Source: an uncultured delta proteobacterium (GTDB lineage: Bacteria > Desulfobacterota > Binatia > Binatales > Binataceae). Taken from it: 64,000 nt of DNA. The stretch lies in NCBI GenBank assembly GCA_963711565.1, contig CAVQEQ010000003.1, positions 1,408,001 through 1,472,000 on the forward strand, read 5' to 3'. Positions 1 through 64,000 of the stretch are shown here, one piece after another. A program made the position numbers and the translations under genes. Every line of letters begins with the position of its first letter. Positions within the stretch are counted from its first letter, which is position 1. The notes beneath the pieces were generated by a model. That model was not told the origin of the DNA. It ran no database searches and saw nothing but the letters and a program-made list of their open reading frames with translations.

Positions 1-574
1 CAAGGTTGGCAATGCCTACGACCTGGGCGAAGTTGCCGCCGACAGTTTCAACGTCGTGTACATGAACGCGGTCTTTCACTGGCTGCCGGAAAAGTCTGCC
101 CCGCTCCGCGCGGTCCTCCACGCGCTGAAACCGGGCGGCCGGTTCGGCCTCACCACCGTGTCCCCCGAGAGGGCCGCGAACTGGCTCCACGTGATCAGGC
201 AACGAGTGCTCGCGCGCGAGCCCTACAGCAAATATCCCGAGGCACAGGGTAGCCAGAACTATCGCGTCAGCCGCGACGAGATAGAGAAGCTGCTGTTGGA
301 GAACGGCTTCGCGGTCGCGAAGCTGGAAACGCGCGTGAGCGTCAGAAACGCGTCGGCGCGCGGCCAATGGACGATCGAGGGCGCAATCGATTTCGCCGAG
401 GCAAGCTCGTTCGGCAATTTTCTCGGACATCTGCCGCAGGAGTTGCAGGCGCCGGCGCGCGAAGATATCAAGCGCGAGCTCGAGAGCATCCGGGCGCGGC
501 GCAAGCCCGACGACGTTGCACGCGAAAATACCCCGAGCCGCGGCCGCATCATCGCGGTCGCAACCAAACCCTAG
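1..574 (+). CDS. Class I SAM-dependent methyltransferase (5' truncated by window edge)
   Basis: Frame open from the window start; SFNVVYMNAVFHW and LKPGGRF motifs typical of Methyltransf_11/25. Confidence 0.75.
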   Translation, partial: KVGNAYDLGEVAADSFNVVYMNAVFHWLPEKSAPLRAVLHALKPGGRFGLTTVSPERAANWLHVIRQRVLAREPYSKYPEAQGSQNYRVSRDEIEKLLLENGFAVAKLETRVSVRNASARGQWTIEGAIDFAEASSFGNFLGHLPQELQAPAREDIKRELESIRARRKPDDVARENTPSRGRIIAVATKP

Positions 575-651
575 CTGCCTCTGCTCGCGACCGAGGCCGG
601 AATCGTTCCCGGTCTTTTCTTTTGAAGATTCCTTGTGCGACTCTCGCTGCC

Positions 652-1992
652 ATGGCGAAACAGGGAATCCTCACGCTCGCGGCAATTTTCCTGCTGGAGG
701 CGTTTATGCCCGGATTGCATCCGGCCAATGCAAGCACGGACAGCCGAGTGGACGAATTGTTCACCGCGCTTCGCGACCGCAGGTTCACCAAGGCGACGGA
801 ACATTTCGATCCCACGATGAAGCAGGGGCTGTCCGCCGATCAGCTCCAGACGGTGTGGCTTCAGATCGTTGCCACCGAAGGCAACCTCGAGAAGTGGAAA
901 ATCATCCAGCGCGGCGAAATGTCGGGCATCAACGTGGTCGGCGTCGAGCTGACTTTCGAGCACGGCAAGCTGCTGTCCACCGTGTCGGTCAGGCCGCAGA
1001 CCGACGAGATAGCGGGCCTCTACTTCAGACCGCTGCCAACCGAGCCAGGCGCATCGTTGTCGCCGGCGACCTTGCCGCCGTATGCTGACGCGGTGAAGTT
1101 TCATGCTGAAGCGGTGACCGTCGGCGAAAATCCGTGGAAGCTGCCGGGCATCCTGACTATTCCAAACGGTAGCGGGCCGTTCCCCGCGATCGTGCTGCTG
1201 GCTGGATCGGGACCGCAAGATCGCGACGAGACGATCGGCCCCAATCACATCTTCAAAGATCTCGCGGAAGGGTTGAGCACGCGCGGAATCGTTGTGCTCC
1301 GATACGACAAGCGCACTTATGCGTACCATACTCTCGATCCGCAGAAGGTCACGGTGGAGGAAGAAGTAATCGACGACGGCGTTGCGGCGGTGCGGCTACT
1401 GCGCGCGCGGCGCGAAGTGGAGCGGGACCGGATATTCGTCGTCGGACACAGCCTTGGCGCGATGCTAACTCCGGAAGTCGCCAAAAAAGCCTGGCCGGTT
1501 GCGGGAATCGTGCTGCTCGCGCCGGTCGGACGCAAACTGCCCGCCGTGGTCGTGCAGCAGATGCGGTATCTCGGCCAGGCGTCGCCAGATCAACTGGCGC
1601 TGATCGAGCGGCAGGCTGACGAAATCTCGGCCCACAAGATGCCGCCCGCGCAATATTGGCTCGGCGCGCCCGCGTCATACTACTACGACCTCGATGCGCG
1701 CGACGAGGTCGCGATAGCGCGTAGTCTCAACGTCCCGATCCTGATTCTGCACGGCGGGCGCGATTACCAGGTGATCGACGAGGATATACGCATCTGGCAG
1801 AAGGGCCTTAAGGGCGACGCGAAGGTACAGGTCGATACGTTTCCCTCGCTCAATCATCTGTTCATCGCGGGCGCCGGCAAGCCGGGGCCGGCCGAGTACG
1901 AAACGCCGGGTCATGTTGACGTCGCGGTGATCGGAACGGTCGCAAGCTTCATCGCAAACGCCGCCGGCACGACGACCGCGCGCGGTGAGTAG
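652..1992 (+). CDS. Secreted alpha/beta hydrolase with N-terminal DUF3887-like domain
   Basis: Signal peptide from ATG 652; GSGPQDRD, GHSLG nucleophile elbow, ILHGGRD, LNH catalytic His. Confidence 0.85.
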   Translation: MAKQGILTLAAIFLLEAFMPGLHPANASTDSRVDELFTALRDRRFTKATEHFDPTMKQGLSADQLQTVWLQIVATEGNLEKWKIIQRGEMSGINVVGVELTFEHGKLLSTVSVRPQTDEIAGLYFRPLPTEPGASLSPATLPPYADAVKFHAEAVTVGENPWKLPGILTIPNGSGPFPAIVLLAGSGPQDRDETIGPNHIFKDLAEGLSTRGIVVLRYDKRTYAYHTLDPQKVTVEEEVIDDGVAAVRLLRARREVERDRIFVVGHSLGAMLTPEVAKKAWPVAGIVLLAPVGRKLPAVVVQQMRYLGQASPDQLALIERQADEISAHKMPPAQYWLGAPASYYYDLDARDEVAIARSLNVPILILHGGRDYQVIDEDIRIWQKGLKGDAKVQVDTFPSLNHLFIAGAGKPGPAEYETPGHVDVAVIGTVASFIANAAGTTTARGE

Positions 1993-2012
1993 TCGCGTCA
2001 AGGGGCGTCGAA

Positions 2013-2702
2013 TTGAAAGCATCGGCAATAATAGTCGCGGCGGGCAGCGGCGTGCGGCTTGGGTCGAGTGTGCCCAAGGCGTTCGTGAAGATCGGCGGCC
2101 GCACGATGCTCTCCTATTCGCTCGTCACAGTTCGGCAGATCGATTCGATTAGCGAAGTTGTGATCGCGATTCCGAATGGATTCGAAAATGCTGCGCGCGC
2201 CGAAGTCGCCGCGGCCCGGCTTGGCGTGCCGGTCAAGATTACGCCGGGCGGAATCGAGCGCCAGGACTCGGTTCGAATCGCGCTGGAACTCACGAGCGCG
2301 GAAAGCGAGCTTGTGATCGTGCATGACGCCGCGCGCCCGCTGGCGACGCCGGCAATTTTCGAGGCGTGTCTAAGCGCGGCGGCCCGCGCCGGCGGCGCGA
2401 TCGCCGCGGTACCAGTGTCCGACACTCTGAAACGCATCGTGGACGGCGCGATCAGCGCGACCGTCGCGCGGGCGGGGTTATGGCAAGCGCAAACTCCGCA
2501 GGCATTTCGCCGCGACTTGCTGGTTGCGGCGCATCGGCGCGCCGTCAGGGAGGGAATCGTCGCGACCGATGACGCGGACCTGGTCGAACGAACGGGAGCG
2601 CGCGTCGAAGTGGTCGAAGCCTCGACCAACAACATCAAGATCACGACACCGTCCGACCTGGCGATAGTCGAAGCAATCATCGCCGCGCGAATGGTCAACT
2701 AA
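2013..2702 (+). CDS. ispD: 2-C-methyl-D-erythritol 4-phosphate cytidylyltransferase
   Basis: AAGSGVRLG..PKAF, GGIERQDSV, VHDAARP, QAQTPQAF, TDDA, NIKITTPSDL; TTG start. Confidence 0.95.
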   Translation: MKASAIIVAAGSGVRLGSSVPKAFVKIGGRTMLSYSLVTVRQIDSISEVVIAIPNGFENAARAEVAAARLGVPVKITPGGIERQDSVRIALELTSAESELVIVHDAARPLATPAIFEACLSAAARAGGAIAAVPVSDTLKRIVDGAISATVARAGLWQAQTPQAFRRDLLVAAHRRAVREGIVATDDADLVERTGARVEVVEASTNNIKITTPSDLAIVEAIIAARMVN

Positions 2703-2705
2703 TAG

Positions 2706-4700
2706 CTAAGATGAGGTCCGGAGGCGGCGGGTGTCGCCTACTCGGGTCGTAACGCCGATGTGATCGAAGTGATCGAGCAGCGCGATTGCGAACTTGCGCG
2801 ATGCGCCCAGCAGGTCGCGGAATGTCGCAGCGGTGATTTCCGGGTGAGTCGCGAGATATTCGACCAGGCGATCCTTTGCGGTGTCGGCGGCGGCGCGGCT
2901 GAAATACAGATCGGTGGCTATTTTCATGACGCGACCCTCACGCTCCATCGCGAGCAGCACGGTTCTTAGATGAGGGAGCTGCCCGGAGGGAATTTTCAAA
3001 GCCTCGGCCAGCTGCTTGAGATCCGGGGGCTGGAATTCTGCGCGCGTCAGCGCGGCTTCGATTTTTCCACCGAGCGTTTCGGCGTCACCGCCTAGTTGCA
3101 CGCGATGACTTTTCAAGCGCAGCACACTTTCCTCGCGCACAATTTCTGACTCATGGCTGAGGCGATCGACGATCGGGCGGAACGCGCGCGCGCCGATTTC
3201 GTAGGGCAGCCGCGTGCGCAGCGCTTCCATCTCGAGGCCCGGCGATAGCGGCTCGGTTTTGTGGTGCACTGCGAGCTCGTCGAGCGCGAAGCGTTTGAGC
3301 GCATCCCGTCTGGTGCGCGTGGTGAAAGCTTCTTCGTCGCCGACTGACAGCTTAATGAAGCGCTGCGCTTCGCGAAGCGCTACTTCGGCCTCCGCGTCGG
3401 GGATGTTCATGAGGGTTGCGATGCTTGTCGTGCCGAGCGCGAAACTTTCCTGCAGATTGATCAATGCTTCGAGCGCATTGCCGCCGGACGAATCCTTGAG
3501 CGTGCGGAGATTGGCGCGATAGGACTCGATCGGCTTGCGGACGCGGCGCCCCAGCGGATTCAACACGATGCCGCCGCCGAGAGTGCGCGAATTGGTTTCG
3601 TCGCGGATGACGAAGCGGTCGCCCGCCAGCGCGACGACAGGGTCCTCGGTCACGAGTTGCACGAGACCAGCGGCTTTGGGCGCGATCGAATAGTGGAGCG
3701 GGCCGCCGTGCCCGCTCTCTTCAGCGGCGGGCACGGCGGCCCGCCCCACTACTCCTGCCTCCTCGAGCACGATCGCACGCGCGATGGTCTCGGCAGTACC
3801 GATGAACAGTCGCACACGGGTGTTGTTCTTGAGCGCGCGCTTGGCGGCGGGACGAATCTCGAGCCATGCGTCGAAGCGCGAGGTCGCGGCGTCGAGCCGC
3901 TCGTCGGCCAGCACGTCGCCGCGGGAGAGATCCAGCTTTTCGGCGCCGGTGAGATTGAGCGCGACGCGCTGGCATAGACCGGCGCTCTCGACCGGGTCCG
4001 AATGCACCTGGATCGAACGCACGCGCACCTCGCTTCCCGACGGGAGCACGCGGAGCTTGTCGCCGACGCGCACCTCGGCGCCCATCGCAGTGCCGGTCAC
4101 GACGATGCCGTGTCCTTTGATGACGAACGCGCGGTCGAGTGGCAGCCGGAAGATGCCGGTGGCGCGCCGCGCCTGGAAGCCGTCGAGCTGTCGGACGATC
4201 TCGGCGCGTAACTGGTCGAGCCCCATGCCGGTGATCGACGAGACCTCGATGACCGGCGCGCCGGCGAGCGTGGTGCCGTCTGCCAGCAGTTCGATTTCAT
4301 CGCGCACGTCGCGGATGCGCGCGGCGTCGGCAAGGTCAGCTTTGGTGATCACGAAGATGCCGCGGCGCGTGCCGAGCAGATGCAGGATGTCGAGATGCTC
4401 CTCGGTCTGCGGCATCACGCCGTCGTCGGCAGCGACGGTGAACAGCACGAGATCGATCCCGTGTGCGCCGGCGAGCATATTGCGGATGAAGCGCTCGTGG
4501 CCGGGGACGTCGACGACGCCGGCGCGAGTGCCGTCGGGCAGTGTGAAGTAGGCGAAGCCGAGGTCGATGGAAATCCCGCGCTCCTTTTCCTCCTTGAGGC
4601 GATCGGTGTCCTGTCCCGTGAGCGCCCTGATCAGCGCGGTCTTGCCGTGATCGATATGGCCGGCGGTGCCGATGATGGCGTGAGTGGTGGGAGAAGCCAT
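2706..4700 (-). CDS. selB: Selenocysteine-specific translation elongation factor
   Basis: [37 protein letters not shown]-terminal winged helix [20 protein letters not shown]; start moved to ATG 4700. Confidence 0.97.
3691..3751. repeat. REP/MITE-like palindrome inside selB (25-bp arms, 24/25 complementary, 11-nt loop)
   Basis: tagtggagcgggccgccgtgcccgc-N11-gcgggcacggcggcccgccccacta read directly. Confidence 0.85.
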
Positions 4701-4764
4701 CGTGGTGCGAATGTTATACTGCTCGGCGCGTGAGCCAAAGCGCGGATCGTGAAAGGGGAAGGGA

Positions 4765-5889
4765 GTGGGAAAGGCAACACGGGGACTTTGGATTTTCGGA
4801 CTAACTGCGATCGCGCTCGGTGGCTGCGGTGGCGCGCAGAATCGGCAGTCTATGCTTCCGACGGCGCAGATTGCGGCGCCGCTCAAGCTCTGTCCATCCG
4901 CGACCGCGCCGCCGAACGACCTTCTCGCCAACCCCGGCTTCATACAATTCGCGGTCTCGGTAACGGACTCGACGGGTAAGCCGGTCACCGGTCTGAAGCA
5001 ATCGGATTTCGCAGCTCACGAGGGCGGTCAAATTCTGCCGATTCAGTACTTTCATGAGGAGCCCGACGGCGCGCCAACGTCGATCGTCATCGTCATGGAC
5101 TTATCGGTATACATGGCCACCGGACTGGTCCCCCATCTGCGCAAAGTCGAAGCGGTTCAAAAAATGCTGCCTGGCGCGGTGAACAAGCTGAATGGGTGCG
5201 ACGAAATTGCGATATTGGTGTTTGGCGGCAACGAGTTTGCGGACGAGCATGCTAGCAGCCAAACGCTGAATCCTGGCGCTTACGAGGACCCTCATCCAAC
5301 ACCGATCAGGCTGATACAGCCCTTTACGACCGACCATCAACTGGCGCTGATGCGTCTGGAGTATCGGACAGCAACCGGGCTTGCGCCGCTATACGACGGG
5401 ATCCAACAAGGACTGAACGTACTGGAGTCGGCTCATTATCAGAATCGCGCGCTGATCGTTATTACCAATGGAGCGGACGACGCGAGCGAGGTCGAAAAGG
5501 AGGACCTGATCGCCAGCATCAACCAGAGCCGTGTGCCGCTTTACGCGATCGAACTTGGCAAACCCAACGCCCCCGCCTTCCGTAGTCCTCCTACCATGGT
5601 GATTCTCCCATATCCGATTCCCATCAAGATTGGAGACAGCCCACTCGTCGATACAGGAACGCTCGTGAAGCTGACGGCGCCGAACGGCGGCCAGTTGTTA
5701 ATCGTTCCGCACCCGACGTACGACCCCGCCGTGACGCTGAATGACGAGCTCAATTCGACGGTGACGGCTCTCAACCACGGGTACTCGATCGGAGTAGTCG
5801 CGCCCTCGGGAGCGGCGCGCCCCGAGATTGTCCTTGCGAACCGACCTCAGATCAGGGTGAGAGCGCACGCGGTTCCCCGCTTGCAATAG
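4765..5889 (+). CDS. VWA-domain lipoprotein
   Basis: Lipobox LGGC; VSVTDSTGKPVTGLKQSDF, SIVIVMDLS, LYDGI, RALIVITNG typical of VWFA-related proteins; MIDAS degenerate. Confidence 0.75.
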   Translation: MGKATRGLWIFGLTAIALGGCGGAQNRQSMLPTAQIAAPLKLCPSATAPPNDLLANPGFIQFAVSVTDSTGKPVTGLKQSDFAAHEGGQILPIQYFHEEPDGAPTSIVIVMDLSVYMATGLVPHLRKVEAVQKMLPGAVNKLNGCDEIAILVFGGNEFADEHASSQTLNPGAYEDPHPTPIRLIQPFTTDHQLALMRLEYRTATGLAPLYDGIQQGLNVLESAHYQNRALIVITNGADDASEVEKEDLIASINQSRVPLYAIELGKPNAPAFRSPPTMVILPYPIPIKIGDSPLVDTGTLVKLTAPNGGQLLIVPHPTYDPAVTLNDELNSTVTALNHGYSIGVVAPSGAARPEIVLANRPQIRVRAHAVPRLQ

Positions 5890-5896
5890 TCGGCAG

Positions 5897-6271
5897 CTAC
5901 TGCATCTGCCTGGTGTACATCGCCATATCGAAGTAGTCGCGCCATGCGCTGATCTTCGATCCGGTGATTTCGAACACACCGGCCACTGGTAGCGAGATTG
6001 TTTTCCCGTTGCCAAGGTCGAAGACGTCGATGCGCTCGTTGAAAACCACGTTGCCAGCGCCGGCGGTCTTCAGCACTTTGAAATGCAGCGACTTGGCCAT
6101 CGGCAGGAAGGTGTTGATGACGGCTTTGATCGCTTCTTTGCCCTTGGCGGGTTCGAGCGGGATGTTGTGATAGACGGCGTCGTCGGTGAAGAAGCCGAGC
6201 AGCTCGTCGACGTTCTTGCGCGGCCGTGCGTTGCAGAATTCGGTCACGATTTTTTCAGCATCGGTTGCCAC
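5897..6271 (-). CDS. Limonene-1,2-epoxide hydrolase family (SnoaL-like) protein
   Basis: DAVYHNIP, VFNERIDVF, LPVAGVFE, ISAWRDYFD. Confidence 0.85.
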   Translation of the reverse strand: MATDAEKIVTEFCNARPRKNVDELLGFFTDDAVYHNIPLEPAKGKEAIKAVINTFLPMAKSLHFKVLKTAGAGNVVFNERIDVFDLGNGKTISLPVAGVFEITGSKISAWRDYFDMAMYTRQMQ

Positions 6272-6282
6272 TGCGAGTTCTC

Positions 6283-6771
6283 CTATTCGTGGTCGAGATA
6301 AAAGCGGTCCTCGTCCTTGTTATAGCCGAACAGCTCGGCGTAACGCCCCCAGTTCACCATCGTGATGAACTGGCGCTCGGGCTTTTCGCTCGGCAGCAGC
6401 ATCGCAAGGTGTTCGAGCGCGACTTCCTTTGTCAGAGACTTATCCTCCTGGCCGTGAAGGAGGCGGATGAAGTAGCTGAAGAGGCTGTGCTTCTTCAACT
6501 GCTCGCGCAGCATCAGCTTGCGCTCGTTCACGTCGGCCGCGAGAAATTGTTTGCCGAGCGGTTCGAGCACGACGTCGCCGGCCGGAGTTGAGACGAGGCC
6601 GAGGATTTCCGCCGCCTTCATCACCTTGAGCAAATCACCGAATTTGAAATTGAGATCGCGCGCGATTTTGTAGCCGTCTTCGCGCCCGCCGCGATCCTCG
6701 AGCAATTCGAGCAGTCCAAAGACCATCGTCAGGCCGATATCGGGCAGGGGATAGATCGACGCTGGAGACAT
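6283..6771 (-). CDS. Stand-alone AAA-associated (AAA_assoc_C) domain protein of NitT/TauT-type ABC system
   Basis: KAAEILGLV...GDVVL, WGRYAELFGY motif; 1-nt TGATG overlap with upstream ATPase. Confidence 0.8.
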   Translation of the reverse strand: MSPASIYPLPDIGLTMVFGLLELLEDRGGREDGYKIARDLNFKFGDLLKVMKAAEILGLVSTPAGDVVLEPLGKQFLAADVNERKLMLREQLKKHSLFSYFIRLLHGQEDKSLTKEVALEHLAMLLPSEKPERQFITMVNWGRYAELFGYNKDEDRFYLDHE

Positions 6772-7529
6772 CAGCCTCGCTCCTCGATTAGCGAGAAGAC
6801 CTTGTCGGTCAGCGCGTTGAAAGCTTCGGTGCGGCGGTCGCGCGGTCTCGGCAACTCGACCTTGAGATCCTTGACGATGCGCCCGGGACTTGCCGCCATC
6901 ACGATGATCCGATCGGCGAGCTCGATTGCCTCCTCAATGATGTGGGTTACGTGCACTATGTTCTTTACCGGCATGTCGGGCGACTGCCAGATGTCGAGCA
7001 ATTCCTCGCGCAGCGTGATTGCGGTCAGGGCGTCGAGTGCGGAGAACGGCTCGTCCATCAGGAGCACCTTGGGCTCGACGGCAAGCGCGCGGGCGAAACC
7101 GACGCGCTGCTTCATCCCGCCGGATAGCTCGCGCGGGTAGGCTTCCTCGAAACCATCGAGACCGACCTTGTCGATATAAATTCCGGCGCGTTTCTCGCGC
7201 TCGGCCGGCGGCAGTCCCTGCGCTTCGAGGCCGAGCTCGACATTGGCCTTGACCGACAGCCACGGCAGCAGCGCGAACGATTGGAACACCAGCGCGCATT
7301 CGAGATTGATCCCGTCAACCTGGCGGCCGCGGTACAGCACCTGTCCGGAAGTCATCGGCACGATGCCGTTGATGATGCGTAGCAGCGTTGACTTGCCGCA
7401 TCCCGAGGGGCCGACGATCGCGACGAACTCGCCTTCCTCGACGTTGAAGCTGATGTCGTTGAGCACCTGCAACATGCCCTTCGCGTGCGCGAAGCTTTTC
7501 GAGATGTTCTTGAGCTCGAGGAAGGCCAT
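6771..7529 (-). CDS. NitT/TauT family ABC transporter ATP-binding protein
   Basis: Walker A GPSGCGKS, LSGGMKQRVG, LMDEPFSALD, VTH. Confidence 0.93.
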   Translation of the reverse strand: MAFLELKNISKSFAHAKGMLQVLNDISFNVEEGEFVAIVGPSGCGKSTLLRIINGIVPMTSGQVLYRGRQVDGINLECALVFQSFALLPWLSVKANVELGLEAQGLPPAEREKRAGIYIDKVGLDGFEEAYPRELSGGMKQRVGFARALAVEPKVLLMDEPFSALDALTAITLREELLDIWQSPDMPVKNIVHVTHIIEEAIELADRIIVMAASPGRIVKDLKVELPRPRDRRTEAFNALTDKVFSLIEERG

Positions 7530-7566
7530 GGGTCAGATGAGTCCGAATCGCACATTGTGGGACGCG

Positions 7567-9297
7567 TCAGTAGTCCAGCCTGTAGCGCTCCGTGGCGAGG
7601 TTGTACAAGGGCCGCCACATGAGGCGGTTCAACAGTAGCACTACCGCTATCATCGAAAGGAGGCTCAACAGGATCATCACGCCGTTGTTGCCCTTGCCGT
7701 AGGTGGCGGCGTCCAGCAGCGCGCCGATTCCGAGAACCTGGTGAGTCTGATCGTTGTAGACAAAATATTCGGACAGGATGAGCGCGTTCCATCCGCCGCC
7801 CCACGCGGTGATGCTGCCGGTGATCAGCGACGGCGCCACGGCCGGCAGGATCAACTTGCGCCATCGCGCGACGCGGGAGAGCCCGAACGCGCGCGCAGCT
7901 TCCTTCAAGTCCTCGGGCACCTGGTTGATTCCGGCGAGCAGGTTGAAGAGCAGGTACCATTGCATGCCGGTGAGGATGAGCACGATCGACGCGACGTTCA
8001 TCCCGCCGGTGAACTCGATGAAGGCGGCAACGATGATCGGGAACAGCGCCGTCGCCGGCATCGAGCCGACGATCTCGGCGATGGGCGACAGGATTCGGTT
8101 AAAGCGCGGATTCTCGCTGGCGGCCAGCGCGCACGGCACCGTCCACGCGAGCGAGATCGCGTAAGCGATCGTCATGCGAATAGTCGAGAGGAGGATAGCT
8201 TCGGGAATCTGCTTAGCGTCGTCGGGCCACGGCTGCGATAGCGTTCTGACCAGAGCCACGAAGCCCCGGGCCAACGCCCACAGGGTGAAGAACACTATCG
8301 TGCCGATAATCAGCGACCGCACGATATTGCCGACGCGCTTGCTTTGTTCGGGAGTCAGCTGCGGACCGCGCGGTAACGCGTCGATCGCGCGGCGCATAAA
8401 CCTGAAAGGAGGGACCAAGATCATCCGCAACCCGCGCGTGACCGCCGGGCCGACGCCGGAGAGCGCGTCGAACATCCCGAGCGATTGCACGGCGCCGGAT
8501 GACGCCGCGAATTCGTATTTGAACTTTTCGGCCCACGTGGACAGCGGCTGCCATACGATCATGTCCATCAGCACGATGATCGCGAGCAGGGTGAGAAGGC
8601 CAGCGGCGAGATCGAAATTGCGTCCTTTCTCGGAGGCTTGCCACAGGAAACTGCCCAGCCCCGGCAGCCGGTAGGTGGCGGGACCGGCCGTGATGATCTC
8701 GCACGCGATGAGGAAGTACCAGCCCGCGACCCACGACAGGATCGAGTTGTACACGAGCTTCGGCACGCTGGCGGGCAACAGCAATCGCTTGAACTTCAGC
8801 CATCCGCGGCCGCCGAACGTCTCGATGCACTCCCTGGAGTCGTCGGGAATGGTTTTGACGGCTTCGTAAACGCCGAGCGCCATGTTCCACGCCTGGCTGG
8901 TGAAGATGAGAAAGACGGCCGCCATCTCGACGCCGAGCCGGCTGCCATGCGTCAGCGCGACGAAGAAAAAGACCGCGGCGGGAAAAAACCCGACCACCGG
9001 CACCGACTGCGCGATGTCGATGGCGGGAATCAGGATGCGCTCGTAGAGGCCGCCGCGCGCCGCCGCCATGCCGTAGATGATCGAAAAAACCAGCGCGATG
9101 ATGTACGCCGCAAGCATCCGGTAAAATGAGCAGAACGCGTAGTATGGAAGATGGCGGATCGAGACGGGGACGTTGTGCGGAATGAAATGCTGAGCGTGGC
9201 TGCGATACGCGAAGAACAGCGCGATGATCGCGGCGAGCGCGAGAAACGACAGCGTGCCATTGATCAAACGGCGGGTATTTATTTCGATCCTGGGCAT
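7567..9297 (-). CDS. ABC transporter permease with two BPD_transp_1 domains (anion-transport type)
   Basis: DIAQSVPVVGFFP, IFTSQAWNM, MQWYLLFN, AWGGGWNALILSEY; start at ATG 9297. Confidence 0.88.
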   Translation of the reverse strand: MPRIEINTRRLINGTLSFLALAAIIALFFAYRSHAQHFIPHNVPVSIRHLPYYAFCSFYRMLAAYIIALVFSIIYGMAAARGGLYERILIPAIDIAQSVPVVGFFPAAVFFFVALTHGSRLGVEMAAVFLIFTSQAWNMALGVYEAVKTIPDDSRECIETFGGRGWLKFKRLLLPASVPKLVYNSILSWVAGWYFLIACEIITAGPATYRLPGLGSFLWQASEKGRNFDLAAGLLTLLAIIVLMDMIVWQPLSTWAEKFKYEFAASSGAVQSLGMFDALSGVGPAVTRGLRMILVPPFRFMRRAIDALPRGPQLTPEQSKRVGNIVRSLIIGTIVFFTLWALARGFVALVRTLSQPWPDDAKQIPEAILLSTIRMTIAYAISLAWTVPCALAASENPRFNRILSPIAEIVGSMPATALFPIIVAAFIEFTGGMNVASIVLILTGMQWYLLFNLLAGINQVPEDLKEAARAFGLSRVARWRKLILPAVAPSLITGSITAWGGGWNALILSEYFVYNDQTHQVLGIGALLDAATYGKGNNGVMILLSLLSMIAVVLLLNRLMWRPLYNLATERYRLDY

Positions 9298-9442
9298 TGT
9301 CGCGTGACCCGAACCTTCCAGCATAGCCGCGCAAGCGGTTGGCTCAAGGGCCAAGCTCATTTCAGATACATTAATTTTTCCGCGCGCGGCGTTGACAACG
9401 TGCGGTCCCGCGATTACCGACAGCGCGAGAGCGAAGAAGAGA

Positions 9443-11110
9443 ATGGCGAGCGCGGAAAGAACTACAGATAACGAGTGGCGACTCGACGACGAATCGAGCG
9501 AGCGCCGCGAGGACCAGCCGCCACTCGCGCCGACGCCCGCCGAGAACGCCGCCAAGCTGAGCCACGAACGGCTCACCCGACCTATTTACGTCGTCACGGC
9601 GGAGCATTTTGCGTGGTACCTGGTTGTAGCGTACGCGCTCATCACGCGCGCGGTGGCTCTGGGAGCACGTCCTCTGGATCCGGCGCAGGCCACAGACGCG
9701 CTCACGGCGTTGCTCATCGCGCAGCATGGCCGCCTCGCTTTCGCGTTGTCGGATGCGTCGTGGGTGACGATCGTTCAGGGCTGGATCTTTGCGGCGATGG
9801 GCGCGACTGATGCCGCCTCGCGCATTGTCGTGACGCTATGCGGCCTGCTGCTCATCGCGACCGGCTTTGCGCTGCGTCCGGTCCTCGGGCGCGCGGGAGC
9901 GCTGGCCTTTGCCGCATTGATCGCGATTTCGCCGAGCACGACTTATTTTTCGCGCGGTGGCTCGACCGTGATCGCGTCGCTAACGTTGATGATGATCGCG
10001 ATCACAATCGCGGAGAGCATGCGCCGGCGTCCTACCGTGCTCCGCGCCGTCGGGCTGGGCCTTGCGATCGCGCTGTGGCTCACGGCGGATCCGATCGGCT
10101 ACGTAACCGGCGCCGCGATGATCGTGTCGCTGATTCTGGTCGGTGCGGCCGACGCTGTGCGCCTGGACCATCGGCGTTTGCGCTTGCGCGTATGGTGGGA
10201 CCGTCGCCGCGCGCTGGTCATCGTTTGCGGGATCGTGGCGATCGGCTTGTGGTTCATCCTGACGACGGCTTTTTTTCACCGGCCTCTCCTGGCGTCCGTC
10301 GAATACTGCCTGCATAGCGCATTCGCCCCGCCATCGATCGCCTTCTACCACGCAATTCGGGGATTGATTCCGATTTTGGTTTTTTACGAATTCATCGTCG
10401 TGGCTCTGGCAATCGTCGGCGCCATCGCGATCGTCTCGCGACGTATCGGCGATCGCTTTGCGGCCTGGTCAGTGGTGTGGAGAATCGTGAGCGTCGCGAC
10501 AATTGCGGCGGTGAGCGCGAATCGAACTGACGCGGTCGTCGCGATCGTTCTGCCGCTGGCGCTGGTCGGCGCTTACGCGGTGGATTGGATGCATCGGTTG
10601 GAGCAATGGAACTCGATTCGTTATGCGATTGCTGCGGCGGTCGCACTCACCATCTACGTTCAGCTCACCGTCAATTTCGTTCATCCGGCGCCGGACACGA
10701 GCGAAGCGTCGTGGCGCCGGCACGCGCTGTTGTTCTGGTCGGATCCGACCACTTCGATCCGGACGGTGGAGGAATGCGAGCGTGCGCGGAATGCGGTATC
10801 GACGGCCGGAGCGAGCGCGATGATTCCCGACGATGCGCCGCAGGTGCAATGGTATCTGCGCGATTTCACACAGACAGATTCGCCGGCGGACGCGAACATC
10901 GTAGTGACACTCGGCAAGACGGAAAGCGGCGCGGTCGCGGGCAACCCGGACGTCCCGCAGTTTGGATTCGAAGAATGGTGGACGCCCGATTTCCACAAGC
11001 TGACGATAGCCGACGCCGTCACATATTTTTTCACCCAACGCGCGTGGAGCGATGTCGAGATTCGGAATCTCGAAATCGAAGTGACGAAATCCGGCAACCC
11101 TAACCCCTGA
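9443..11110 (+). CDS. Multi-pass membrane protein, GT-C/PMT (TIGR03663-like) family
   Basis: Many TM helices; LGARPLD, AISPSTTYFSR, WYLRDF, C-terminal soluble domain. Confidence 0.6.
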   Translation: MASAERTTDNEWRLDDESSERREDQPPLAPTPAENAAKLSHERLTRPIYVVTAEHFAWYLVVAYALITRAVALGARPLDPAQATDALTALLIAQHGRLAFALSDASWVTIVQGWIFAAMGATDAASRIVVTLCGLLLIATGFALRPVLGRAGALAFAALIAISPSTTYFSRGGSTVIASLTLMMIAITIAESMRRRPTVLRAVGLGLAIALWLTADPIGYVTGAAMIVSLILVGAADAVRLDHRRLRLRVWWDRRRALVIVCGIVAIGLWFILTTAFFHRPLLASVEYCLHSAFAPPSIAFYHAIRGLIPILVFYEFIVVALAIVGAIAIVSRRIGDRFAAWSVVWRIVSVATIAAVSANRTDAVVAIVLPLALVGAYAVDWMHRLEQWNSIRYAIAAAVALTIYVQLTVNFVHPAPDTSEASWRRHALLFWSDPTTSIRTVEECERARNAVSTAGASAMIPDDAPQVQWYLRDFTQTDSPADANIVVTLGKTESGAVAGNPDVPQFGFEEWWTPDFHKLTIADAVTYFFTQRAWSDVEIRNLEIEVTKSGNPNP

Positions 11111-11238
11111 CCCATGCGAAGGGCTAGGTTGCCTGCCGAGGGTGGCTTTGCGATAAACTGCACAGACCGCGCATCGCGCCTACGTGTTGTCCCGCGCCCG
11201 CGCGTACTCTGACCCTGTTTCCATTCTAAGGAGCATCG

Positions 11239-11928
11239 ATGGACGCTGCCCTGAAATTCCTGGAACCCTACCAACTGCATCCTGTCGTAGATCATTTCTC
11301 GATGGCGCTGCTGATTGTCGCCGTGCTGATCGATCTCGTCGCCAGCGCGGCACCGAATCGTACCTGGCTTCGCTACACCGCCTTGTTGCTGATGATCCTC
11401 GGTGCGATCGCTGCAGGAGCTTCGTATTTCACGGGCGATATGGAAGCCGACCGCATCTGGGACGCGCTGGGGCAACCGGCCAAAGATGTGCTCAGCAGGC
11501 ACGCGAAATTGGGCGAGTATCTCGCGATTATCTTCGGTGTACTCGCAGTGTGGCGAATTCTGATCCAGGCGTTCGGCTTCATGGCAGGATCGCGCGGGAT
11601 CTATCTCATCTTCGCTCTCGTGGCGATCGTGCTGCTCGGTTACCAGGGGCATCTCGGCGGCATACTCGTGTTCGATTACGGCGCCGGCACCGCGCTGATG
11701 GCGGCTGCTCCCGTTCCGTCGGAGGCCGCAAGCCCTCAAGCGGCGTCCACCGCGGCGGGACCGATCCCGACAGTGTCCGTGCCGACTCCCCAGCCCACGG
11801 CAAGCGCGCCGCCGCCTGTTCCCGCAGCGTCAGCTTCAACATCGATGGGGTCGCCAAAGCCCGTCAGCGCGCCGACGCCAGTCCCGAGTGTTCAGCCCTC
11901 GGCCGCGCCGAGTGGAGCGAGCATGTAA
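11239..11928 (+). CDS. DUF2231-family membrane protein with Pro/Ala-rich tail
   Basis: LHPVVDHFSMALL, FTG, H, GHLGGILVFDYGAG; AGGAG SD. Confidence 0.8.
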   Translation: MDAALKFLEPYQLHPVVDHFSMALLIVAVLIDLVASAAPNRTWLRYTALLLMILGAIAAGASYFTGDMEADRIWDALGQPAKDVLSRHAKLGEYLAIIFGVLAVWRILIQAFGFMAGSRGIYLIFALVAIVLLGYQGHLGGILVFDYGAGTALMAAAPVPSEAASPQAASTAAGPIPTVSVPTPQPTASAPPPVPAASASTSMGSPKPVSAPTPVPSVQPSAAPSGASM

Positions 11929-11995
11929 TCGCGGACCGGTTGAGGTATCCGCGTATCCCTCGCGGCTCAGTCTGAAGAGAGAGCAAGGAGTAGTT

Positions 11996-13162
11996 ATGAC
12001 CCAGCGTCTCGGTTTTGGCGTGTTCCTCGCGCCGCATCATCCTATCGGTGAGCATCCCACGCTCCAGCTTCAGCGCGATCTCGAACTGGCCAAGTGGCTC
12101 GACGAGCTGCAATACGACGAGTTCTGGGTGGGTGAGCATCACTCGGCGGGATGGGAAACGATTGCGTCGCCGGAAATGTTCCTGGTCGCCGCGGCGGAGC
12201 GCACCAAGCGAATCAGGCTCGGCACGGGCGTCGTGTCGATTCCGTACCATCACCCGTTCAACGTCGCCCAGCGCATCGTTATGCTCGATCATCTGAGCCA
12301 CGGCCGCGCGATGCTCGGGGTCGGCCCGGGCGCGCTGCCGTCGGACGCCGTGATGCTCGGGATCGATCCGATGACGCAGCGCGACCGAATGGACGAGGGC
12401 CTCGGCGTCATCCTGCGCCTGCTAAATACAGACGAGCCGTTCAGTTACACCGGCTCGTGGTTCGAGCTGCACAACGCCGCGCTGCAGATTCGTCCGCTGC
12501 AAGAAAAAATTCCGATCGCGGTCGCTTCGACGATTTCGCCGTCGGGGATGAAGACCGCGGGCAAATACGGCGCGGGCGTGCTGTCGGTCGCCTCATACTC
12601 CGAAGAAGGGCTGATGGCGCTGCCGACGCAGTGGAATTTCGGCGAGACGTTGGCGAAGGAATACGGCAACACGATCGATCGCGCGAACTGGCGAATCGTG
12701 ATGCCGTTTCATCTCGCGGAATCCAAAGAACAGGCGATGCGCGAAGTCGCGGCTGGACTCCAGAGATGGCAGAACGAGTACGTCGTCGGCATTCTCGGCA
12801 CGCCGAATCGCCCGACGTTTCCCGACGGCTACGAGGCCGCCAAGCGAATGAGCGAATATGGCGGCGCGATCTTCGGCACGCCGGAGGACGCGCTCGAACG
12901 CATCGCGCGCCTGCAGAAACTCTCGGGCGGCTTCGGCACAATCCTGAGCTTCGCCCATGACTGGGCGACGCGCCCGCAAATGATGCGCAGCTACGAACTC
13001 CTCGCGCGCTACGTGATGCCGCGATGCCAGGGGCTGATCAAGCCGATCGAAGCATCGGCCGCTCGCGTCAGCGCCAACAAAGCGGAGCTGATGGAAAAAG
13101 CGGGCGGCGCAATCCTGAAGGCAATCCGCGACTACAACGCGGTACACCCGAGACAGAAATAA
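11996..13162 (+). CDS. LLM class flavin-dependent monooxygenase (LimB-like)
   Basis: WVGEHHSAG, RIRLGTGVVSIPYHHP, LDHLSHGR, GVGPGALPSDA; AAGGAG SD before ATG 11996. Confidence 0.9.
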   Translation: MTQRLGFGVFLAPHHPIGEHPTLQLQRDLELAKWLDELQYDEFWVGEHHSAGWETIASPEMFLVAAAERTKRIRLGTGVVSIPYHHPFNVAQRIVMLDHLSHGRAMLGVGPGALPSDAVMLGIDPMTQRDRMDEGLGVILRLLNTDEPFSYTGSWFELHNAALQIRPLQEKIPIAVASTISPSGMKTAGKYGAGVLSVASYSEEGLMALPTQWNFGETLAKEYGNTIDRANWRIVMPFHLAESKEQAMREVAAGLQRWQNEYVVGILGTPNRPTFPDGYEAAKRMSEYGGAIFGTPEDALERIARLQKLSGGFGTILSFAHDWATRPQMMRSYELLARYVMPRCQGLIKPIEASAARVSANKAELMEKAGGAILKAIRDYNAVHPRQK

Positions 13163-13182
13163 AAGGCCGGCCTGGCTTTGTC

Positions 13183-14184
13183 TTAGCGCGACGGCGCCGC
13201 GGAATGCTGGAGCACGGGATCGCCCGACATCAACTGCTGCGCCTTGCGCAGCGCCGCTTCAGTCTCGCGCAACAAGTCGGCAAACACTTCGGCGGCGGGT
13301 TTGATCGCGTGAATCAGTCCCGCGCCCTGCCCGGTCGGCATGAACGTACGATTGGGATCTACGTCGTGGCCGCCGCGTCCGGTGTAGTTCATGACTCCGT
13401 TGCGGGACGAGACCTGCGCCTGCATCGGGAATGCCTGAATCTTCGACGGGTCCTTCTCCCACTCGAGCGCATACTCGGTGCGGATTACGCGACAGGTCTT
13501 GCCGGTGTAGGCGCGCGTGCGCAGGGTCGAATCCTCGTGCGCCTTTACGATCGCCTCGCGATAGCCTTGCGCCGCCTGCGCCTCGGGCGTTGCGATAAAG
13601 CGCGTGCCGATCACGACGCCCTGCGCGCCGACCGTCAGCGCCGCCGCTATCTGCCGTCCATCGGCAATTCCGCCCGCGGCGAGCACCGGCAACTTCACCG
13701 CGTCGATCATCTGCGGCACCAACGACAGCATTCCGATTTCGCCGGTGTGACCGCCCGCCTCGGTGCCTTGCGCGACGACCACGTCGGCGCCCGCATCCTG
13801 CGACTTGACGCCGTGATGCACCTTGCCGCACATCACGACGATCTTCATTCCGTTGTCGTGCATCACCTTGACGAATTCCTGCGGCACCGAGAGCCCGGCG
13901 ACGAAGACCTTGACCTTTTCTTCGATCATCACGGGCACGTGCGGGCGCATCATGTCGGGAATCGGCGCGAGCAGATCGACGGCGAACGGCTTGTCAGTCA
14001 GTTCGCGAGTCTTGCGGATTTCCGCGCGCAGATCGTCGGGGCTCAGCGACGCGGCGCCGATAACGCCAAGGCCGCCGGCGTTGGAAACCGCGGCGACCAG
14101 CTTGTGCATCGCGACGCCACCCATCCCGGCGAGCAGGATCGGATACTTGATTCCAAAGTAATCGCAAATCGGCGTATGCAGCAT
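13183..14184 (-). CDS. Nitronate monooxygenase / FabK-like flavin oxidoreductase
   Basis: AAVSNAGGLG, VAQGTEAGGHTG, AAGGIADGR, GTRF, GQGAGLI. Confidence 0.9.
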   Translation of the reverse strand: MLHTPICDYFGIKYPILLAGMGGVAMHKLVAAVSNAGGLGVIGAASLSPDDLRAEIRKTRELTDKPFAVDLLAPIPDMMRPHVPVMIEEKVKVFVAGLSVPQEFVKVMHDNGMKIVVMCGKVHHGVKSQDAGADVVVAQGTEAGGHTGEIGMLSLVPQMIDAVKLPVLAAGGIADGRQIAAALTVGAQGVVIGTRFIATPEAQAAQGYREAIVKAHEDSTLRTRAYTGKTCRVIRTEYALEWEKDPSKIQAFPMQAQVSSRNGVMNYTGRGGHDVDPNRTFMPTGQGAGLIHAIKPAAEVFADLLRETEAALRKAQQLMSGDPVLQHSAAPSR

Positions 14185-14317
14185 CGAGACGTTCTCCAAT
14201 AGTGAGCCGTCTGTGCGACTGGCTCCTCATGACTTCTTAGTTGGCGGGTGCGGAGCAATCAAGCGTGTCCGCGGCGCGATGCTGACCTGTCCCCTGAAAC
14301 TCGCCAGCGGTAGAGAC

Positions 14318-15415
14318 CTAAATATCCTCGGGGCCCGGGTAGTACTTCCCATCGCCGAGCGAATCGACCGCGGCCCAGAACTCAGGACCGCCCGGCTTCA
14401 TCGGATCCTCGAGCGCCCAGGCCTGCCGCTTGTAGTTCCAGCTCTCCGGCCTCAGCCGCTTGGCTTCCTCGAAATATTTCTGCGCCGCCTCCGCGTGTCC
14501 ATGCTCGAACAGAAACTCACCGAGCCTGAAATTCGCCGCCGCGCTGACCTGTGTGTCGTCCGGCGTATGCATTCGCCTGAGCACTTCCGCCTCGCCGAGC
14601 GCGTAACGGCTTTCCGATCCCTTCGCGACCCAATCGCGAAGCGCGTCGAGGTAAGCCTTACGCTTTGCCTGCAGCTCGTTCATCGCGTCGATCGGAATCG
14701 AGAAGTTGGTGCGATTCATCTTGCGGAATGCGTCAGTGACGCCGGCGGGTTCGCTCGGCCGTACGATCTTGCCGCGCTCATCGATCCAGACGGCGGTCGG
14801 CACGTTGACCATGTCGTAAAGCTCGGCGACGAGATGCCGCCGATCGATCAGGCACGGATAGGTGGGCTTGGCAGCCTTGATCCACGGCTCGGTCGCCGCA
14901 TTGCCGCCACTGTCGAATGCGATCGCGATCGGCACGAATCCTTTTGGCCCGAGTTCTTCGTAGAGGGCCTGCCAGACTGGCAGGTCAAAGCGGCATCCTC
15001 ACCACGACGCCCATGAAACGACGAAAACTTTCTTGCCGCGATAGTCGGACAGCGAATGCATCTTGCCGTCGAGATCGGGCAGGCTGAAATCCGGCGCGTC
15101 GAGCGAGGTCAGCATCCGCTTTCTCTCGGCCGCGGCCTCGCCGAAGCACCATGCGCCAAACTCCGCGTCCGTCACGACAGGTTGTCCGAGCAGACTAGCC
15201 AGCGCCGCGAGATTGTAACGCCCGCCCGCAACGAACTCGCTGATCCGCGCGTCAGGCACCGGCACGCACACGTCGCCCCTGCAGAATCCCTGCGGCTTGA
15301 ACTCCCACCCGCTGACCCGCTTCAGATCGTCGCCGTCAAACCACAACCCGCCGCCGGTCGATTCGGCATCGACGCCGCTCGTAACGCGCTCGCCGTATAT
15401 AATGTCGACTGCCAT
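14318..15415 (-). CDS. TlpA/ResA-like thioredoxin-fold selenoprotein (WAxxUGC motif; Sec UGA at 15001-14999), 365 aa
   Basis: ORFs 14999..15415 and 14318..14935 are in the same frame, separated by one TGA: APDFSLPDLDGK..SWASW*GCRFDLPVWQALYEEL. Confidence 0.88.
14968..14984 (-). promoter_or_regulatory. Candidate bacterial SECIS hairpin
   Basis: CCUGCCA-GUC-UGGCAGG starting 14 nt after the UGA; loop begins with GU. Confidence 0.6.
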
Positions 15416-15485
15416 CGCTATTCGCCTCGCGCAGAGATTTCACCACAAACCCACGACCTTCACCAAGCGGCTCTTTACCCTTCCC

Positions 15486-18400
15486 TTATATCCACAATAT
15501 CGCGCCGCTCGCGGGACGCCCCGTGCTCTCTCGGACCGCTCGCACATAGAACCTGATCTGCGCGCGATATTCGTCGAGTCGCGGCGCGACTTCTACATCG
15601 GTCTTGAAATCGACCACCGTCCAGACCACGCCATCGACGGTATTCTCCGCGAACGCGAGATCCGCGATTCCTTCGACCGCGGTGCCGTCTTCGAGCCGGA
15701 TCATCAGCGGACACTCACGCATCACGGTTTGCGCAGCCGTCGCGCGAAGCATCAGCGGAGATTTGAGCGCAGCTTTCACCGCGGTCACGGCGGCTGCGAT
15801 CTCGTCGTCGGGCGCGCCGATCATCTTGGCCGCGCTCGCCGCGATCTTGCCGAGCTCGCGCGCGTCCGCGTCGAACGGCGCTCGCAGCATCGTCAGATGC
15901 ACGAGCGTGCCGAAGCGTTTGCCATGCGGGCGGCCGCGATCGCGACGCGTCTCTTCAATCGCGATAGTCTCGGCGGATGCCGGTCCGTCCGCCGGCGCGG
16001 CGAGCGCGAGCTCGGTTGCAGTCGCGACGTTGATACGCGGAGTCGTTCCCGCCGCGAGCATCGCCGTCCGGCTCGCGCTCCACGCTGCGTGCATTTTTTC
16101 GCCGCGGTCCGACACGAGTTTGTTCTCGTCGGCTTGCAGCAGCTTGTCCTGCCGCAGCCCCATCTTCTCCTCGACGTTGAGAATCAGCAGCCGCGGATCC
16201 CACCAGACCACTTGATGCGCCCCCTGTTGCACGCGATGTAGTCCCGGCGCCACCGATTTCACTTTGCCCGGCGCTTTTGGTGGACGCGTCAGCACGCTAT
16301 CGTCGCCGAATTCGGGGCATCCGGCAGGATGCGCCGACAACGGGGCGCGCCGTTCCGTATTCGCCGGATAGACGACGGGATTCAGCCGCGCGAGCCAGCC
16401 GTCGCTCTCCTCGTCGCCAACCGCCGGCACCACGAGCAGATCGCGCGCGCGGGTGGCAGCCACGTAGAGCAGGCGAATCGATTCTTCAACGTCGCGGTCA
16501 TGCTCTTTCGCCGCATGCTCCTGCAGTTCGCGCGGCGCGCATCCGGCAAGTTCCATCGCGGCCAGCTTCGACGACGGCTCGATATACCGCGACGCGTCGG
16601 CGCGAGTCTCGTTGCAGGTGATATCGGCGAGAATCACGACGGGAAACTCGAGACCCTTCGCGCGATGCACCGTCATTATCCGCACGCCCTCGGTCCCTTC
16701 CTCGACGATCGGCGTCTCGCTCGCCTCGTCGCGTTCAGCGCGCGCTTCGAGCTCATCGACGAACGCCCGAAACGACGTCGTGCCGCCGCGCGCTTCGTAA
16801 CGCCGCGCCTGGTCCATGATTCGCATGATATTCGCGAGCGCCTGTTCGCCGGTCGGCCAGATCGCGAACCCGGCATGCGCACGCGTCGTCGCCAGCAGCA
16901 TCGCGATCGTCTCCGCGATCGGCCGTCGATTCCGTCCGCGATGCAGATTCTTGATCACGTCGAGCGCGCCCTTCACTTCCTTCAGGCTGTCGGGAAGATC
17001 GTCGGGCAGCTTGCGAAACGGATGCAGGCTGCCGATGGTCATTCGGAATTCGAGCAGCGCCGCATCCGACAGCGCGAACACGGGACCGCGCAGCGCTGCG
17101 AACACCATCAACTCGTCGTCGGGCCGCTCGATCGCTCCCAGCAGATTGCGGATCGCGATCACCTCTTCGCGCTCGTTGAACGATCCGCCCTTGACCAGCA
17201 CGTGCGGCAGATGCCGCGCCTCGAGCGCGCGCAGATACGGCCGCGTCACGTCGCGCCCGAACGAATTCATGCGGCGAAACAGGATGCAGATATGGCGCGG
17301 GCGAATCGGCACCCGCACATCGGGCGCCTCGCGATCGGTCACCGTCCATCCGCTCTCATGCACCAGCCATCGCGCGTACGCGGCGATCGCCTCCGGAATC
17401 GACTCGTCGATTTTCCAGTTCACGACGCGGCCGAAATCGCCGTACGGCTCCGGCACCGGCAGCACGACGATCGACGGCTGGGTGGCGGGCTCGGCGCGAT
17501 ACCGCATCAAAGGCGCGTAGGCCGGCTGCGTGCCCGACTCCTCGCTCATCAACGGCGCGAACGCAGCGTTGACCATCGTTTGAATCGCGGGCGTCGCGCG
17601 AAAGCTGACTGTCAGATGCTCGAGTTGCGCACCATGCATCAGCAGCAGTTGTTTGACGCCCTGATAGAGCGAAACGTCGGCGCGGCGAAAACGGTAAATC
17701 GATTGTTTCGGATCGCCGACGATAAATAATTTCCCGGCGATCGGCTTGACCTTCAGCCAGTTGGTCTCGGCGGGATCGGCCGACGACAACAGCAGAATGA
17801 TTTCCGCCTGTAGCGGGTCGGTATCCTGGAATTCATCGACGAAAATATACGTGAAGCGATTCTGCAGCTCGGCGCGTACCGCGGCGTTGTCGCGAACGAG
17901 ATTGCGCGCGACGAGCAGCAAGTCGAGGAAATCGAGGCGTCCAGCGCGCCGCTTCAGGTCTTCGTAGATACCGACGATCGGCCACAATTCGTCGCGCAGC
18001 AGAGGCGCGAGATTCGCGCCCGCGTCGTCGCGAAACTTTTCCAACCGCGCGCGCAGCTCGGCGCGACGCCGAAACACTTCTTCGCGCTCGACCGCGCCGA
18101 AGCCGCCGCCGTATCCCTTCCAATCCCAGCGGCGCCCCGTGCAGAGAGCGATCAGCACAGATTCGAGCGCGTCGTAATCGCGCCCGCGCACCGCCTCGAG
18201 CCGGGTCGCCTCCGCCACGGGCCGCGCGATCGCGTCGAGGCCCTTCGCCAGCCAGTCGTCGTCCTCGCCAAGTTCGGAAAGTTTGCCGAGCGCTTCGACC
18301 TCCGCGATTATCGCGTCGATCTCGGCGTCGCGCGCGAAGGGCGAATGTACCCACGGCGAATCGAAGTCGCGCCAGTTCATCAGCTCGAGCGCCGCGCGGC

Positions 18401-18947
18401 GCGCGATCGCACGCGGCCCCGTTCGCGCCGACAGATCGCGCCGGCGCAGCAGCCGCCGCATCCCCTCGCCCGGATTGTCCAGGATTTTTTCAAACCATCG
18501 CTCGAAGGCGGCGTCGAACATCTCACCCGCAACGTCCTCGGGCGCGACTTCGAACATCGGATCGACCTGCGCTTCCACCGGCCGCTCGCGCAGCAGGTCG
18601 GCGCAGAACGAATGAATCGTGCCGATGCGCGCTTCTTCCAGTTGCTTGAGCGCGAGGTCGAAGCGCGCGCGCGCTTCGCTCGCAGGCTCAGTGCCTTGCC
18701 GCGCGCGTTCGATTTCCGCGCGCAGCCGCAGTTTCAGCTCGCCGGCAGCCTTTTCGGTGAACGTCACCGCGACGATCCGCGCCAGTTCGCCCCGACCCGA
18801 CCCGATAACTGATACGATTCGATTCACCAGCGCCGTGGTCTTGCCGGTGCCGGCCGCCGCCTCGATCACGAGCGTGACATCGAGGTCGTCGCGAATACGA
18901 TCGCGCACCGCCTGATCGGAGATGATTGCCGGGTTCGCGAGCGTCAT
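15486..18947 (-). CDS. addA: AddA-like UvrD helicase / PD-(D/E)XK nuclease
   Basis: EAAAGTGKT, TFTEKAAGEL, VDEFQDT, VGDPKQSIYRFR, MTVHRAKGLEFP, YVAATRAR, C-terminal GIADL..VDFKT; ATGA overlap with addB. Confidence 0.88.
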   Translation of the reverse strand: MTLANPAIISDQAVRDRIRDDLDVTLVIEAAAGTGKTTALVNRIVSVIGSGRGELARIVAVTFTEKAAGELKLRLRAEIERARQGTEPASEARARFDLALKQLEEARIGTIHSFCADLLRERPVEAQVDPMFEVAPEDVAGEMFDAAFERWFEKILDNPGEGMRRLLRRRDLSARTGPRAIARRAALELMNWRDFDSPWVHSPFARDAEIDAIIAEVEALGKLSELGEDDDWLAKGLDAIARPVAEATRLEAVRGRDYDALESVLIALCTGRRWDWKGYGGGFGAVEREEVFRRRAELRARLEKFRDDAGANLAPLLRDELWPIVGIYEDLKRRAGRLDFLDLLLVARNLVRDNAAVRAELQNRFTYIFVDEFQDTDPLQAEIILLLSSADPAETNWLKVKPIAGKLFIVGDPKQSIYRFRRADVSLYQGVKQLLLMHGAQLEHLTVSFRATPAIQTMVNAAFAPLMSEESGTQPAYAPLMRYRAEPATQPSIVVLPVPEPYGDFGRVVNWKIDESIPEAIAAYARWLVHESGWTVTDREAPDVRVPIRPRHICILFRRMNSFGRDVTRPYLRALEARHLPHVLVKGGSFNEREEVIAIRNLLGAIERPDDELMVFAALRGPVFALSDAALLEFRMTIGSLHPFRKLPDDLPDSLKEVKGALDVIKNLHRGRNRRPIAETIAMLLATTRAHAGFAIWPTGEQALANIMRIMDQARRYEARGGTTSFRAFVDELEARAERDEASETPIVEEGTEGVRIMTVHRAKGLEFPVVILADITCNETRADASRYIEPSSKLAAMELAGCAPRELQEHAAKEHDRDVEESIRLLYVAATRARDLLVVPAVGDEESDGWLARLNPVVYPANTERRAPLSAHPAGCPEFGDDSVLTRPPKAPGKVKSVAPGLHRVQQGAHQVVWWDPRLLILNVEEKMGLRQDKLLQADENKLVSDRGEKMHAAWSASRTAMLAAGTTPRINVATATELALAAPADGPASAETIAIEETRRDRGRPHGKRFGTLVHLTMLRAPFDADARELGKIAASAAKMIGAPDDEIAAAVTAVKAALKSPLMLRATAAQTVMRECPLMIRLEDGTAVEGIADLAFAENTVDGVVWTVVDFKTDVEVAPRLDEYRAQIRFYVRAVRESTGRPASGAILWI

Positions 18948-21900
18948 GGCATCTCGCGCAGCCGCGTCAGCGACTTGAGCCGCACTTTCGGTTTGATTTT
19001 CGAGCGCCGCTCCTCGTACGGGCCGCACACGCGCTTGTAGTCGCACCAGTCGCATTCGCGATCGTCCGGCGCGGCGGGCAGAAAGCCGGCTTCGAGCGAC
19101 TCCTTGACGATCTCGACGAAATCGCGCGACGCGCGGCGGGCCTCGTCGTTGATCTCGACGACACGCTCCTCGTAGCCGCCCGCGGCGGTGCAGTAGTAGA
19201 GCCGTCCGGCGTAAATTTTCTCGCGCAGAACTTGTTCGGCGGCGAGCGCGTACAGCACCGGCTGCAGCGTCTTGCCGCCGCCGATGATGAAGTTCTTCTC
19301 GGCGCGCACTTTCCCGGTCTTGTGATCGGTCACGCGAATTCGCCCGGCCGCATCGCGCTCGAGCAAATCGATCGACCCGCGCAAACTCAAGCCGCCTTCG
19401 ATCGCGACCGGGTCCGCCGAGCTGTGCGGGTCCGCCTGCGCGCGATCGCGCAGCCCAAAGCCGAGCTCGAACCACTCGGGACGCCAATGTTCCGGGTCGT
19501 CGGCCGCCCGGCGCATCCACTCGCGCAGGTCGGCGCGGATACCTTCGATGCCGTCGAGCCACACGCGCTCGATCGCCGGCGCGAGATCCTCATGCCATCG
19601 CGCCGCAACTTCGTCGAGCTTCTCGTCGAGCAACCCCGACGCGTCATCCAGGTCGTCAGGCGTCACCGGCAGCACGTCGAGCTCCCGCAGCGCCGACAGG
19701 ATCTCGTACTGCACCTCGGCGAACAGGCCGCCGCGCGTGAGCGGATCGAGCGTGTCAATCGCCTCGGGCTCCTCGCGCGGTTCAAGCCGATGAACCGCTT
19801 GCAGAAAAAAACGATACGGGCACGCCGCGAAATTTTGCAGCGCGGTCGGCGAGTACGAACGCGCGCTCAACTGATGCTTGCCCAGCGCCGCCAGCGCGGC
19901 CGGATCAGGATCGACAAGGCCGTCGGCCGAGGTCCATCGCCGCAGCCACCGGCGCGCCCGCGCGCGCAACGCCCGCCCGAGATGAACGTTCGCGCCCAGC
20001 AAATAGTTCGCCGCGCCTGTGGTGGTATCCGGATCGGCGTCCACCAGTTTGTCGAGCACCGCCAGATCGAATTCCGCGTCGTCGATCGCGTCGGCAGGAT
20101 TCGCCGGCGCCGGCCATGAAAGGCGCGTCACCGGCTGCGATGCGGCGCGCGTCGCCAGCTCGTCGAAGCCGGGCAGGCGGCCTTCCGCAGCGCGCAGAAT
20201 TTCGAGCGCGTAGAAGGACGGCACGCGCGGCCGGCCCTGGTCGAGATCGACTCGCGGATATGAGAACATCACGCGCTCGCGCGCCGCGCCAGCCGCGATT
20301 CTCAATGCGAGTCGCTCCGCACCGACGCGTTGCTCGTTGCGAGCGAGATACGGACTCAGCCGCGCGCGCGACGCATCGGAAAGAATTGGATCCTCGGTCA
20401 GCTTGCGCGGAAACATCCGCTCGGCAAGGCCGGGGACGATGACAACGTCGAACTCCATGCAGCGAGCGCGATTCGGCGGCGCGACGAACACCGCGCCGTA
20501 ACGACGCACGCGCCGCGGAGTTTCGAGACGCCCGAGCCGATCGTTCAGCACGATGCGCACCTCGTCGAGTCCAACCGGACCGACCGGCGCCATCGGCTCG
20601 AGCTCGGCGAGCGCGGCGAGCACCGGCTCGCGATCGCGAATCGCGAGATCGATCAGCGCGCGAAGAAACTTGAGCCAGTCGCCCCAAGTCGCATCGCGCG
20701 GCGCCGCTTCGAGCATCGTGAGGATCGGCATCGCCACTTCGCCGAGATGCGCGAGGTCGAGAATTCGCCGCTCAAGGCCGGCCGCGTGCGCGTCGTCGTC
20801 GGCAAGTTCCTTGCGCCGCGCCGCGAGATCGTTACCGAGACCAGCCAGCCGCTTGCGCCATCGTTCGGCGCTGCCGATCACGGCCGCCTCGACGAGCAGC
20901 CGTTCCCATCGCCACGGCGCGCGCGCGGTTCCGTCGATGACCGGAACGGGATCTGAGGCGAAATTGGAGAGATCAGCATTGCTTGCACTTTCGTCCGCGG
21001 CAACGTCACTCTCGACTTCAAGATCCGACTCAAGCGGCGCCGGCGCGAGTTCCGCGTCCGGACTGACGGTCGGCTCGTCGTCACGCGCGCGATCGGGGTC
21101 GGGCACTTGAGCGAGCGAGAGATATTCGGCAAAGCGCCGCGCCGAAAGATTTTCCGCGGCGCAGCAAAGCAGCGCGAGCATCGCGCGACCGCCCGGCTCG
21201 GGGCGCCGCGCGCCGCGCGCAAAGTAAGCCGGGATCTCGGCGCGGGCGAGCACCTCCTGCAGGTACGGCGCGTAGCGAATCGGATCGTGCAGCAGCACGG
21301 CGATTCGATCGAACGGCACGCCGCGGCGCGCCTCGGCGGCGATTCGGCGCGCGATCTCCACGCACTCGTGCATCTCGCCGGGCGCCGAAATCACCGTCAC
21401 GGATTCGTCAACGTCGCGCTCGGGCGGGGCTGTATTCGCGAACAAATGGGTCTGGAGACGCTCGAGCGACGGCGCGATGCTTTCGTTGACGGTCGGCGAT
21501 AGCGGAGTTGCACGCACGCCGAGAGCGTCTTCGAGGATCGATTGGACGGGCGAGTCGCCGGCGGGAATCGTCGCGAGAATCGACGGCGAACATGCGGCGA
21601 GGGCCGCGATAAAGTCGCGATCGAGCGCGCTGTCCACGGATGGATCGAGCAACAAAATCGGCAGACCGACGAAGCGCGGCGGATCGGGCGCGAGTACCGC
21701 GCGCGTCGCGACTTTAAGCATCCCGGCACGATCGATCAGCTTCGCTTCGGCCAGCTCGGCGTCGAACTGCGCGAGTGTCGCGGCAATCGCGTCGCCCGCG
21801 CCGCCCAGCGCGCGCAGGTCGTCGGCGGCGATGTTGTTCCATCGAAGCTCGATCAGCGTGCGCGCCAGTGCGCGCGAGAAGCCGGGAAGATTCAGCACCG

Positions 21901-22234
21901 GCGCAAAGTGCTCAAGCGCTCCCGACGGGGCGAGGCGGAAGACCGCGCGCGCGGCGACCGCTTCGGCGGCGAGTCCGTCGGCGGGCGCGAGGCCGGTATC
22001 GGCGAGTTCCTCGGCGGCGAGCAATCCGATCAGGCGGTTGAGAGTCAGGCGATGCACCCCGAGCATCGCGCCGCGCGATATTGCAAACGCGCGCACGAGG
22101 TCGTCGGCAGCTTCCTTGACCGACGCGATCACCAGGACTTCGGTGGCGGATGGCTGCGAGTCGAGCCACGCGCGGGCGGCGGCGATGCGCTTATCGGCGC
22201 GTTCGGAGATTATGATTTCATGAGAGGCTGGCAT
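18944..22234 (-). CDS. addB: AddB-like protein: inactive helicase plus PD-(D/E)XK nuclease with 4 Fe-S cysteines
   Basis: SPTALQNFAACPYRFF, GSIDLLE..DHKTG, LQPVLY, CDWCDYKRVC; adjacent to addA. Confidence 0.82.
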   Translation of the reverse strand: MPASHEIIISERADKRIAAARAWLDSQPSATEVLVIASVKEAADDLVRAFAISRGAMLGVHRLTLNRLIGLLAAEELADTGLAPADGLAAEAVAARAVFRLAPSGALEHFAPVLNLPGFSRALARTLIELRWNNIAADDLRALGGAGDAIAATLAQFDAELAEAKLIDRAGMLKVATRAVLAPDPPRFVGLPILLLDPSVDSALDRDFIAALAACSPSILATIPAGDSPVQSILEDALGVRATPLSPTVNESIAPSLERLQTHLFANTAPPERDVDESVTVISAPGEMHECVEIARRIAAEARRGVPFDRIAVLLHDPIRYAPYLQEVLARAEIPAYFARGARRPEPGGRAMLALLCCAAENLSARRFAEYLSLAQVPDPDRARDDEPTVSPDAELAPAPLESDLEVESDVAADESASNADLSNFASDPVPVIDGTARAPWRWERLLVEAAVIGSAERWRKRLAGLGNDLAARRKELADDDAHAAGLERRILDLAHLGEVAMPILTMLEAAPRDATWGDWLKFLRALIDLAIRDREPVLAALAELEPMAPVGPVGLDEVRIVLNDRLGRLETPRRVRRYGAVFVAPPNRARCMEFDVVIVPGLAERMFPRKLTEDPILSDASRARLSPYLARNEQRVGAERLALRIAAGAARERVMFSYPRVDLDQGRPRVPSFYALEILRAAEGRLPGFDELATRAASQPVTRLSWPAPANPADAIDDAEFDLAVLDKLVDADPDTTTGAANYLLGANVHLGRALRARARRWLRRWTSADGLVDPDPAALAALGKHQLSARSYSPTALQNFAACPYRFFLQAVHRLEPREEPEAIDTLDPLTRGGLFAEVQYEILSALRELDVLPVTPDDLDDASGLLDEKLDEVAARWHEDLAPAIERVWLDGIEGIRADLREWMRRAADDPEHWRPEWFELGFGLRDRAQADPHSSADPVAIEGGLSLRGSIDLLERDAAGRIRVTDHKTGKVRAEKNFIIGGGKTLQPVLYALAAEQVLREKIYAGRLYYCTAAGGYEERVVEINDEARRASRDFVEIVKESLEAGFLPAAPDDRECDWCDYKRVCGPYEERRSKIKPKVRLKSLTRLREMP

Positions 22235-22417
22235 CCGGCGCGGCGCGAAGCTTGATACGCGACATATCTATCGTGTGCTCCGGGTATCGGAGCTTCAAGA
22301 GCCGCGCCGGGTTTGTTTCCACAGCGTGGACAACGGTTGTCATCGGTCGAGTTGTAGCAGATGCAGAATCCGCCGTGGGTCTCCCTAGGCACGGTTGACC
22401 CCTACACCCGGTCGTTC

Positions 22418-22445
22418 TGCCATTCAGAGCGAAGCGAAGAATCCC
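22418..22445. repeat. Single REP-like half element
   Basis: tgccattcagagcgaagcgaagaatccc resembles the GTCATTCTGAGCGAAGCGAAGAATC intergenic repeat type; no partner arm seen. Confidence 0.4.
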
Positions 22446-22577
22446 GGTTTTTTCGCGTCGTGCCAGCCGCTGCGGCCTCTGATACCTCGCCCGTTATTTT
22501 GCGGGAGAGGCGGCCGGCGGGTGCAAGCCGCCGGTAGGTGAGGGTGCTGCGGTGCAAGATCCGAGCGCGCAACGTCG

Positions 22578-22952
22578 CTAATGCGAGCCGCCTTTTCCCC
22601 GCATCGAGATTTCGTCCCATAGAAGTAGCTGGTAGCCGTCGGGATCGCGGAGTTCGGCGCCGTAGCCCCAGAAATATTTTCCTGGAGGATTGGTGAACGC
22701 GACGCCCTTCGATTGGAGTTCTTTGTACTTCGAATCTACGTCGTCAACTTGCAGGGTGAGAGAGCATTTGGCGCCGGAGAGTTGGGCGGGTTGCTCGTAG
22801 AGGAAGATCGTGAAGCCGGCGTCGTCCTGGATTGCGGAGGTTTTGCGATCGGGGACTTCGAATTCAACTTTGAAGCCGAAGTTGCGCACGTACCAATCGC
22901 GCGAGGTTTGGTAGTTCGTGACCGGGAGATTCATGTGATCAAATTTGACCAT
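22578..22952 (-). CDS. VOC/glyoxalase family protein
   Basis: FDHMNLPV, WYVRNFGF, LQVDDVD, WGYGAELRDPDG. Confidence 0.9.
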   Translation of the reverse strand: MVKFDHMNLPVTNYQTSRDWYVRNFGFKVEFEVPDRKTSAIQDDAGFTIFLYEQPAQLSGAKCSLTLQVDDVDSKYKELQSKGVAFTNPPGKYFWGYGAELRDPDGYQLLLWDEISMRGKGGSH

Positions 22953-22974
22953 GTCGCCGCTCCTTGTTCCGTCT

Positions 22975-23739
22975 CTAAAACTTTCCGTGTCTGCCTACGC
23001 CCAACGCGAAGCGCTCGGCGCCGGCGCGAGTCTCACCTGATTCGATCGTCGCGATGCCGTAGCGGTACTCGTTCTTGAGCGCGTCCTCGAGCGGCATCGT
23101 CCACGCTTCGTAGGCGGACATCCGATCACCGCGCATACATCGCTGCGGAAAGCTTGCGATTTGTTTGGCCAGCTCGCGCGCGTGGGACAATGCGGTGCCC
23201 GGCTCGACGACGCGATTCGCCAAGCCTATCGCGAATGCCTCTTCGCCCAAGACGCCGCGGCCCGTCAGGATCATGTCCATCGCACGACTCATCCCGATCA
23301 AACGCGGCAATCGAATTGTGCCGCCGTCACAGAGCGGCACGCCGAAGCGCCGGCAATACACGCCGAAGATCGCGTCGCGCGCGGCCACTCGCAGATCGCA
23401 CCATAGCGCGAGCTCGATTCCACCGGCGACGGCGAAGCCCTCGACCGCCGCGATAACCGGCTTGCCGAGCAGCATTCGCGTGCATCCGAGCGGCCCGTCG
23501 CCGTCCTCGGTCACTCGATTGCCGCGAGATGTCGCGACCGCTTTCAAATCCGCACCGGCGCAAAACATGTTACCGGCGCCGGTCAGGATCGCGACCGAGA
23601 GCGCGTCGTCGGCATCGAAGCGGCGGAACGCCTCGGCGAGCGCCGCGGCGGTTGGCTGATCGACTGCGTTGCGCGCCTCGGGGCGGTTGATCGTCACGAT
23701 TGCGATTTCGTTCTCGATTGCGAACTCGACCAGGCTCAT
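22975..23739 (-). CDS. Enoyl-CoA hydratase/isomerase (crotonase) family
   Basis: INRPEARNA, FCAGADLK, KPVIAAVEGFAVAGGIELAL. Confidence 0.92.
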   Translation of the reverse strand: MSLVEFAIENEIAIVTINRPEARNAVDQPTAAALAEAFRRFDADDALSVAILTGAGNMFCAGADLKAVATSRGNRVTEDGDGPLGCTRMLLGKPVIAAVEGFAVAGGIELALWCDLRVAARDAIFGVYCRRFGVPLCDGGTIRLPRLIGMSRAMDMILTGRGVLGEEAFAIGLANRVVEPGTALSHARELAKQIASFPQRCMRGDRMSAYEAWTMPLEDALKNEYRYGIATIESGETRAGAERFALGVGRHGKF

Positions 23740-23776
23740 CGAATTACCTCCGGCGCTAAATTGCGATCGCCGAAAA

Positions 23777-24334
23777 TTACTCTTTCAAAATCTTGCGTGT
23801 CGAGGAACGGAGGCGTACGACGCCGGAATCCAGCGAGTTGTGGCTCTCGAAGCCGTTGTGCGCGAATACCTCGAGCATCGCGCGGTTCTCGCCGAGCACG
23901 TCGGCCTCGAATTCCGCCACCCCGTTCGCATCGGCGATAAGGCTCAGGTGCTGCAGCAGTATCGTGCCGATGCCGTGTCCCTGGAACTGGTCGCGAACAG
24001 CGAACGCGACTTCCGCGCGATGCGGATCGGCGCCGCAAATGTAACGGCCGACACCAATGATGCGCTCGCGTCCATTTTCGCTCACGGTTGCAACCAGGCC
24101 GACATGACTTATGAAATCGAGCTCAGTTAGACGCTTGAGATCGTCCGGATAAAGATCGCGCTTCAGCCCCATGAAACGAAAATAGACGGACTGTTCGCTC
24201 ATGCTCTTGAAATGATCGTGGAGGCGTTCTTGATCGTCGGGACGAATCGCGCGAATCCGAATCGCGACGCCGTCGAGCATCGTCGCATCGATGCAATATT
24301 TGCGCGGGTCGGTGAGCATGTCGCGATCTGCCAT
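23777..24334 (-). CDS. GNAT family N-acetyltransferase (Pat-type GNAT domain, stand-alone)
   Basis: IRAIRPDD, SVYFRF, IIGVGRY, AEVAFAV.D.FQGHGIGT, ENRAMLEVF; start uncertain. Confidence 0.85.
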   Translation of the reverse strand: MADRDMLTDPRKYCIDATMLDGVAIRIRAIRPDDQERLHDHFKSMSEQSVYFRFMGLKRDLYPDDLKRLTELDFISHVGLVATVSENGRERIIGVGRYICGADPHRAEVAFAVRDQFQGHGIGTILLQHLSLIADANGVAEFEADVLGENRAMLEVFAHNGFESHNSLDSGVVRLRSSTRKILKE

Positions 24335-24413
24335 CGAACTGGAGGTTGAGTATAGCGGCGATTCCGCTTGGAATCTTGCGCGCATTTCGCTATGGCGATC
24401 GGAGCGGCGCACG

Positions 24414-25583
24414 ATGAGCGAATTTACGATCAAGGACAAGACTGCGATCGCCGGAGTCGGCGAGACGAAGTACTACAAGCGCGGGGCAGCGCCGGTCAGC
24501 GAATTTCGGCTCGCGCTCGAAGCGATTCAGCGCGCGGCCGACGATGCGGAGCTGCCAGTGAGCGCGATCGACGGGATCGCGTCGTACAGCAACGACCGCA
24601 ACGACTCGGTCCGCGTCGCGACCGCGCTCGGATTGCCGGAATTGCGCTTCACCAATATGTTCTGGGGTGGCGGCGGCGGTGGCGGCTCGGGTGCGATCGG
24701 CAACGCGGCGGCCGCGATCGTCGCGGGCTTCGCGACCTGCGTAGTTGTGTATCGCGCGCTGGCGCAGGGGCAGTTCGGCCGCTTCGGCGCGACGCCGGCG
24801 ACGCGCGCTATATCGGGGCCGATCGCGTACACGTGGCCGTACGGAATGTTGACGCCGGCGCAATGGATCGCGCTGCGCACGCGCCGCTTCATGCACGATC
24901 ACCACATCACGCAGGACCCGCTCGCGGCGATCGCGATGGCCTGCTATCACCACGCACAGTTCAATCCGCGCGCGATAATGTACGGCCGCCCGTTGACACG
25001 CGAGGCATACGACGAGTCGCGATGGATCGTCGAGCCGTTTCATCTCTACGACTGCTGCCTCGAGAACGACGGCGCAGCCGCGGTGATTGTCACGAGTGCC
25101 GAGCGCGCGCGCGATCTCAAGCAGAAGCCGGCGTACGTGATGGCGTCGGCGCAGGGCTCCGACTTCCGCCAGGGCGCCGCGGCCGAGAATGGTCCCGATT
25201 ACGCGACCTCGAACTTCAAGACGCTGGCGCCGCGCCTCTACGCGATGGCGGGGATCGAGCCCAAGGACGTCGACGTCGCGCAGGTGTACGAAAATTTCAC
25301 CGGCGCGGTGATGACCAGTATAGTCGAGCACGGCTTCTGCCATTCCGACGAAGTGATGGATTTCTGCACTTTCGAAAATCTGACCGCGCCCAACGGCAAG
25401 CTGCCAATCAACACCAGCGGCGGAAATCTCGCCGAGTGCTACATGCACGGACTGGAATTGATCATCGAGGCGGCGCGACAGGTGCGCGGGACTTCAACTT
25501 GCCAGGTGAACGACGCCGAGATTTCGATGGTCGTATCGGGACCTATGGTCGCGCCGGTGAGCGATCTGATCCTGCGCAGGTAA
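24414..25583 (+). CDS. Thiolase-fold protein (Ltp2/SCP-x-like, no canonical catalytic Cys)
   Basis: AIAGVGET, DCCLENDGAAAVIV, AQVYENF, PINTSGGNLAECYMHG. Confidence 0.85.
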   Translation: MSEFTIKDKTAIAGVGETKYYKRGAAPVSEFRLALEAIQRAADDAELPVSAIDGIASYSNDRNDSVRVATALGLPELRFTNMFWGGGGGGGSGAIGNAAAAIVAGFATCVVVYRALAQGQFGRFGATPATRAISGPIAYTWPYGMLTPAQWIALRTRRFMHDHHITQDPLAAIAMACYHHAQFNPRAIMYGRPLTREAYDESRWIVEPFHLYDCCLENDGAAAVIVTSAERARDLKQKPAYVMASAQGSDFRQGAAAENGPDYATSNFKTLAPRLYAMAGIEPKDVDVAQVYENFTGAVMTSIVEHGFCHSDEVMDFCTFENLTAPNGKLPINTSGGNLAECYMHGLELIIEAARQVRGTSTCQVNDAEISMVVSGPMVAPVSDLILRR

Positions 25584-25588
25584 GCGCG

Positions 25589-26029
25589 ATGGCGAACGAA
25601 TCGAAAACGTACTTGCCCGCGGGGATGCCGGCGCCGGAAGCGACGCGCGACGGGTTGGATCGCGAATTCTGGGACGCGGCGAAGCGTCACGAGCTCGTCG
25701 TGCAGAAGTGCAATTCATGCGGCACGTTCCAATTCGGCCCCGAATGGATTTGTCACAAGTGCCACACGCTCGAACTCGGATGGCATCGCGTGTCAGGCCG
25801 CGGCCGCGTCTATAGCTGGGAGCGCGTCTGGCACCCAGCGCATCCCGCGCTGAAGTCCGCGTGTCCTTATATTGTAATGGTAGTGGAACTCCCCGACGCC
25901 GGCAACGTGAGAATGGTCGGCAACCTGCTAGGCGACCCGGCGCGCGAAGTGCCCTTCGACGCGCCAGTCGAAGCCGTCTTCGAGGATCACCCCGAAGGCT
26001 TCACGCTGATTCAGTGGCAACTCGCTTAG
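25589..26029 (+). CDS. DUF35 Zn-ribbon/OB-fold protein (ChsH2-like partner of thiolase)
   Basis: FWDAAK..LVVQKCNSCG..CHKC, SGRGRVYSW, VRMVGNL; real start ATG 25589. Confidence 0.88.
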   Translation: MANESKTYLPAGMPAPEATRDGLDREFWDAAKRHELVVQKCNSCGTFQFGPEWICHKCHTLELGWHRVSGRGRVYSWERVWHPAHPALKSACPYIVMVVELPDAGNVRMVGNLLGDPAREVPFDAPVEAVFEDHPEGFTLIQWQLA

Positions 26030-26032
26030 GGC

Positions 26033-26696
<664 letters not shown>

Positions 26697-26750
26697 TGCA
26701 TATTAGACAACACGGTCGAAGTCCACGCGGTTCCCCACCCTTAAATTAGA

Positions 26751-27125
26751 TTATTCGAGGGTCAGACCTGCGTGAGCCGCAAAGTTGCGAAAATCGCGGT
26801 CGCGCGTGACCAGCGCGACTTCGTGGTCAATACACGACTGGGCGATAAGGCTGTCGGCTAAGCGCGCCTTGAGACCTCGGCGCAGAAGACGCGCACGGAG
26901 TTCACCCGCACGTTCCCAGTAGCCGTCAACAATTTCAAGCCGCGGCACAGCGCGAATCAGAGTTCCAACCTCGGAACGAAGCGCGGGATCGCTCAGGAGT
27001 TCAGTCACCACCACCGGCGGAAAAATGCCCTGGCGGAACCGCAGCGCTTCCTCGACTGCGGCCACGTCCCTCCCGCGCTCGCCCGACAGGAAGGCGATGG
27101 TGGAACTGGTATCGAGAGCAATCAT
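26751..27125 (-). CDS. vapC: PIN-domain VapC toxin
   Basis: LDTS, ELL, LADSLIAQSC, LVTRDRDF. Confidence 0.88.
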   Translation of the reverse strand: MIALDTSSTIAFLSGERGRDVAAVEEALRFRQGIFPPVVVTELLSDPALRSEVGTLIRAVPRLEIVDGYWERAGELRARLLRRGLKARLADSLIAQSCIDHEVALVTRDRDFRNFAAHAGLTLE

Positions 27126-27334
27126 CTTCGGTCTTGCCGCAGTTCGCGCAAATCCACCGAGAATTTCACCTTGCCGCGCATTTTCAGCAGACCGTCGTAA
27201 GCTTCGCCGGCCGCCAGCAATTCGAGTCCTTTGCGCACCGTTTCGCTGACCCCGGCGCGAGCAGCTCTTTGCGCCTTGTTCAACAATTCACTGCGAACGT
27301 GCACGGTAATTTTTCGCTCGGCTTTCATTGCCAT
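27122..27334 (-). CDS. Putative VapB-like antitoxin
   Basis: Small basic ribbon-helix-helix-like ORF (KITVHV..ELLNKA..SETVRKGL) overlapping the vapC start by ATGA. Confidence 0.75.
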   Translation of the reverse strand: MAMKAERKITVHVRSELLNKAQRAARAGVSETVRKGLELLAAGEAYDGLLKMRGKVKFSVDLRELRQDRR

Positions 27335-27417
27335 AAGCATACCAGAATTCGATGCCGTAACTATATATGGCTATTGGAGGGAGACTTACGTCGCATCGTC
27401 GAGCGATGCGCGCAACG

Positions 27418-28491
27418 CTAGATCTGATACACGAACAGCTGCTGTTCTTTGGGTCTCAGGAACACGTGGGCACCCGTTTCCAGGTGCAGCGTCTGGTAGT
27501 GCTCGTGGCTGATTTCGACTTGCACCATGTCGCCCCATTCGGCGACCAGCTCGACTTTGACCTGCGGGCCGGCGGGGTTGATCGTCTTCACGGTGGCCGG
27601 GAACGTCTGCTTGCCGTTGGGCTGCATCACGATTTCCAGCAGATGCGGCCGCACGTACAGCACCGCCTTGCCGTTCTCCGCCGGATGCGCGTGGGCGTGG
27701 GTATTGTCGAGCTCGACGGCGGTGTCGCCTAGGAACACGCGCCCGTTCTCGATTCGGCCGTGGAAGAGGTTCACGTTGCCCAGGAAGTTGTACACGAAGG
27801 CGTTGGCAGGATGGTGATAGACTTCCTCGGCCGTGCCGATCTGCTCGATACGTCCCTGGTTCATCACGACGATACGATTGGCGAGTTCGAGCGCCTCTTC
27901 CTGGTCGTGCGTGACGAAGACGCTGGTGATTTTGATCTCGTCGTGCAGCCGCCGGAGCCATCGGCGGAGTTCCTGACGGACCTTGGCGTCGAGCGCGCCG
28001 AACGGCTCGTCCAGCAGCAGGACTTTCGGCTCGACGGCGAGCGTGCGCGCGAGCGCGACGCGCTGGCGCTGGCCGCCGGAGAGCTGCGAGGGATAGCGGT
28101 CCGCGAGAAAGTCGAGCTGCACGAGTTTCAGCAGCTCATGCACGCGCCGCGCGACTTCGGTCTCGGCGGGACGCTCACGCCGCGGCAGCACGCGCATTCC
28201 GAAGGCGACGTTTTCGAATACCGTCATGTGGCGAAACAGCGCGTAATGCTGAAAGACGAAGCCGACCTTGCGCTTGCGGACGCTGACCGCGCTCGCGTCC
28301 TCGCCATGGAACAGCACCTCGCCGGTGTCCGGCGTTTCCAGTCCCGCGATTATTCTCAGCAGCGTGGTCTTGCCCGAGCCTGACAGCCCCAGCAACGCGA
28401 CGAGCTCGCCGGTTTCGATGTGCAGGTTGATATTGTCAACCGCAACGAAGTCGCCGAACCTCTTGCTGATGTTTTTGAGCTCGATACTCAT
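27418..28491 (-). CDS. cysA: Sulfate ABC transporter ATP-binding protein
   Basis: [42 protein letters not shown] tail. Confidence 0.93.
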
Positions 28492-29372
28492 GCCGCAACT
28501 TTGACCGCCAGGTCGTCCTGCTCCTGCTTCACGGGAACTACGCGGCGCTCGAGGTAATACTTGGCGATGAGCGTCGCGATCGCGAGCAGGGTGAGCAGCG
28601 ACGAAACCGCAAACGCAGCCGCGAACTGGAAGTCATTGTACAGAATCTCGACGTACAGCGGCATCGTGTTGGTATGCCCGCGGATATGCCCCGAAACGAC
28701 CGAGACTGCTCCGAACTCGCCCATCGCGCGCGCGTTGCATAACACCAGCCCATAAAGCAGCCCCCACTTGACGTTGGGGATCGTCACGCGAAAGAACATT
28801 TGCCAGCCGCCTGCGCCCAGCACGATCGCGGCTTCTTCTTCCTCGCTGCCGACCGCCTGCATGATCGGAATCAGCTCGCGCGCGGCGAGTGGAAACGTCA
28901 CGAAGATTGTCGCGAGCACGATGCCCGGCTCGGCAAAGATGATCCTGATGCCGTGATCGGCGAGCCATCCGCCGAGCGGCGCGCGCACGCCGAGCAGCAG
29001 CACGAACAGCATCCCCGCGATTACCGGCGAGACCGAGAACGGGATGTCGATCAACGTCAGCAGGGTTTGCTTGCCGGGGAAATCGAAGCGCGCGATTGCC
29101 CATGACGCGGCGATGCCAAAAGTAACGTTGAGCGGCACCGCGATCGCGGCGGTCATCAGGGTCAGGCGAATCGCGGCGCGAGCCTCGGGATCGACGATCG
29201 CCGCGAGGTAAGCGCCGAGTCCATTCTGCAGCGCTTCGGTAAAGACCGCGATGACCGGGATGAAAATAAACAGCGCGACGAACGTCAGTGCGGTCGCGAT
29301 CAACGCGATTCTGACCGCGGGCGGATCCGCGGTCCCGGGCCTCTTCGGCGTAAATTCGGACTGGGTGGCCAT
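28488..29372 (-). CDS. cysW: Sulfate ABC transporter permease
   Basis: [35 protein letters not shown]; start ATG 29372. Confidence 0.93.
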
Positions 29373-29380
29373 CGCGAAGG

Positions 29381-30208
29381 TCAGGCCGCCAGCCGGCGGC
29401 TGCTCCACCTTTGCAGGACGTTGATGCCGAGCAGAATCGCGAATGACGCCGTCAGCATCACGACCGCGATTGCCGTGGCGCCGGCGTAGTCGAACTGCTC
29501 GAGCTTGCTCATGATCAGCAACGGCACCACCTCGGTATGCATCGGCATGTTGCCCGAGATGAACACCACCGAGCCGTATTCGCCGAGTGCGCGCGCGAAT
29601 GCGAGCGCGAATCCGGTGAGCGACGCCGGAATCAGCGCGGGCGCGATCACCAACATAAAGGTCTGCATCCGGCTCGCGCCGAGCGTCGCCGCCGCTTCCT
29701 CGTATTCCTGATCGAGATCCTCGAGGACAGGCTGGATCGTGCGGACGACGAACGGCAGTCCGACGAAGGTGAGCGCGACCACCACACCGAGCGGCGCATA
29801 CGCGACTTTTATTCCAAGCGGCGCGAGGTACCGCCCAATCCATCCGTTGGTCGCGTAAATCGCGGTGAGCGTGATGCCCGCGACCGAAGTCGGCAGCGCG
29901 AACGGCAAATCGACCATCACGTCAATCAGTGTCTTGCCGGGAAATTCGTAGCGGACGAGGCTCCACGCGACGACGAATCCGAAGATCGAGTTGATCAGCG
30001 CGCCGGCAATCGAGGCGCCGAAGCTCAGCTCGTACGCCGCGATTGTGCGCGGACTCGCGACGGCAGCCCAGAACTGAGGCCAGGTCAGGGTGAAAGTCTT
30101 GAAGAAGATCGTCGAGATCGGAATCAGCACGACGATGCCGAGGTAGGCGAGCGTGAAGCCGAGCGTCAGGCCGAATCCCGGCAGCACGTTGTTCCGTCTC
30201 GTTGCCAT
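29381..30208 (-). CDS. cysT: Sulfate ABC transporter permease
   Basis: VLPGFGLTLG, DLPFALPTSVAG, ARALGEYGSVVFISGN. Confidence 0.93.
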   Translation of the reverse strand: MATRRNNVLPGFGLTLGFTLAYLGIVVLIPISTIFFKTFTLTWPQFWAAVASPRTIAAYELSFGASIAGALINSIFGFVVAWSLVRYEFPGKTLIDVMVDLPFALPTSVAGITLTAIYATNGWIGRYLAPLGIKVAYAPLGVVVALTFVGLPFVVRTIQPVLEDLDQEYEEAAATLGASRMQTFMLVIAPALIPASLTGFALAFARALGEYGSVVFISGNMPMHTEVVPLLIMSKLEQFDYAGATAIAVVMLTASFAILLGINVLQRWSSRRLAA

Positions 30209-30232
30209 CGCGCTATCTTCTCTCCGACTCCG

Positions 30233-31264
30233 CTAACTTCCCGGCTGATATATCTTGTCGAATACGCCGCCGTCGCCGAAGAACTTCGGCTGCGCCTTTT
30301 TCCATCCGCCGAAATCCGCGTCGATCGTGAGCATCGGCAGGCTCGGGAATTTGCTTGCATACTTCGCGGCGACGGCCTTGTCTTGCGGACGGAAGAAATT
30401 CTGCGCGACTATTTCCTGTCCCGCCGGCGTGTAGAGAAATTCCAGGTACGCCTTCGAGATCGCCTCGGTACCGTGCTGCTTATCCACCTTGTCCACCCAT
30501 GCGACGGGCGGCTCGGCCTTGATGCTCAGCGACGGATACACGACCTCGAACTTGTTGGCGCCAAAATCCTTGATCGCCATCCCCGCCTCGTTCTCCCACG
30601 CGATCAGCACGTCGCCGATTCCGCGCTCGACAAAGGTAGTCGTTGAGCCGCGCGCACCGGAATCGAGCACGGGCACGTTTTTGTAAAGCGCACTGACGAA
30701 CGCCGCGGCCTTGGCCTCGTCGCCGCCGTTCTTCTTCAGGGCGTAGCCCCACGCCGCGAGGAAATTCCATCGCGCGCCGCCAGAGGTCTTCGGATTCGGC
30801 GTGATCACCGAGATGCCCGGCTTCACCAGGTCATCCCAATCCTTGATGTTTTTGGGATTGCCCTTGCGCACCAACAGCACGATGGTCGAGGTATAGGGGC
30901 AACTGTTATCGGGGAGCCGCGATTGCCAGTCCGCGGGCAGCAAGCCCGCCTTGTCGACGATCGCATCGATGTCGCCCGCGAGTCCCAGCGTCACGACGTC
31001 GGCCTCGAGGCCGTCGATGACCGCGCGCGCCTGTTTGCCCGAGCCGCCGTGCGATTGGTTGATCGTAACGTCGTCACCGGTCTTTGCTTTCCAATCCTTG
31101 ACGAACTGTGCGTTGACGGCCTCGTAGAGTTCGCGGGTCGGATCGTACGAGACGTTGAGGAGCGTGATTTGAGCGGCGCGCGCGGCGCCGATGCCAAGAG
31201 CAACGCTCGCCGCCAAGGTGATGGCGGCGAGCGTATGTGTGAATTTCAATTTGCGACCGAACAT
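30233..31264 (-). CDS. sbp: Sulfate/thiosulfate-binding periplasmic protein
   Basis: [40 protein letters not shown]. Confidence 0.93.
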
Positions 31265-31271
31265 TCTCACC

Positions 31272-32783
31272 TCAGAAGCAGATCTGGAGTTGCGACTCGA
31301 TGACGCTTTCGTTGGGCCGGTCCTTTACGTCGGCGGTCGTGCCAGCGCCGCCATTGAAGTAGGTATTCGCGTAGTCGGTCTGCCACTTGATGTTGGCAGT
31401 CAGGTACCAGTTGACGCCCAACGCAAATTCGGTGGCAGTTTTCGCGGACGCACTGGGACTGGCGAAATCGAGTTGAAACTGCCGGCTGTCCGCAGCGACG
31501 TTGCTGATCCTCGCCGCAAGCTCCCATGCGCCGAACCATCCGTTGCGCGGGTCGAACGGATGAAGCGGCTTGACCCAACCATAAGACGCGTTTTCGCCGG
31601 TCAACAGGTAGGAAGCCTGCGCGAAATAGCCAGTGTCGGTGAAGGTGTCGGTCCGGTTGATGAGCCGTTTGGTCGGACCGCTCCCCAAAGTGGTGAACAG
31701 GTTGAGCGAATGCTGGTCTTGCGCGTATTCGGCCATCAAGCCGAAGGGACCCACGTAATAGTAGGCCTGAGGCTCGAGACGCGCGCGCAATCCGGACGCG
31801 GTCACGCCCTTGCCGGGTGTGAACCAGGTGCTCGCGCCGTAGGTCTTGTAGCTCGAAATCGTGCTGCCGCGCTCATCGCCGTAGGAACCGGCGAAGCCGA
31901 AGCCCAATCCCTTGAGCCACTGGTTCTCGGTGAGTTCGAACGGCGTAGCGAAGATGCGTCCGACGAAATCTTTGCCGTCGTTGTTGTCGATGTCGGTAGT
32001 GTCCGCGGCAGTGTTGTCTGGCACTCCATTCATCAGCGCGGCGTCGTAGTAGAGGCGGCGGTCAAGAAGTTCACCGTGCAGGTCGGCGCCAGTGTCGCGG
32101 TTCGGGATCAGATTCTGGATCTCCGAGCGCTCGCTGAATTCGAGATCGCGATCCGACTGCAAGCGCTCGAGATCGAGCGGCGCCTTGAACTTCCCGGCCC
32201 TCAGGCTCGCATAGTCCCAATAGGTCATATTGATGTAGGCGTCCTGCAACGTGACCTTGCCCTGGCCGAAGTCGGGCGTGATGTTGAAGTTGTAGTACTT
32301 CGCGACCGAGCCCGTGATGATCGGGCGCACTCGGTTGAGGTAGAACGTGCTGCTGATGTCCTTGTCGCTGCCGCTGGTGAAGAAGCGGCCGTCGGCCTGG
32401 ATGATTCCGCCGAAATTAATATTGTAGTCGTGGTTCGGTGAAGAGAGAGAGAAGCCCTCTTCGCCCACCTTGACGACCGGCATCGTGACCGACCGCGCCT
32501 GCTCCGTCTGGGTCTCGACGTTGATCTTTTGGGCCTGCACGTTGAGTTGCTGGCCCTGGACGTCGACCTTTTGATCGATCACTTTCACTCTCTGATTCAG
32601 CCCTTCCAGCGTGTCGACCCTCGACTCGAGTTGCCTGATTTCAACCTTAAGCAATTCGATCTCCTGATCCTTCCGATCGGCGGAAGGCTTCGACTGCGCA
32701 TGCGCCGGGCCGGCGGCAAAAGATACCGCGGTAATTACCGCCGCCAGCAACACCGGCAGCATCGGCAAAGTGCATTTTCTCAT
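31272..32783 (-). CDS. OprO/OprP-family anion-selective porin
   Basis: Signal peptide, coiled coil, [31 protein letters not shown]-terminal Phe. Confidence 0.85.
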
Positions 32784-32896
32784 CTCGGAAGCCCCTCATC
32801 GTATTGGGAACTTCCGGATGTCCGGTCAGCTCGCGATTGTCGATTGACAGCTCTGTCATGGCGCACCCGGATCCTTACCTGGTCCGGGCTCCTCCC
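32776..32896 (-). repeat. Leader copy 1 (upstream of porin), direct repeat of 33785..33906
   Basis: Shares aacttccggatgNccggtcagctcgcg, catggcgc, ccggatccttNcctggtccgg, ctccc with copy 2. Confidence 0.85.
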
Positions 32897-32931
32897 TGGA
32901 TTTTTATATTTTCAATGTCGTGCGCGACTCG

Positions 32932-33792
32932 TCATTTGATGCAGCCGCCCGGCTGGTTGTTGGTTGCCCCCGTGAAGTTGCCAAACCATTTGTTGCTGCC
33001 GCAACTCGAATTCGCGTCGTACAGGTCGTCCTTCGAATTGCTGCCCGCCGCTGTCTCTGTTTGGTTGGTTATGATCGAGGTCTTGGCGCCGATATCGAGC
33101 GCGACACCGTAGTTGGTATTGCCCTGGATGTTTCCCGTGAAAATGTAGTTGCCTGGTGACGGGCCGACACCCGTGCATCCGGCGCCGATCGGTCCGATAG
33201 CGGAGCATCCTACGTACAGGCCAATGTTGAGGTTGCTCTCGGTCTTGGAATTGGTGACGTCACTGGAAGAGGTTTGCTTGAGCCATATCCCGTAGTTGTT
33301 ATTAGTCTCTGCCGTCGTGTTGGTCAGCTCAACGTCCGAGGCCTTGTTCAGCTCAACGCCTGCGGTCCCGTTACTATTCGCTGAGGCGTCGTCGGCGACG
33401 ATTTGCCTGCCCTGGATCAGCAAGCCAACGTCCCACCCGCTTATCACCGAGCCGCGGAAGCCGAGAAAGTCCAAGCGGTAGGGATGATGAACCCAGACCC
33501 CGATCCCGGTCGGGGTCGTGCCGCCGGGGCCGGTGATGTTTTTCTTCGCGCCGTCAAGGATCACGAAGCTCGAGGCGATCTCGATACACGCGCCGGCTGG
33601 AGTAAGTCCCTGCGTCGAATTGATTGCCAGCCCAAGTTTGTACGAGCCCGGCGACACAATCGTGCATCCGCATGCATTGATCGTCGGAGTGCAAGCGGTC
33701 TGGGCCGAGGCCGCCGCCGGCATCATAAAGCCTGCGACAATCAGCAGTGTCGGCATGACCCACTGAAAAAGGAGCGTAACGCGGTTTCTCAT
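32932..33792 (-). CDS. Secreted right-handed parallel beta-helix (NosD/PbH1-like) protein, 8 Cys
   Basis: Signal peptide ASA-Q; repeated N..GV/GI.L motifs (NGTAGVEL, NNNYGIWL, NTNYGVAL). Confidence 0.75.
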   Translation of the reverse strand: MRNRVTLLFQWVMPTLLIVAGFMMPAAASAQTACTPTINACGCTIVSPGSYKLGLAINSTQGLTPAGACIEIASSFVILDGAKKNITGPGGTTPTGIGVWVHHPYRLDFLGFRGSVISGWDVGLLIQGRQIVADDASANSNGTAGVELNKASDVELTNTTAETNNNYGIWLKQTSSSDVTNSKTESNLNIGLYVGCSAIGPIGAGCTGVGPSPGNYIFTGNIQGNTNYGVALDIGAKTSIITNQTETAAGSNSKDDLYDANSSCGSNKWFGNFTGATNNQPGGCIK

Positions 33793-33906
33793 CTCAAAAG
33801 TCCCTCGTCGTCTTGGAAACTTCCGGATGACCGGTCAGCTCGCGGTTGGTGTTGACGGCTCTATTCATGGCGCGCCGGATCCTTCCCTGGTCCGGTGTTC
33901 CTCCCC
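33785..33906 (-). repeat. Leader copy 2 (upstream of beta-helix gene), contains a 24-aa uORF at 33794..33868
   Basis: Direct repeat of 32776..32896; uORF MNRAVNTNRELTGHPEVSKTTRDF*. Confidence 0.85.
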
Positions 33907-33951
33907 ACAAATCTTCGATGGCCGTGAGTAATTCATTTCGAATCGATTGAA

Positions 33952-34149
33952 TTACCCGCGACTTGTCTTGTCGAAGCGAAATTTTTCTTTGCGCTCGATC
34001 TGCACGACTCGCGAGTCCTGGATCACGACCTCGACCGAGCCGAAGCGCACGCCGCTGATTGCATTCGCGATGCGCCGCAGGATGTCGTCGCCCGTCTCGG
34101 GCTCGGATTGAGCATCGCGACGGGTTATCAGGGGCGAGTCTGCTTTCAT
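33952..34149 (-). CDS. YezD/DUF2292 (OscA-like) small protein
   Basis: VRFGSVEVVIQDSRVVQIERKEKFRF signature; typical position in sulfur operons. Confidence 0.88.
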   Translation of the reverse strand: MKADSPLITRRDAQSEPETGDDILRRIANAISGVRFGSVEVVIQDSRVVQIERKEKFRFDKTSRG

Positions 34150-34152
34150 AAT

Positions 34153-34177
34153 CTATCCTATTAGGTGACTAGACTAA
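34153..34177. promoter_or_regulatory. Candidate Rrf2 operator, copy upstream of yezD
   Basis: ctatcctattaggtgactagactaa, 18/25 identical to the site at 34674. Confidence 0.55.
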
Positions 34178-34202
34178 TCTTCCAAAAAAAGTTACCCTCG
34201 AT

Positions 34203-34661
34203 TCAGATCGCGAAACTCAACGATTCATTGCCGGTAACCACCGCCTCGACGCGCTTGAGCATGTCCTCGAGCGAGGTCGAGTCCATAATCTTCGCGGTCG
34301 CGTCGCGAACTTCCTTCATCACTAATCTGATCCCGCAACTCCGCTCATCGCGGCACTCGCGGCATCGCATGTATGCCGTCTTGCTGACGCATGGCAAAGG
34401 TGCGATTGGTCCGTCCAGCACGCGTACAATGTGCCCCACGCTGATCTGACGAGGCTCGCGTCCGAGAAAGTATCCCCCGCCCTTGCCCTTCTTGCTCTGC
34501 AGGAGTCCCTGGTTCTTGAGCTCGAGCAGGATCAGTTCGAGAAACTTGCGCGGGATACCCTCGCGCTGCGCCAAATCAGAGATGAGCACGGGTCCCTGTC
34601 CGTATTCCTTGGCCAAAACCATCATCGCCTTGAGTGCGTATTTCGACTTCTTCGAGAGCAT
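34203..34661 (-). CDS. Rrf2 family transcriptional regulator
   Basis: SKKSKYAL, IPRKFLELIL, SKKGKGGGYFL, C-x8-C-x2-C-x5-C. Confidence 0.92.
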   Translation of the reverse strand: MLSKKSKYALKAMMVLAKEYGQGPVLISDLAQREGIPRKFLELILLELKNQGLLQSKKGKGGGYFLGREPRQISVGHIVRVLDGPIAPLPCVSKTAYMRCRECRDERSCGIRLVMKEVRDATAKIMDSTSLEDMLKRVEAVVTGNESLSFAI

Positions 34662-34673
34662 TTGATCAACGGG

Positions 34674-34720
34674 TTAGTCGATAGGGTGGCTAGACTAAAG
34701 ATCGCGAGGAATTCAGTCAA
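34674..34720 (-). promoter_or_regulatory. Sigma70-type promoter of the rrf2 operon overlapped by a palindromic operator
   Basis: TTGACT (34720-34715)-N17-TAGTCT (34697-34692); TTAGTC-N13-GACTAA at 34674..34698. Confidence 0.6.
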
Positions 34721-34773
34721 GAGCCAGCGACGATAAATATTTGCGTGCCGTTAGAGGGGAAATTCCTTGCGTT

Positions 34774-35616
34774 TCAGCGCGCCTTGGCCTTCAGATCGGC
34801 GTACTTGTCGAGCAACGGCAGTACCGTCTCGCGCGGCGCGGGCGGCAGCGCGAATATTAGCCGGTCGAGGCCGAGGTCGAGGAACTTCTTGATGTGTTCT
34901 TCGTTCGGACCGACACCAAACATCGAGACCGGAAGTTTGCCGCGGCCCGCTTTCTTGCCCGCGTCGGCAAGCGCCTTCAGGCCTGCGGCGAGATCGTATC
35001 GCGGAAAATTAATCGGCATCCATCCGTCGCAGTACTCGGCGGCGCGATCGAACGTCTTGGGCGATTGCGAGCCGAGCAGAATCGGCGGACCACCCGCCTG
35101 CACCGGCTTGGGGAACGACCAGATCGGATCGAAGTTCACGAACTCGCCGTGAAACTCGGCCGCCTCCTTTGTCCAGATTTGCCGAATCGCGAGAATTTTT
35201 TCCCTGACGATTTTCCAGCGCCGCTTGAACTGCGCGCCATGATTCGCCATCTCCTCGACGTTCCAGCCCGCGCCGATTCCGAAAATCACGCGGCCGCCCG
35301 AAATCATGTCGAGCGATGCGACTTCCTTCGCGAGCGTGATCGGGTCGCGCTCGATCACCAGGCATACTCCCGTGCCGAGCTTCAGTTTCTTCGTGACCGC
35401 CGCGGCCGCGCCGAGCGCGACGAACGGATCGTGCGTGTGCCAGTACTCCTTCGGCAAGTCCGCGCCGCCGGGCCACGGCGTTTTGCGCGACGCGGGTATG
35501 TGAGTGTGCTCGGGAAAGAAGATCGACTCGAAGCCGCGTTCTTCAGCCGCGAGCGCAAGTTCGATCGGCTGGATTGCGTAATCGGTCGGGAACATCGAGA
35601 TTCCGAATTCGGCCAT
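34774..35616 (-). CDS. LLM class F420-dependent oxidoreductase (Rv2161c-like)
   Basis: FPEHTHIP, DPFVALG, LGTGVCL, GIGAGWNVEE, PKPVQ. Confidence 0.88.
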   Translation of the reverse strand: MAEFGISMFPTDYAIQPIELALAAEERGFESIFFPEHTHIPASRKTPWPGGADLPKEYWHTHDPFVALGAAAAVTKKLKLGTGVCLVIERDPITLAKEVASLDMISGGRVIFGIGAGWNVEEMANHGAQFKRRWKIVREKILAIRQIWTKEAAEFHGEFVNFDPIWSFPKPVQAGGPPILLGSQSPKTFDRAAEYCDGWMPINFPRYDLAAGLKALADAGKKAGRGKLPVSMFGVGPNEEHIKKFLDLGLDRLIFALPPAPRETVLPLLDKYADLKAKAR

Positions 35617-35688
35617 GGCGATTCCTCCTGGCTAAGCGCGCTGTGCGGGTTTCATATCACAACTGATCGGCGAAGCGTTTGCGCGAGT

Positions 35689-37674
35689 CTACAGCGGCGA
35701 CGCGCCAACGATGCGGACCTTCGCAGTCGAACCGGGCATTCGATCGCCGTTCATCGGCTCGTACCGGCCGCCGAGGTTGTCGGCGAGGAATTTCTCGAGG
35801 CGCGCGGTAAAGTCGAGCCGATTCTCGGGCCGCACGAAACCGTGACCTTCGTCAGTATATAAAACGTAAACCGCGTTCCCGTGATGCTTCGCGATCGCCT
35901 CGACAATCTGTTCCGCTTCGGCCTGCTTCACGCGCGGATCGTTCGCGCCCTGGCCGATCAGCATCGGGATTTTAATTTTATCGGCGGAGAACAGCGGCGA
36001 CGCCGCAGTCAGCAGCTCCTTGTCTTTGGGATCGGCGGGATTTCCAACCCTGGTATCGAAGATCGAGCGCATAACTCCCCAGTACGGCGGAATCGACGCC
36101 AGCAGCGTGAACAGATTGGACGGGCCGCATTCGTCGATCGCGCATCGATACAAGTCGGGCGTGAATGCCGCGCCGGCGAGCGCCGCGTAACCGCCGTACG
36201 AACTGCCGAAAATCGCGACGCGCTTCCGGTCGGCTATTCCCGCGTTGACGGCCCACTTGACGCCGTCGGTCAAGTCGCTCTGCATCGTGAGGCCCCATTC
36301 GCGATCGCCCGCGTGCAGATACTTCTTTCCAAACCCGGTCGAGCCGCGAAAGTTTATCTGCAGCACGGCATAGCCGCGGTTCGCGAGCAGTTGGATGTAG
36401 GGATTGAGGCCCCAACTGTCGCGCGCCCACGGCCCGCCATGGACCGCGAGCACCAGCGGCAAATTTTTCACGGGCACGCCGACCGGAAGCGTGAGGTAGC
36501 CGTTGATTTTCATTCCGTCGCGCGCGGTGAAATCAACCGGCTTCATCGGAGCGAGGGGGGCGTCGTCGAGTTTGGGCTGCACGCTGAAAATGAAGGTCGC
36601 TTTCTTCGACGCGCGATCCCACGAGTAGTAGCGCTTCGGCGCGCGGTCACTCGAGAACGAGACCAGCCACGTCTCGTCGGCAAGGTCGCGATCCGCGACG
36701 TTGAAATCTCCGTCGGCAATTTTCGCAATCGCGTCGAAGTCAGCCTGGATTGACGGATCGACAACCGTCCAATGCGTCCGGCCGGGATCGAACGCGGCGG
36801 CCTGCACGACATGACGCGTCGGCTGAATCATCGCGTCGCTCAAATCCGCGTCGTCGCTGCGCGCGATGTCGGTCTCCTTTCCCGACGCGACGTCATGACG
36901 CACCAGGCGCGCGGTGTCGGTGCCGATCGAAGTGCTGAGAAAGAGCGATTTGCCGTCCTTGGTGAAATCCAGCGCGGCCAGGTTGTCGTTCATCCCGGTT
37001 TTCATCAACGTGCGCCACGCGCCCGCCGCGCTCTCGCGAATCCGAATTTCGGTGCCGCCGTCCGGCGTCACTACGATCGCCGCGCGCACGATCATGTCGT
37101 CGTCGGCCAGCCATCCCGCGACGTCGCCCGGATTTTTCGTATCGAGCTCGACGGCGCCGCTGCGCAGGTTGACCCGATAAACGTCCATCAATTTGCGATC
37201 GCGCAGGTTGAGCGCAACCAGTATTCGCTCGGGAAATTTGGGATTGGACGCGACGAACTCGGCGCGCACGCCCTGCCACGGGGTCAAATCGCGGGCGTTA
37301 TCCGAATCGAGATCGACGGCGAACAGGTGGAAGTTTTCGTCGCCGGCGGCGTCCTGCGCGTAAAGAATCGTCTTCAAATCGTACCCCCAGCCGTACGATT
37401 GGATTCCGCGACTTTTGTCGGCCGTGACGGCGCGCGCGTCGTGCCGACCAATCGTCTGCACCCACACCTGGAGGACGTCGTGTTCATCGGGGGCGAGCCA
37501 CGCCAATCGCTCGCCGTCGGGAGCGATGTGCGGATTCGCGCGCTCGGGATTTCCGAGCAGCGTGTCGCGCGGAATCAGCGGCGGCGGTTGAGAAAGGATT
37601 GGGGACGCTTGAATTGTCGAAGTCATAATGAGAACCGCCGCTATCAGCGAATACTTCCGCGCGAGTCCGGACAT
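35689..37674 (-). CDS. S9 family (prolyl oligopeptidase-like) peptidase
   Basis: Beta-propeller N-terminus, VHGGPW, GSSYGGY, QGANDPRV, DEGHGF. Confidence 0.92.
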   Translation of the reverse strand: MSGLARKYSLIAAVLIMTSTIQASPILSQPPPLIPRDTLLGNPERANPHIAPDGERLAWLAPDEHDVLQVWVQTIGRHDARAVTADKSRGIQSYGWGYDLKTILYAQDAAGDENFHLFAVDLDSDNARDLTPWQGVRAEFVASNPKFPERILVALNLRDRKLMDVYRVNLRSGAVELDTKNPGDVAGWLADDDMIVRAAIVVTPDGGTEIRIRESAAGAWRTLMKTGMNDNLAALDFTKDGKSLFLSTSIGTDTARLVRHDVASGKETDIARSDDADLSDAMIQPTRHVVQAAAFDPGRTHWTVVDPSIQADFDAIAKIADGDFNVADRDLADETWLVSFSSDRAPKRYYSWDRASKKATFIFSVQPKLDDAPLAPMKPVDFTARDGMKINGYLTLPVGVPVKNLPLVLAVHGGPWARDSWGLNPYIQLLANRGYAVLQINFRGSTGFGKKYLHAGDREWGLTMQSDLTDGVKWAVNAGIADRKRVAIFGSSYGGYAALAGAAFTPDLYRCAIDECGPSNLFTLLASIPPYWGVMRSIFDTRVGNPADPKDKELLTAASPLFSADKIKIPMLIGQGANDPRVKQAEAEQIVEAIAKHHGNAVYVLYTDEGHGFVRPENRLDFTARLEKFLADNLGGRYEPMNGDRMPGSTAKVRIVGASPL

Positions 37675-37796
37675 CGATCACAACAATGACAGAAACAATC
37701 GCGAAGTGAACATGCAAGAAAGGATACGCGACGTGATCTCATTGCTCCTCTCCGCCTGCTGACTGCGCGCCGCGGCCTCCGCTATATTCCACCGCG

Positions 37797-38669
37797 ATGG
37801 CGAAGCGACCAAAGCAGTTCGGCAGTCTGAAGGGCGACGACCGGATTCACGGCGCACCCGTCGGAATTTTCGAGGACCTCTACCACTTTCTGGTGACGAC
37901 CTCGTGGCCGGCGCTGATCGGAATAATCGCCGCCGCCTTCACCCTCGCGAACCTGCTGTTCGCCACCGGCTACTACTTCGATCAGGGAATCGAGAACGCG
38001 CACTCCGGCTCGTTCTCCGACATGTTTTTTTTCAGCGTGCAGACGATGGCGACGATCGGGTACGGCAAGATGGAGCCGTTCACGCTGTTCTCGAACATCC
38101 TGGTCTCGATCGAGGCGCTGACCGGACTGCTCGCGCTCGCGCTGATGACGGGCCTGGTCTTCTCGAAGTTCTCGCGGCCAACTGCGCGTGTCAGATTCAG
38201 CCGCTACGTCGTGATTGGCCCGCGCGACGCCGTGAACAGCCTGGCGATCAGGATGGCCAACCAGCGCGCGAACCGAATCGTCGAGGCGGAAATACACGTG
38301 GTGTTCGCACGCCAGGAAGTCACCGCCGAGGGTGACTCGATTCGGCGACTGTACGATCTGCCCGTGACGCGCAGCCGCAGCGCGATGTTCGCGTTGTCGT
38401 GGACCGCGGTCCATCGGATCCTTGAAGGCACTCCGCTGTTCGGCCAGACGCGCGAATCGCTCGCCAATTGCGCGGCCGAGATCATCGTGTCTATCATCGG
38501 ACTCGACGAGACGTTCTCTCAGACTATCCACGCCCGACATACCTACGAACTTGACGAAATCGTCTGGGGCGCGCGCTTTGCGGACGTGCTGGTGCTCCAC
38601 CCCGACGGCAGCCGAAGCGTCGATTACACGCGCTTCGACGACGTTGAGATGCTTACACCCGCCAAATGA
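37797..38669 (+). CDS. Inward-rectifier potassium channel (KirBac)
   Basis: FFFSVQTMATIGYG filter, KFSRP, RMANQR, WTAVH, IHARHTY, GARFADV. Confidence 0.92.
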   Translation: MAKRPKQFGSLKGDDRIHGAPVGIFEDLYHFLVTTSWPALIGIIAAAFTLANLLFATGYYFDQGIENAHSGSFSDMFFFSVQTMATIGYGKMEPFTLFSNILVSIEALTGLLALALMTGLVFSKFSRPTARVRFSRYVVIGPRDAVNSLAIRMANQRANRIVEAEIHVVFARQEVTAEGDSIRRLYDLPVTRSRSAMFALSWTAVHRILEGTPLFGQTRESLANCAAEIIVSIIGLDETFSQTIHARHTYELDEIVWGARFADVLVLHPDGSRSVDYTRFDDVEMLTPAK

Positions 38670-38766
38670 CGGCTCCTGGTGGTTGTTCACTTAACTGCGT
38701 AAATCTGGGCATTATCAGCGCACGCCGTGCGGTCCGAAATTCCGCTAACGGGGACGGGGAGACAGA

Positions 38767-39906
38767 ATGACGTCAGGGACTGCAGGTACATCTCGAAGAT
38801 ATCTTGTCGCGATCGCGCGATGGTTCGACACTGCGGCCGGCGGCGCTCCGGCCGCTGACCTGCCGCAGCAGACCGACTGGTTCCGATGCATTCCCTACGT
38901 CGTCGTTCACCTGATGTGCCTTGGCGTGATCTGGGTCGGATGGAGCCCGGTCGCAGTCGGCGTCGCCATCGCGATGTATTTCATCCGGATGTTCGCGATT
39001 ACCGGATTCTACCATCGCTACTTTTCTCATCGATCATTCAAGACTTCGCGGGCGGCTCAATTCGTATTCGCGGTGATCGGCGCGACCGCGGTGCAGCGCG
39101 GCGCATTATGGTGGGCGTCGCATCATCGGCTGCATCACCAGCGCTCCGACGAGCCGGAAGACGTCCATTCACCGCGTCAGCACGGATTCATCTGGAGCCA
39201 CATAGGATGGATCACATCGGAAGCGAACTTCCGCTCTGAATTCGGCGTGGTCCGCGACCTAGCGAAATTTCCCGAGCTTATGTTTCTCGATCGTTTCGAC
39301 GTGCTCGTCCCGACCATCCTCGGTTTCGCGATGTACGGGCTGGGCGCGTTTCTCAAGCACCATGCTCCGGGCCTGCACACGAGCGGCGCGCAAATGCTCA
39401 TCTGGGGATTTTTCATTTCGACCGTGGTGCTCGCGCACGGCACCTTTACGATCAATTCGCTGGCGCACGTCTTCGGCCGCCGCCGCTATGAGACCAATGA
39501 CGACAGCCGCAACAGTTTCACGCTCGCGATGGTCACGCTCGGCGAAGGATGGCACAACAATCACCATCACTTCCCGGCCGCCGCGCGCAACGGCTTCTTC
39601 TGGTGGGAAATCGACATCACGTACTACATGCTCAAGCTGCTCGAAGCGTGCGGCATAATCTGGGACCTGCGCCAGGTCCCGCCCGAGATCCTAGAGGAGC
39701 ACCTGCTCGACAAGTCCCGCGTCGCAGTTGTCGCGAAGTCGCGCGTCGGGTCAGCAGTGCCGGTGCTGCCGGTCGCGGATGCATTGCGCGCGACCGGCGA
39801 CGATAGTGGCGGGCTCGGCCGTCCGCTTTCCGAACTGGTGCGTGATGTAACCATCGAACCGCGCGCGGCGGTCGAGATCCCCGAAGTGGCCCGAGCGTCT
39901 CGATAG
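38767..39906 (+). CDS. Delta-9 acyl-CoA/acyl-lipid desaturase
   Basis: His boxes HRYFSH, HHRLHH, GEGWHNNHH. Confidence 0.92.
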   Translation: MTSGTAGTSRRYLVAIARWFDTAAGGAPAADLPQQTDWFRCIPYVVVHLMCLGVIWVGWSPVAVGVAIAMYFIRMFAITGFYHRYFSHRSFKTSRAAQFVFAVIGATAVQRGALWWASHHRLHHQRSDEPEDVHSPRQHGFIWSHIGWITSEANFRSEFGVVRDLAKFPELMFLDRFDVLVPTILGFAMYGLGAFLKHHAPGLHTSGAQMLIWGFFISTVVLAHGTFTINSLAHVFGRRRYETNDDSRNSFTLAMVTLGEGWHNNHHHFPAAARNGFFWWEIDITYYMLKLLEACGIIWDLRQVPPEILEEHLLDKSRVAVVAKSRVGSAVPVLPVADALRATGDDSGGLGRPLSELVRDVTIEPRAAVEIPEVARASR

Positions 39907-39981
39907 CCTTAGTCGGGATGACCGCGATCGACACAGCGCCGATTGCAGGCGGCGAAACGCATTACACTCTGTGAGCGATCG

Positions 39982-40515
39982 CTACTGAGCCCTGCATACG
40001 GTGGCAGAGACATTGTTCTCGGTGGTATCAATCGCGCGAAATTGAGCGTCGGCGACGCCGTCAGCGCTGGTAAAGGCAACTGCAAGTGGGCAATTGCCGC
40101 TGGTAGTGCTGCCGGGATTGATATAGCCCGTCGTATTGTCCGCGCTGATACAGTAATTTAGTGTGCCCTGCGAGGCGAAATCTTTATAACTGGGGCTCGA
40201 ATTCGGATCGTTGGTATTCTGCGCCTCGATTACGCTGACCGTGCCGACGCCCCCGCCGTTGCTAGTGAAGCTCACGATCACCAGGTCGACCTTGGGATAC
40301 CCGTTGCCGTCGAGGCCGACCCCGGTGCAGCTATACGAACCGCTGATGGTCACCGTCCCGGTGCTGGCGCAGGTAGGTGACGGCGAAGGGCAAGGGTTGC
40401 TGCTCTGCGCGCCGGCGGTGCCGGTCAGGATGGTCAAAACAAAAACAACCAGGCAAGCTTTTCTCACCGTGAGTTTCCCCAAACTTTGAGTTGCGGTCTG
40501 AAGATTCTGTCGCAT
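39982..40515 (-). CDS. Secreted 6-Cys protein of unknown function (paralog of 41651..42107)
   Basis: Signal peptide AGA-Q; CPSPSPTC, GSYSC, YKDFA, NYC, CPLA, C-terminal C; start uncertain. Confidence 0.7.
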   Translation of the reverse strand: MRQNLQTATQSLGKLTVRKACLVVFVLTILTGTAGAQSSNPCPSPSPTCASTGTVTISGSYSCTGVGLDGNGYPKVDLVIVSFTSNGGGVGTVSVIEAQNTNDPNSSPSYKDFASQGTLNYCISADNTTGYINPGSTTSGNCPLAVAFTSADGVADAQFRAIDTTENNVSATVCRAQ

Positions 40516-40542
40516 CGTATTCGTTGCGGCTAGCCGCACCTC

Positions 40543-41637
40543 CTAATTCAACACCGGTCCGTAAATGTTGAGTATGTTCGGCGACGGAGTTGGCGATGGC
40601 GTCATACTTGACGACGATGTGCCGGTCGGAGACGGCGTCGCGGAGATCGTCGGCGTCGCCGTCATAGTCGAGGACGACGTCGGAGTCATGCTCGGCGTCG
40701 CTGTGATGGTTAACGTTGGCGTCGCGGTCAGGGTTGCCGTGGCGGTTGCCGTTGGCGTCGCGGTCCGCGTCGCCGTGGATGTGGCGGTAGAGGTTGGCGT
40801 CGCAGTCATCGTCGTCGTGGCGGTTGCCGTCGGCGTCGGAGAGGTCACTGCAGTACCGAATGCGACGCCGCTGAGTTTTACCTTTTGCGGCGACTTTAGT
40901 GCGTCGTCGGCGATCTCCAGGCTTCCGCTCACCTTGGTTCCCCTGGATTTGCTTGCGCTGACCGGATTGAACGTCACTGAGACCTGGCAGTTGGAACTCG
41001 CGGCCAGCGAGCTGTCGCAGCTATTGGTTGTTATGGAGAACGGGCCCGAAGGCGTGATCGAGGTGATGGCCAATGCGACGGAATCAGGATTGCTCACGGT
41101 TACAGTTTTGGCGCTCGAGGCGGTATCGACGGCAACCTTGCCGAACGAGAGCGAAGACGGCTTGATCGCGATCTTTCCCGCCACCCCGGTCCCCGTCAAG
41201 GCGATCGATTTGAGGGTGGCATCGGCGGAATCGCCAATAACCAGGCTGGCCGACCTGGAGCCGAGCGCGGTGGGAGTAAAGGTCAGCGTCACGTCGCATC
41301 CGCTCCCGGGCGAGAGCGTCGCGGTGCAATTGGTGGTGGAGCTGAAGTCTCCCGGGTTGGCGCCGGTGATCTGAGAAGTCAATTCGGTGACGGTGGCCCC
41401 ATCTTTCGGATTCGAGATTTTAACCGTCTTGGTCGGGCTGGTTGCCCCGGTGACTCCGAACACCTCTTTCTTAAATTTGATCTTGTCAGGCGAAACCGTG
41501 AGACCTTTCGAGGCCGCCATGACCACCGACGCGGATGCTATGATGGTCAAAAGCGCGATGGGTACGATTATCGCGCCGGCGATCGCATAAACCGCGTGCG
41601 CTCGCCAACCAATCGGCCAACGAAATCGATTGTTCAA
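40543..41637 (-). CDS. Secreted protein with two choice-of-anchor-D (Ig-like) domains and Thr/Pro tail
   Basis: TTG start after GGGAGG; two P..L.F...V.N...C...C...F.P...L.G.G units; (TPTATA)n tail. Confidence 0.8.
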   Translation of the reverse strand: MNNRFRWPIGWRAHAVYAIAGAIIVPIALLTIIASASVVMAASKGLTVSPDKIKFKKEVFGVTGATSPTKTVKISNPKDGATVTELTSQITGANPGDFSSTTNCTATLSPGSGCDVTLTFTPTALGSRSASLVIGDSADATLKSIALTGTGVAGKIAIKPSSLSFGKVAVDTASSAKTVTVSNPDSVALAITSITPSGPFSITTNSCDSSLAASSNCQVSVTFNPVSASKSRGTKVSGSLEIADDALKSPQKVKLSGVAFGTAVTSPTPTATATTTMTATPTSTATSTATRTATPTATATATLTATPTLTITATPSMTPTSSSTMTATPTISATPSPTGTSSSSMTPSPTPSPNILNIYGPVLN

Positions 41638-41650
41638 CCGACCCTCCCGC

Positions 41651-42107
41651 CTATCGAGTGCAAAGGAGCGCGTCGGCGTAGTTCTCGGCGGTGTTGATGA
41701 TCCGGACTTCGTGGTAAGAATTGTCGACAACCATCGCGAGCGGACAGCCTCCGGCCGGGTTAGTGATGAACAGATAGCCATTTCCTGCGGTGTTGAGACA
41801 ATAAGTACCGGATACGCTCGCGGCAAAGTCGCTGTAGGTGGTGGTGCCGCCCGAATCGTTGTTCTGTGCCTGGTTAACCACGGTGAAGTCTCCAGTACCG
41901 TTTAAGGTGACTACTGCCACACTGCTGCCGGAGACGTTGGAAGAATTGGTTTTGATCTCGACGCATACGTAGGTGCCGTCAAGATCGGCCAAGGTGGTGG
42001 AGGAGCTGGTCGAGCAGGAAGGAGTGGGCGAAGGGCACGTCTGGGCGTAGGCGCCTGCTGCCGTTGAACAGGAAAAAGACGGCAAACAAAAGCAGAATCT
42101 TCTTCAT
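41651..42107 (-). CDS. Secreted 6-Cys protein of unknown function; +1 frameshift near 42065 in the signal peptide
   Basis: ATG 42107 gives MKKILLLFAVFFLF, one base out of frame with TAAGAYAQTCPSPTPSC. Confidence 0.7.
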
Positions 42108-42234
42108 CAATTGGATCCCCTCCGCCACAATATGCGCACAGTACGCTCTGATACCAAAAAGGTTACAGAGCGCTATTATCTATCTGTAGGTCCTATAGGT
42201 CCCGTTTCGCCATTCGCAGCGCGCCGCGTTCAGA

Positions 42235-45200
42235 TCATTTCTTCGGCTCCTTGCCGGTGCCCTCGAGCGTGACGCTCTTGTCGTCATCCGACTCGAGGTT
42301 GGTGTCTATAGTGAGCTTGCCCTTGTACTTCATCGCGGCGGTCGGCGTGAAGATCACCGACACTTCGCAACTTCCCGGCGGCACATCCTTGGACTTCGGG
42401 CCGAGGTCGTCGTCGTTACAGGTCTGAGTGATGCTGAAGGGGCTCGTCACGCCCGATTCCATCTCGATCAGAATCGGCAGCGGGGTCTTTTTCTTTTTGA
42501 CCTTGCCCGCGTTGGTGACCTTGACCGACTTGACTTTGTCCGAGCCCACCTCGACATTGCCGAAGTTGAGTGACTTGGGCGAGATCTTAAGCTTGCCGGG
42601 GACCGGAGTCGGCGTTGCAGTTGGCGTCGCGGTGGCGGTCGCGGTGGCCGTCGCGGTTGCGGTTGGAGTCGGAGTCGCAGGCGTCGTGACTACGTTGAAG
42701 CCGTCCGACGCGCTCGATGCGACCAGCGAGCCGGTGCCGGCGAAGGTCGCGGACAACGTCTCTATACCGGCGCCGCTGGCGGTTATCGCGCAGGTCGCGA
42801 TACCTTGCGCGTTGGTCGCGGCCTCGCACGTCTGGCCGCAGACCGAGAAGTTGATCGTCTCGCCAGAGAGCGCTGTGGCCGGGTTCTGCGACACGTCCGT
42901 AAGCGACGCGATCAGGTTGACGGTCTGTCCCTGGATCGCGCCTTTCGGACTTTGATTTAGGCTCATGAAGGTCACATCCGAGCCCGCACCCCAGGTTACC
43001 AGCGCCGGTGAGGACGTAACCACGTTGCTACTAATCGTCGTGGTGGCCGTCACGTTGTCGATTCCCTCGTGAGCGCCGACATAGCTGAACGACGCATCGC
43101 CGCTCGCGTTGGTATTGGCGACGCCGATGGTCGGATTTGCCCCTGTCACAGAAAATTTCACCGGAGTCCCGGCCGTGACGGAGCCGAAGTGCACGGAAGC
43201 CGTCAGCGTCTGCGTGGTGCCCTGCGCCGGGTTGGGCGAGACCGTAGACGGCGCCAGCACGATCGACGGCGTCGTGAGGTTGGTCGCGTAAGTGCAATCG
43301 CCCACAGTGTCTGTGATTCTGAACACCGCATTGCCATCGGCGAGATACACGCAACCGTCGGGACCGAAGACCGTAATCAGAGCCTGGATGCCGACGTTGC
43401 TGTTCGCCAACAGGGCGCCCGCGCTGGGCGGACTAGTGGTGAGATCGAACGTCCCCAGCCCGCTGTTGTTGGGGTTGATAGCCAGACTGCCCGAGATCAG
43501 ATACTGCGCGCCGCCGCCCGCAGCGGTTCCCGCCGCCAGCAGGATATCGTCGGCCGCATTGATGCTGGAAAGCGTCGTGACCGTTGCCGGTTGGGTGGTG
43601 TTGGTGCCGCCGACTTCCACCACGGTGCCGGCGTAGTCGCCGCTGAACTGGGTGCCGCCGAATGTGTAGATGGTTCCGTCGGGCGCGAAGGTGATCTGGT
43701 AGTTGCCCTGGGTGGGCAGCGTCGCGTAGCTCGAGAGGGTGGCGCTGCCACTGCCGGGATTGGAGATCCGGTACAGTGTGTTACTCCCAGACGGTCCCTC
43801 GCACGCATCATTCACGAACAAGTCGCCGGAGATCGGATCGGCCGCCATGTCCTCCGCGCAAGGGATACCCGTCACCACGGTGCCGACCACCGTGCCGTTC
43901 GACGGGTCGAGCTCGATGACACCGCCGGTGCTGGTGCCGCCGGTGGTTGCGCCCTGCGCCGCGTAGAGATTTCCGCCCTCGTACACCAACTGTCCCACTG
44001 CGGAGCCGAGCGTGCTGTTGAGCAGGGTGCTTGGGCCAGCTACCCCACCGCCCGAAGGAAGCTTGTAGATATCGCCGGTTGGCAAGTCGGACACGTAGAT
44101 ATTGCCCGAGGTGTCGAACGCGATTCCACCTGCGCCCGGGCAGCCCCCGAAGTTCACCTGGCCGTCGCCATAGGAGAAGTTGTTCGCCTGCAGGCCGGTC
44201 ACGTATGGAGTTACCACGTATCCTGAGGCCGCGATCGGGGTGCCGTTGGCGCATCCCGACTCAGGCCCATCGCTGAAGGTCACCTGAGTGGTTGCAGGGA
44301 ACGGCAGGTTGCCATCGGTCACGTCGGTTGCGCTGTAGGTCACAGTTTCGTTGTTGGTGTCGGTCGCGGTGAACACGACCTGTCCGCTGCTGTTGGTGAC
44401 GGGCGGGTTGGGTCCGGTGATGGTTGAGCTGCCGGTCTGATTAAGCTGAATGAGCTTGCCCGGCGATGGACGCGAGAGCGAATCCTCGAGCGTGACCGTG
44501 ATCTCGGTGGTGGTCACGCCGTCGGCAGTCACGGTGGTCGGGAACGCGCCAATACCGGCACTGGTCGCCGGCGGCGTTACGAACTGGATAACCGGTGTTT
44601 CGGCAAGCGTTTCGGTGTCGGTCGTGTCGGTTGCCGTTAGCGTGGGGCTCTCGACCGTAGAATCTGTCACCTGAAACTCGGCATTGCCGTCGCCGTCTGA
44701 TGTTGCGCTGGGTGGAGTGATACTGGCATGACTGCCCGAACTCGCGGTCAGTGAAACGGTCTTACCGCTGACCGGAAAATCGTTGGCGTCGCGCAAGAGT
44801 ACCTGCACTGTTCCAGAGCTGGTCCCATCGGCCGGGACACTGCCGTCCGGATTACCGCCGGCAGCCACCGCGGTGGAACCAGTCGTGCTGACGGCGCCGA
44901 GTGTCTCGCCACTGAGCGCCAGCCTTAGCTGGAGAAAGTCGGGCGAGCCGAGGCCGACATGCGCGAAGTCGGTGCCCATGCTGGCCGGACTATGGAACGC
45001 GTCGGTGCCCGCGAGCGGGTACAGAAATATGTTTGCGTTCGCGAGGTTGGTACCAAGCATCGCATTGAGCTCGGCTGCGAACGCCGCCCACTCCGGCGCC
45101 GCCATGCTGGTGCCGCCGAAGCGAAGCCCGCTCGGACAACCACCGTCATCGGCCTGGCAAATGAGAAGACCTTGCGCCGGGTCGGCATCAACCGCCACGT

Positions 45201-46842
45201 CGGGCACCGAACGCATCGCAGACAATCCAGTCTGATACGCAGGCGCGGTAAAAAATTTGCTGACGCCGAAGCCGCCCTGCCCGGTCGGCGGCGTGGCGTC
45301 CGTGCCGTTCCACCACGTTTCGCTGCCATAGGTCAGGCCGGGTCCGGGTGTCGGCGTGGTGCCGCCGACCGCCGTGGCGTTCGGCGAGTCTGCCGGCACT
45401 CCAATTGTATTGGGACTGCCGTCGAGGCAAGTGCTGCCTGAGTCGCCGGTGCCGTTGAAGACGCTGATCCCGCCGGCGGCAGCGGTCTGCAAGACTGAAT
45501 CGATACTGTTAGCTTCGGCTGACGTCGTCTGATCCTCGCATTGCGACCATGAGTTGCTGATGACGGTGTCGCCGTCGTCGATCATGGCGTTGAACATCGT
45601 CTCGAAACTCGTGCTGCTCGGACCTTCGTACACGACGTAATTAACGTTGGGCAGTGGCGCCAGCAACATCACGATGTCCGTATCGAGCAGGACCTCCGAC
45701 TCGTAGGGTCCGGGCGTTGCGACGCCGCCGTTAACCGGCTCTTCGCTGAGCTGTCCGAATGTCGCACCGCCCCCGAACACGGCCAGCCAGTTCGAGACGT
45801 CGCTGGGCTGGAAAGTGTCGAACTCGAGCAAGCCAATTTTCTGCGGATTCGAAGTTGGGTCGGTTTCAGGCGAGCTCTTCACGGTGCCCGACTTCGCGGA
45901 AGGACGGGCAGCGCCGCCGAGGCCGATTACCTTGGCGAATGCGGCGCACTGCGGGTTGCGAACCCACATCGTCGGGTCGATCATCCCTGCAACGTCGCAG
46001 GTGATAAGAGAGGCGGAGGTGGCTGCTATCATGCCGCCGCAGATCATTTGAGAGATCGGATTCAGCGCGTTCAAAGCTGTCAGCGCGGACAAATCTATCC
46101 CCGCGATAACCGCGAAGTTGGCGATCAACGTCGGGATCAATCCGGTGCCCGACTTGACCGTACTGACGAGGCCACAGGCGGTAAGTGTCCACTGCAGATC
46201 GGGCGTGACATTAGGCGTCAGCCCACCGAAGTCGTCAGCGATAGCTGGTTGCTCGACGTGGCGGGCCGGATAGGCGAGATTGGAGAGCCCGGCGATCGCT
46301 TCGATGCGAGGCGCGAGCCTGGGCGGAACGGCCTGCGCCTGATCGTTGGCGAAGAAGGTTCGGTCCTGAATTCGGTAGTCGTGAAGATTTACCTCGAACG
46401 ATCTCTCTGCTTGCGCTCGCGTGCCGCGCATCGTGAGCGTGAGGCGGTTCTTCGAGCCGCGCTCGAGCCTGAATCCGTTCGACCTCATCCAGTGCAGAAC
46501 GGAATCGTAATCCGCCCGGCTAGGGCCGAAGCGATCTGCAATCTGTCGCTGTGTCAGGAAGTGATGAAAGCTGGGCGACTTGGGATCGTAGAGATCATGC
46601 AGGAAGCGGTCGAAGCCCGGCTGGTCGTCGTGCTTGAGGACGAGCGTCAGAGTGATGGGCGCGTTGTTCCTTTTGGTGCTCGAAGGAACAATCGTCGCCT
46701 TCGAGAGCGCGGGCAGCACATGTCCCGGCAGCCGAACCGCCGTGGCCGAGGCGTTAGAATTTTCGCTTGCTCTCGTTATAGATGGGCTAGACAGAAGAAT
46801 TGAAGCGAACGACAGTACCAAGCACAAACGCATCCCAGACAT
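42235..46842 (-). CDS. Multidomain S53 (sedolisin/kumamolisin) protease: prodomain, catalytic domain, Big_1 Ig domains, beta-propeller, TP linker, choice-of-anchor D
   Basis: LYDPKSPSFHHFLT prodomain; EVLLD, ISNSW, GDSG, VPDVA, GGTSMAAP catalytic motifs. Confidence 0.88.
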   Translation of the reverse strand: MSGMRLCLVLSFASILLSSPSITRASENSNASATAVRLPGHVLPALSKATIVPSSTKRNNAPITLTLVLKHDDQPGFDRFLHDLYDPKSPSFHHFLTQRQIADRFGPSRADYDSVLHWMRSNGFRLERGSKNRLTLTMRGTRAQAERSFEVNLHDYRIQDRTFFANDQAQAVPPRLAPRIEAIAGLSNLAYPARHVEQPAIADDFGGLTPNVTPDLQWTLTACGLVSTVKSGTGLIPTLIANFAVIAGIDLSALTALNALNPISQMICGGMIAATSASLITCDVAGMIDPTMWVRNPQCAAFAKVIGLGGAARPSAKSGTVKSSPETDPTSNPQKIGLLEFDTFQPSDVSNWLAVFGGGATFGQLSEEPVNGGVATPGPYESEVLLDTDIVMLLAPLPNVNYVVYEGPSSTSFETMFNAMIDDGDTVISNSWSQCEDQTTSAEANSIDSVLQTAAAGGISVFNGTGDSGSTCLDGSPNTIGVPADSPNATAVGGTTPTPGPGLTYGSETWWNGTDATPPTGQGGFGVSKFFTAPAYQTGLSAMRSVPDVAVDADPAQGLLICQADDGGCPSGLRFGGTSMAAPEWAAFAAELNAMLGTNLANANIFLYPLAGTDAFHSPASMGTDFAHVGLGSPDFLQLRLALSGETLGAVSTTGSTAVAAGGNPDGSVPADGTSSGTVQVLLRDANDFPVSGKTVSLTASSGSHASITPPSATSDGDGNAEFQVTDSTVESPTLTATDTTDTETLAETPVIQFVTPPATSAGIGAFPTTVTADGVTTTEITVTLEDSLSRPSPGKLIQLNQTGSSTITGPNPPVTNSSGQVVFTATDTNNETVTYSATDVTDGNLPFPATTQVTFSDGPESGCANGTPIAASGYVVTPYVTGLQANNFSYGDGQVNFGGCPGAGGIAFDTSGNIYVSDLPTGDIYKLPSGGGVAGPSTLLNSTLGSAVGQLVYEGGNLYAAQGATTGGTSTGGVIELDPSNGTVVGTVVTGIPCAEDMAADPISGDLFVNDACEGPSGSNTLYRISNPGSGSATLSSYATLPTQGNYQITFAPDGTIYTFGGTQFSGDYAGTVVEVGGTNTTQPATVTTLSSINAADDILLAAGTAAGGGAQYLISGSLAINPNNSGLGTFDLTTSPPSAGALLANSNVGIQALITVFGPDGCVYLADGNAVFRITDTVGDCTYATNLTTPSIVLAPSTVSPNPAQGTTQTLTASVHFGSVTAGTPVKFSVTGANPTIGVANTNASGDASFSYVGAHEGIDNVTATTTISSNVVTSSPALVTWGAGSDVTFMSLNQSPKGAIQGQTVNLIASLTDVSQNPATALSGETINFSVCGQTCEAATNAQGIATCAITASGAGIETLSATFAGTGSLVASSASDGFNVVTTPATPTPTATATATATATATPTATPTPVPGKLKISPKSLNFGNVEVGSDKVKSVKVTNAGKVKKKKTPLPILIEMESGVTSPFSITQTCNDDDLGPKSKDVPPGSCEVSVIFTPTAAMKYKGKLTIDTNLESDDDKSVTLEGTGKEPKK

Positions 46843-47081
46843 CGCAACCCCCGTGTCACTTTGGAATCCCGAGCTTCGATATGCATCGACTCATTTAAAC
46901 TCGCATTGACACTGGCCTTATTGCAAACGCAAAGTACGAGTCCGGATTTGAGCTCAAGCCGGACTAATCCGGCTGATGTCGGGGTCATTCAGGCTCCGAG
47001 GCTCCAAGAAAGCAGAGCGGCAAAAGCTCGCCCTCTCCGCGCTTGCGCCACGAGGCGACCGCGTGTATTCGATGCGTCGAG

Positions 47082-48369
47082 ATGGCCAAGTCTGATTCAA
47101 TCGTCGCGTCGGGCGTTGACGCGGCCCGGGCGCGGCGACCTGCGATCATCGATCGCTTCGCGCGCGGCGCGGTTCTCAGCCTGGCTGGCCGGGATCAAAA
47201 CCGGGCGTATCGTGATTGAAGACGGCGGCGAGCGCATCCCATTCGGCCAGGATTTATCCGCCGCCGATTTGCGCGCCACCATCCGCGTTCACGACCGCCG
47301 CTTCTATTCCGATCTCGCGCTCGCGGGCAGCATGGGCGCGGGCGAGGCGTACATGGCAGGCTCGTGGACGACCGACGACCTGACCGCGCTCGTGCAGATC
47401 ATGATTCGCAACCGCGACGTGATGGAGGGCATCGACGGCGGCCTCGCGCGGCTGGCCAATCCGGTCCGCCGCTTCCTCCACTACTTAAATCGCAACACCA
47501 GGACCGGCAGCGAGCGCAACATCGCGGCGCATTACGATCTCGGCAACGATTTCTTCGAGCTGATTCTCGATCGCACGCTGATGATGTACTCGTGCGCGAT
47601 CTTCGAGCGTCCCGACGCCACGCTCGAGGAAGCGGCGACGGCCAAGGTCGATCGCATCTGCCGCAAGCTCGATCTGCGCACACACGATCATCTGATCGAG
47701 ATCGGCACCGGATGGGGCGGGTTTGCGATTCATGCGGCCAAGAACTACGGATGCCGGGTCACGACCACCACGATTTCGTGCGCGCAGCACGACTACGCCG
47801 TCAAGCGAATCGCCGCCGAAGGCTTGTCGGAGCGAATCACCGTGCTGTTCAAGGACTACCGCGATCTGAACGGCCAGTTCGACAAGGCCGTTTCGATCGA
47901 GATGATCGAAGCGGTCGGGCATCACTTTCTCGATTCATATTTCCGCAAATGCGGCGAGCTGCTGAAGCCCGACGGCATGATGCTGTTGCAAGCGATTACG
48001 ATCGCCGACCGCGAGTACGAGGGCGCGACCAGGCGCGTCGATTTCATCAAGAAGTACATCTTCCCCGGCAGCTTCATCCCGTCGGTCACGGCGCTGTGCG
48101 ATTCGATCACGCGCTCGAGCGACCTGCGCCTGTTCCATCTCGAAGATCTTACGCCCAACTACGCCGAGACCCTGAAGAACTGGCGGCTCCGGATGTTCAA
48201 GAATATCGAACGCGTGCGCGCGCTCGGCTATCCCGAAGAATTCATCCGCATGTGGGAGTTCTATCTCTGCTACTGCGAGGGCGGGTTCCGCGAGCGCTAC
48301 ATCGGCGACGTGCAGATGCTGTTGACGAAACCGGATTCCCGCCGCGCCCCAATCCTGCCGCGCCTGTAA
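47082..48369 (+). CDS. cfa: Cyclopropane-fatty-acyl-phospholipid synthase family methyltransferase (apparent +1 frameshift near 47180)
   Basis: NIAAHYDLGNDFF, EIGTGWGG, VSIEMIEAVG, KYIFPG, WEFYLCYCEGGF; N-terminus MAKSD..IIDRFARGAVL is in the adjacent frame. Confidence 0.85.
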
Positions 48370-48388
48370 GCTCTAGCGAATGGGATTT

Positions 48389-48513
48389 ACCTCTCCCCGC
48401 GGGAGAGGTCGTGCGGCGACACTTGTGTCGCGCACGGGTGAGGGTGCGAAGATCGAGCTGGATGCCGGCGCCCTCACCCGCGCCGGAGCGCGTCCTCTCC
48501 CGGTGGGAGAGGT
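48389..48513. repeat. REP-like composite inverted repeat
   Basis: cctctccccgcgggagagg ... gggtgagggt ... ccctcaccc ... cctctcccggtgggagagg. Confidence 0.75.
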
Positions 48514-48557
48514 ATAGGACTGCCATTCGTGCTGCAGTTTGAGGAGCTGGCTGTCGC

Positions 48558-48597
48558 TTGACAACAGCGATAACTAGATGGTAATGACTATCATCTA
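48558..48597 (+). promoter_or_regulatory. Promoter region (-35 TTGACA) with Fur/PerR-box palindrome
   Basis: TTGACA at 48558; tagatggtaatgactatcatcta (48575..48597), core 12/14 match to TGATAATnATTATCA. Confidence 0.7.
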
Positions 48598-48601
48598 AAT
48601 A

Positions 48602-49105
48602 ATGGAACTACAGCTCGTAAATGAAAGGCGCCGCGGTCCTTACGCGGCCAAGCGCCTGGCCGAGTTCGCCGGGCGATGCCGCCGGGGCGGACTCGCGGTC
48701 ACGCCTCAGCGCCTCGCGATCATCAAGGCGCTGCTCGGCTCGGGCGAGCATCCGCGCGCCGACGCGATCTTCGCAAAGGTCCGGCTGGAACATCCGCATA
48801 TCTCGCTCGCCACTGTGCATCGCACACTCGAAACGCTGTGCGACATCGGCGAGGCGCGCAAGGTCACGATGCTGCACGACAGCGCGCGCTACGACGGCAA
48901 TATCACGCCGCATCATCATGTGGTGTGCGTCAAATGCCGGCGCATCCGCGATATCGAGATTCCGCATCTCGATCGCCTGCTTGCGGGACGGTCGGAGCTG
49001 GGCGAGTTCACGGTGATTGGATCGACGCTGGAGATTCATGCGCTGTGCGAGGAATGCGGCGCCAGGCGCTCGAAGGCGAAGCGGATCGGAAAGTCCCGCG
49101 GCTGA
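48602..49105 (+). CDS. Fur family regulator (PerR/FurA-like)
   Basis: TPQRLAI, HPRAD, ISLATVHRTL, RYDGN..HHHVVCVKC, C-terminal CEEC; upstream of katG. Confidence 0.9.
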   Translation: MELQLVNERRRGPYAAKRLAEFAGRCRRGGLAVTPQRLAIIKALLGSGEHPRADAIFAKVRLEHPHISLATVHRTLETLCDIGEARKVTMLHDSARYDGNITPHHHVVCVKCRRIRDIEIPHLDRLLAGRSELGEFTVIGSTLEIHALCEECGARRSKAKRIGKSRG

Positions 49106-49120
49106 CTTCAAACCAACTAA

Positions 49121-51331
<2,211 letters not shown>

Positions 51332-51340
51332 GATCTCAGC

Positions 51341-51376
51341 GGAGCGGCGTTTCAAGTTATTTTGAAACGCCGCTCC
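51341..51376 (+). terminator. Hairpin after katG
   Basis: Perfect 15-bp stem ggagcggcgtttcaa/ttgaaacgccgctcc, 6-nt loop; no U-tract. Confidence 0.55.
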
Positions 51377-51535
51377 CGCGTCTTGCCCTCGTGATCCCCA
51401 GGTCGCATCAGCTATCTGGATCGAAGGACAAAATCCTAAGCTCTCGTTGTCCGAGAGAGCTTTGCACAACTTGGCTGGACGCACGCAGGCAGAAACAGAA
51501 TCTTGAACCGCGCGCAGAAGAGCGCGCTGCATAAG

Positions 51536-51600
51536 GACCCTCACCCTTCGGCAGGCTCAGGGCAGGCTCCTCGATCCTGTCCCATTCTGGGAGAGGGGAA
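51536..51600. repeat. Degenerate REP-like element related to 48389..48513
   Basis: ccctcaccc ... cccattctgggagagggg with an internal cccttcggcaggctcagggcagg unit. Confidence 0.5.
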
Positions 51601-51662
51601 AGGCGTCGCGCAGTGACCGCAAAGGTCTCTCGGACATTGGCGAGCCGGGCGATCTCGAAGGG

Positions 51663-51706
51663 CAGAAAGACGAACGCCGAATCCGGTTGTCCGGATTCGG
51701 CGTTCG
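51663..51706 (-). terminator. Rho-independent terminator of the 51725..53314 gene
   Basis: Perfect 16-bp stem cgaacgccgaatccgg/ccggattcggcgttcg followed by TCTTTC on the minus strand. Confidence 0.7.
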
Positions 51707-51724
51707 ACGTTTGGTTTCTACCAG

Positions 51725-53314
51725 CTAGCCCCCGTAGGGCGAATACGTAGGCACCGGCGTGGGCGTGAATGCCGGCAGGGCAACGCCAACCGGCAGGTTC
51801 ATCTTGGAATGTCTCGTTTGAACCAGCAGGGTCGGCGCAATGTTGCCGCCGCCCTCGATATCAGGGACATCGGTAAACATCGACAGCGAATCCGCCAAGT
51901 TGTTTACCACGTACAGTGTGTCGAGATCGGCGCTAAGAGCGATGCCCTTCGGCCCCTTGAGTTTCGTGTGGTTGCCGTTGATCGAGCCAATCAGAGTGCC
52001 CTGGTAAAAGAATTCAGTGTCACTGAAATCCGTGAACGCATCAAAGATTTTGATGCCGGGAGGAATTGCGGGGCAGCTTCCGGTGCCGGTCCCCGTACAG
52101 CAACTGTAGGGCGTCTCCGCGCACTCGCACTGCGAGTTGAGTACGGCCGACGTTTTGCCCGCGTCGGTGACGAAAATGATGTCATCTTCGAAGCCATTTG
52201 TGAGAGCTGTAACCCCCAACGGCTCACCGATTGTTCGCTCTGTGTCCGTACCGTTCAAGCCGATGGTAGCACTCGGAAATGTGTCGCCGGACGAGCCGGG
52301 CGCGTATGCGGTTATGAACCGAGGAATAGCAGCGAGGGCGCCTTCCAGGTTGCCGGCGTTGTTCACGACGAACAGGAAGCCATTTTGGTCAAACGCGAGT
52401 TGCTCCGGGCCCGCCAGCAGACTGAGGCATCCGCCGATAGTGGCGTTCTGCACATACTCGGCCTCGGTGAATGGGTTGAGCGCATCCACCGGGCTATTGT
52501 TGTAGGGTTCAACGTTGTTGAGGCCAGGAGTAAACAGTGACCTGTCATACTCAGTGATGGTCCCCAAGCTGGCGCCCGGGGCCGCCACGCCGCAGGTCGT
52601 AGTGGTCGCGCAGGCGGCCTCTCCCGAGTCCGGACCAAGTACTTCGGGAAACTCATTCGCAACCGCCAGGATTTCATGCCCGGTGGGAGTGATCTCATCG
52701 TAGGGGCTTTCAAACGCGACGCCCTGCGGGAAGAACACGCCCGTAGTATTGGGAGCGCCGATCGCGAAATTGGGTGAGCAGATTTCGGCTTCCGGCGCGG
52801 AGTTGCCAGTTGCAGTGTCAGAGAAAATCTCGACCAAGCCGGTTCCATACAGGGGGCTGGTCGCCGGCTCGCCGAAGGGACCGCAACCTACTGGAGGTCC
52901 CAATACCGCGGTAAGCCCGAGAAAGTCGAGCGGCAGAGCTACTGCAATATGCTCGTCGAGCGAACTCACCGAGTCACCGGTTGCGCCAGTGCTGGCGCCC
53001 AACAAAGTGTTGGTGCCCTGAATCAAAAATACGGGCTTCGCACCTTTCCCCCCGCCTTCGGCAAACGTCGCCAGGCTGCCGGCGAACAGAGCGCCGTTAT
53101 TCGACACAACGACCGTGTCGAGCAGATCCGGGCCCTTGTGATGTGGCTTGGCGTAGCTGGTGCCTGCGGTTCCCGCGACCAGCGCCGCGATCGCGAACAC
53201 TGCGGTCACGACCGACAGCCGACGAGCGACCCCCATAAGCCTGCGCGCTCCTGTGGGCGCCAACGAGATCCCATCCCTACCCTGAGTCATCGTCTGCATC
53301 CTTCCATGCGTCAT
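51725..53314 (-). CDS. Secreted acidic beta-propeller (NHL-like) protein with Cys-rich loops
   Basis: Signal peptide; PQGVAF, PEQLAFD..LFVVN, PLGVT, PKGIAL..LYVVN, PVGVAL blades; start uncertain. Confidence 0.7.
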   Translation of the reverse strand: MTHGRMQTMTQGRDGISLAPTGARRLMGVARRLSVVTAVFAIAALVAGTAGTSYAKPHHKGPDLLDTVVVSNNGALFAGSLATFAEGGGKGAKPVFLIQGTNTLLGASTGATGDSVSSLDEHIAVALPLDFLGLTAVLGPPVGCGPFGEPATSPLYGTGLVEIFSDTATGNSAPEAEICSPNFAIGAPNTTGVFFPQGVAFESPYDEITPTGHEILAVANEFPEVLGPDSGEAACATTTTCGVAAPGASLGTITEYDRSLFTPGLNNVEPYNNSPVDALNPFTEAEYVQNATIGGCLSLLAGPEQLAFDQNGFLFVVNNAGNLEGALAAIPRFITAYAPGSSGDTFPSATIGLNGTDTERTIGEPLGVTALTNGFEDDIIFVTDAGKTSAVLNSQCECAETPYSCCTGTGTGSCPAIPPGIKIFDAFTDFSDTEFFYQGTLIGSINGNHTKLKGPKGIALSADLDTLYVVNNLADSLSMFTDVPDIEGGGNIAPTLLVQTRHSKMNLPVGVALPAFTPTPVPTYSPYGG

Positions 53315-53930
53315 GTTGTCTAACCCCCGCCGAGTCGAATCGGTGCCCCGTCTGCTGCGCCTATCTGCCTAAAAACCCCCGCGACCAGTCAGTTAGTTCC
53401 CCACTCGGCAAGCCCTGCTCGAGCCACGCCAAGGTCCGGAAATCCACCGGACGCGCTTCGGTGGTCGTACCTACACTGATCAGATGACAAATTCAAGTGC
53501 GACGTAATCCTTCGTTCATGATCGCTATCAACCGACAAAACAGCTTTCAGTCGTGCGCACTGTCCCCGATCGAAAAGGCACCTTATTCATTCACGCTCGA
53601 AGATGGCAAGTGCAGCCCAAAAAAGTGGCGCACAAATCCGTTGGCCGCCGGCTTCGAATCAGATCGACCGCGGACTGGCGACACCCATGTGTATCGAACT
53701 GACGCAACTGAATCCGAGAGGACCAATTTTCACGCGACTATTTTCGGACTATTGCAGAGATGTGACGGGCGCGTGCACCCTGCTTGACAAGGTACGCAGG
53801 GGAATGGTAGCTAAGCCGCGTTCGTAGGTTTCGTGCGCGCGAATGGGGAATGAGTGTCTGACGCTTGCCTGAGTGAGCAATCAGGCGAGGAGTTCGACGT
53901 AACCGCGAGGGCTCCAGCTTGGGGGTGTCT

Positions 53931-55856
53931 ATGCAGAACGGGATGAAGGGATTCGGCGGAACGCGGTGGCGGAGTTTGTTGGTGGCCGCCGTCGCAACGA
54001 TCGGAACGCTCTGGACCTCGGTCGCAATGGCGACAATCACGCAGGGCGACTTTTCAGTTTTTGGATTTTTCGAAAGTCGCGAGGCGGGCCACTGGGGCGA
54101 AGGCAGCTCCAGCCTGAACTCGACGCCGACGAAGAACGTTATTTCCGGCGGCCAGACCTACGCGGTTCCCGGCAAGGCTTTCGGGATGACGGGCGGCAGC
54201 TACGATTTCAATCATTGGGATCTGGCCGAGATGCGGCAACTTGCCGACGTGCGGCCCGATTACCACACGATCAAGAACTACAAGCTGCTGGGCCGCTTCG
54301 ACACACTGTTCATCAAGGATGCGGATTTCTTTGCGTACTACCGTCCATGGTACGACGCGTTCGGATCCGTGAAGAGCAATGGCCGCGAGCGCCCCAACAC
54401 CAACGTCACTCCGTACTCGCAGAACAACAGCTCCAACAATGGACTCCTGCCGGTTCACTCGATCCAGAACGATTACATGAAGAACGATCTGCGAGAGTGG
54501 TATTCGCAGTTGAACTTTACCGACAACTTCTCGGCACGTATCGGCAAGCAGGAAGTCATCTGGTCGGAAGCCGACGCGCTGTCAGGAACCGAAGTTACCA
54601 ATCCGGTTAACGCGTCGTGGCACGGAGTTTACGGCGCAGAAGCGGCCGAGGATGTGCGCACGAACCTGCGCATGATCAAGTTGAACTACATCCTGCCGGA
54701 CTTCCTTAAGACCGCCAACAACGAGTTGGAAGGCTTCATAATCCCCGGCGACTTCGAGGGCGCCGGAATCATCACCAACAGCGACCCGCGCAGTCCGTGG
54801 ATTGTCCCGGTCGCGCTGGACGGCGGCTGCACGACCTGCGGCACGGGACCGGACAGCCAATGGCCAGTGAGTTACAATCAGAGCGGCCAAGCCCTCAATG
54901 TCAGCGAGCTGCCCAATGCCGACCCCAAAGGGATGATCTTCCTGCCCGTCGGGCAGGCCATCAAGGGGCACGCATCGGGCGAATTCTACGACTTCTACGC
55001 GAAGGATCTCAGCAAGACTCCGTCAAACTCGCTGGAGAACAGCGAATTCGGCGCGCGCTATTCGACCCTGCTGCCGATTGGGAACGGACTCCAGGCCAGC
55101 TTCATCTACTTATATGAATTTCGCAGCGCGCTGGGCGAAACCTGCGCTCAGTGCGGCCCCGGCGCCACTGGCGAACCGGGCGCGACCGCGGTTGCGCCGG
55201 GCGTTTTCGTTCTCCCCGGGTTCTATCTCAACCACCGTAAACCAGGTGTTGTGTCGGGCGGAACCGTTGAGTCGGTTAGCACGACCGACTATCGGCGCAA
55301 TCATTTCTTCGGTTTGACTGGAACTTATTACGACAAAGACTTGACCGACATCGTGTATCGCTACGACTTTTTGTATCAGCCCAAAGATGCGGTCGCCGTT
55401 CCGAGTACGGTCGCTGTCCGGGGCGGAGAATGGACTGAGTTCACGCGCTGGATCATCGCAGCCGACCGTCCGACTTACATCCCGTGGCTGTCCAAGCAGC
55501 ACACGTTCCTGACGGCTCAGTTCACGGAAACGTGGTACCCGGATCGTCCGGCTGGCGCGACGCCTGAAGTAACCACTAACGGCAAGATCCGCCAGCTCAG
55601 CAGCCTGGCGTTCCTCAATGCAACGAACTGGCTGATGAACGGACAGTTAACGGCGAGCAACCTGATCCTGTGGGACATCGACGACAATGTCGGCGAACTC
55701 TCGACCACCAACGTTTACCGCTATTCGCGAAACGTGCTGTTCGGAGTGAACGCACAGTGGTTCCTCGGACAGAGCGGCCGCTTCACTGATCCGTACCTGC
55801 TCAGCCGCGAGCAGCGTTTCAACGAACTCGAGTTCACGTTCACGTACGAAATCTAG
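53931..55856 (+). CDS. DUF1302-like outer-membrane beta-barrel protein
   Basis: Signal peptide AMA; DLREWY, RIGKQEVIWSEAD, EFGARY, C-terminal alternating ELEFTFTYEI. Confidence 0.7.
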   Translation: MQNGMKGFGGTRWRSLLVAAVATIGTLWTSVAMATITQGDFSVFGFFESREAGHWGEGSSSLNSTPTKNVISGGQTYAVPGKAFGMTGGSYDFNHWDLAEMRQLADVRPDYHTIKNYKLLGRFDTLFIKDADFFAYYRPWYDAFGSVKSNGRERPNTNVTPYSQNNSSNNGLLPVHSIQNDYMKNDLREWYSQLNFTDNFSARIGKQEVIWSEADALSGTEVTNPVNASWHGVYGAEAAEDVRTNLRMIKLNYILPDFLKTANNELEGFIIPGDFEGAGIITNSDPRSPWIVPVALDGGCTTCGTGPDSQWPVSYNQSGQALNVSELPNADPKGMIFLPVGQAIKGHASGEFYDFYAKDLSKTPSNSLENSEFGARYSTLLPIGNGLQASFIYLYEFRSALGETCAQCGPGATGEPGATAVAPGVFVLPGFYLNHRKPGVVSGGTVESVSTTDYRRNHFFGLTGTYYDKDLTDIVYRYDFLYQPKDAVAVPSTVAVRGGEWTEFTRWIIAADRPTYIPWLSKQHTFLTAQFTETWYPDRPAGATPEVTTNGKIRQLSSLAFLNATNWLMNGQLTASNLILWDIDDNVGELSTTNVYRYSRNVLFGVNAQWFLGQSGRFTDPYLLSREQRFNELEFTFTYEI

Positions 55857-55996
55857 AAGTCGAATGGACTGATCGGGCGGCTGTGGCGTATGCTACAGCC
55901 GCCTTTGTTTTTCCGGCGCGATGAGGGCATTGCCGCAAGCCTCGTGCGATCGCTGTTCGTTTCGCCCACATCATGGCGCCGGCCGCGTATCCCGCG

Positions 55997-56512
55997 ATGG
56001 ACGATAACTCACAGACACACTGGTACCTCATTCGCACCAAGACCGGTAAGGAGCGCTGGGTCCGCGATCAACTCGCCAACGTGGTGCCGGAGGTTTTCCT
56101 GCCGATGCTCAAGGCGAAGGCGCCGCGATGGGGACGGATGGCGGTGTCGATCGCTCCGCTGTTTCCATGTTACGTGTTCGCCCGGTTCGATCTTCAGACT
56201 CAGTATTTCGACGTCAAGTACATGGCGGGCGTGCGCGCCATCGTGTCGGCGGGAACCGATCCGCTGGCGGTGCCGGCGCCGATAGTGTCGGAGATTCGCC
56301 GCCGCGGCGTGGACGACGTGATCGAAATACCCGACAAACCGATTGGCATCGGCGAGCGCGTCGTCGTGGTCGAGGGTCCTTTCCGCGGGTTCGAAGCAAT
56401 CTTCCAGCGCTATCTGGCCGGCGCGGAGCGAGTGGCGATTCTGCTCAGCGCGGTCGAATCGGGCGGCCTGCGCGTCGTGCTGTCGGCCTCGGCGGTCGTC
56501 AAAGATTCCTGA
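55997..56512 (+). CDS. NusG paralog antiterminator (RfaH/UpxY/LoaP type)
   Basis: WYLIRTK.GKE, PLFPCYVFARF, KOW GERVVVVEGPFRGFEAIF; start 55973 or 55997. Confidence 0.88.
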   Translation: MDDNSQTHWYLIRTKTGKERWVRDQLANVVPEVFLPMLKAKAPRWGRMAVSIAPLFPCYVFARFDLQTQYFDVKYMAGVRAIVSAGTDPLAVPAPIVSEIRRRGVDDVIEIPDKPIGIGERVVVVEGPFRGFEAIFQRYLAGAERVAILLSAVESGGLRVVLSASAVVKDS

Positions 56513-56515
56513 CGG

Positions 56516-57097
56516 ATGCGGTCGCCGCGCCCACTCGCAGTTGTCCGCGCAATGCTGGTGAGCCTCGCGGGAGCGCTCGCGTGCGCGGCTTGCTCCACCA
56601 ACTCGCCCGCGGTCGCATCGGTGCAGAAGAAGGTGCAGGGGCTCCTGGGGCAGCCCAACGTCACGTCGTTTCTTGACGTGAGATTCGGCGACTCCCTGTA
56701 TCGCGTCCAGAACCGTTTCCCAAACGGCAGTCTCGAGACCGCTCCCTACGGCGCTGACACTTATCGCATCAATAATATCGAAGTCGATGGAGTCCGCTAC
56801 CAGCAGGTCAAGTACGAGTTCACGACCTATTCGGGCATGCAGCTCGTGATGGCGTGGTTCACGCCCGATTCGAGCGGCAAGGTGCTCGAGAAACTGGTTG
56901 CGGCCGTCGGTCCACCGACCGAACAGAACAGCGCCAAGAGCAGCGCTCCGGCCGACACGCAGGCCGCCTGGCAGCTTCCCCACGGCGAACGCGTCCTTTT
57001 CGACGGTCCCAAGCGATTCGTCGCGGTGGTGGGACCGGGCGGCGGCCCGCTCAAGCCAGACGCCGCCGAAAATGACACAGCGCTCGACACTCCCTAG
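56516..57097 (+). CDS. Hypothetical lipoprotein
   Basis: Lipobox-like CAAC after a hydrophobic stretch; 3 nt after the NusG paralog. Confidence 0.65.
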   Translation: MRSPRPLAVVRAMLVSLAGALACAACSTNSPAVASVQKKVQGLLGQPNVTSFLDVRFGDSLYRVQNRFPNGSLETAPYGADTYRINNIEVDGVRYQQVKYEFTTYSGMQLVMAWFTPDSSGKVLEKLVAAVGPPTEQNSAKSSAPADTQAAWQLPHGERVLFDGPKRFVAVVGPGGGPLKPDAAENDTALDTP

Positions 57098-57169
57098 TCG
57101 TTCCGCGAAGCACCGGCTCTCGTACTTCCGAAGACATGCGCTGTGAAGCTTGCGAGGCTGGATGCTAGC

Positions 57170-57199
57170 TTGACCCTCGTTTCATTAGCGTGTTATAAC
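57170..57199 (+). promoter_or_regulatory. Sigma70 promoter of the polysaccharide operon
   Basis: TTGACC-N18-TATAAC with extended TGn. Confidence 0.6.
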
Positions 57200-57518
57200 G
57201 CGCTTTCGGAGTTCTCGGCAGTATTAAACTAACCAGATTGGTCCACTGCGGACCAAGTTGCGTCGCCATAGCGCGATTGTAAGAATCTGGGCGGCTATCG
57301 CCCCGGTTCGATGACCGAGGCCTGATAGCGCGGGATGGCGGACGCGTGGCGAAAGCGATTTAAGGTGTTCCAGGCGGATAGAAAGCACCGCCTGTTCGCC
57401 CATGATCAGCTTTCGACCTTTCTTTAATTGCGATTTTAGCTATCATGGCGGGGTTCGCGCTTTATCGGGAACCCGGGTGTTCGCGATTTTCGGGGCGAAG
57501 GCTCCGGGAAATCCTACT

Positions 57519-60500
57519 ATGGGGAGTAACATCAGACAGCTAGTTCCAACGACGTTCAAAGCTCTTGTCGTGCTGTTCGCGGTGCTCTTATTCTTTTCCT
57601 CCGCGCGCGCGCAAATGAACGACTCCGGCGGCGGGGCGCTCGGCGGCGCCGGCGGCCTGAATTCCGGCGCAGCGGCGGGCGCGCAGAACATCGGCACCGA
57701 CGGCGATTCGCAAAATGGCGCAGTGAGCAACACGATGCGGCGTGGATGCGTCGATCCGAGCGATCCTGACGCCGCCGATTCCGGCCTGCCGCCATGCACG
57801 AATTCAGATGGCAGCGCCGACACCGATCAAAGTGCGCAGCCCGCCCAATCAACACTCTCCGGCGGCGGCTCTGGACTGGGTGGCGCATCCGCATTGGGCG
57901 GCGGTCCAGTGATGAGCGGTACGCAGGGCTTCGCCAACACGATGAACCGGCAATCGATGTCGGCAGTAATCCAGCAGCTTGGGATTTCGCCCGACGAACT
58001 CGGCAGTTTGAAAAATGAAATGGCGTCGGGCGGTCTCAGCCCTGACGACATGCAAGAGCTATGTCTCCATTTTGCGGCGAAGCAGCTTAGCGCCACCGAC
58101 GTCGCCGGCATCGCGAAATCGCTCGGCCTGACCTTCACCGATCAACAACTCGCGCAGCTCCGAAGTTGCACTGGACTCGCGGGACAAGGCGGCTCGGATG
58201 AGAGCGCGTCGCCCGGCCAGCAGATGGGCATGACGCCGCCGCAGGGCACGTCGCCGTCAAATCAGCCCGCGTCGTCGGTTGAAGCACAATTCCGCGGGCT
58301 CGATTCTGCGCTCGCGCCCGCCGCGCCGAGCACGCGCAACCTGCAGCAATTCGGCTACTCGCTGTTCGCCTCGCGCGTCTCGACGTTCGCTCCTGTAGCC
58401 AACGTCCCGGTCGGCGACGATTACGTGATCGGTCCGGGCGACGAGCTCAAGATGCTGATGTGGGGACGAATCAACAACACGCTGAATCTGACTGTGGGCC
58501 GCGACGGCTCGGTGAGCATTCCGGAGATCGGTCCGCTGCAGGTCGCTGGTTTGACCTTCGCGCAGACCAAGCAGCTGATCGAGGATCACGCCGGACAAAT
58601 CACCGGCGTCAAAGTCAACGTCACGATGGGCAAGCTCAAGACCATCCAGGTGTTCGTCGTCGGCGAAGTCGAGCAGCCCGGCGCCTACACCGTGAGCGCG
58701 TTGTCGCATGTCTCGAACGCGCTCAGCGCGGCCGGCGGCATCACCAAGATCGGCAGTCTGCGCAAAGTAGAGCTTCGGCGGGGCAATCAGCTCGTCCGCA
58801 CGATCGATCTTTACTCGCTGCTGCTGGCAGGAAACGAGCAGAGTGACGAGCAGCTCCAGCCCGGCGACGTAATCTTCGTGCCGGTCATCGGCCCCGTGGT
58901 TGGAATGGTGGGTGACGTGAAGCGGCCCGCAATCTACGAGCTCGGCAGCTCCGGCGAGCCGCTCACCTCTGTAATCAAGCTCGGCGGTGGAATCAGCGCA
59001 TTCGGTTACTCGCAGCGCGTGCAGGTCGAACGGGTTGACGCTCATGAAAAACGAATCGCGCTCGATGTCGACTTGAATGACATCCGCTCGCAGCGCTTCG
59101 ACATCCGCGACGGCGACCTGATCAAGATTTACCCCGTGCTGCCCACGCAGCAAGACATCGTGACGGTGCGCGGCAGCGTGAATCGTCCCGGCAAGTTCGA
59201 ATGGCACCAGGGGATGCGCGTCTCCGACCTGGTACAGCTCGCGGAAGGCACTGCGCCGCACACGTTTTTCAAGTACGCGCTGATTCGCCGCAAGGAAGGC
59301 AAGGCGCAGACCGTGCGGTTGGTGCCGGTCGATCTTGGCGAGGCGATGGCGGACATTGTCGGCGGACCGCAAGACCTTCCGCTTCTGCAGGAAGACGAGC
59401 TGACCGTGTTCAGCGAGTCGCAGATGAAGTATCTGCCGACCGTGCAGGTCTTTGGCGAGGTGCGCAACCCCGGCTACTACGTGCTGAGCGAGGGCATGCA
59501 CGTCAGCGACCTGATTTACCTCGCGGGCGGACTCAAAGACGACGCATATCAGCAGAACGCCGAACTCGCGCGCACCCAGGTCATCAACGGCAGCCACACC
59601 AGCCACACTTTTATGGACGTCGATTTGCGCGCCGCAACGTCCGGCACCGACCAGAATAATCCCGAACTGATGGCGAACGATCAGCTCTTCGTGCGCCGCG
59701 CCTCGGACTGGCATCTGCCCTGGGTCGTGATGGTTCGCGGGATGGTCGCACGCCCTGGCCCGTACACGATTCATGATGGCGAGAGAATCGCGTCAGTGCT
59801 CGAGCGTGCGGGCGGCTTGATGCCCGAAGCCTATCTCCCCGCGACGGTGTTGATTCGCCAGTCGATAAAGGAGCTTCAGCAAAAGCGACTCGACGAGGCG
59901 CGCGCGCGATTGCAGCAGTCGATCGTGCGCATCCAGATGAATCCGGGCGCAATGAACCAGATGGCTCAAAGCCAGGGCAATCAGAATCCCGCCACCAGTC
60001 CGCAAACGCTCAACGCGCTCGAGCACGTGCTGTCGGAAACCGAAGGCCAGCAAGCGCAGGGCCGCCTCGTCATCCATATGCATCCGCTCAACGAGCTTGC
60101 CAACTCGCCGGATAATGTGGTGCTGGTCGACCAGGACCAGGTGACGATTCCGCGGCGTCCCGACGCCATCAACGTGCTCGGCCAAGTGTACAGTCCCAAC
60201 GCGATCATGTATCGGCCCGGGCTGACCACCAGCGACTACCTCAACCAGGCGGGCGGTCCCAACGAAGGCGCCGACCCCGACCACATCATGGTGATCAAGG
60301 CCGACGGCTCCGTGATGACCGACCAGGGAATCAAGGCGAGCAAGGAGTCCACGATGTTCCCGCTGTTGCCGGTGATATCGGGCGGCCTGATGTCGGCGCG
60401 GCTCGACCCTGGCGATACGGTGTACGTTCCTGAGAAGCTGATTTACGAAAACAAGATGCAGGAGACGGCGACGATTACTCAGATTATTGCTAATGCAGCT

Positions 60501-60542
60501 TCGTCGCTCGCCGTGATAGGAATATTGGGCGCAAGTTTGTAG
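57519..60542 (+). CDS. SLBB-repeat polysaccharide export protein (Wza/KpsD/OtnA-like)
   Basis: FGYSLF, DYVIGPGDEL, multiple V.G.V..PG.Y SLBB units, PGDTVYVP; start ATG 57519. Confidence 0.9.
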   Translation: MGSNIRQLVPTTFKALVVLFAVLLFFSSARAQMNDSGGGALGGAGGLNSGAAAGAQNIGTDGDSQNGAVSNTMRRGCVDPSDPDAADSGLPPCTNSDGSADTDQSAQPAQSTLSGGGSGLGGASALGGGPVMSGTQGFANTMNRQSMSAVIQQLGISPDELGSLKNEMASGGLSPDDMQELCLHFAAKQLSATDVAGIAKSLGLTFTDQQLAQLRSCTGLAGQGGSDESASPGQQMGMTPPQGTSPSNQPASSVEAQFRGLDSALAPAAPSTRNLQQFGYSLFASRVSTFAPVANVPVGDDYVIGPGDELKMLMWGRINNTLNLTVGRDGSVSIPEIGPLQVAGLTFAQTKQLIEDHAGQITGVKVNVTMGKLKTIQVFVVGEVEQPGAYTVSALSHVSNALSAAGGITKIGSLRKVELRRGNQLVRTIDLYSLLLAGNEQSDEQLQPGDVIFVPVIGPVVGMVGDVKRPAIYELGSSGEPLTSVIKLGGGISAFGYSQRVQVERVDAHEKRIALDVDLNDIRSQRFDIRDGDLIKIYPVLPTQQDIVTVRGSVNRPGKFEWHQGMRVSDLVQLAEGTAPHTFFKYALIRRKEGKAQTVRLVPVDLGEAMADIVGGPQDLPLLQEDELTVFSESQMKYLPTVQVFGEVRNPGYYVLSEGMHVSDLIYLAGGLKDDAYQQNAELARTQVINGSHTSHTFMDVDLRAATSGTDQNNPELMANDQLFVRRASDWHLPWVVMVRGMVARPGPYTIHDGERIASVLERAGGLMPEAYLPATVLIRQSIKELQQKRLDEARARLQQSIVRIQMNPGAMNQMAQSQGNQNPATSPQTLNALEHVLSETEGQQAQGRLVIHMHPLNELANSPDNVVLVDQDQVTIPRRPDAINVLGQVYSPNAIMYRPGLTTSDYLNQAGGPNEGADPDHIMVIKADGSVMTDQGIKASKESTMFPLLPVISGGLMSARLDPGDTVYVPEKLIYENKMQETATITQIIANAASSLAVIGILGASL

Positions 60543-60560
60543 CGAGAGCCAGGGGGACTG

Positions 60561-61298
60561 GTGGGGGTTGGGAAAACCATAATCGCGGCCGCGATCTCGT
60601 TTGCGCTCATCGGAGCGGCTTCGGCGCGGGCGCAAGTTGGACCGTCCGGGCGGACGCGCGCGGAGAACGATCGTTTGTTCCGCGCCGCGGCGGAGCTTTA
60701 CAGCATCGATCCCGATCTGCTGGCCGCAATCGCGAGCGTCGAGTCGGGCGGCAATTCCGACGCGGTCTCGCCCAAGGGCGCGCAAGGCCTGATGCAGCTG
60801 ATGCCCGCGACGGCGAACCGCTTTCGCGTGCTCGACCCGTTCGATCCCGTCAGCAACACGCTCGGCGCCGTGCGCTTCATCAGTTTTCTGCGCCAGTATC
60901 GGACCGCACACGGCGACGGCGCGCCTTTGAGCCTTCCCGAGATGCTCGCGGCGTATAACGCGGGCGAAGGCGCGGTTGACAAGTACAACGGTATCCCGCC
61001 GTATCCTGAGACGCAGCAATACGTGCGCAAGGTGCTGGTCGCCTACCTGTTCCGCGACAGCCGCGGCCCGCTTGCGCAGCGGCTGGGAGCGCGTCCGCTG
61101 GAGACGGATTCCGCTATCCAGCCGATTCGTACGAAGCCGGCAATCAGCAAGCTGCAGCCGGTCATCGCGCATCAGAAAACTCCCAAGGTCGATTTGATCG
61201 ACAAGCTCACCGAGATTCAGCGACTGCGACAGGTTGAACTCAGCCGGCAACAACAACAGACCGCCAGCCGCGTCGGTGAACCTGATGGCCCACGCTAA
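60561..61298 (+). CDS. Lytic transglycosylase (SLT domain)
   Basis: IASVESGG, SPKGAQGLMQLMP, LAAYNAGEG, ETQQYV. Confidence 0.92.
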   Translation: MGVGKTIIAAAISFALIGAASARAQVGPSGRTRAENDRLFRAAAELYSIDPDLLAAIASVESGGNSDAVSPKGAQGLMQLMPATANRFRVLDPFDPVSNTLGAVRFISFLRQYRTAHGDGAPLSLPEMLAAYNAGEGAVDKYNGIPPYPETQQYVRKVLVAYLFRDSRGPLAQRLGARPLETDSAIQPIRTKPAISKLQPVIAHQKTPKVDLIDKLTEIQRLRQVELSRQQQQTASRVGEPDGPR

Positions 61299-62955
61299 CG
61301 CCGCGCGGTCCACGGGCCGGATAAGACTGCCGCTCATCCTGGCGGCCGCCGCGATTGCGTGGTTCGCGCGCCCCGCTTTCGCTTCGACCTACGCGGCGTA
61401 CATCCCGCTCGACAGCTCGATCTATGACGAGCTCGACACGCTCGACGACTTGGGATTGGCCGACAGCTACATTTCGGAAATCCAGCCGATCAGCCGCGTC
61501 GAGGCCGCGCGCATCACGGTCGAAGCGGAATCGAAGCTGTCCGAAATGCAGAATCAGAATGAACTCGCGCGCAGCGTCATCAACGAGCTGCGGCTCCAGT
61601 TGCCCGAAGAAGTGCAATGGATCGAGCAGGACGGCGAAGACAACCTGCCCACGATGTTCCATCCTGTCGATCGCGTCGAAGGCGAGTACGTTTTTTCTCA
61701 AGGCAAGCGCGAGCAGCTGGAAACCGGATCGAAGGGAATCGACTACCAGGAAGGAACCCCGCTGCTGCCGAACAACGACGACCTCGCCACCGACCAGGGC
61801 AGCAATGAAATCCTGCGATGGTCCGGATGGGGCGGATTCGGCGGATTCGTCACCGGCTATGGTGAAGGCGCGCTCTCCGGCCCGTTAACCGACAGTCCGA
61901 GCCAGGCAAGCCGCGCGCAACTTTTGACCGGCGCGGTCGTGGTCAGTCTCGGCAACACCGCGATCTCTTTCGGGCAGGAGGAGATGTCGTGGGGCGTCTC
62001 GCATTACAACCAGCTCTCGCAGTCTAACAACGCGCAGCCTTTCCCAGCCTTACGCATCCAGAATATCCACCCGGGCCATCTGCCCGGCGTCCTGCGTTAC
62101 CTCGGGCTGTATCGCTACCAGGCTTTTCTCGGGCAGCTCAACGCGGGACGAACATACTCGAAGCCGTGGATCTCCGGCCAGGTGATCACGTTCAGGACGC
62201 TGCCGCACCTCGAGTGGGGCATCGATCACACGATCATGTTCGGCGGCAGTGGCAACGACAACTACAGTCCGCTGGGATTCGTTGGCAGGATGACCGGCTT
62301 GGACACGGGCAACGCGAATCAGGCCAACACCAACACGCGCTTCGGCCTGTTCGCCAAGACTTACATTTCGCGGCTCCGCAACACGCAGTTGTACGGCGAG
62401 GTTCTGGCCGAGGACTTTTTCCAGTTGGGCGGCAACACCGGGATCAAGCTGCCGTTCAAGGGACCGTCGTACACCGCCGGAATCTACGTGCCGCAGATCA
62501 CTCTCGATGGGCGCACCACTGCGCGATTCGAATACGCACTCACCGACAAAGAGTATTCGGTGCACAGCGATTCGCTTTATTGGACCTACAACAACGCGCT
62601 GATGGGCAGTTCGCTCGGACCTGGTGCGTGGCAGGTCAATTTCGAGATCGATCGATGGCTCAATCTGCAGTCGCGCGTGGGCGTGGACACCTTCTACAGT
62701 CGTCGTCAGGCAATCATTTTGCCAACCTTCCAGCCGGCCCTGCGTAACACCGAGACCGGCTATGGTGTCGCCCTGGACTTACTGCGCCTGCCGCTTGAAA
62801 TCGAGCCGCTGGCAAATTCGCTCGGCGAGATGAAGGCGCGCGCGGGCATGGAATACGTCACCGATATCAACTACACCAACGACAACTCTTTCCGCGCCCT
62901 GGTCCAACTCAGTTTCGCGTTCTCGCCCTCATGGGGCGGCCTCGTCTGGCATTAG
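61285..62955 (+). CDS. wzi: Capsule assembly Wzi-family outer-membrane protein
   Basis: N-terminal helical PISRVEAAR, FGQEEMSWG..SNNA.P, LYGEVLAED, C-terminal beta strands; operon context. Confidence 0.75.
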   Translation: MAHANAARSTGRIRLPLILAAAAIAWFARPAFASTYAAYIPLDSSIYDELDTLDDLGLADSYISEIQPISRVEAARITVEAESKLSEMQNQNELARSVINELRLQLPEEVQWIEQDGEDNLPTMFHPVDRVEGEYVFSQGKREQLETGSKGIDYQEGTPLLPNNDDLATDQGSNEILRWSGWGGFGGFVTGYGEGALSGPLTDSPSQASRAQLLTGAVVVSLGNTAISFGQEEMSWGVSHYNQLSQSNNAQPFPALRIQNIHPGHLPGVLRYLGLYRYQAFLGQLNAGRTYSKPWISGQVITFRTLPHLEWGIDHTIMFGGSGNDNYSPLGFVGRMTGLDTGNANQANTNTRFGLFAKTYISRLRNTQLYGEVLAEDFFQLGGNTGIKLPFKGPSYTAGIYVPQITLDGRTTARFEYALTDKEYSVHSDSLYWTYNNALMGSSLGPGAWQVNFEIDRWLNLQSRVGVDTFYSRRQAIILPTFQPALRNTETGYGVALDLLRLPLEIEPLANSLGEMKARAGMEYVTDINYTNDNSFRALVQLSFAFSPSWGGLVWH

Positions 62956-62982
62956 ACGGAAACGTCAGTCTTCGGCAATTCG

Positions 62983-64000
62983 ATGGATCCCTCAGGCAGC
63001 AACGGACATTCGACTCCGTCGGCGGGCGTCAACGCTGCCGCCGCCGGCGCGCGCGATCATCTCACTGAAGCGCAGCGCGCAACGCTGCAGCTGCTCTACT
63101 ATATCGATCTGCTGCGCTCGCGATGGCTCCTGATCGCGTCCCTCACGATCGGGATCGGCCTGGGCTACGGTCTGTACACGAAATTCCTGACGGTGAAATG
63201 GTATCGTGCGCAGGCCATCGTCACGCCGGTGTCACCCGAAGAGGGCCTTTCGATGGGCACGGGCGGCCCCAGCGACATGGTTGACGGATTGGGCGGAGGA
63301 ATCGCGTCGATCCTTGAAGGCGGCGGCGCCGACACGGTAACGCTTGCCCAGCGCTACACGGCGATCATGAACAGCTACGCCTTCACGACCGGTCTCGTCG
63401 AAAAATATCATCTCGAGCACAACATCATCGGCGTCCGCAGCCCGAAGGCGCCGACTGTGACGAAGTGGTCGGTGCACACGATGATCGCGGATCGGTTCAG
63501 CACCGAATACGACTACAAGAGCGGCAACCTTACCCTGTATTTTCTGGATCCCTCGCCGGCCGAGGCGCAGCGCGTGCTCGGATATTACCTCGACAGCCTG
63601 CGCGACAAGCTGCGTAACGAGGAAGTGGAAGCGGGCGCCAGCGCGGCTGCGTCGCTCGAAGAGGAGGTCCGCAAAAGTTCCGACGCACTGCTGCAGACTC
63701 AGCTCTACGAGCTGATGGCGCGGCAGATTCAGCGCGAGAAAATCGCGGAGGTGCAATCCGACTTTGCCTTCAAGGTCGTCGAGCCTCCGGTGGTGCCCGA
63801 CAATTATTTCGCACCCAAAGCGCGGCACAACGCGACGATCGCCGCCTCGATCACCTTCGTCCTCGTGTGCACGTGGATTCTCGCGACGGATTTCATTCGC
63901 CGCGCCAAAGCCCAGTTTGCAGCCATGAATCCGGCGCCGGCCGAGCCGGCGGCTGACGATTCGTCGTCGCCACACCCCGACGAAGGCGAGGAAATCCATC
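62983..64000 (+). CDS. Wzz/polysaccharide co-polymerase family protein (3' truncated; absent from the ORF track)
   Basis: ATG 62983; YIDLLRSRWLLI + TM, WYRAQAIVTP, FAFKVVEPPVVP..PK + second TM; frame runs to the window end. Confidence 0.85.
   Translation, partial: MDPSGSNGHSTPSAGVNAAAAGARDHLTEAQRATLQLLYYIDLLRSRWLLIASLTIGIGLGYGLYTKFLTVKWYRAQAIVTPVSPEEGLSMGTGGPSDMVDGLGGGIASILEGGGADTVTLAQRYTAIMNSYAFTTGLVEKYHLEHNIIGVRSPKAPTVTKWSVHTMIADRFSTEYDYKSGNLTLYFLDPSPAEAQRVLGYYLDSLRDKLRNEEVEAGASAAASLEEEVRKSSDALLQTQLYELMARQIQREKIAEVQSDFAFKVVEPPVVPDNYFAPKARHNATIAASITFVLVCTWILATDFIRRAKAQFAAMNPAPAEPAADDSSSPHPDEGEEIH

Follow-up and report, generated by a model that had tools for sequence, protein, structure and literature searches.

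The window that we analysed is a stretch of 64,000 nucleotides from an uncultured delta proteobacterium of soil (G000:C3:1408001-1472000, where G000 is the source genome, 94.9% complete). It contains selB, and within this gene we observed two inverted arms (3688-3715 and 3727-3754) of 28 nt each, which are 93% complementary and lie 11 nt apart (Table 1). The coding-strand RNA of this palindrome was calculated to form a hairpin of 29 bp (-67.6 kcal/mol, z = -11.2), and none of 200 shuffled sequences was as stable. The original prediction, made from the letters of the window, had described a near-perfect palindrome of 61 nt. These letters were borne out, as TAGTGG...CCACTA occupies 3691-3751. 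The prediction had further placed a segment of 63 nt coding for 21 residues at 3690-3752. The size was right: the insert adds residues 317-337 to SelB and the frame is kept. The codon-aligned coordinates were 2 bases off, since the net insert is 3688-3750 when it is anchored on G049, a genome of another species that carries the insert as well. We confirmed that the palindrome in selB is real, and a short-read contig of 284 nt from run X1 crosses 3597-3880 with 0 differences. X1 probably represents another strain than G000, since 47 of 1401 letters differ between them around selD.

Table 1. Features of the selB locus in the window and single in-frame REPs in other genes of G000.
Feature	Position	Strand	Remarks
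selB, open frame, 664 aa	2706..4700	-	TIGR00475 367 bits (cut-off 242); PF25461 at residues 284-382; insert in domain III
Full hairpin, both arms and spacer	3688..3754	.	4 left host-side bases lengthen the stem in G000, not in G049
4-nt tail past arm 2, within the 63-nt net gain	3688..3691	+	common to G049; seen on comparing both inserts with empty alleles
REP arm 2, inverted, GTGGAGC variant	3692..3715	+	reverse reading codes SGHGGPLH; exact variant at 2 other places in G000
Doublet spacer, 11 nt	3716..3726	-	from comparison of the arms
REP arm 1, A-GTGG tag and GGCGGGC/GCCCGCC hairpin, consensus copy	3727..3750	-	codes VGRAAVPA; 36 exact copies in G000
AhpC/TSA-family gene with in-frame TGA at ~15001, followed by a small hairpin (context)	14318..15415	-	likely SelB client
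In-frame REP, fmt	G000:C1:291337		over NCBIfam cut-off; carried by 7/30 loci, 8/34 with extra loci
In-frame REP, gpmI	G000:C3:172830		over NCBIfam cut-off; carried by 7/30 loci, 11/38 with extra loci
In-frame REP, mnmE	G000:C1:1105092		over NCBIfam cut-off; carried by 1/30 loci
In-frame REP, rdgB-like	G000:C1:1037501		below NCBIfam cut-off; carried by 1/30 loci
In-frame REP, LuxC-like	G000:C1:270292		below NCBIfam cut-off; carried by 3/31 loci, plus one decayed copy

The arm of 24 nt is a repeat that G000 contains 59 times when up to 3 mismatches are allowed, 36 of these copies being exact, and 10 shuffled arms gave 0 copies, so the check for other copies that the original prediction had proposed was positive. 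The repeat is present in 25 of 47 genomes of the genus (0 matches for the reversed control). Its tag is an invariant A-GTGG (G59, T59, G58/A1, G58/A1 in the 59 copies), and the base at -1 of AGTGG is variable (C29 T17 A9 G4). The prediction had read the tag as GTAG; these letters are present in selB, but the family is tagged by the subsequent GTGG, as the base before AGTGG varies. GTAG variants of the tag occur in G046, G020, G054 and G055. Directly behind the tag GGCGGGC pairs with GCCCGCC around a loop of 6 nt, and thus a single REP is itself a small hairpin. In G000 the REPs occur singly and in tandem. Though 82% of the genome is coding, 52 of the 59 copies lie outside genes and 7 are intragenic, as judged with our own hexamer-model gene caller. 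Two of nine REPs counted as lying inside genes (C1:504707 and C4:1135933) were excluded, because they are upstream of the likely start codon.

A gene for a REP-associated tyrosine transposase (RAYT) is located on another contig than selB (approximately C1:341155-341598). It codes for 147 aa of the Y1 type with an HVH motif, and it scores 81 bits against NF047646, which passes the cut-off of 80 by 1 bit. Inverted REPs were found on both sides of 8/8 loci at least 82% identical to this C1 RAYT, compared with 0/12 other RAYT loci. By its tag, palindrome, many mostly intergenic copies and RAYT flanks, the repeat fits, at the level of sequence, the published definition of GTRG-family REPs, which is a GT(A/G)G tag with a palindrome (PMC3686654). 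The selB element is therefore a doublet of this REP, in which 11 nt separate the arms and a tail of 4 nt lies past arm 2. It has two close inverted REPs that form one long hairpin, as a REPIN does. Compact REP doublets with spacers of 9-30 nt are present in 7/47 genus genomes, and among the 12 examined in other genomes none had a convincing host gene.

Some further features of the family were observed. The upstream sides of the REPs are mildly enriched in GAT-type words (GA[AT]T in 14% versus 6% of shuffled sequences, 252 copies), and in 203 of the 252 the base before the tag is a pyrimidine; these signals may belong to the REP element itself rather than to the target. Five intergenic REPs of G000 (C2:80436, C3:121691, C3:408626, C3:410298 and C3:867916) share an extra hairpin and tail found beside RAYT genes of the genus, as if they were derived from RAYT ends. 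A second RAYT-family gene (G000:C3:1344707-1345099, 102 bits) is 35% identical to the C1 RAYT and has its own inverted flanks, with none of the present REPs adjoining.

The original prediction had called for an empty site in close relatives, and this was found. Among 35 selB loci of the genus, 32 are shorter by exactly 63 nt, two carry the insert (G000 and G049) and one has an unrelated gain of 6 nt. These loci come from 34 genomes; in 12 of the 47 genus genomes selB had no match at the DNA level, and 1 further matching genome was left out. We also fetched 66 metagenome selB loci, of which 59 span the site and are all empty, and 7 do not span it. No joint of the empty allele at selB was detected in the contigs of four runs, and contigs drop rare variants. 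The longest exact matches between empty sites and the REP were mostly 4-6 nt, with no excess over a background mean of 4.5, in a comparison that anchored only 2/8 rdgB and 5/8 LuxC-like empty alleles.

The insert of G049 has an equal length, the 11-nt spacer and the 4-nt tail, and its arm 2 is decayed. It differs from that of G000 at 9/63 bases, compared with 36% at synonymous sites, and nearly all of these base changes alter the peptide; 6/21 residues differ. The hairpin is weaker as well (-46.3 kcal/mol). In a 90% cluster of SelB proteins the insert is present in 7/7 members that reach the site, and an eighth ends just before it. The proteins of this cluster are labelled Candidatus Binatus sp., as is the record of the closest RAYT, and the source lineage is probably Ca. 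Binatus.

The insert falls in a loop of SelB, as the original prediction had supposed. In an AlphaFold model of a 232-aa piece, built with 36 sequences (mean pLDDT 85), it forms a low-confidence loop that connects two strands of the domain III barrel (128-136 and 169-180) and in which residues 144-158 have pLDDT below 50. Low pLDDT is expected here, because only 2/36 rows cover the insert. Better evidence for tolerance is the naturally varying length of this loop, which is approximately 9 residues shorter in SelB structures 5LZB and 4ZU9 (E. coli and Aquifex) and 11 longer in 4AC9 (Methanococcus). Foldseek with the model returned SelB/EF-Tu folds. Domain 3 of SelB is in contact with tRNA-Sec at its T and extra arms, according to passages that do not name this loop (PMC4605307). 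The domain III loop likely takes the 21 extra residues and is itself likely dispensable. The proposal that a REP-family element sits in frame in a surface loop of SelB was supported.

SelB itself is under normal purifying selection. Its mean dN/dS was 0.119 (range 0.107-0.156, fifth lowest of 31), a pairwise measure which is blunt for recent relaxation. G000 also has selA, selC (tRNA-Sec) and selD, and the sole tRNA-SeC is at C1:1184871, on a contig other than that of selB. In the assembly selD has a one-base frameshift near its start (L239:2379, on C3); contigs of X1, X3 and X4 have the extra base and an intact frame. The SelD protein has Cys, not Sec. A second AhpC/TSA gene (G000:C3:542458-543069, + strand) has a TGA at its redox motif as the window gene does, and in both a similar small hairpin follows within 20 nt after the TGA. 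These features suggest that the two genes likely encode selenoproteins with a lineage SECIS-like element. A TGA lies inside 59/60 genus matches to the window gene, counted anywhere within the match. No Sec codon was seen in the inspected stretches of G000 molybdopterin enzymes. Judged by its dN/dS and its surroundings, the selB gene looks to be in use. Eight genus genomes have no match to either selB or the window AhpC/TSA gene. There are in-frame TGAs in two further genes of G000, which we take to resemble nicotinate phosphoribosyltransferase (C1:96054, - strand) and alanine dehydrogenase (C4:1357202, + strand); each may be a nonsense change, an error or read-through.

Beside selB, five genes of G000 contain single in-frame REPs (Table 1). 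The original prediction had missed these, as it had missed that the selB insert is a doublet of two REPs and that it occurs in another species. The net gain is +27 in gpmI, +27 in rdgB, +18 in mnmE and a pure 63 nt in selB; in the LuxC-like gene the REP replaces host codons, with a net change of -3. Intragenic REPs of G000 are read in five frame/strand combinations. The carrier fractions given in Table 1 run high, because loci were ranked by likeness to the insert-bearing query. In quick trees both the fmt carriers (p-AU = 0.007) and the gpmI carriers (p-AU = 2e-5) were rejected as clades, and the six-gene tree, with 8/34 and 11/38 genomes as carriers, requires at least 6 changes for fmt and at least 8 for gpmI. 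Junction lengths vary among the carriers and every carrier genome has at least 10 REP matches. Repeated insertion, lateral patches or exact loss could scatter the fmt and gpmI carriers in this way, and the first two of these are what the results suggest. We also fetched 180 REP loci from six other genomes (30 per genome, of 32-58), and 12 of them lie in an open frame that matches a G000 ORF on both sides, and at least 2 of these 12 may precede the true start.

Several individual copies were also seen. The LuxC-like gene of G055 has two in-frame REPs at different sites (L609:1683 and 2187). The gpmI inserts of G051, G054, G053 and G046 (L221, L224, L105 and L219, respectively) have partial tandem second copies, with the frame kept where it is readable. 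In gpmI of G049 (L218) the REP is a shortened remnant and the frame is shifted, perhaps by a long-read error at the hairpin.

We compared two further SelB proteins with the two carriers. P0004 is a third SelB, about 85% identical to both, and has at the same site the peptide GHGGPPH, which corresponds to a single REP. A clade of G000, G049 and P0004 was compatible with the data (p-AU = 0.83), and so was a clade of G000 and G049 (p-AU = 0.68 for selB, 0.33 for six genes); G001, which is empty, falls between these two in the six-gene tree. P0007 is 17 residues away from G000 SelB. Over residues 290-365 it matches G000 against G049 at 13/13 informative sites, and its arm 2 has the G049 residues T332, P335 and N336. 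The arm 2 variant of G000 occurs at two other places in that genome and is distinct from arm 1. This suggests that arm 2 was converted from another REP copy. Probably there was one old insertion, in which arm 2 decayed and was then overwritten to the consensus in the line of G000, a history read from sequences that for P0007 consist of the protein only. A tiny recombined patch would be an alternative to the overwriting of arm 2. The contrast of 9/63 with 36% would be equally expected from a lateral patch or if two insertions had occurred recently.

We consider, with a probability of roughly 0.8, that the palindrome is a GTGG-type REP doublet which was put in frame into selB, likely by the RAYT that this repeat flanks, and which is likely translated as a harmless loop. 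RAYTs have been shown in vitro to cleave single-stranded REP DNA and join it again (PMC8266576), and REP doublets excise as asymmetric hairpins (PMC3116915). The C1 RAYT would have cut and joined single-stranded DNA and so placed the doublet in selB, once, before the lineages of G000 and G049 split. Insertions that break the frame or the fold would be purged by selection, and the survivors would be those in frame and in loops. Arm 2 would have decayed, and in the G000 lineage a different REP copy would later have converted it to the family consensus; gene conversion of this kind may keep the surviving REPs near the consensus. The loop of 21 residues is predicted to be translated and harmless, and a benefit for the host would be unnecessary.

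The doublet could instead have entered the selB site independently in several lineages, as a hotspot, or a short recombined patch could have moved between species. This is what the single-REP peptide of P0004 at the same site would suggest, together with the rejected clades of fmt and gpmI carriers, their many changes on the six-gene tree, the varying junctions and the many REPs of every carrier genome. However, the common length, spacer and tail at selB and the decayed arm that P0007 has with G049 argue for one origin there, with which the compatible clade of G000, G049 and P0004 agrees. Microhomology of the empty sites to the REP is not above background, and the carriers are over-represented, since loci were ranked by likeness to the query. 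We regard this explanation as unlikely, though it deserves to be taken seriously. It is considerably less probable that the hairpin is kept to tune selB expression, through pausing, RNase cleavage or mRNA stability, or that the loop has gained a role. The level of SelB is thought to need control (PMC8124441), the hairpin is very stable, and the insert has survived a split of dS ~0.49 and is found in every member of the 90% cluster that reaches the site. Nevertheless, it is absent from 33/35 genus loci and 59/59 metagenome loci, its peptide varies between the carriers, the hairpin of G049 is weakened, and a search of 2600-5000 for a tRNA-Sec structure or another Rfam family gave no match at gathering score, only weak matches to miRNA hairpins.

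The insert might also be tolerated because selB is decaying, or it might be an artefact of assembly. The frameshifted selD of the assembly and the 12/47 genus genomes with no selB DNA match would agree with this, but the extra base in the X1, X3 and X4 contigs restores the selD frame, the dN/dS of selB is normal, and an independent contig spans the insert, which other assemblies contain as well; we consider either case very improbable. We give hardly any credence to a MITE of the IS630/Tc1 type, which would have inverted repeats at its termini and a duplicated TA as its target, an origin that the original prediction had entertained. It had pointed to TA at both ends of the 61-nt palindrome, and in G000 these letters are indeed there, but they are no duplicated target: the empty alleles read GGC GCG ATC and lack TA, and in G049 the copy has CA at its start. 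The arms are also found alone or in tandem, and they flank a Y1 gene. Of the transposases for which the prediction had proposed to look, RAYT was found and IS630 was not, with 0 PF13358 (DDE_3) matches in the 94.9% complete G000.

GT(A/G)G REPs, REPINs and RAYT/REPtrons share with the present elements the 5' GTRG tag, the short palindrome, inverted doublets and copies that bracket a Y1/HUH gene over NF047646 (Nunvar 2013, PMC3686654; Bertels and Rainey 2011, PMC3116915; PMC8266576). Here, in contrast, the sequence family is new, the lineage is an uncultured deltaproteobacterial one, the copies number approximately 60 and not hundreds, and the doublet is predicted to be translated. Intragenic GTAG/CGTC REP dimers code for 20-30 residues in genes of housekeeping and RNA-binding proteins, and were proposed to be neutral in loops; in one case, two Xanthomonas species had different REPs at nearly the same place in recB (Di Nocera et al. 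2013, PMC3733652). The selB doublet is of this type, whereas empty-site and tree tests, repeated site use and in-place overwriting are absent from the consulted parts of that article. A search of its text supplements, which perhaps do not include the intragenic table, gave no match for selB, fmt or gpmI terms.

Rickettsia RPEs (Ogata et al. 2000, as cited in PMC3184786 and PMC3733652) are palindromic and lie in frame, in several frames, in housekeeping genes. The selB element does likewise, and in-frame insertion is seen in six genes of G000. RPEs are, however, approximately 105-146 nt long (PMC3184786), and the selB element has 63 nt and is linked to RAYT. A tRNA-Sec nested in selB (Mukai 2021, PMC8124441) is, as predicted here too, a structured nucleic acid translated in frame in SelB. 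It has 93-96 nt and lies at the C-terminus of SelB, whereas here a REP is in domain III and the tRNA-Sec gene is on another contig. In a literature search limited to titles and abstract openings, no prior report was found of a REP in selB, of REPs in Binatota or of same-site intragenic insertion. Intragenic REP dimers are already published; what would go beyond them is that sites are used repeatedly and arms are overwritten in place.

The spread of REPs is called unresolved (PMC8266576). Conserved genes keep the sequence from before the insertion readable, and filled and empty alleles therefore give exact junctions. Such allele pairs, together with one apparent overwritten arm, inform the still open question of how REPs spread. 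For SelB, the insert marks a domain III loop that likely accepts 21 extra residues. We put forward, tentatively and at somewhat less than even odds, that in this genus REP/RAYT re-inserts in separate lineages at fixed loops of gpmI, fmt, the LuxC-like gene and selB and rewrites decayed intragenic arms to the consensus. If this is true, a domesticated transposase would edit loops of translation and glycolysis proteins again and again, and REP spread would have left a natural record in the filled and empty alleles.

Follow-up and report, generated by a model that had tools for sequence, protein, structure and literature searches.

Does the TGA codon that separates two open reading frames on the minus strand of this DNA end a protein, or is it decoded as selenocysteine within a single gene? 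An earlier note had proposed that a UGA joins the two ORFs, with 226 further codons following in frame. Within the window (the whole stretch of DNA analysed, 64,000 nucleotides), minus-strand translation from 15415 to 14318 gives 138 codons, the TGA at 15001–14999, 226 codons more and a TAG, just as proposed; the strand had been left unstated. The gene and its two predicted active-site positions are:

14318 to 15415, minus strand: whole gene, 365 amino acids with predicted Sec139, a ResA-like WAxxUGC or Prx-like UGC-containing selenoprotein (NF041054, 355.1 bits)
14999 to 15001, minus strand: in-frame TGA, predicted Sec139, on the first (attacking) Cys of the TlpA/ResA CxxC
14993 to 14995, minus strand: Cys141, aligning, once a one-residue deletion is allowed for, with the second (resolving) Cys

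The sequence around the TGA reads VVSWASW-U-GCRFDLPVWQ and holds a WAxxUGC motif (W135-A-S-W-U139-G-C141), and the third-position GC content is coding-like in both halves (0.79 and 0.78). The read-through protein matches the NCBIfam model NF041054 ('ResA-like WAxxUGC motif-containing protein') at E 4.4e-106 over profile positions 9–350 of 354, and exceeds its curated cut-off (300 bits); scored separately, the 138-aa and 205-aa ORFs reach 96.5 and 197.1 bits, respectively. The family name given in the earlier note is therefore the right one. A Pfam AhpC-TSA/Redoxin domain (residues 106–219) spans both sides of the TGA. It is very likely that the two ORFs belong to a single gene in which UGA is decoded as selenocysteine. 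The expectation that gene callers split it is borne out by the databases, where the split form dominates: 109/120 best matches are pieces of 205–231 aa, with 55–61% of the protein covered.

The gene is also very likely a member of a known, already catalogued WAxxUGC family, and the result at sequence level is then an annotation correction: one gene instead of two hypothetical proteins. In the 2008 GOS survey, 'Prx-like (UGC-containing)' (pfam00578) is listed with 46 selenoproteins and 855 Cys homologs and is commoner in non-marine samples (PMC2398784). The supplementary sequences of that survey include WASWUGCR proteins with an N-terminal two-Cys segment and C-terminal helices; motif and N- and C-terminal parts are the same, and the family is therefore the same. 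Comparison with NF041054 and the 2008 family (profile over cut-off, same motif and parts) revealed no difference. A 2022 review catalogues the UGC family as predicted (PMC9312934) and a 2026 review has it as only predicted (PMC13188914). A search of mostly non-subscription literature found no experimental study of the family; the term WAxxUGC did not occur in it, and a term search of the BSepDB paper and of the Haft and Gwadz preprint gave no mention of the family.

The codon at the Sec site was compared in 169 pooled homologous loci (160 fetched and the 9 most distant from the relatives search; some loci may be in more than one set, and there are 129 distinct TGA segments). It is TGA in 164 and TGC in 5, and no locus has TGG. 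By set, TGA was found in 80/80 genome loci at 49–90% identity, in 76/80 metagenome loci fetched with the Cys-homolog alignment (TGC in the other 4), and in 25/26 loci of the relatives search, the window's own included, with one TGC. These counts are not independent events, since the loci come from related lineages. TGA is retained down to about 41% protein identity and is in frame with both halves every time. Full-length database proteins, which by construction contain no stop, carry Cys at the site in 117/120 cases and Trp in three (P0021, P0035 and P0249, reading W-W-G-C). Cys-containing homologs, for which the earlier note had advised a search, thus exist at both levels, and natural Cys versions occur in named myxobacteria (Hyalangium gracile P0161, Myxococcus qinghaiensis P0170), so that the biochemistry is testable without selenoprotein expression. 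Trp at this position, in contrast, had been named as evidence against read-through: none of the 169 loci has TGG, but Trp does stand in the three database proteins. Two of these three entries are single-member JGI clusters, and the Trp entries are probably gene calls made under a code in which TGA is Trp. In a contrast of five genomes, which is not a statistical test, the one with the TGC form (G032, 100% complete) is without selA, selD and an over-cut-off selB, while selA, selB and selD are all present in the four with the TGA form (G027, G036, G037, G040).

The genome examined (4.84 Mb, 94.9% complete) contains the Sec machinery whose presence the earlier note had wanted confirmed, namely selA (570 bits), selD (363 bits) and a tRNA-SeC with anticodon tca (selC, C1:1184871-1184966), in addition to selB, which lies in the window itself:

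2706 to 4988, minus strand: selB, Sec-specific elongation factor, longest ORF (TIGR00475, 366 bits, cut-off 242)

The true start of selB is probably about 100 codons downstream of the longest-ORF start. It lies 9.3 kb from the selenoprotein gene, on the same strand and outside its transcription unit. The position given earlier (about 10 kb away) is therefore correct, but as evidence the proximity carries little weight because a different contig carries selA and selC, and selD lies at a distance of about 150 kb. NF041054 over its cut-off, the Sec machinery and the TGA/TGC interchange in homologs all agree with the read-through that had been proposed, and the case for Sec is carried mainly by codon conservation and the machinery.

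That the TGA is a true stop, as in a pseudogene, two proteins or a sequencing error, or that it is read as Trp, is highly improbable. An internal GTG start does yield the 205-aa ORF, W is found in the three database proteins mentioned, and at least one apparent single-base frameshift occurs elsewhere in the window (in msrB). However, a stop would sever the thioredoxin fold at its active site, which is hard to reconcile with the retention of TGA, in frame with both halves, in nearly all loci. The only tRNA with a UCA anticodon detected in the genome is tRNA-Sec. One independent contig covers the whole stretch without gaps, and none of the 40 differences listed (of 77) falls within this codon.

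The earlier note had also described, 14 nt past the UGA, a hairpin of 7 bp with GUC as its loop, and it is found as follows:

14968 to 14984, minus strand: SECIS-like hairpin with 7-bp stem, GUC loop and closing A-U pair

The hairpin (CCUGCCA-GUC-UGGCAGG) begins 14 nt past the UGA and its loop begins 21 nt past it, which fits the bacterial SECIS consensus. Four bSECIS criteria are published in PMC13188914, and the hairpin agrees with all four (a 3-nt loop that opens with G, a 7-bp stem, a spacing of 21 nt and −10.4 kcal/mol), with an alternative fold competing. Folded alone, it has a z of −3.17 (1/200 shuffles as good). Within 42 nt of context, another pairing and not the hairpin has the lowest predicted energy (z −1.62, 16/200 shuffles), and the 91-nt context gave no folding signal (z 0.13). 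An ad hoc SECIS-like rule is satisfied after 2,520 of the 135,037 TGA triplets of the genome (1.87%), and the hairpin by itself is for this reason modest evidence. The only feature that discriminates is the loop GU, present in 127/129 distinct TGA segments versus 2/5 TGC segments. Cys genes likewise keep the 5-bp core stem intact (5/5); the stem therefore largely follows from the L-P-x-W-Q codons. Two-sided base-pair changes in it are rare. Narrow codon choice in this region speaks for the SECIS: Leu145 is CTG or TTG in 79/79 distinct segments, although 443/1,074 Leu codons farther downstream are CTC, and GAC encodes Asp144 in 77/79. Rfam gave no matches in the 64-kb window, and a promoter/terminator scan detected nothing upstream of the gene. 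Very probably, SelB binds the GU-loop hairpin and inserts Sec139.

What would such a selenoprotein do? The central part of the protein is predicted to adopt a fold of TlpA/ResA type:

14606 to 15124, minus strand: predicted TlpA/ResA-type thioredoxin-fold core, residues 98–270, with D144 and the N-V-P loop kept

An AlphaFold2 model computed from 121 sequences (pLDDT 96.4, pTM 0.92) was compared with known structures. Foldseek returned ResA (2f9s; E 5.5e-11, rmsd 1.4 over 115 columns), and the best folds in VIA were DsbE (3gl3; Z 15.2, rmsd 2.3 over 140) and ResA (2f9s; Z 14.3, rmsd 2.4 over 137). When the sequence was aligned with HMMER to three structures of TlpA/ResA type, U139 fell on the first Cys, in line with the claim that U-x-C replaces the CxxC there, and C141 on the second; a single gap separates G140 from C141. 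A one-residue deletion thus converts CxxC to U-G-C. D144 aligns to a conserved Glu in two of the three structures. N204 and P206 are invariant in 120/120 sequences, and the N-V-P loop aligns with the thioredoxin cis-Pro loop. Cys141 is invariant in 271/271 aligned sequences and Cys188 is conserved in 215/271, while H194, R219, E222, W326 and R330 are conserved at 98–100%. The copy in the window is a short form; some homologs have an insert of 23–27 residues after residue 183.

The protein shares with ResA, TlpA and DsbE(CcmG) the core fold, the positions of the first and second Cys, the acidic residue three positions beyond the second Cys and the V-P loop. It differs from them in having U-G-C and not CxxC, and in its extra N- and C-terminal domains. 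With respect to the ResA, TlpA and StoA models, its score is far below the cut-offs (75.8 versus 170). ResA and TlpA are not cytoplasmic. Unlike these two, the present protein shows neither membrane anchor nor signal peptide: simple hydropathy detected no hydrophobic segment, the 19-residue maximum being 1.01 overall and 0.22 for windows starting in the first 25 residues. Lacking a hydrophobic anchor, the protein is probably cytoplasmic.

A cytoplasmic selenolate-based disulfide oxidoreductase is the mechanism towards which we lean, with moderate confidence in it as a whole. In this scheme the disulfide of the substrate, which may be that of a protein or a mixed one formed with a small thiol, would be attacked by the Sec139 selenolate; Cys141 would then resolve the intermediate, leaving a strained selenenylsulfide in the U-G-C motif. 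If the C-G-C bacilliredoxins are a guide, the U-G-C centre may exceed thioredoxin in oxidising power and lend itself to isomerisation or de-thiolation. BrxA/BrxB are thioredoxin-fold proteins with a C-G-C site and a potential of −130 mV, in which mixed disulfides are reduced via the first, attacking Cys and the second resolves (PMC6178380). The analogy is functional only: the thioredoxin-like fold is common to both, but bacilliredoxins (DUF1094) appear to belong to another sequence family, and no DUF1094 match was obtained in Pfam or NCBIfam scans. Short CXC peptides catalyse disulfide isomerisation, according to a preprint (bioRxiv 10.64898/2026.01.27.701630).

The same selenoprotein might be a peroxidase of the peroxiredoxin or glutathione peroxidase kind, with Sec139 as the residue that reduces hydroperoxides and with the selenenic acid resolved by Cys141 or Cys188. 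There is a related fold and an AhpC-TSA Pfam match, as in BCP/PrxQ and the glutathione peroxidases; AhpC-TSA is the best Pfam family in 121/121 members, with a weak GSHPx match in 106/121, many database entries are auto-named peroxiredoxin and the family was called 'Prx-like' in 2008. Yet the top structure and sequence matches are the ResA/TlpA/DsbE disulfide oxidoreductases, with peroxiredoxin folds following in VIA at Z 11–12 (best row Z 12.2), and the PrxQ and Gpx7 models give about 18 bits (PrxQ 18.4) versus cut-offs of 260 and 207. The peroxidatic motif of peroxiredoxins is PxxxT/SxxC. This motif is absent while the V-P loop is kept, and one of the two proposed resolving residues, Cys188, is not universal. 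We consider peroxidase activity rather unlikely.

The disulfide oxidoreductase core is flanked by two further parts, both of which the earlier note had pointed out, as a GFCRGDVCVP domain and a TPR-like segment:

15131 to 15415, minus strand: N-terminal beta-rich domain, about residues 1–95, with Cys45 and Cys50 on a beta-hairpin (best fold match Z 6.3, under the trust threshold of the tool)
14408 to 14557, minus strand: C-terminal TPR-like helices, residues 287–336, with near-invariant W326 and R330

GFCRGDVCVP was located at residues 43–52, and both its cysteines, Cys45 and Cys50, are invariant in 271/271 sequences. The N-terminal domain gave no Pfam family and no PDB sequence match. The fold comparison ranked highest a hypothetical protein of Synechocystis (5h3k; rmsd 4.0 over 90) and the N-terminal domains of pilus ushers (Z 5.3–5.4), and since all rows are under the trust threshold they show neither a known nor a new fold. 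A resemblance of this domain to a stalk of the copper-amine-oxidase type was considered, but neither a Pfam hit for the piece from the window, a PDB sequence hit nor a row in the fold lists was obtained for it. Among longer proteins with this domain (14 matches), 12 carry Redoxin or AhpC-TSA domains. At the other end, the TPR-like segment corresponds to a weak TPR_2 match at residues 292–324 (E 0.002, below the gathering score), and weak TPR_2 matches were found in 89/121 members. W326 is kept in 119/120 and R330 in 118/120 sequences. Mean-field covariation (effective 146 sequences) is weak; the strongest inter-domain pair, F167-N327, connects the loop that follows strand 2 to the TPR helix, and no clear link appeared between Cys45/Cys50 and Sec139.

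The TPR-like helices may lie next to the active site and determine which substrate is accepted, and the Cys45/Cys50 pair might either re-reduce the centre or stabilise the N-terminal domain; these roles are speculative. Doubtful, too, is the fuller picture that they suggest, a self-contained cytoplasmic selenoenzyme, as opposed to a generic redoxin, in which a U-G-C centre is combined with a TPR-like lid as substrate pocket and with Cys45/Cys50 as a recharging relay. If it were true, an uncharacterised selenium-dependent redox activity of soil lineages (Binataceae, Rokubacteria, Chloroflexota) would be concealed in databases as split genes.

The same residues could be put to a different use, in the handling of a metal or a small molecule, with Sec139, Cys141, Cys45 and Cys50 forming a soft-metal site or with a dedicated catalytic pocket under the TPR-like lid. 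The invariance of the three cysteines, the near-complete conservation of H194, R219, E222, W326 and R330 and the weak F167-N327 covariation are compatible with this, and thioredoxin-fold precedents, deiodinase and Sco, occur lower in the fold list (Z 9.6–10.1). The catalytic features of TlpA/ResA are nevertheless kept, and metal-resistance or pathway genes do not recur nearby, which makes such a role quite improbable.

The closest relatives are from Candidatus Binatus, Binataceae and uncultured deltaproteobacteria. In a phylum-wide draw, 4/201 genomes gave a match at E 1e-30 or better, all of them in the class of the window, and no relatives were found in viral contigs or in plasmids. Genomes of the same genus often contain one or two extra paralogs, 50–59% identical and also with TGA (G003:C6:111065-112051, L026, L029, L099); in some of these an insert of about 25 residues follows residue 183.

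The genes next to the selenoprotein gene were compared across loci. Directly upstream, 70 nt before the start codon, are:

15486 to 22234, minus strand: addB-like and addA-like helicase-nuclease genes

Both products, the AddA-like UvrD helicase and the AddB-like PD-(D/E)XK nuclease, fall short of the curated cut-offs for AddA/AddB. In 56/80 loci, all with at least 63% protein identity, the fetched flank includes addA; among the loci below 61% it does so in 0/19. As addA is confined to closer relatives, its presence is read as lineage synteny, and a functional link to addAB was rejected. A conserved operon was likewise rejected, as the downstream genes vary even among close relatives: in the 80 related loci they include PTPS-family (42/80), sigma-54 (37/80) and response-regulator genes (37/80), with the NMO-family gene of the window in 1/80. 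In the window, positions 11239–14199 encode an NMO-family flavoprotein, a luciferase-like monooxygenase and a DUF2231 protein, a set in common with only one of the 80 loci (L037). Among 99 distant loci the commonest neighbour cluster is found in 12, and no conserved partner gene that would indicate a substrate was detected.

Some further genes of the window may be recorded. An msrB gene (26033–26696, minus strand; SelR domain, E 8e-46) is interrupted, where the N-terminal leader meets the catalytic domain, by what looks like a single-base frameshift, whether an assembly error or a sign of a pseudogene. A protein of 1,535 aa with a pro-kumamolisin activation domain and several Ig-like domains (42235–46842, minus strand) is adjoined by an ASH/Cep192-type Ig-domain protein (40543–41826, minus strand). 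ORFs at 51725–53314 (minus strand) and 53919–55856 (plus strand) gave no Pfam match, and the region 49148–62955 encodes a catalase-peroxidase-like haem peroxidase of 727 aa, in which two peroxidase stretches are present, besides a Wzi capsule protein and an SLBB-repeat polysaccharide export protein. Elsewhere in the genome there is a second candidate selenoprotein (G000:C3:542623, plus strand; L201:659-1267), with a peroxiredoxin-like fold, an H-W-U-P-F-C motif (UxxC) and a similar GU-loop hairpin.

Follow-up and report, generated by a model that had tools for sequence, protein, structure and literature searches.

A yezD-linked RNA hairpin in the duplicated leaders of a Binataceae sulfate operon, and its predicted role as a translational switch

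In the BglG/SacY/LicT (CAT-RAT) systems, a hairpin of about 25-30 nt with an asymmetric internal loop, weak on its own, is mutually exclusive with a downstream structure, and the regulator, which has a small dimeric binding domain, is encoded next to its target. Concerning OscA, its link with sulfur starvation and its cotranscription in Pseudomonas, work by Viti from 2009 is said to be the source. In Pseudomonas, OscA is connected with sulfur starvation, and its gene shares a transcript with that of a sulfate-binding protein; for OscA/YezD, ties to sulfur starvation and to chromate resistance go back to 2009, with no molecular function given in the accessible portions of these papers (PMC3596284, PMC2996968). 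ANTAR target RNAs carry, as far as the available part of PMC3369931 describes them, two hexaloops with A1 and G4 joined by a linker of 5-12 nt.

The window (the whole stretch of 64,000 nt analysed here, from a member of the Binataceae) contains a sulfate operon on its minus strand, where all features given below are located. The Rrf2-family regulator gene (34203..34661; PF02082) has CymR as its best named model, with a score below cut-off. A conserved box 5' of rrf2 (34675..34698), similar to one kept in relatives, is likely the Rrf2 operator; a second copy between rrf2 and yezD (34154..34177) is retained also in relatives without yezD, and a third match was found at G000:C1:766221, preceding a sulfur-scavenging gene cluster. 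Downstream are yezD/oscA (33952..34149), encoding a 65-aa DUF2292 protein of predicted alpha-beta-beta structure and candidate RNA-binding activator, a gene for a 286-aa beta-helix protein (Beta_helix/NosD) with a signal-peptide-like N-terminus (32932..33792), an OprO/OprP-family porin gene (Porin_O_P; 31272..32783) and the gene of the sulfate-binding protein Sbp (30233..31270), all four assigned by family-model matches, followed by cysT, cysW and cysA of a sulfate ABC transporter (27418..30208), named by sequence and position alone. The YezD product belongs to DUF2292, with 61 bits against PF10055 (cut-off 22), and falls outside the OscA equivalog NF033785, against which it scored 56.7 bits (cut-off 85).

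The regions preceding the porin and beta-helix genes had been described in the first-pass annotation as diverged direct repeats, and this was confirmed by BLASTN, which gave 84.6% identity over 123 nt between the two leaders and no further copy in the 4.84-Mb genome. The repeat also takes in the first 8 coding bases of each gene. The elements reported for these leaders, namely GGAGG, a CCGGA-CC...GG-A-TCCGG hairpin (hairpin A; 33875..33895 in the beta-helix copy, 32867..32887 in the porin copy) and an ATG exactly 76 nt 5' of the gene ATG, are present in both. Hairpin A, which had been put forward as the conserved structure, is however restricted to this leader family and is probably the derived first copy of a tandem motif, whereas the segment that had been read as coding is the widely conserved part. 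Two features had escaped the annotation: this core, about 33 nt from hairpin A in the window, forms a hairpin of its own, and the Shine-Dalgarno sequence and the AUG are covered by another stem that is mutually exclusive with it.

The core hairpin, representing the predicted ON fold (33817..33841 in the beta-helix copy, 32808..32832 in the porin copy), follows the consensus RCY-GA-CCRG-N4/5-CYGG-A-RGY, with a lower stem of 3-4 bp, a GA/A internal loop, a CCRG/CYGG upper stem and a loop of 4-5 nt (of 78 instances, 69 have 4 nt and 7 have 5 nt). Its length is about 21-25 nt, the letters of the internal loop being invariant and those of the terminal loop variable, and it either precedes a start codon by about 21-35 nt or overlaps the 5' arm of an intrinsic terminator. 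Its pattern is matched twice in the window, against 0.02 matches expected by chance. Within 300 nt downstream of yezD the strict pattern was found in 58 of 78 loci, with none on the reverse strand and none upstream; the relaxed pattern was found downstream in 71 of 79 public loci, with 5 on the opposite strand and 3/77 upstream, and in 55 of 63 among loci L046-L109, which come from Nitrospirota, Acidobacteriota, Planctomycetota, Pseudomonadota and others. Six of the eight hairpin pairs change on both sides, with a score reached by none of 500 shuffles, the rows of this test having been selected by a pattern that demands upper-stem pairing. When both partners of the inner pair were left free, it was G-C in 33, A-U in 12, G-U in 2 and otherwise in 3 of 50 cases, and the lower Y-R pair was C-G in 27, U-A in 21, U-G in 19 and otherwise in 3 of 70. 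Judged from these comparisons of sequence, the conserved unit of the leader is an RNA hairpin found across many phyla, and the earlier proposal of a cis-regulatory RNA tied to yezD loci is supported by the position counts and covariation as well as by the Rfam scans given below. CCRG-N4-CYGG is also an inverted repeat in DNA, as would suit a palindromic binding site for a dimeric transcription factor, be it Rrf2 or YezD, but the strand bias of 58 to 0, the U-G wobble, the spacer of either 4 or 5 nt and the overlap of the core with terminator arms and ribosome sites make such a reading highly improbable, and the separate conserved box is a better Rrf2 site.

Both leaders also contain an upstream open reading frame (uORF) encoding NRELTGHPEV, with AAC/AAT and GGT/GGA differences as previously noted. 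In the beta-helix leader (33794..33868, ATG at 33868) it stops 1 nt 5' of the gene ATG and encodes 24 aa, and in the porin leader (32647..32859, ATG at 32859) CGA replaces the stop, so that the uORF continues to 70 aa and overlaps the beginning of the porin gene in another frame, again in agreement with the annotation. Conservation of the leader peptide which had been suggested on this basis is not supported. Among the 29 genus copies beside yezD, the codons CCG, GTT, GAG and CAT each occur in 29/29, with synonymous positions unvarying, and leucine is replaced by proline in 5/29; this count was preferred to the wider leader set because codon invariance in the latter is partly built into the search pattern. 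Residues 2-9 vary freely in the leader set. From this pattern of substitution, NRELTGHPEV is a by-product of RNA conservation.

The uORF could still act as the regulator, stalling or passing ribosomes choosing the fold as in leader-peptide attenuation. Its start and frame are indeed kept in porin leaders, with an in-frame ATG in 55 of 59 at distances of 64, 70, 73 and 76 nt, all in one frame, and ATG columns about 90% conserved, which supports the earlier description in part; beta-helix leaders keep the frame in only 29 of 45, and neither frame nor stop is conserved among them. Beyond the RNA core the residues differ between leaders through frameshifts that compensate one another (MNRAV and MTEPS types), the uORF contains no run of Cys or Met codons (Cys in 1/41 porin uORFs at one position), as would mark a Cys/Met attenuator, and the distant relative L047 has the hairpin without such a uORF. 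The core is also followed by terminators in other phyla, and regulation by the uORF itself is very improbable. The out-of-frame uORF of the porin leader is probably a family-specific tuning device, for which the passage of ribosomes matters and the peptide does not.

The predicted OFF fold is an alternative stem in which the 3' arm of the core can pair over the Shine-Dalgarno sequence and start codon (33790..33829 in the beta-helix copy, Shine-Dalgarno at 33801-33806; 32781..32820 in the porin copy, Shine-Dalgarno at 32792-32797), and the predicted default state is therefore OFF. At least 9 of its 10 pairs were present in 101 of 104 host-genus leaders versus 33 of 2080 shuffles, and it ends 2 nt 5' of the start codon in 96 of the 104. 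Only one-sided changes were observed in this stem, with no two-sided covariation, and the pairing level of the OFF structure, hairpin A included, was matched by 54 of 500 shuffles. In computed folds, formation of the core stem costs a median of 2.8 kcal/mol and, unaided, the OFF stem wins; once the hairpin is held, the Shine-Dalgarno sequence and AUG are opened, the unpaired probability of the AUG rising from 0.00 to 0.61 and from 0.01 to 0.41 in the two window leaders. Holding the hairpin in 44 distant loci lowered the opening cost of the ribosome site by a mean of 2.44 kcal/mol, compared with 0.96 in chimeras and 0.18 in shuffles, in a longer folding window picked after the Nitrospira stems had been seen; when no more than 12 nt of coding sequence was included, 48 loci gave a median effect of 0.69 kcal/mol. 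At other loci, six hairpin copies overlap the 5' arms of intrinsic terminators, including copies before metK, narK and a nifH-like gene. The computed hairpin is thus exclusive with either a terminator or a ribosome-site stem, as expected of a protein-dependent RNA switch. Neither window leader contains a terminator, the promoter and terminator scan being at chance level, and these leaders are predicted to be a translation-level version of the switch, with one copy per gene.

A 207-nt contig of an RNA library was identical to positions 33679-33884; nothing was drawn from it because its strand and ends are not given. The RNA sequencing runs contained less than one tenth of the words searched.

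Regarding the protein that could hold the hairpin, the association with yezD was followed in genomes with and without this gene. In Nitrospiria, the hairpin lies behind yezD in all 14 yezD-positive genomes (6/14 by the strict pattern alone), and the strict pattern, the only one used for the 47 yezD-less genomes, gave two matches there, both inside genes, and no intergenic match. Three members of the host genus have rrf2 directly followed by the porin gene, without yezD and without the leader, two of them being sisters and the third perhaps never having had either element; joint absence of neighbouring elements can be one deletion. In one genome (G103), hairpin copies lie about 25 and 32 kb away from yezD. 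A loose pattern matched 42 of 60 genomes, with only some matches inspected, and was left out as a co-occurrence test because many matches fall by chance within genes. The genes downstream of the hairpin are non-homologous to one another: among 32 scanned, 15 encode OprO/P porins, 5 alginate-export-family porins, 3 Sbp, 3 TonB receptors and 1 a TOBE protein, with 5 left without assignment, and metK, narK, a nifH-like gene and a nitrite/sulfite reductase gene are found as well.

These observations make the suggested binding of YezD plausible, and YezD is likely the activator acting on the hairpin. It might instead be that the switch is real and that a general host factor binds it, or that the hairpin is a processing or stability signal, yezD being merely co-regulated and co-located. 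Consistent with this, yezD loci without a nearby hairpin exist (8/79 with the relaxed pattern, in addition to L023 and the Paenibacillus locus L024, the latter being the sole result of the plasmid search), and no competing structure is seen in 9 of the 44 distant loci, Methylococcales making up about half of these nine. Against it are the Nitrospiria counts, the leaderless yezD-less operons and the persistence of the pairing between yezD and hairpin where the downstream genes switch from sulfate uptake to narK or the nifH-like gene, so that a host factor is considered unlikely; because of the same hairpin-less loci, YezD may have other roles. The invariant letters of the internal loop, the use of both terminator and ribosome-site platforms and the tandem copies in 17 of 63 loci would also suit a small riboswitch aptamer, single or tandem, for a sulfur metabolite or an anion. 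This is improbable for an element of such small size with a variable loop and a non-conserved spacer between copies, as one sulfur ligand would not explain the nitrogen-metabolism genes downstream, and a riboswitch would leave the close association with a single protein gene without a reason.

YezD itself gives few structural indications. PF10055 alone was matched in Pfam at E<=0.01, the protein-atlas search returned DUF2292 clusters only, and no solved relative was found by sequence or fold search (best Z 2.7 and 4.6), which does not show a new fold; there is no clear likeness to any solved RNA-binding protein. Natural tandem two-domain proteins make up 25 of the best 150 YezD homologues, one of which folds with a pTM of 0.71.

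The beta-helix gene is found at 10 of the 19 yezD loci known from the host genus, and it appears at two separate places in the porin tree, each time with a hairpin of its own; a single gain within the genus was not rejected (p 0.108). One beta-helix clade including L047 was rejected (p 4.6e-5). A neutral leftover of the insertion of this gene would account for the repeat running into coding bases, as a duplication would, and for the looser uORF features of beta-helix copies. That reading is scarcely credible, as beta-helix leaders retain an intact core and OFF stem and L047, whose beta-helix protein is 48% identical, keeps the hairpin before both genes with the remaining leader gone. Conservation of the core in other genomes, which the annotation had set against a neutral duplication, likewise indicates that the duplication is not neutral.

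Taken together, the leader hairpin would compete with the stem hiding the ribosome-binding site, and YezD would bind the hairpin and turn on translation of the porin and beta-helix genes, a reading to which a probability of roughly 0.6 is given. Sulfur shortage would lift Rrf2 repression, YezD would be made first and, probably as a dimer occupying one hairpin or two, would release the long envelope and transport genes, the hairpin step serving as a second checkpoint after transcription and the duplication giving the beta-helix gene its own switch. The wider proposal, held at even odds, is that DUF2292/YezD/OscA proteins are new minimal RNA-binding activators, unlike antiterminator folds, whose 21-nt hairpin, portable against a terminator or a ribosome-site stem, would have been brought in across many phyla to control the uptake of sulfate and nitrate, SAM synthesis and nitrogen fixation; in Binataceae it would have been copied for one gene after another, with a frame-conserved uORF laid over it as a tuning device. 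If true, a protein-RNA family with 5327 representative proteins at E<=0.001 would be new to regulation, sulfur assimilation would have a post-transcriptional layer in many phyla, and the hairpin would be an on-switch both portable and very small. A 21-nt target with two readouts makes the function of OscA/YezD testable.

The Rfam 15 scan gave no match in the window, and in 21 related loci, searched at E<=5, no family reached its gathering score. BjrC68 was rejected in related loci (24 versus 39 bits, a match driven by the terminator). No account of the hairpin or of DUF2292 function was found in the literature searched; the supplements of PMC5737381 and PMC11109978, which lie outside it, may list the motif. 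The sul1 RNA motif (PMC5737381), a candidate cis-regulatory element, and the uORFC-8-2-type Cys-codon uORF attenuators (PMC8632094) are alike in preceding sulfur-related genes, but, as far as the available parts of these sources go, the present leaders differ in matching no Rfam model and in having a uORF without tandem Cys codons. OscA of Pseudomonas corrugata (NF033785) shares the Pfam family, the position before sulfate-uptake genes and the link to sulfur starvation and chromate, and the portions of the papers at hand mention no RNA target for it (PMC3596284, PMC2996968). The ANTAR systems (EutV, NasR, AmiR) are alike in their small hairpin over a terminator arm, tandem sites, expected dimeric protein and targets that include nitrogen-metabolism genes, according to the accessible part of PMC3369931. 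Unlike in ANTAR RNAs, the conserved letters here are in the stem and GA/A loop, the terminal loop has 4-5 nt, and the starts of tandem copies are spaced by about 41-68 nt, with the above spacing between hairpin A and core also exceeding the ANTAR linker. Hairpin A has a 6-nt loop with A or G as first letter, and the fourth letter is U in the porin copy, which departs from the ANTAR loop rule. YezD has no ANTAR domain (PF03861), and a search of G000 for ANTAR proteins gave no match, 14 control genomes being equally blank. With respect to BglG/SacY/LicT (PMC12591593), YezD has no CAT or PRD match in Pfam/NCBIfam and no visible sensor domain, a solved CAT domain is not among its listed structure matches, the RNA sequence differs, and most of the hairpin copies found here precede ribosome sites rather than terminators; what the two systems share is a small asymmetric hairpin, weak when alone and exclusive with a downstream structure, a small and, for YezD, probably dimeric binder, and an adjacent regulator gene.

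Following the identification of the duplicated leader, the minus-strand operon around it was read as rrf2, yezD (DUF2292), leader, beta-helix gene, leader, OprO/P porin, sbp, cysT, cysW and cysA; labels of close relatives are Candidatus Binatus or Binataceae. All sequence features listed by the first-pass annotation were present: the copies are 84.6% identical across 123 nt, with no others in the genome, and both uORF ATGs lie 76 nt ahead of the gene start (uORFs of 24 aa and 70 aa). The core pattern occurs twice in the window with 0.02 matches expected by chance, and 0 Rfam matches were obtained in the window, in keeping with the undescribed element that had been proposed. The repeat continues through the first 8 bases of coding sequence in the beta-helix and porin genes alike, as a neutral second copy might also do, and letters specific to porin or beta-helix leaders are kept among relatives; such neutrality is hardly credible. 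At the distant locus L047, yezD is followed by a hairpin, a beta-helix gene (48% identical), another hairpin and the porin. In the porin tree, a single clade of all beta-helix carriers was rejected (p 4.6e-5) and a single such clade within the genus was not (p 0.108), so the cassette would be either old and often lost or gained at least twice; under both histories the hairpin is retained before each gene.

Elsewhere in the window, an msrB-like gene (26033-26696, minus strand) is broken by a frameshift into two ORFs, being one 220-aa ORF in the relative G007 (L157), and a putative VapBC-like (PIN-domain) toxin-antitoxin pair, named by sequence look, follows cysA (26751-27340, minus strand). At 39982-42085 (minus strand) and 40543-41826, two similar small Cys-containing, apparently secreted proteins without Pfam match neighbour a protein that is Ig-like (ASH/Cep192-type) and carries a long Thr/Pro repeat. 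Frameshifts in porin, sbp or beta-helix genes of loci L165, L174, L037 and several long-read genomes are probably assembly errors.

To follow the core beyond the genus, a profile from 111 YezD sequences was used; it gave 567 confirmed genome loci, of which the best 80 were taken. Contrary to the annotation's alternative of a core absent from other genomes, 58 of 78 of these loci (two were too short and dropped) had the strict pattern at most 300 nt downstream of yezD, with 0 matches on the reverse strand and 0 upstream; with one mismatch allowed, the counts for the best 80 became 71/79 downstream, 5 reverse and 3/77 upstream. Among the matches listed, 17 of 63 loci (L046-L109) carry two or more pattern matches, the inner pair with both partners free is G-C in 33, A-U in 12, G-U in 2 and other in 3, and the lower Y-R pair is C-G in 27, U-A in 21, U-G in 19 and other in 3. 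Two-sided changes were seen at 6 of 8 pairs over 76 aligned instances among these matches (of 78, two with 6-nt loops being left out), a score reached by 0 of 500 shuffles; the pattern that picked these instances already demanded upper-stem pairing. The wobble pairs and the strand bias favour RNA and make a DNA site very improbable. The proposal of a cis-regulatory RNA is thus supported by the conserved hairpin, its covariation and the 58 versus 0 strand bias among the loci listed.

Folding predicts three elements in each leader copy: an upstream hairpin A, the core hairpin with its GA/A internal loop (consensus RCY-GA-CCRG-N4/5-CYGG-A-RGY), and a longer OFF stem, formed when the 3' arm of the core base-pairs across the Shine-Dalgarno and AUG and mutually exclusive with the core hairpin in the computed folds. 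Left unconstrained, both leaders are computed to adopt the OFF stem, at -41.9 and -47.8 kcal/mol; forcing the core to form gives -35.6 and -41.4. Under that constraint the predicted unpaired probability of the AUG rose from 0.00 to 0.61 in one leader and from 0.01 to 0.41 in the other, and the Shine-Dalgarno region, at 0.15 and 0.11 in the free folds, reached 0.38. yezD is present in 18 of 24 relatives of the genus, and the leader at 19/19 yezD loci (the window's counted), ten with two copies around the beta-helix gene. OFF-stem pairing stands at 99% over the 29 genus copies; five pairs show one-sided changes and none two-sided ones, and the shuffle control for this stem and hairpin A was not significant (54/500). 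The set was enlarged with public and metagenome loci (80 metagenome loci listed of 160 matches) to at least 113 distinct leaders, and at least 9 of 10 OFF pairs were kept in 101 of 104 porin- or beta-helix-assigned leaders among the matches listed, versus 33 of 2080 shuffled tails; the median cost of core-stem formation was 2.8 kcal/mol among the leaders listed. Since the divergent leader L250 holds a canonical CCAG/CTGG hairpin at the site of hairpin A, the latter is probably a derived first copy of a tandem pair.

In 44 distant loci, the ribosome site was on average 2.44 kcal/mol cheaper to open in computed folds when the hairpin was kept formed (0.96, maximum 1.34, for chimeric and 0.18 for shuffled controls), with more than 2 kcal/mol in 24 loci and less than 0.3 in 9; ten loci were skipped (no start 15-45 nt away), as was one duplicate. 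In an earlier run with a shorter coding stretch, covering 48 loci, the mean effect was 1.77 and the median 0.69, versus 0.83 and 0.55, the window being lengthened after long Nitrospira stems were observed. Overlap with the 5' arm of an intrinsic terminator was seen for six other copies, which lie ahead of a nitrite/sulfite reductase (L026, G164:C1:285867), metK (L140, G103:C14:331231), a NarK transporter, two unassigned genes and a nifH-like gene whose partial sequence scores 334 bits where the cut-off is 394. Because yezD, hairpin and terminator lie immediately upstream of the nifH-like gene at L355 (G209:C8:27180-28080) and the NarK gene at L349 (G250:C63), the predicted module also serves nitrogen genes. 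Among 32 scanned downstream proteins (of 52 extracted), 27 belong to five unrelated families. We hold a riboswitch improbable.

The annotation had also proposed a conserved leader peptide, NRELTGHPEV. In 29 unbiased copies four core codons are invariant even at synonymous positions, L is changed to P in five, residues 2-9 and 19-21 vary, and identical bases are read in two frames across relatives; the peptide sequence is therefore read as a by-product of RNA conservation. The frame fared better in porin leaders, where the in-frame ATG is retained in 55 of 59 among the matches listed, 54 of them at 64, 70, 73 or 76 nt and always in the same frame relative to the gene, suggesting that uORF translation itself may matter there. 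Among beta-helix leaders listed it is retained in 29/45 only, spread over all three frames, and L047 has no such uORF; control driven by the uORF is accordingly rated as improbable, slightly more so than a riboswitch. GGAGG ahead of hairpin A (32887-32905 and 33895-33905, minus strand) would be spaced 8-10 nt from the uORF ATG were hairpin A looped out, resembling a split ribosome-binding site of only moderate conservation among relatives. At L020, L021 and L022, from other families of the class, an ATG 6-7 nt past the hairpin's 3' GGAGG and out of frame with the porin start is a possible second kind of overlapping uORF.

YezD itself had been suggested as a target partner. In the class around the Nitrospiraceae genome G188, yezD occurs in 14 of 61 genomes, and all 14 carry the hairpin behind it (strict pattern in 6, relaxed in the remaining eight), leaving YezD plausible as a candidate; the 47 yezD-less genomes hold two strict matches, both inside genes. 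Within the genus, sbp was found in four of five yezD-less genomes searched (six in all). In the three with context, the porin follows rrf2 directly, yezD and leader both being missing and the conserved box kept; the fourth contig starts within sbp. Of the three, a pair of sisters is nested among yezD carriers and the other genome is distant, hence one clear loss and one loss or ancestral absence would explain them. At the yezD-less L159 (G023:C209:2840), the porin seemingly opens with the yezD start (MKA) joined to a porin signal peptide, which appears to mark the deletion junction. In G103, copies lie about 25 and 32 kb from yezD. Counting against the link, no nearby hairpin was found at 8 of 79 yezD loci (best 80 of 567), nor at L023 or a Paenibacillus locus. 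Binding by a different host factor is thus the foremost rival, though unlikely; YezD is a strong candidate for the hairpin's protein partner. Its predicted fold comprises one helix and two strands (pLDDT 79), with no clear match among solved structures by sequence and fold searches. Of the 150 best homologues, 25 are tandem two-domain proteins, one of which has a predicted fold with pTM 0.71; this suggests a YezD dimer. Tandem DUF2292 proteins of 95-131 aa (P0124, P0127-P0130, P0139 and others) mostly bear a conserved terminal G-x-x-G-D/E-G-I tail, and a comparable tail is found on certain single-domain ones (L026, L029).

A conserved box, TTAGTCTAG-N4-CCTAT-N-GA-N-TA-like, lies on both sides of rrf2 (34675-34698 and 34154-34177, minus strand). 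A third match (G000:C1:766221, minus strand) precedes a cluster in which no hairpin copy was found and which encodes, by sequence look, a putative DUF1329-type protein, taurine dioxygenase and sulfonate monooxygenases. Close by are another Rrf2 paralogue (62% identical) and, likewise named by sequence look, cysK, cysE and a cysteine desulfurase gene. The set is likely an Rrf2 sulfur regulon. OscA, of the same Pfam family as YezD, has been linked to sulfur starvation (PMC3596284, PMC2996968). We favour, at a probability of roughly 0.6, a mechanism in which sulfur shortage would lift Rrf2 repression, YezD would be made and bind the hairpin, probably as a dimer, and translation starts at the porin and beta-helix genes would be freed by opening of their ribosome sites.

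No description of the hairpin was found in the literature, RNA-motif papers included and supplementary lists in part; we regard it as a real and conserved element, predicted to act as an RNA switch, for which neither Rfam nor the literature searched gave a match. Its switch logic is shared with ANTAR and with BglG/SacY systems (PMC12591593), whereas the ANTAR target-RNA features, as given in PMC3369931, are not those of the hairpin leaders, and YezD, unlike the ANTAR and BglG/SacY proteins, has neither an ANTAR nor a CAT domain. The hairpin and YezD would represent a new family built on known regulatory logic.
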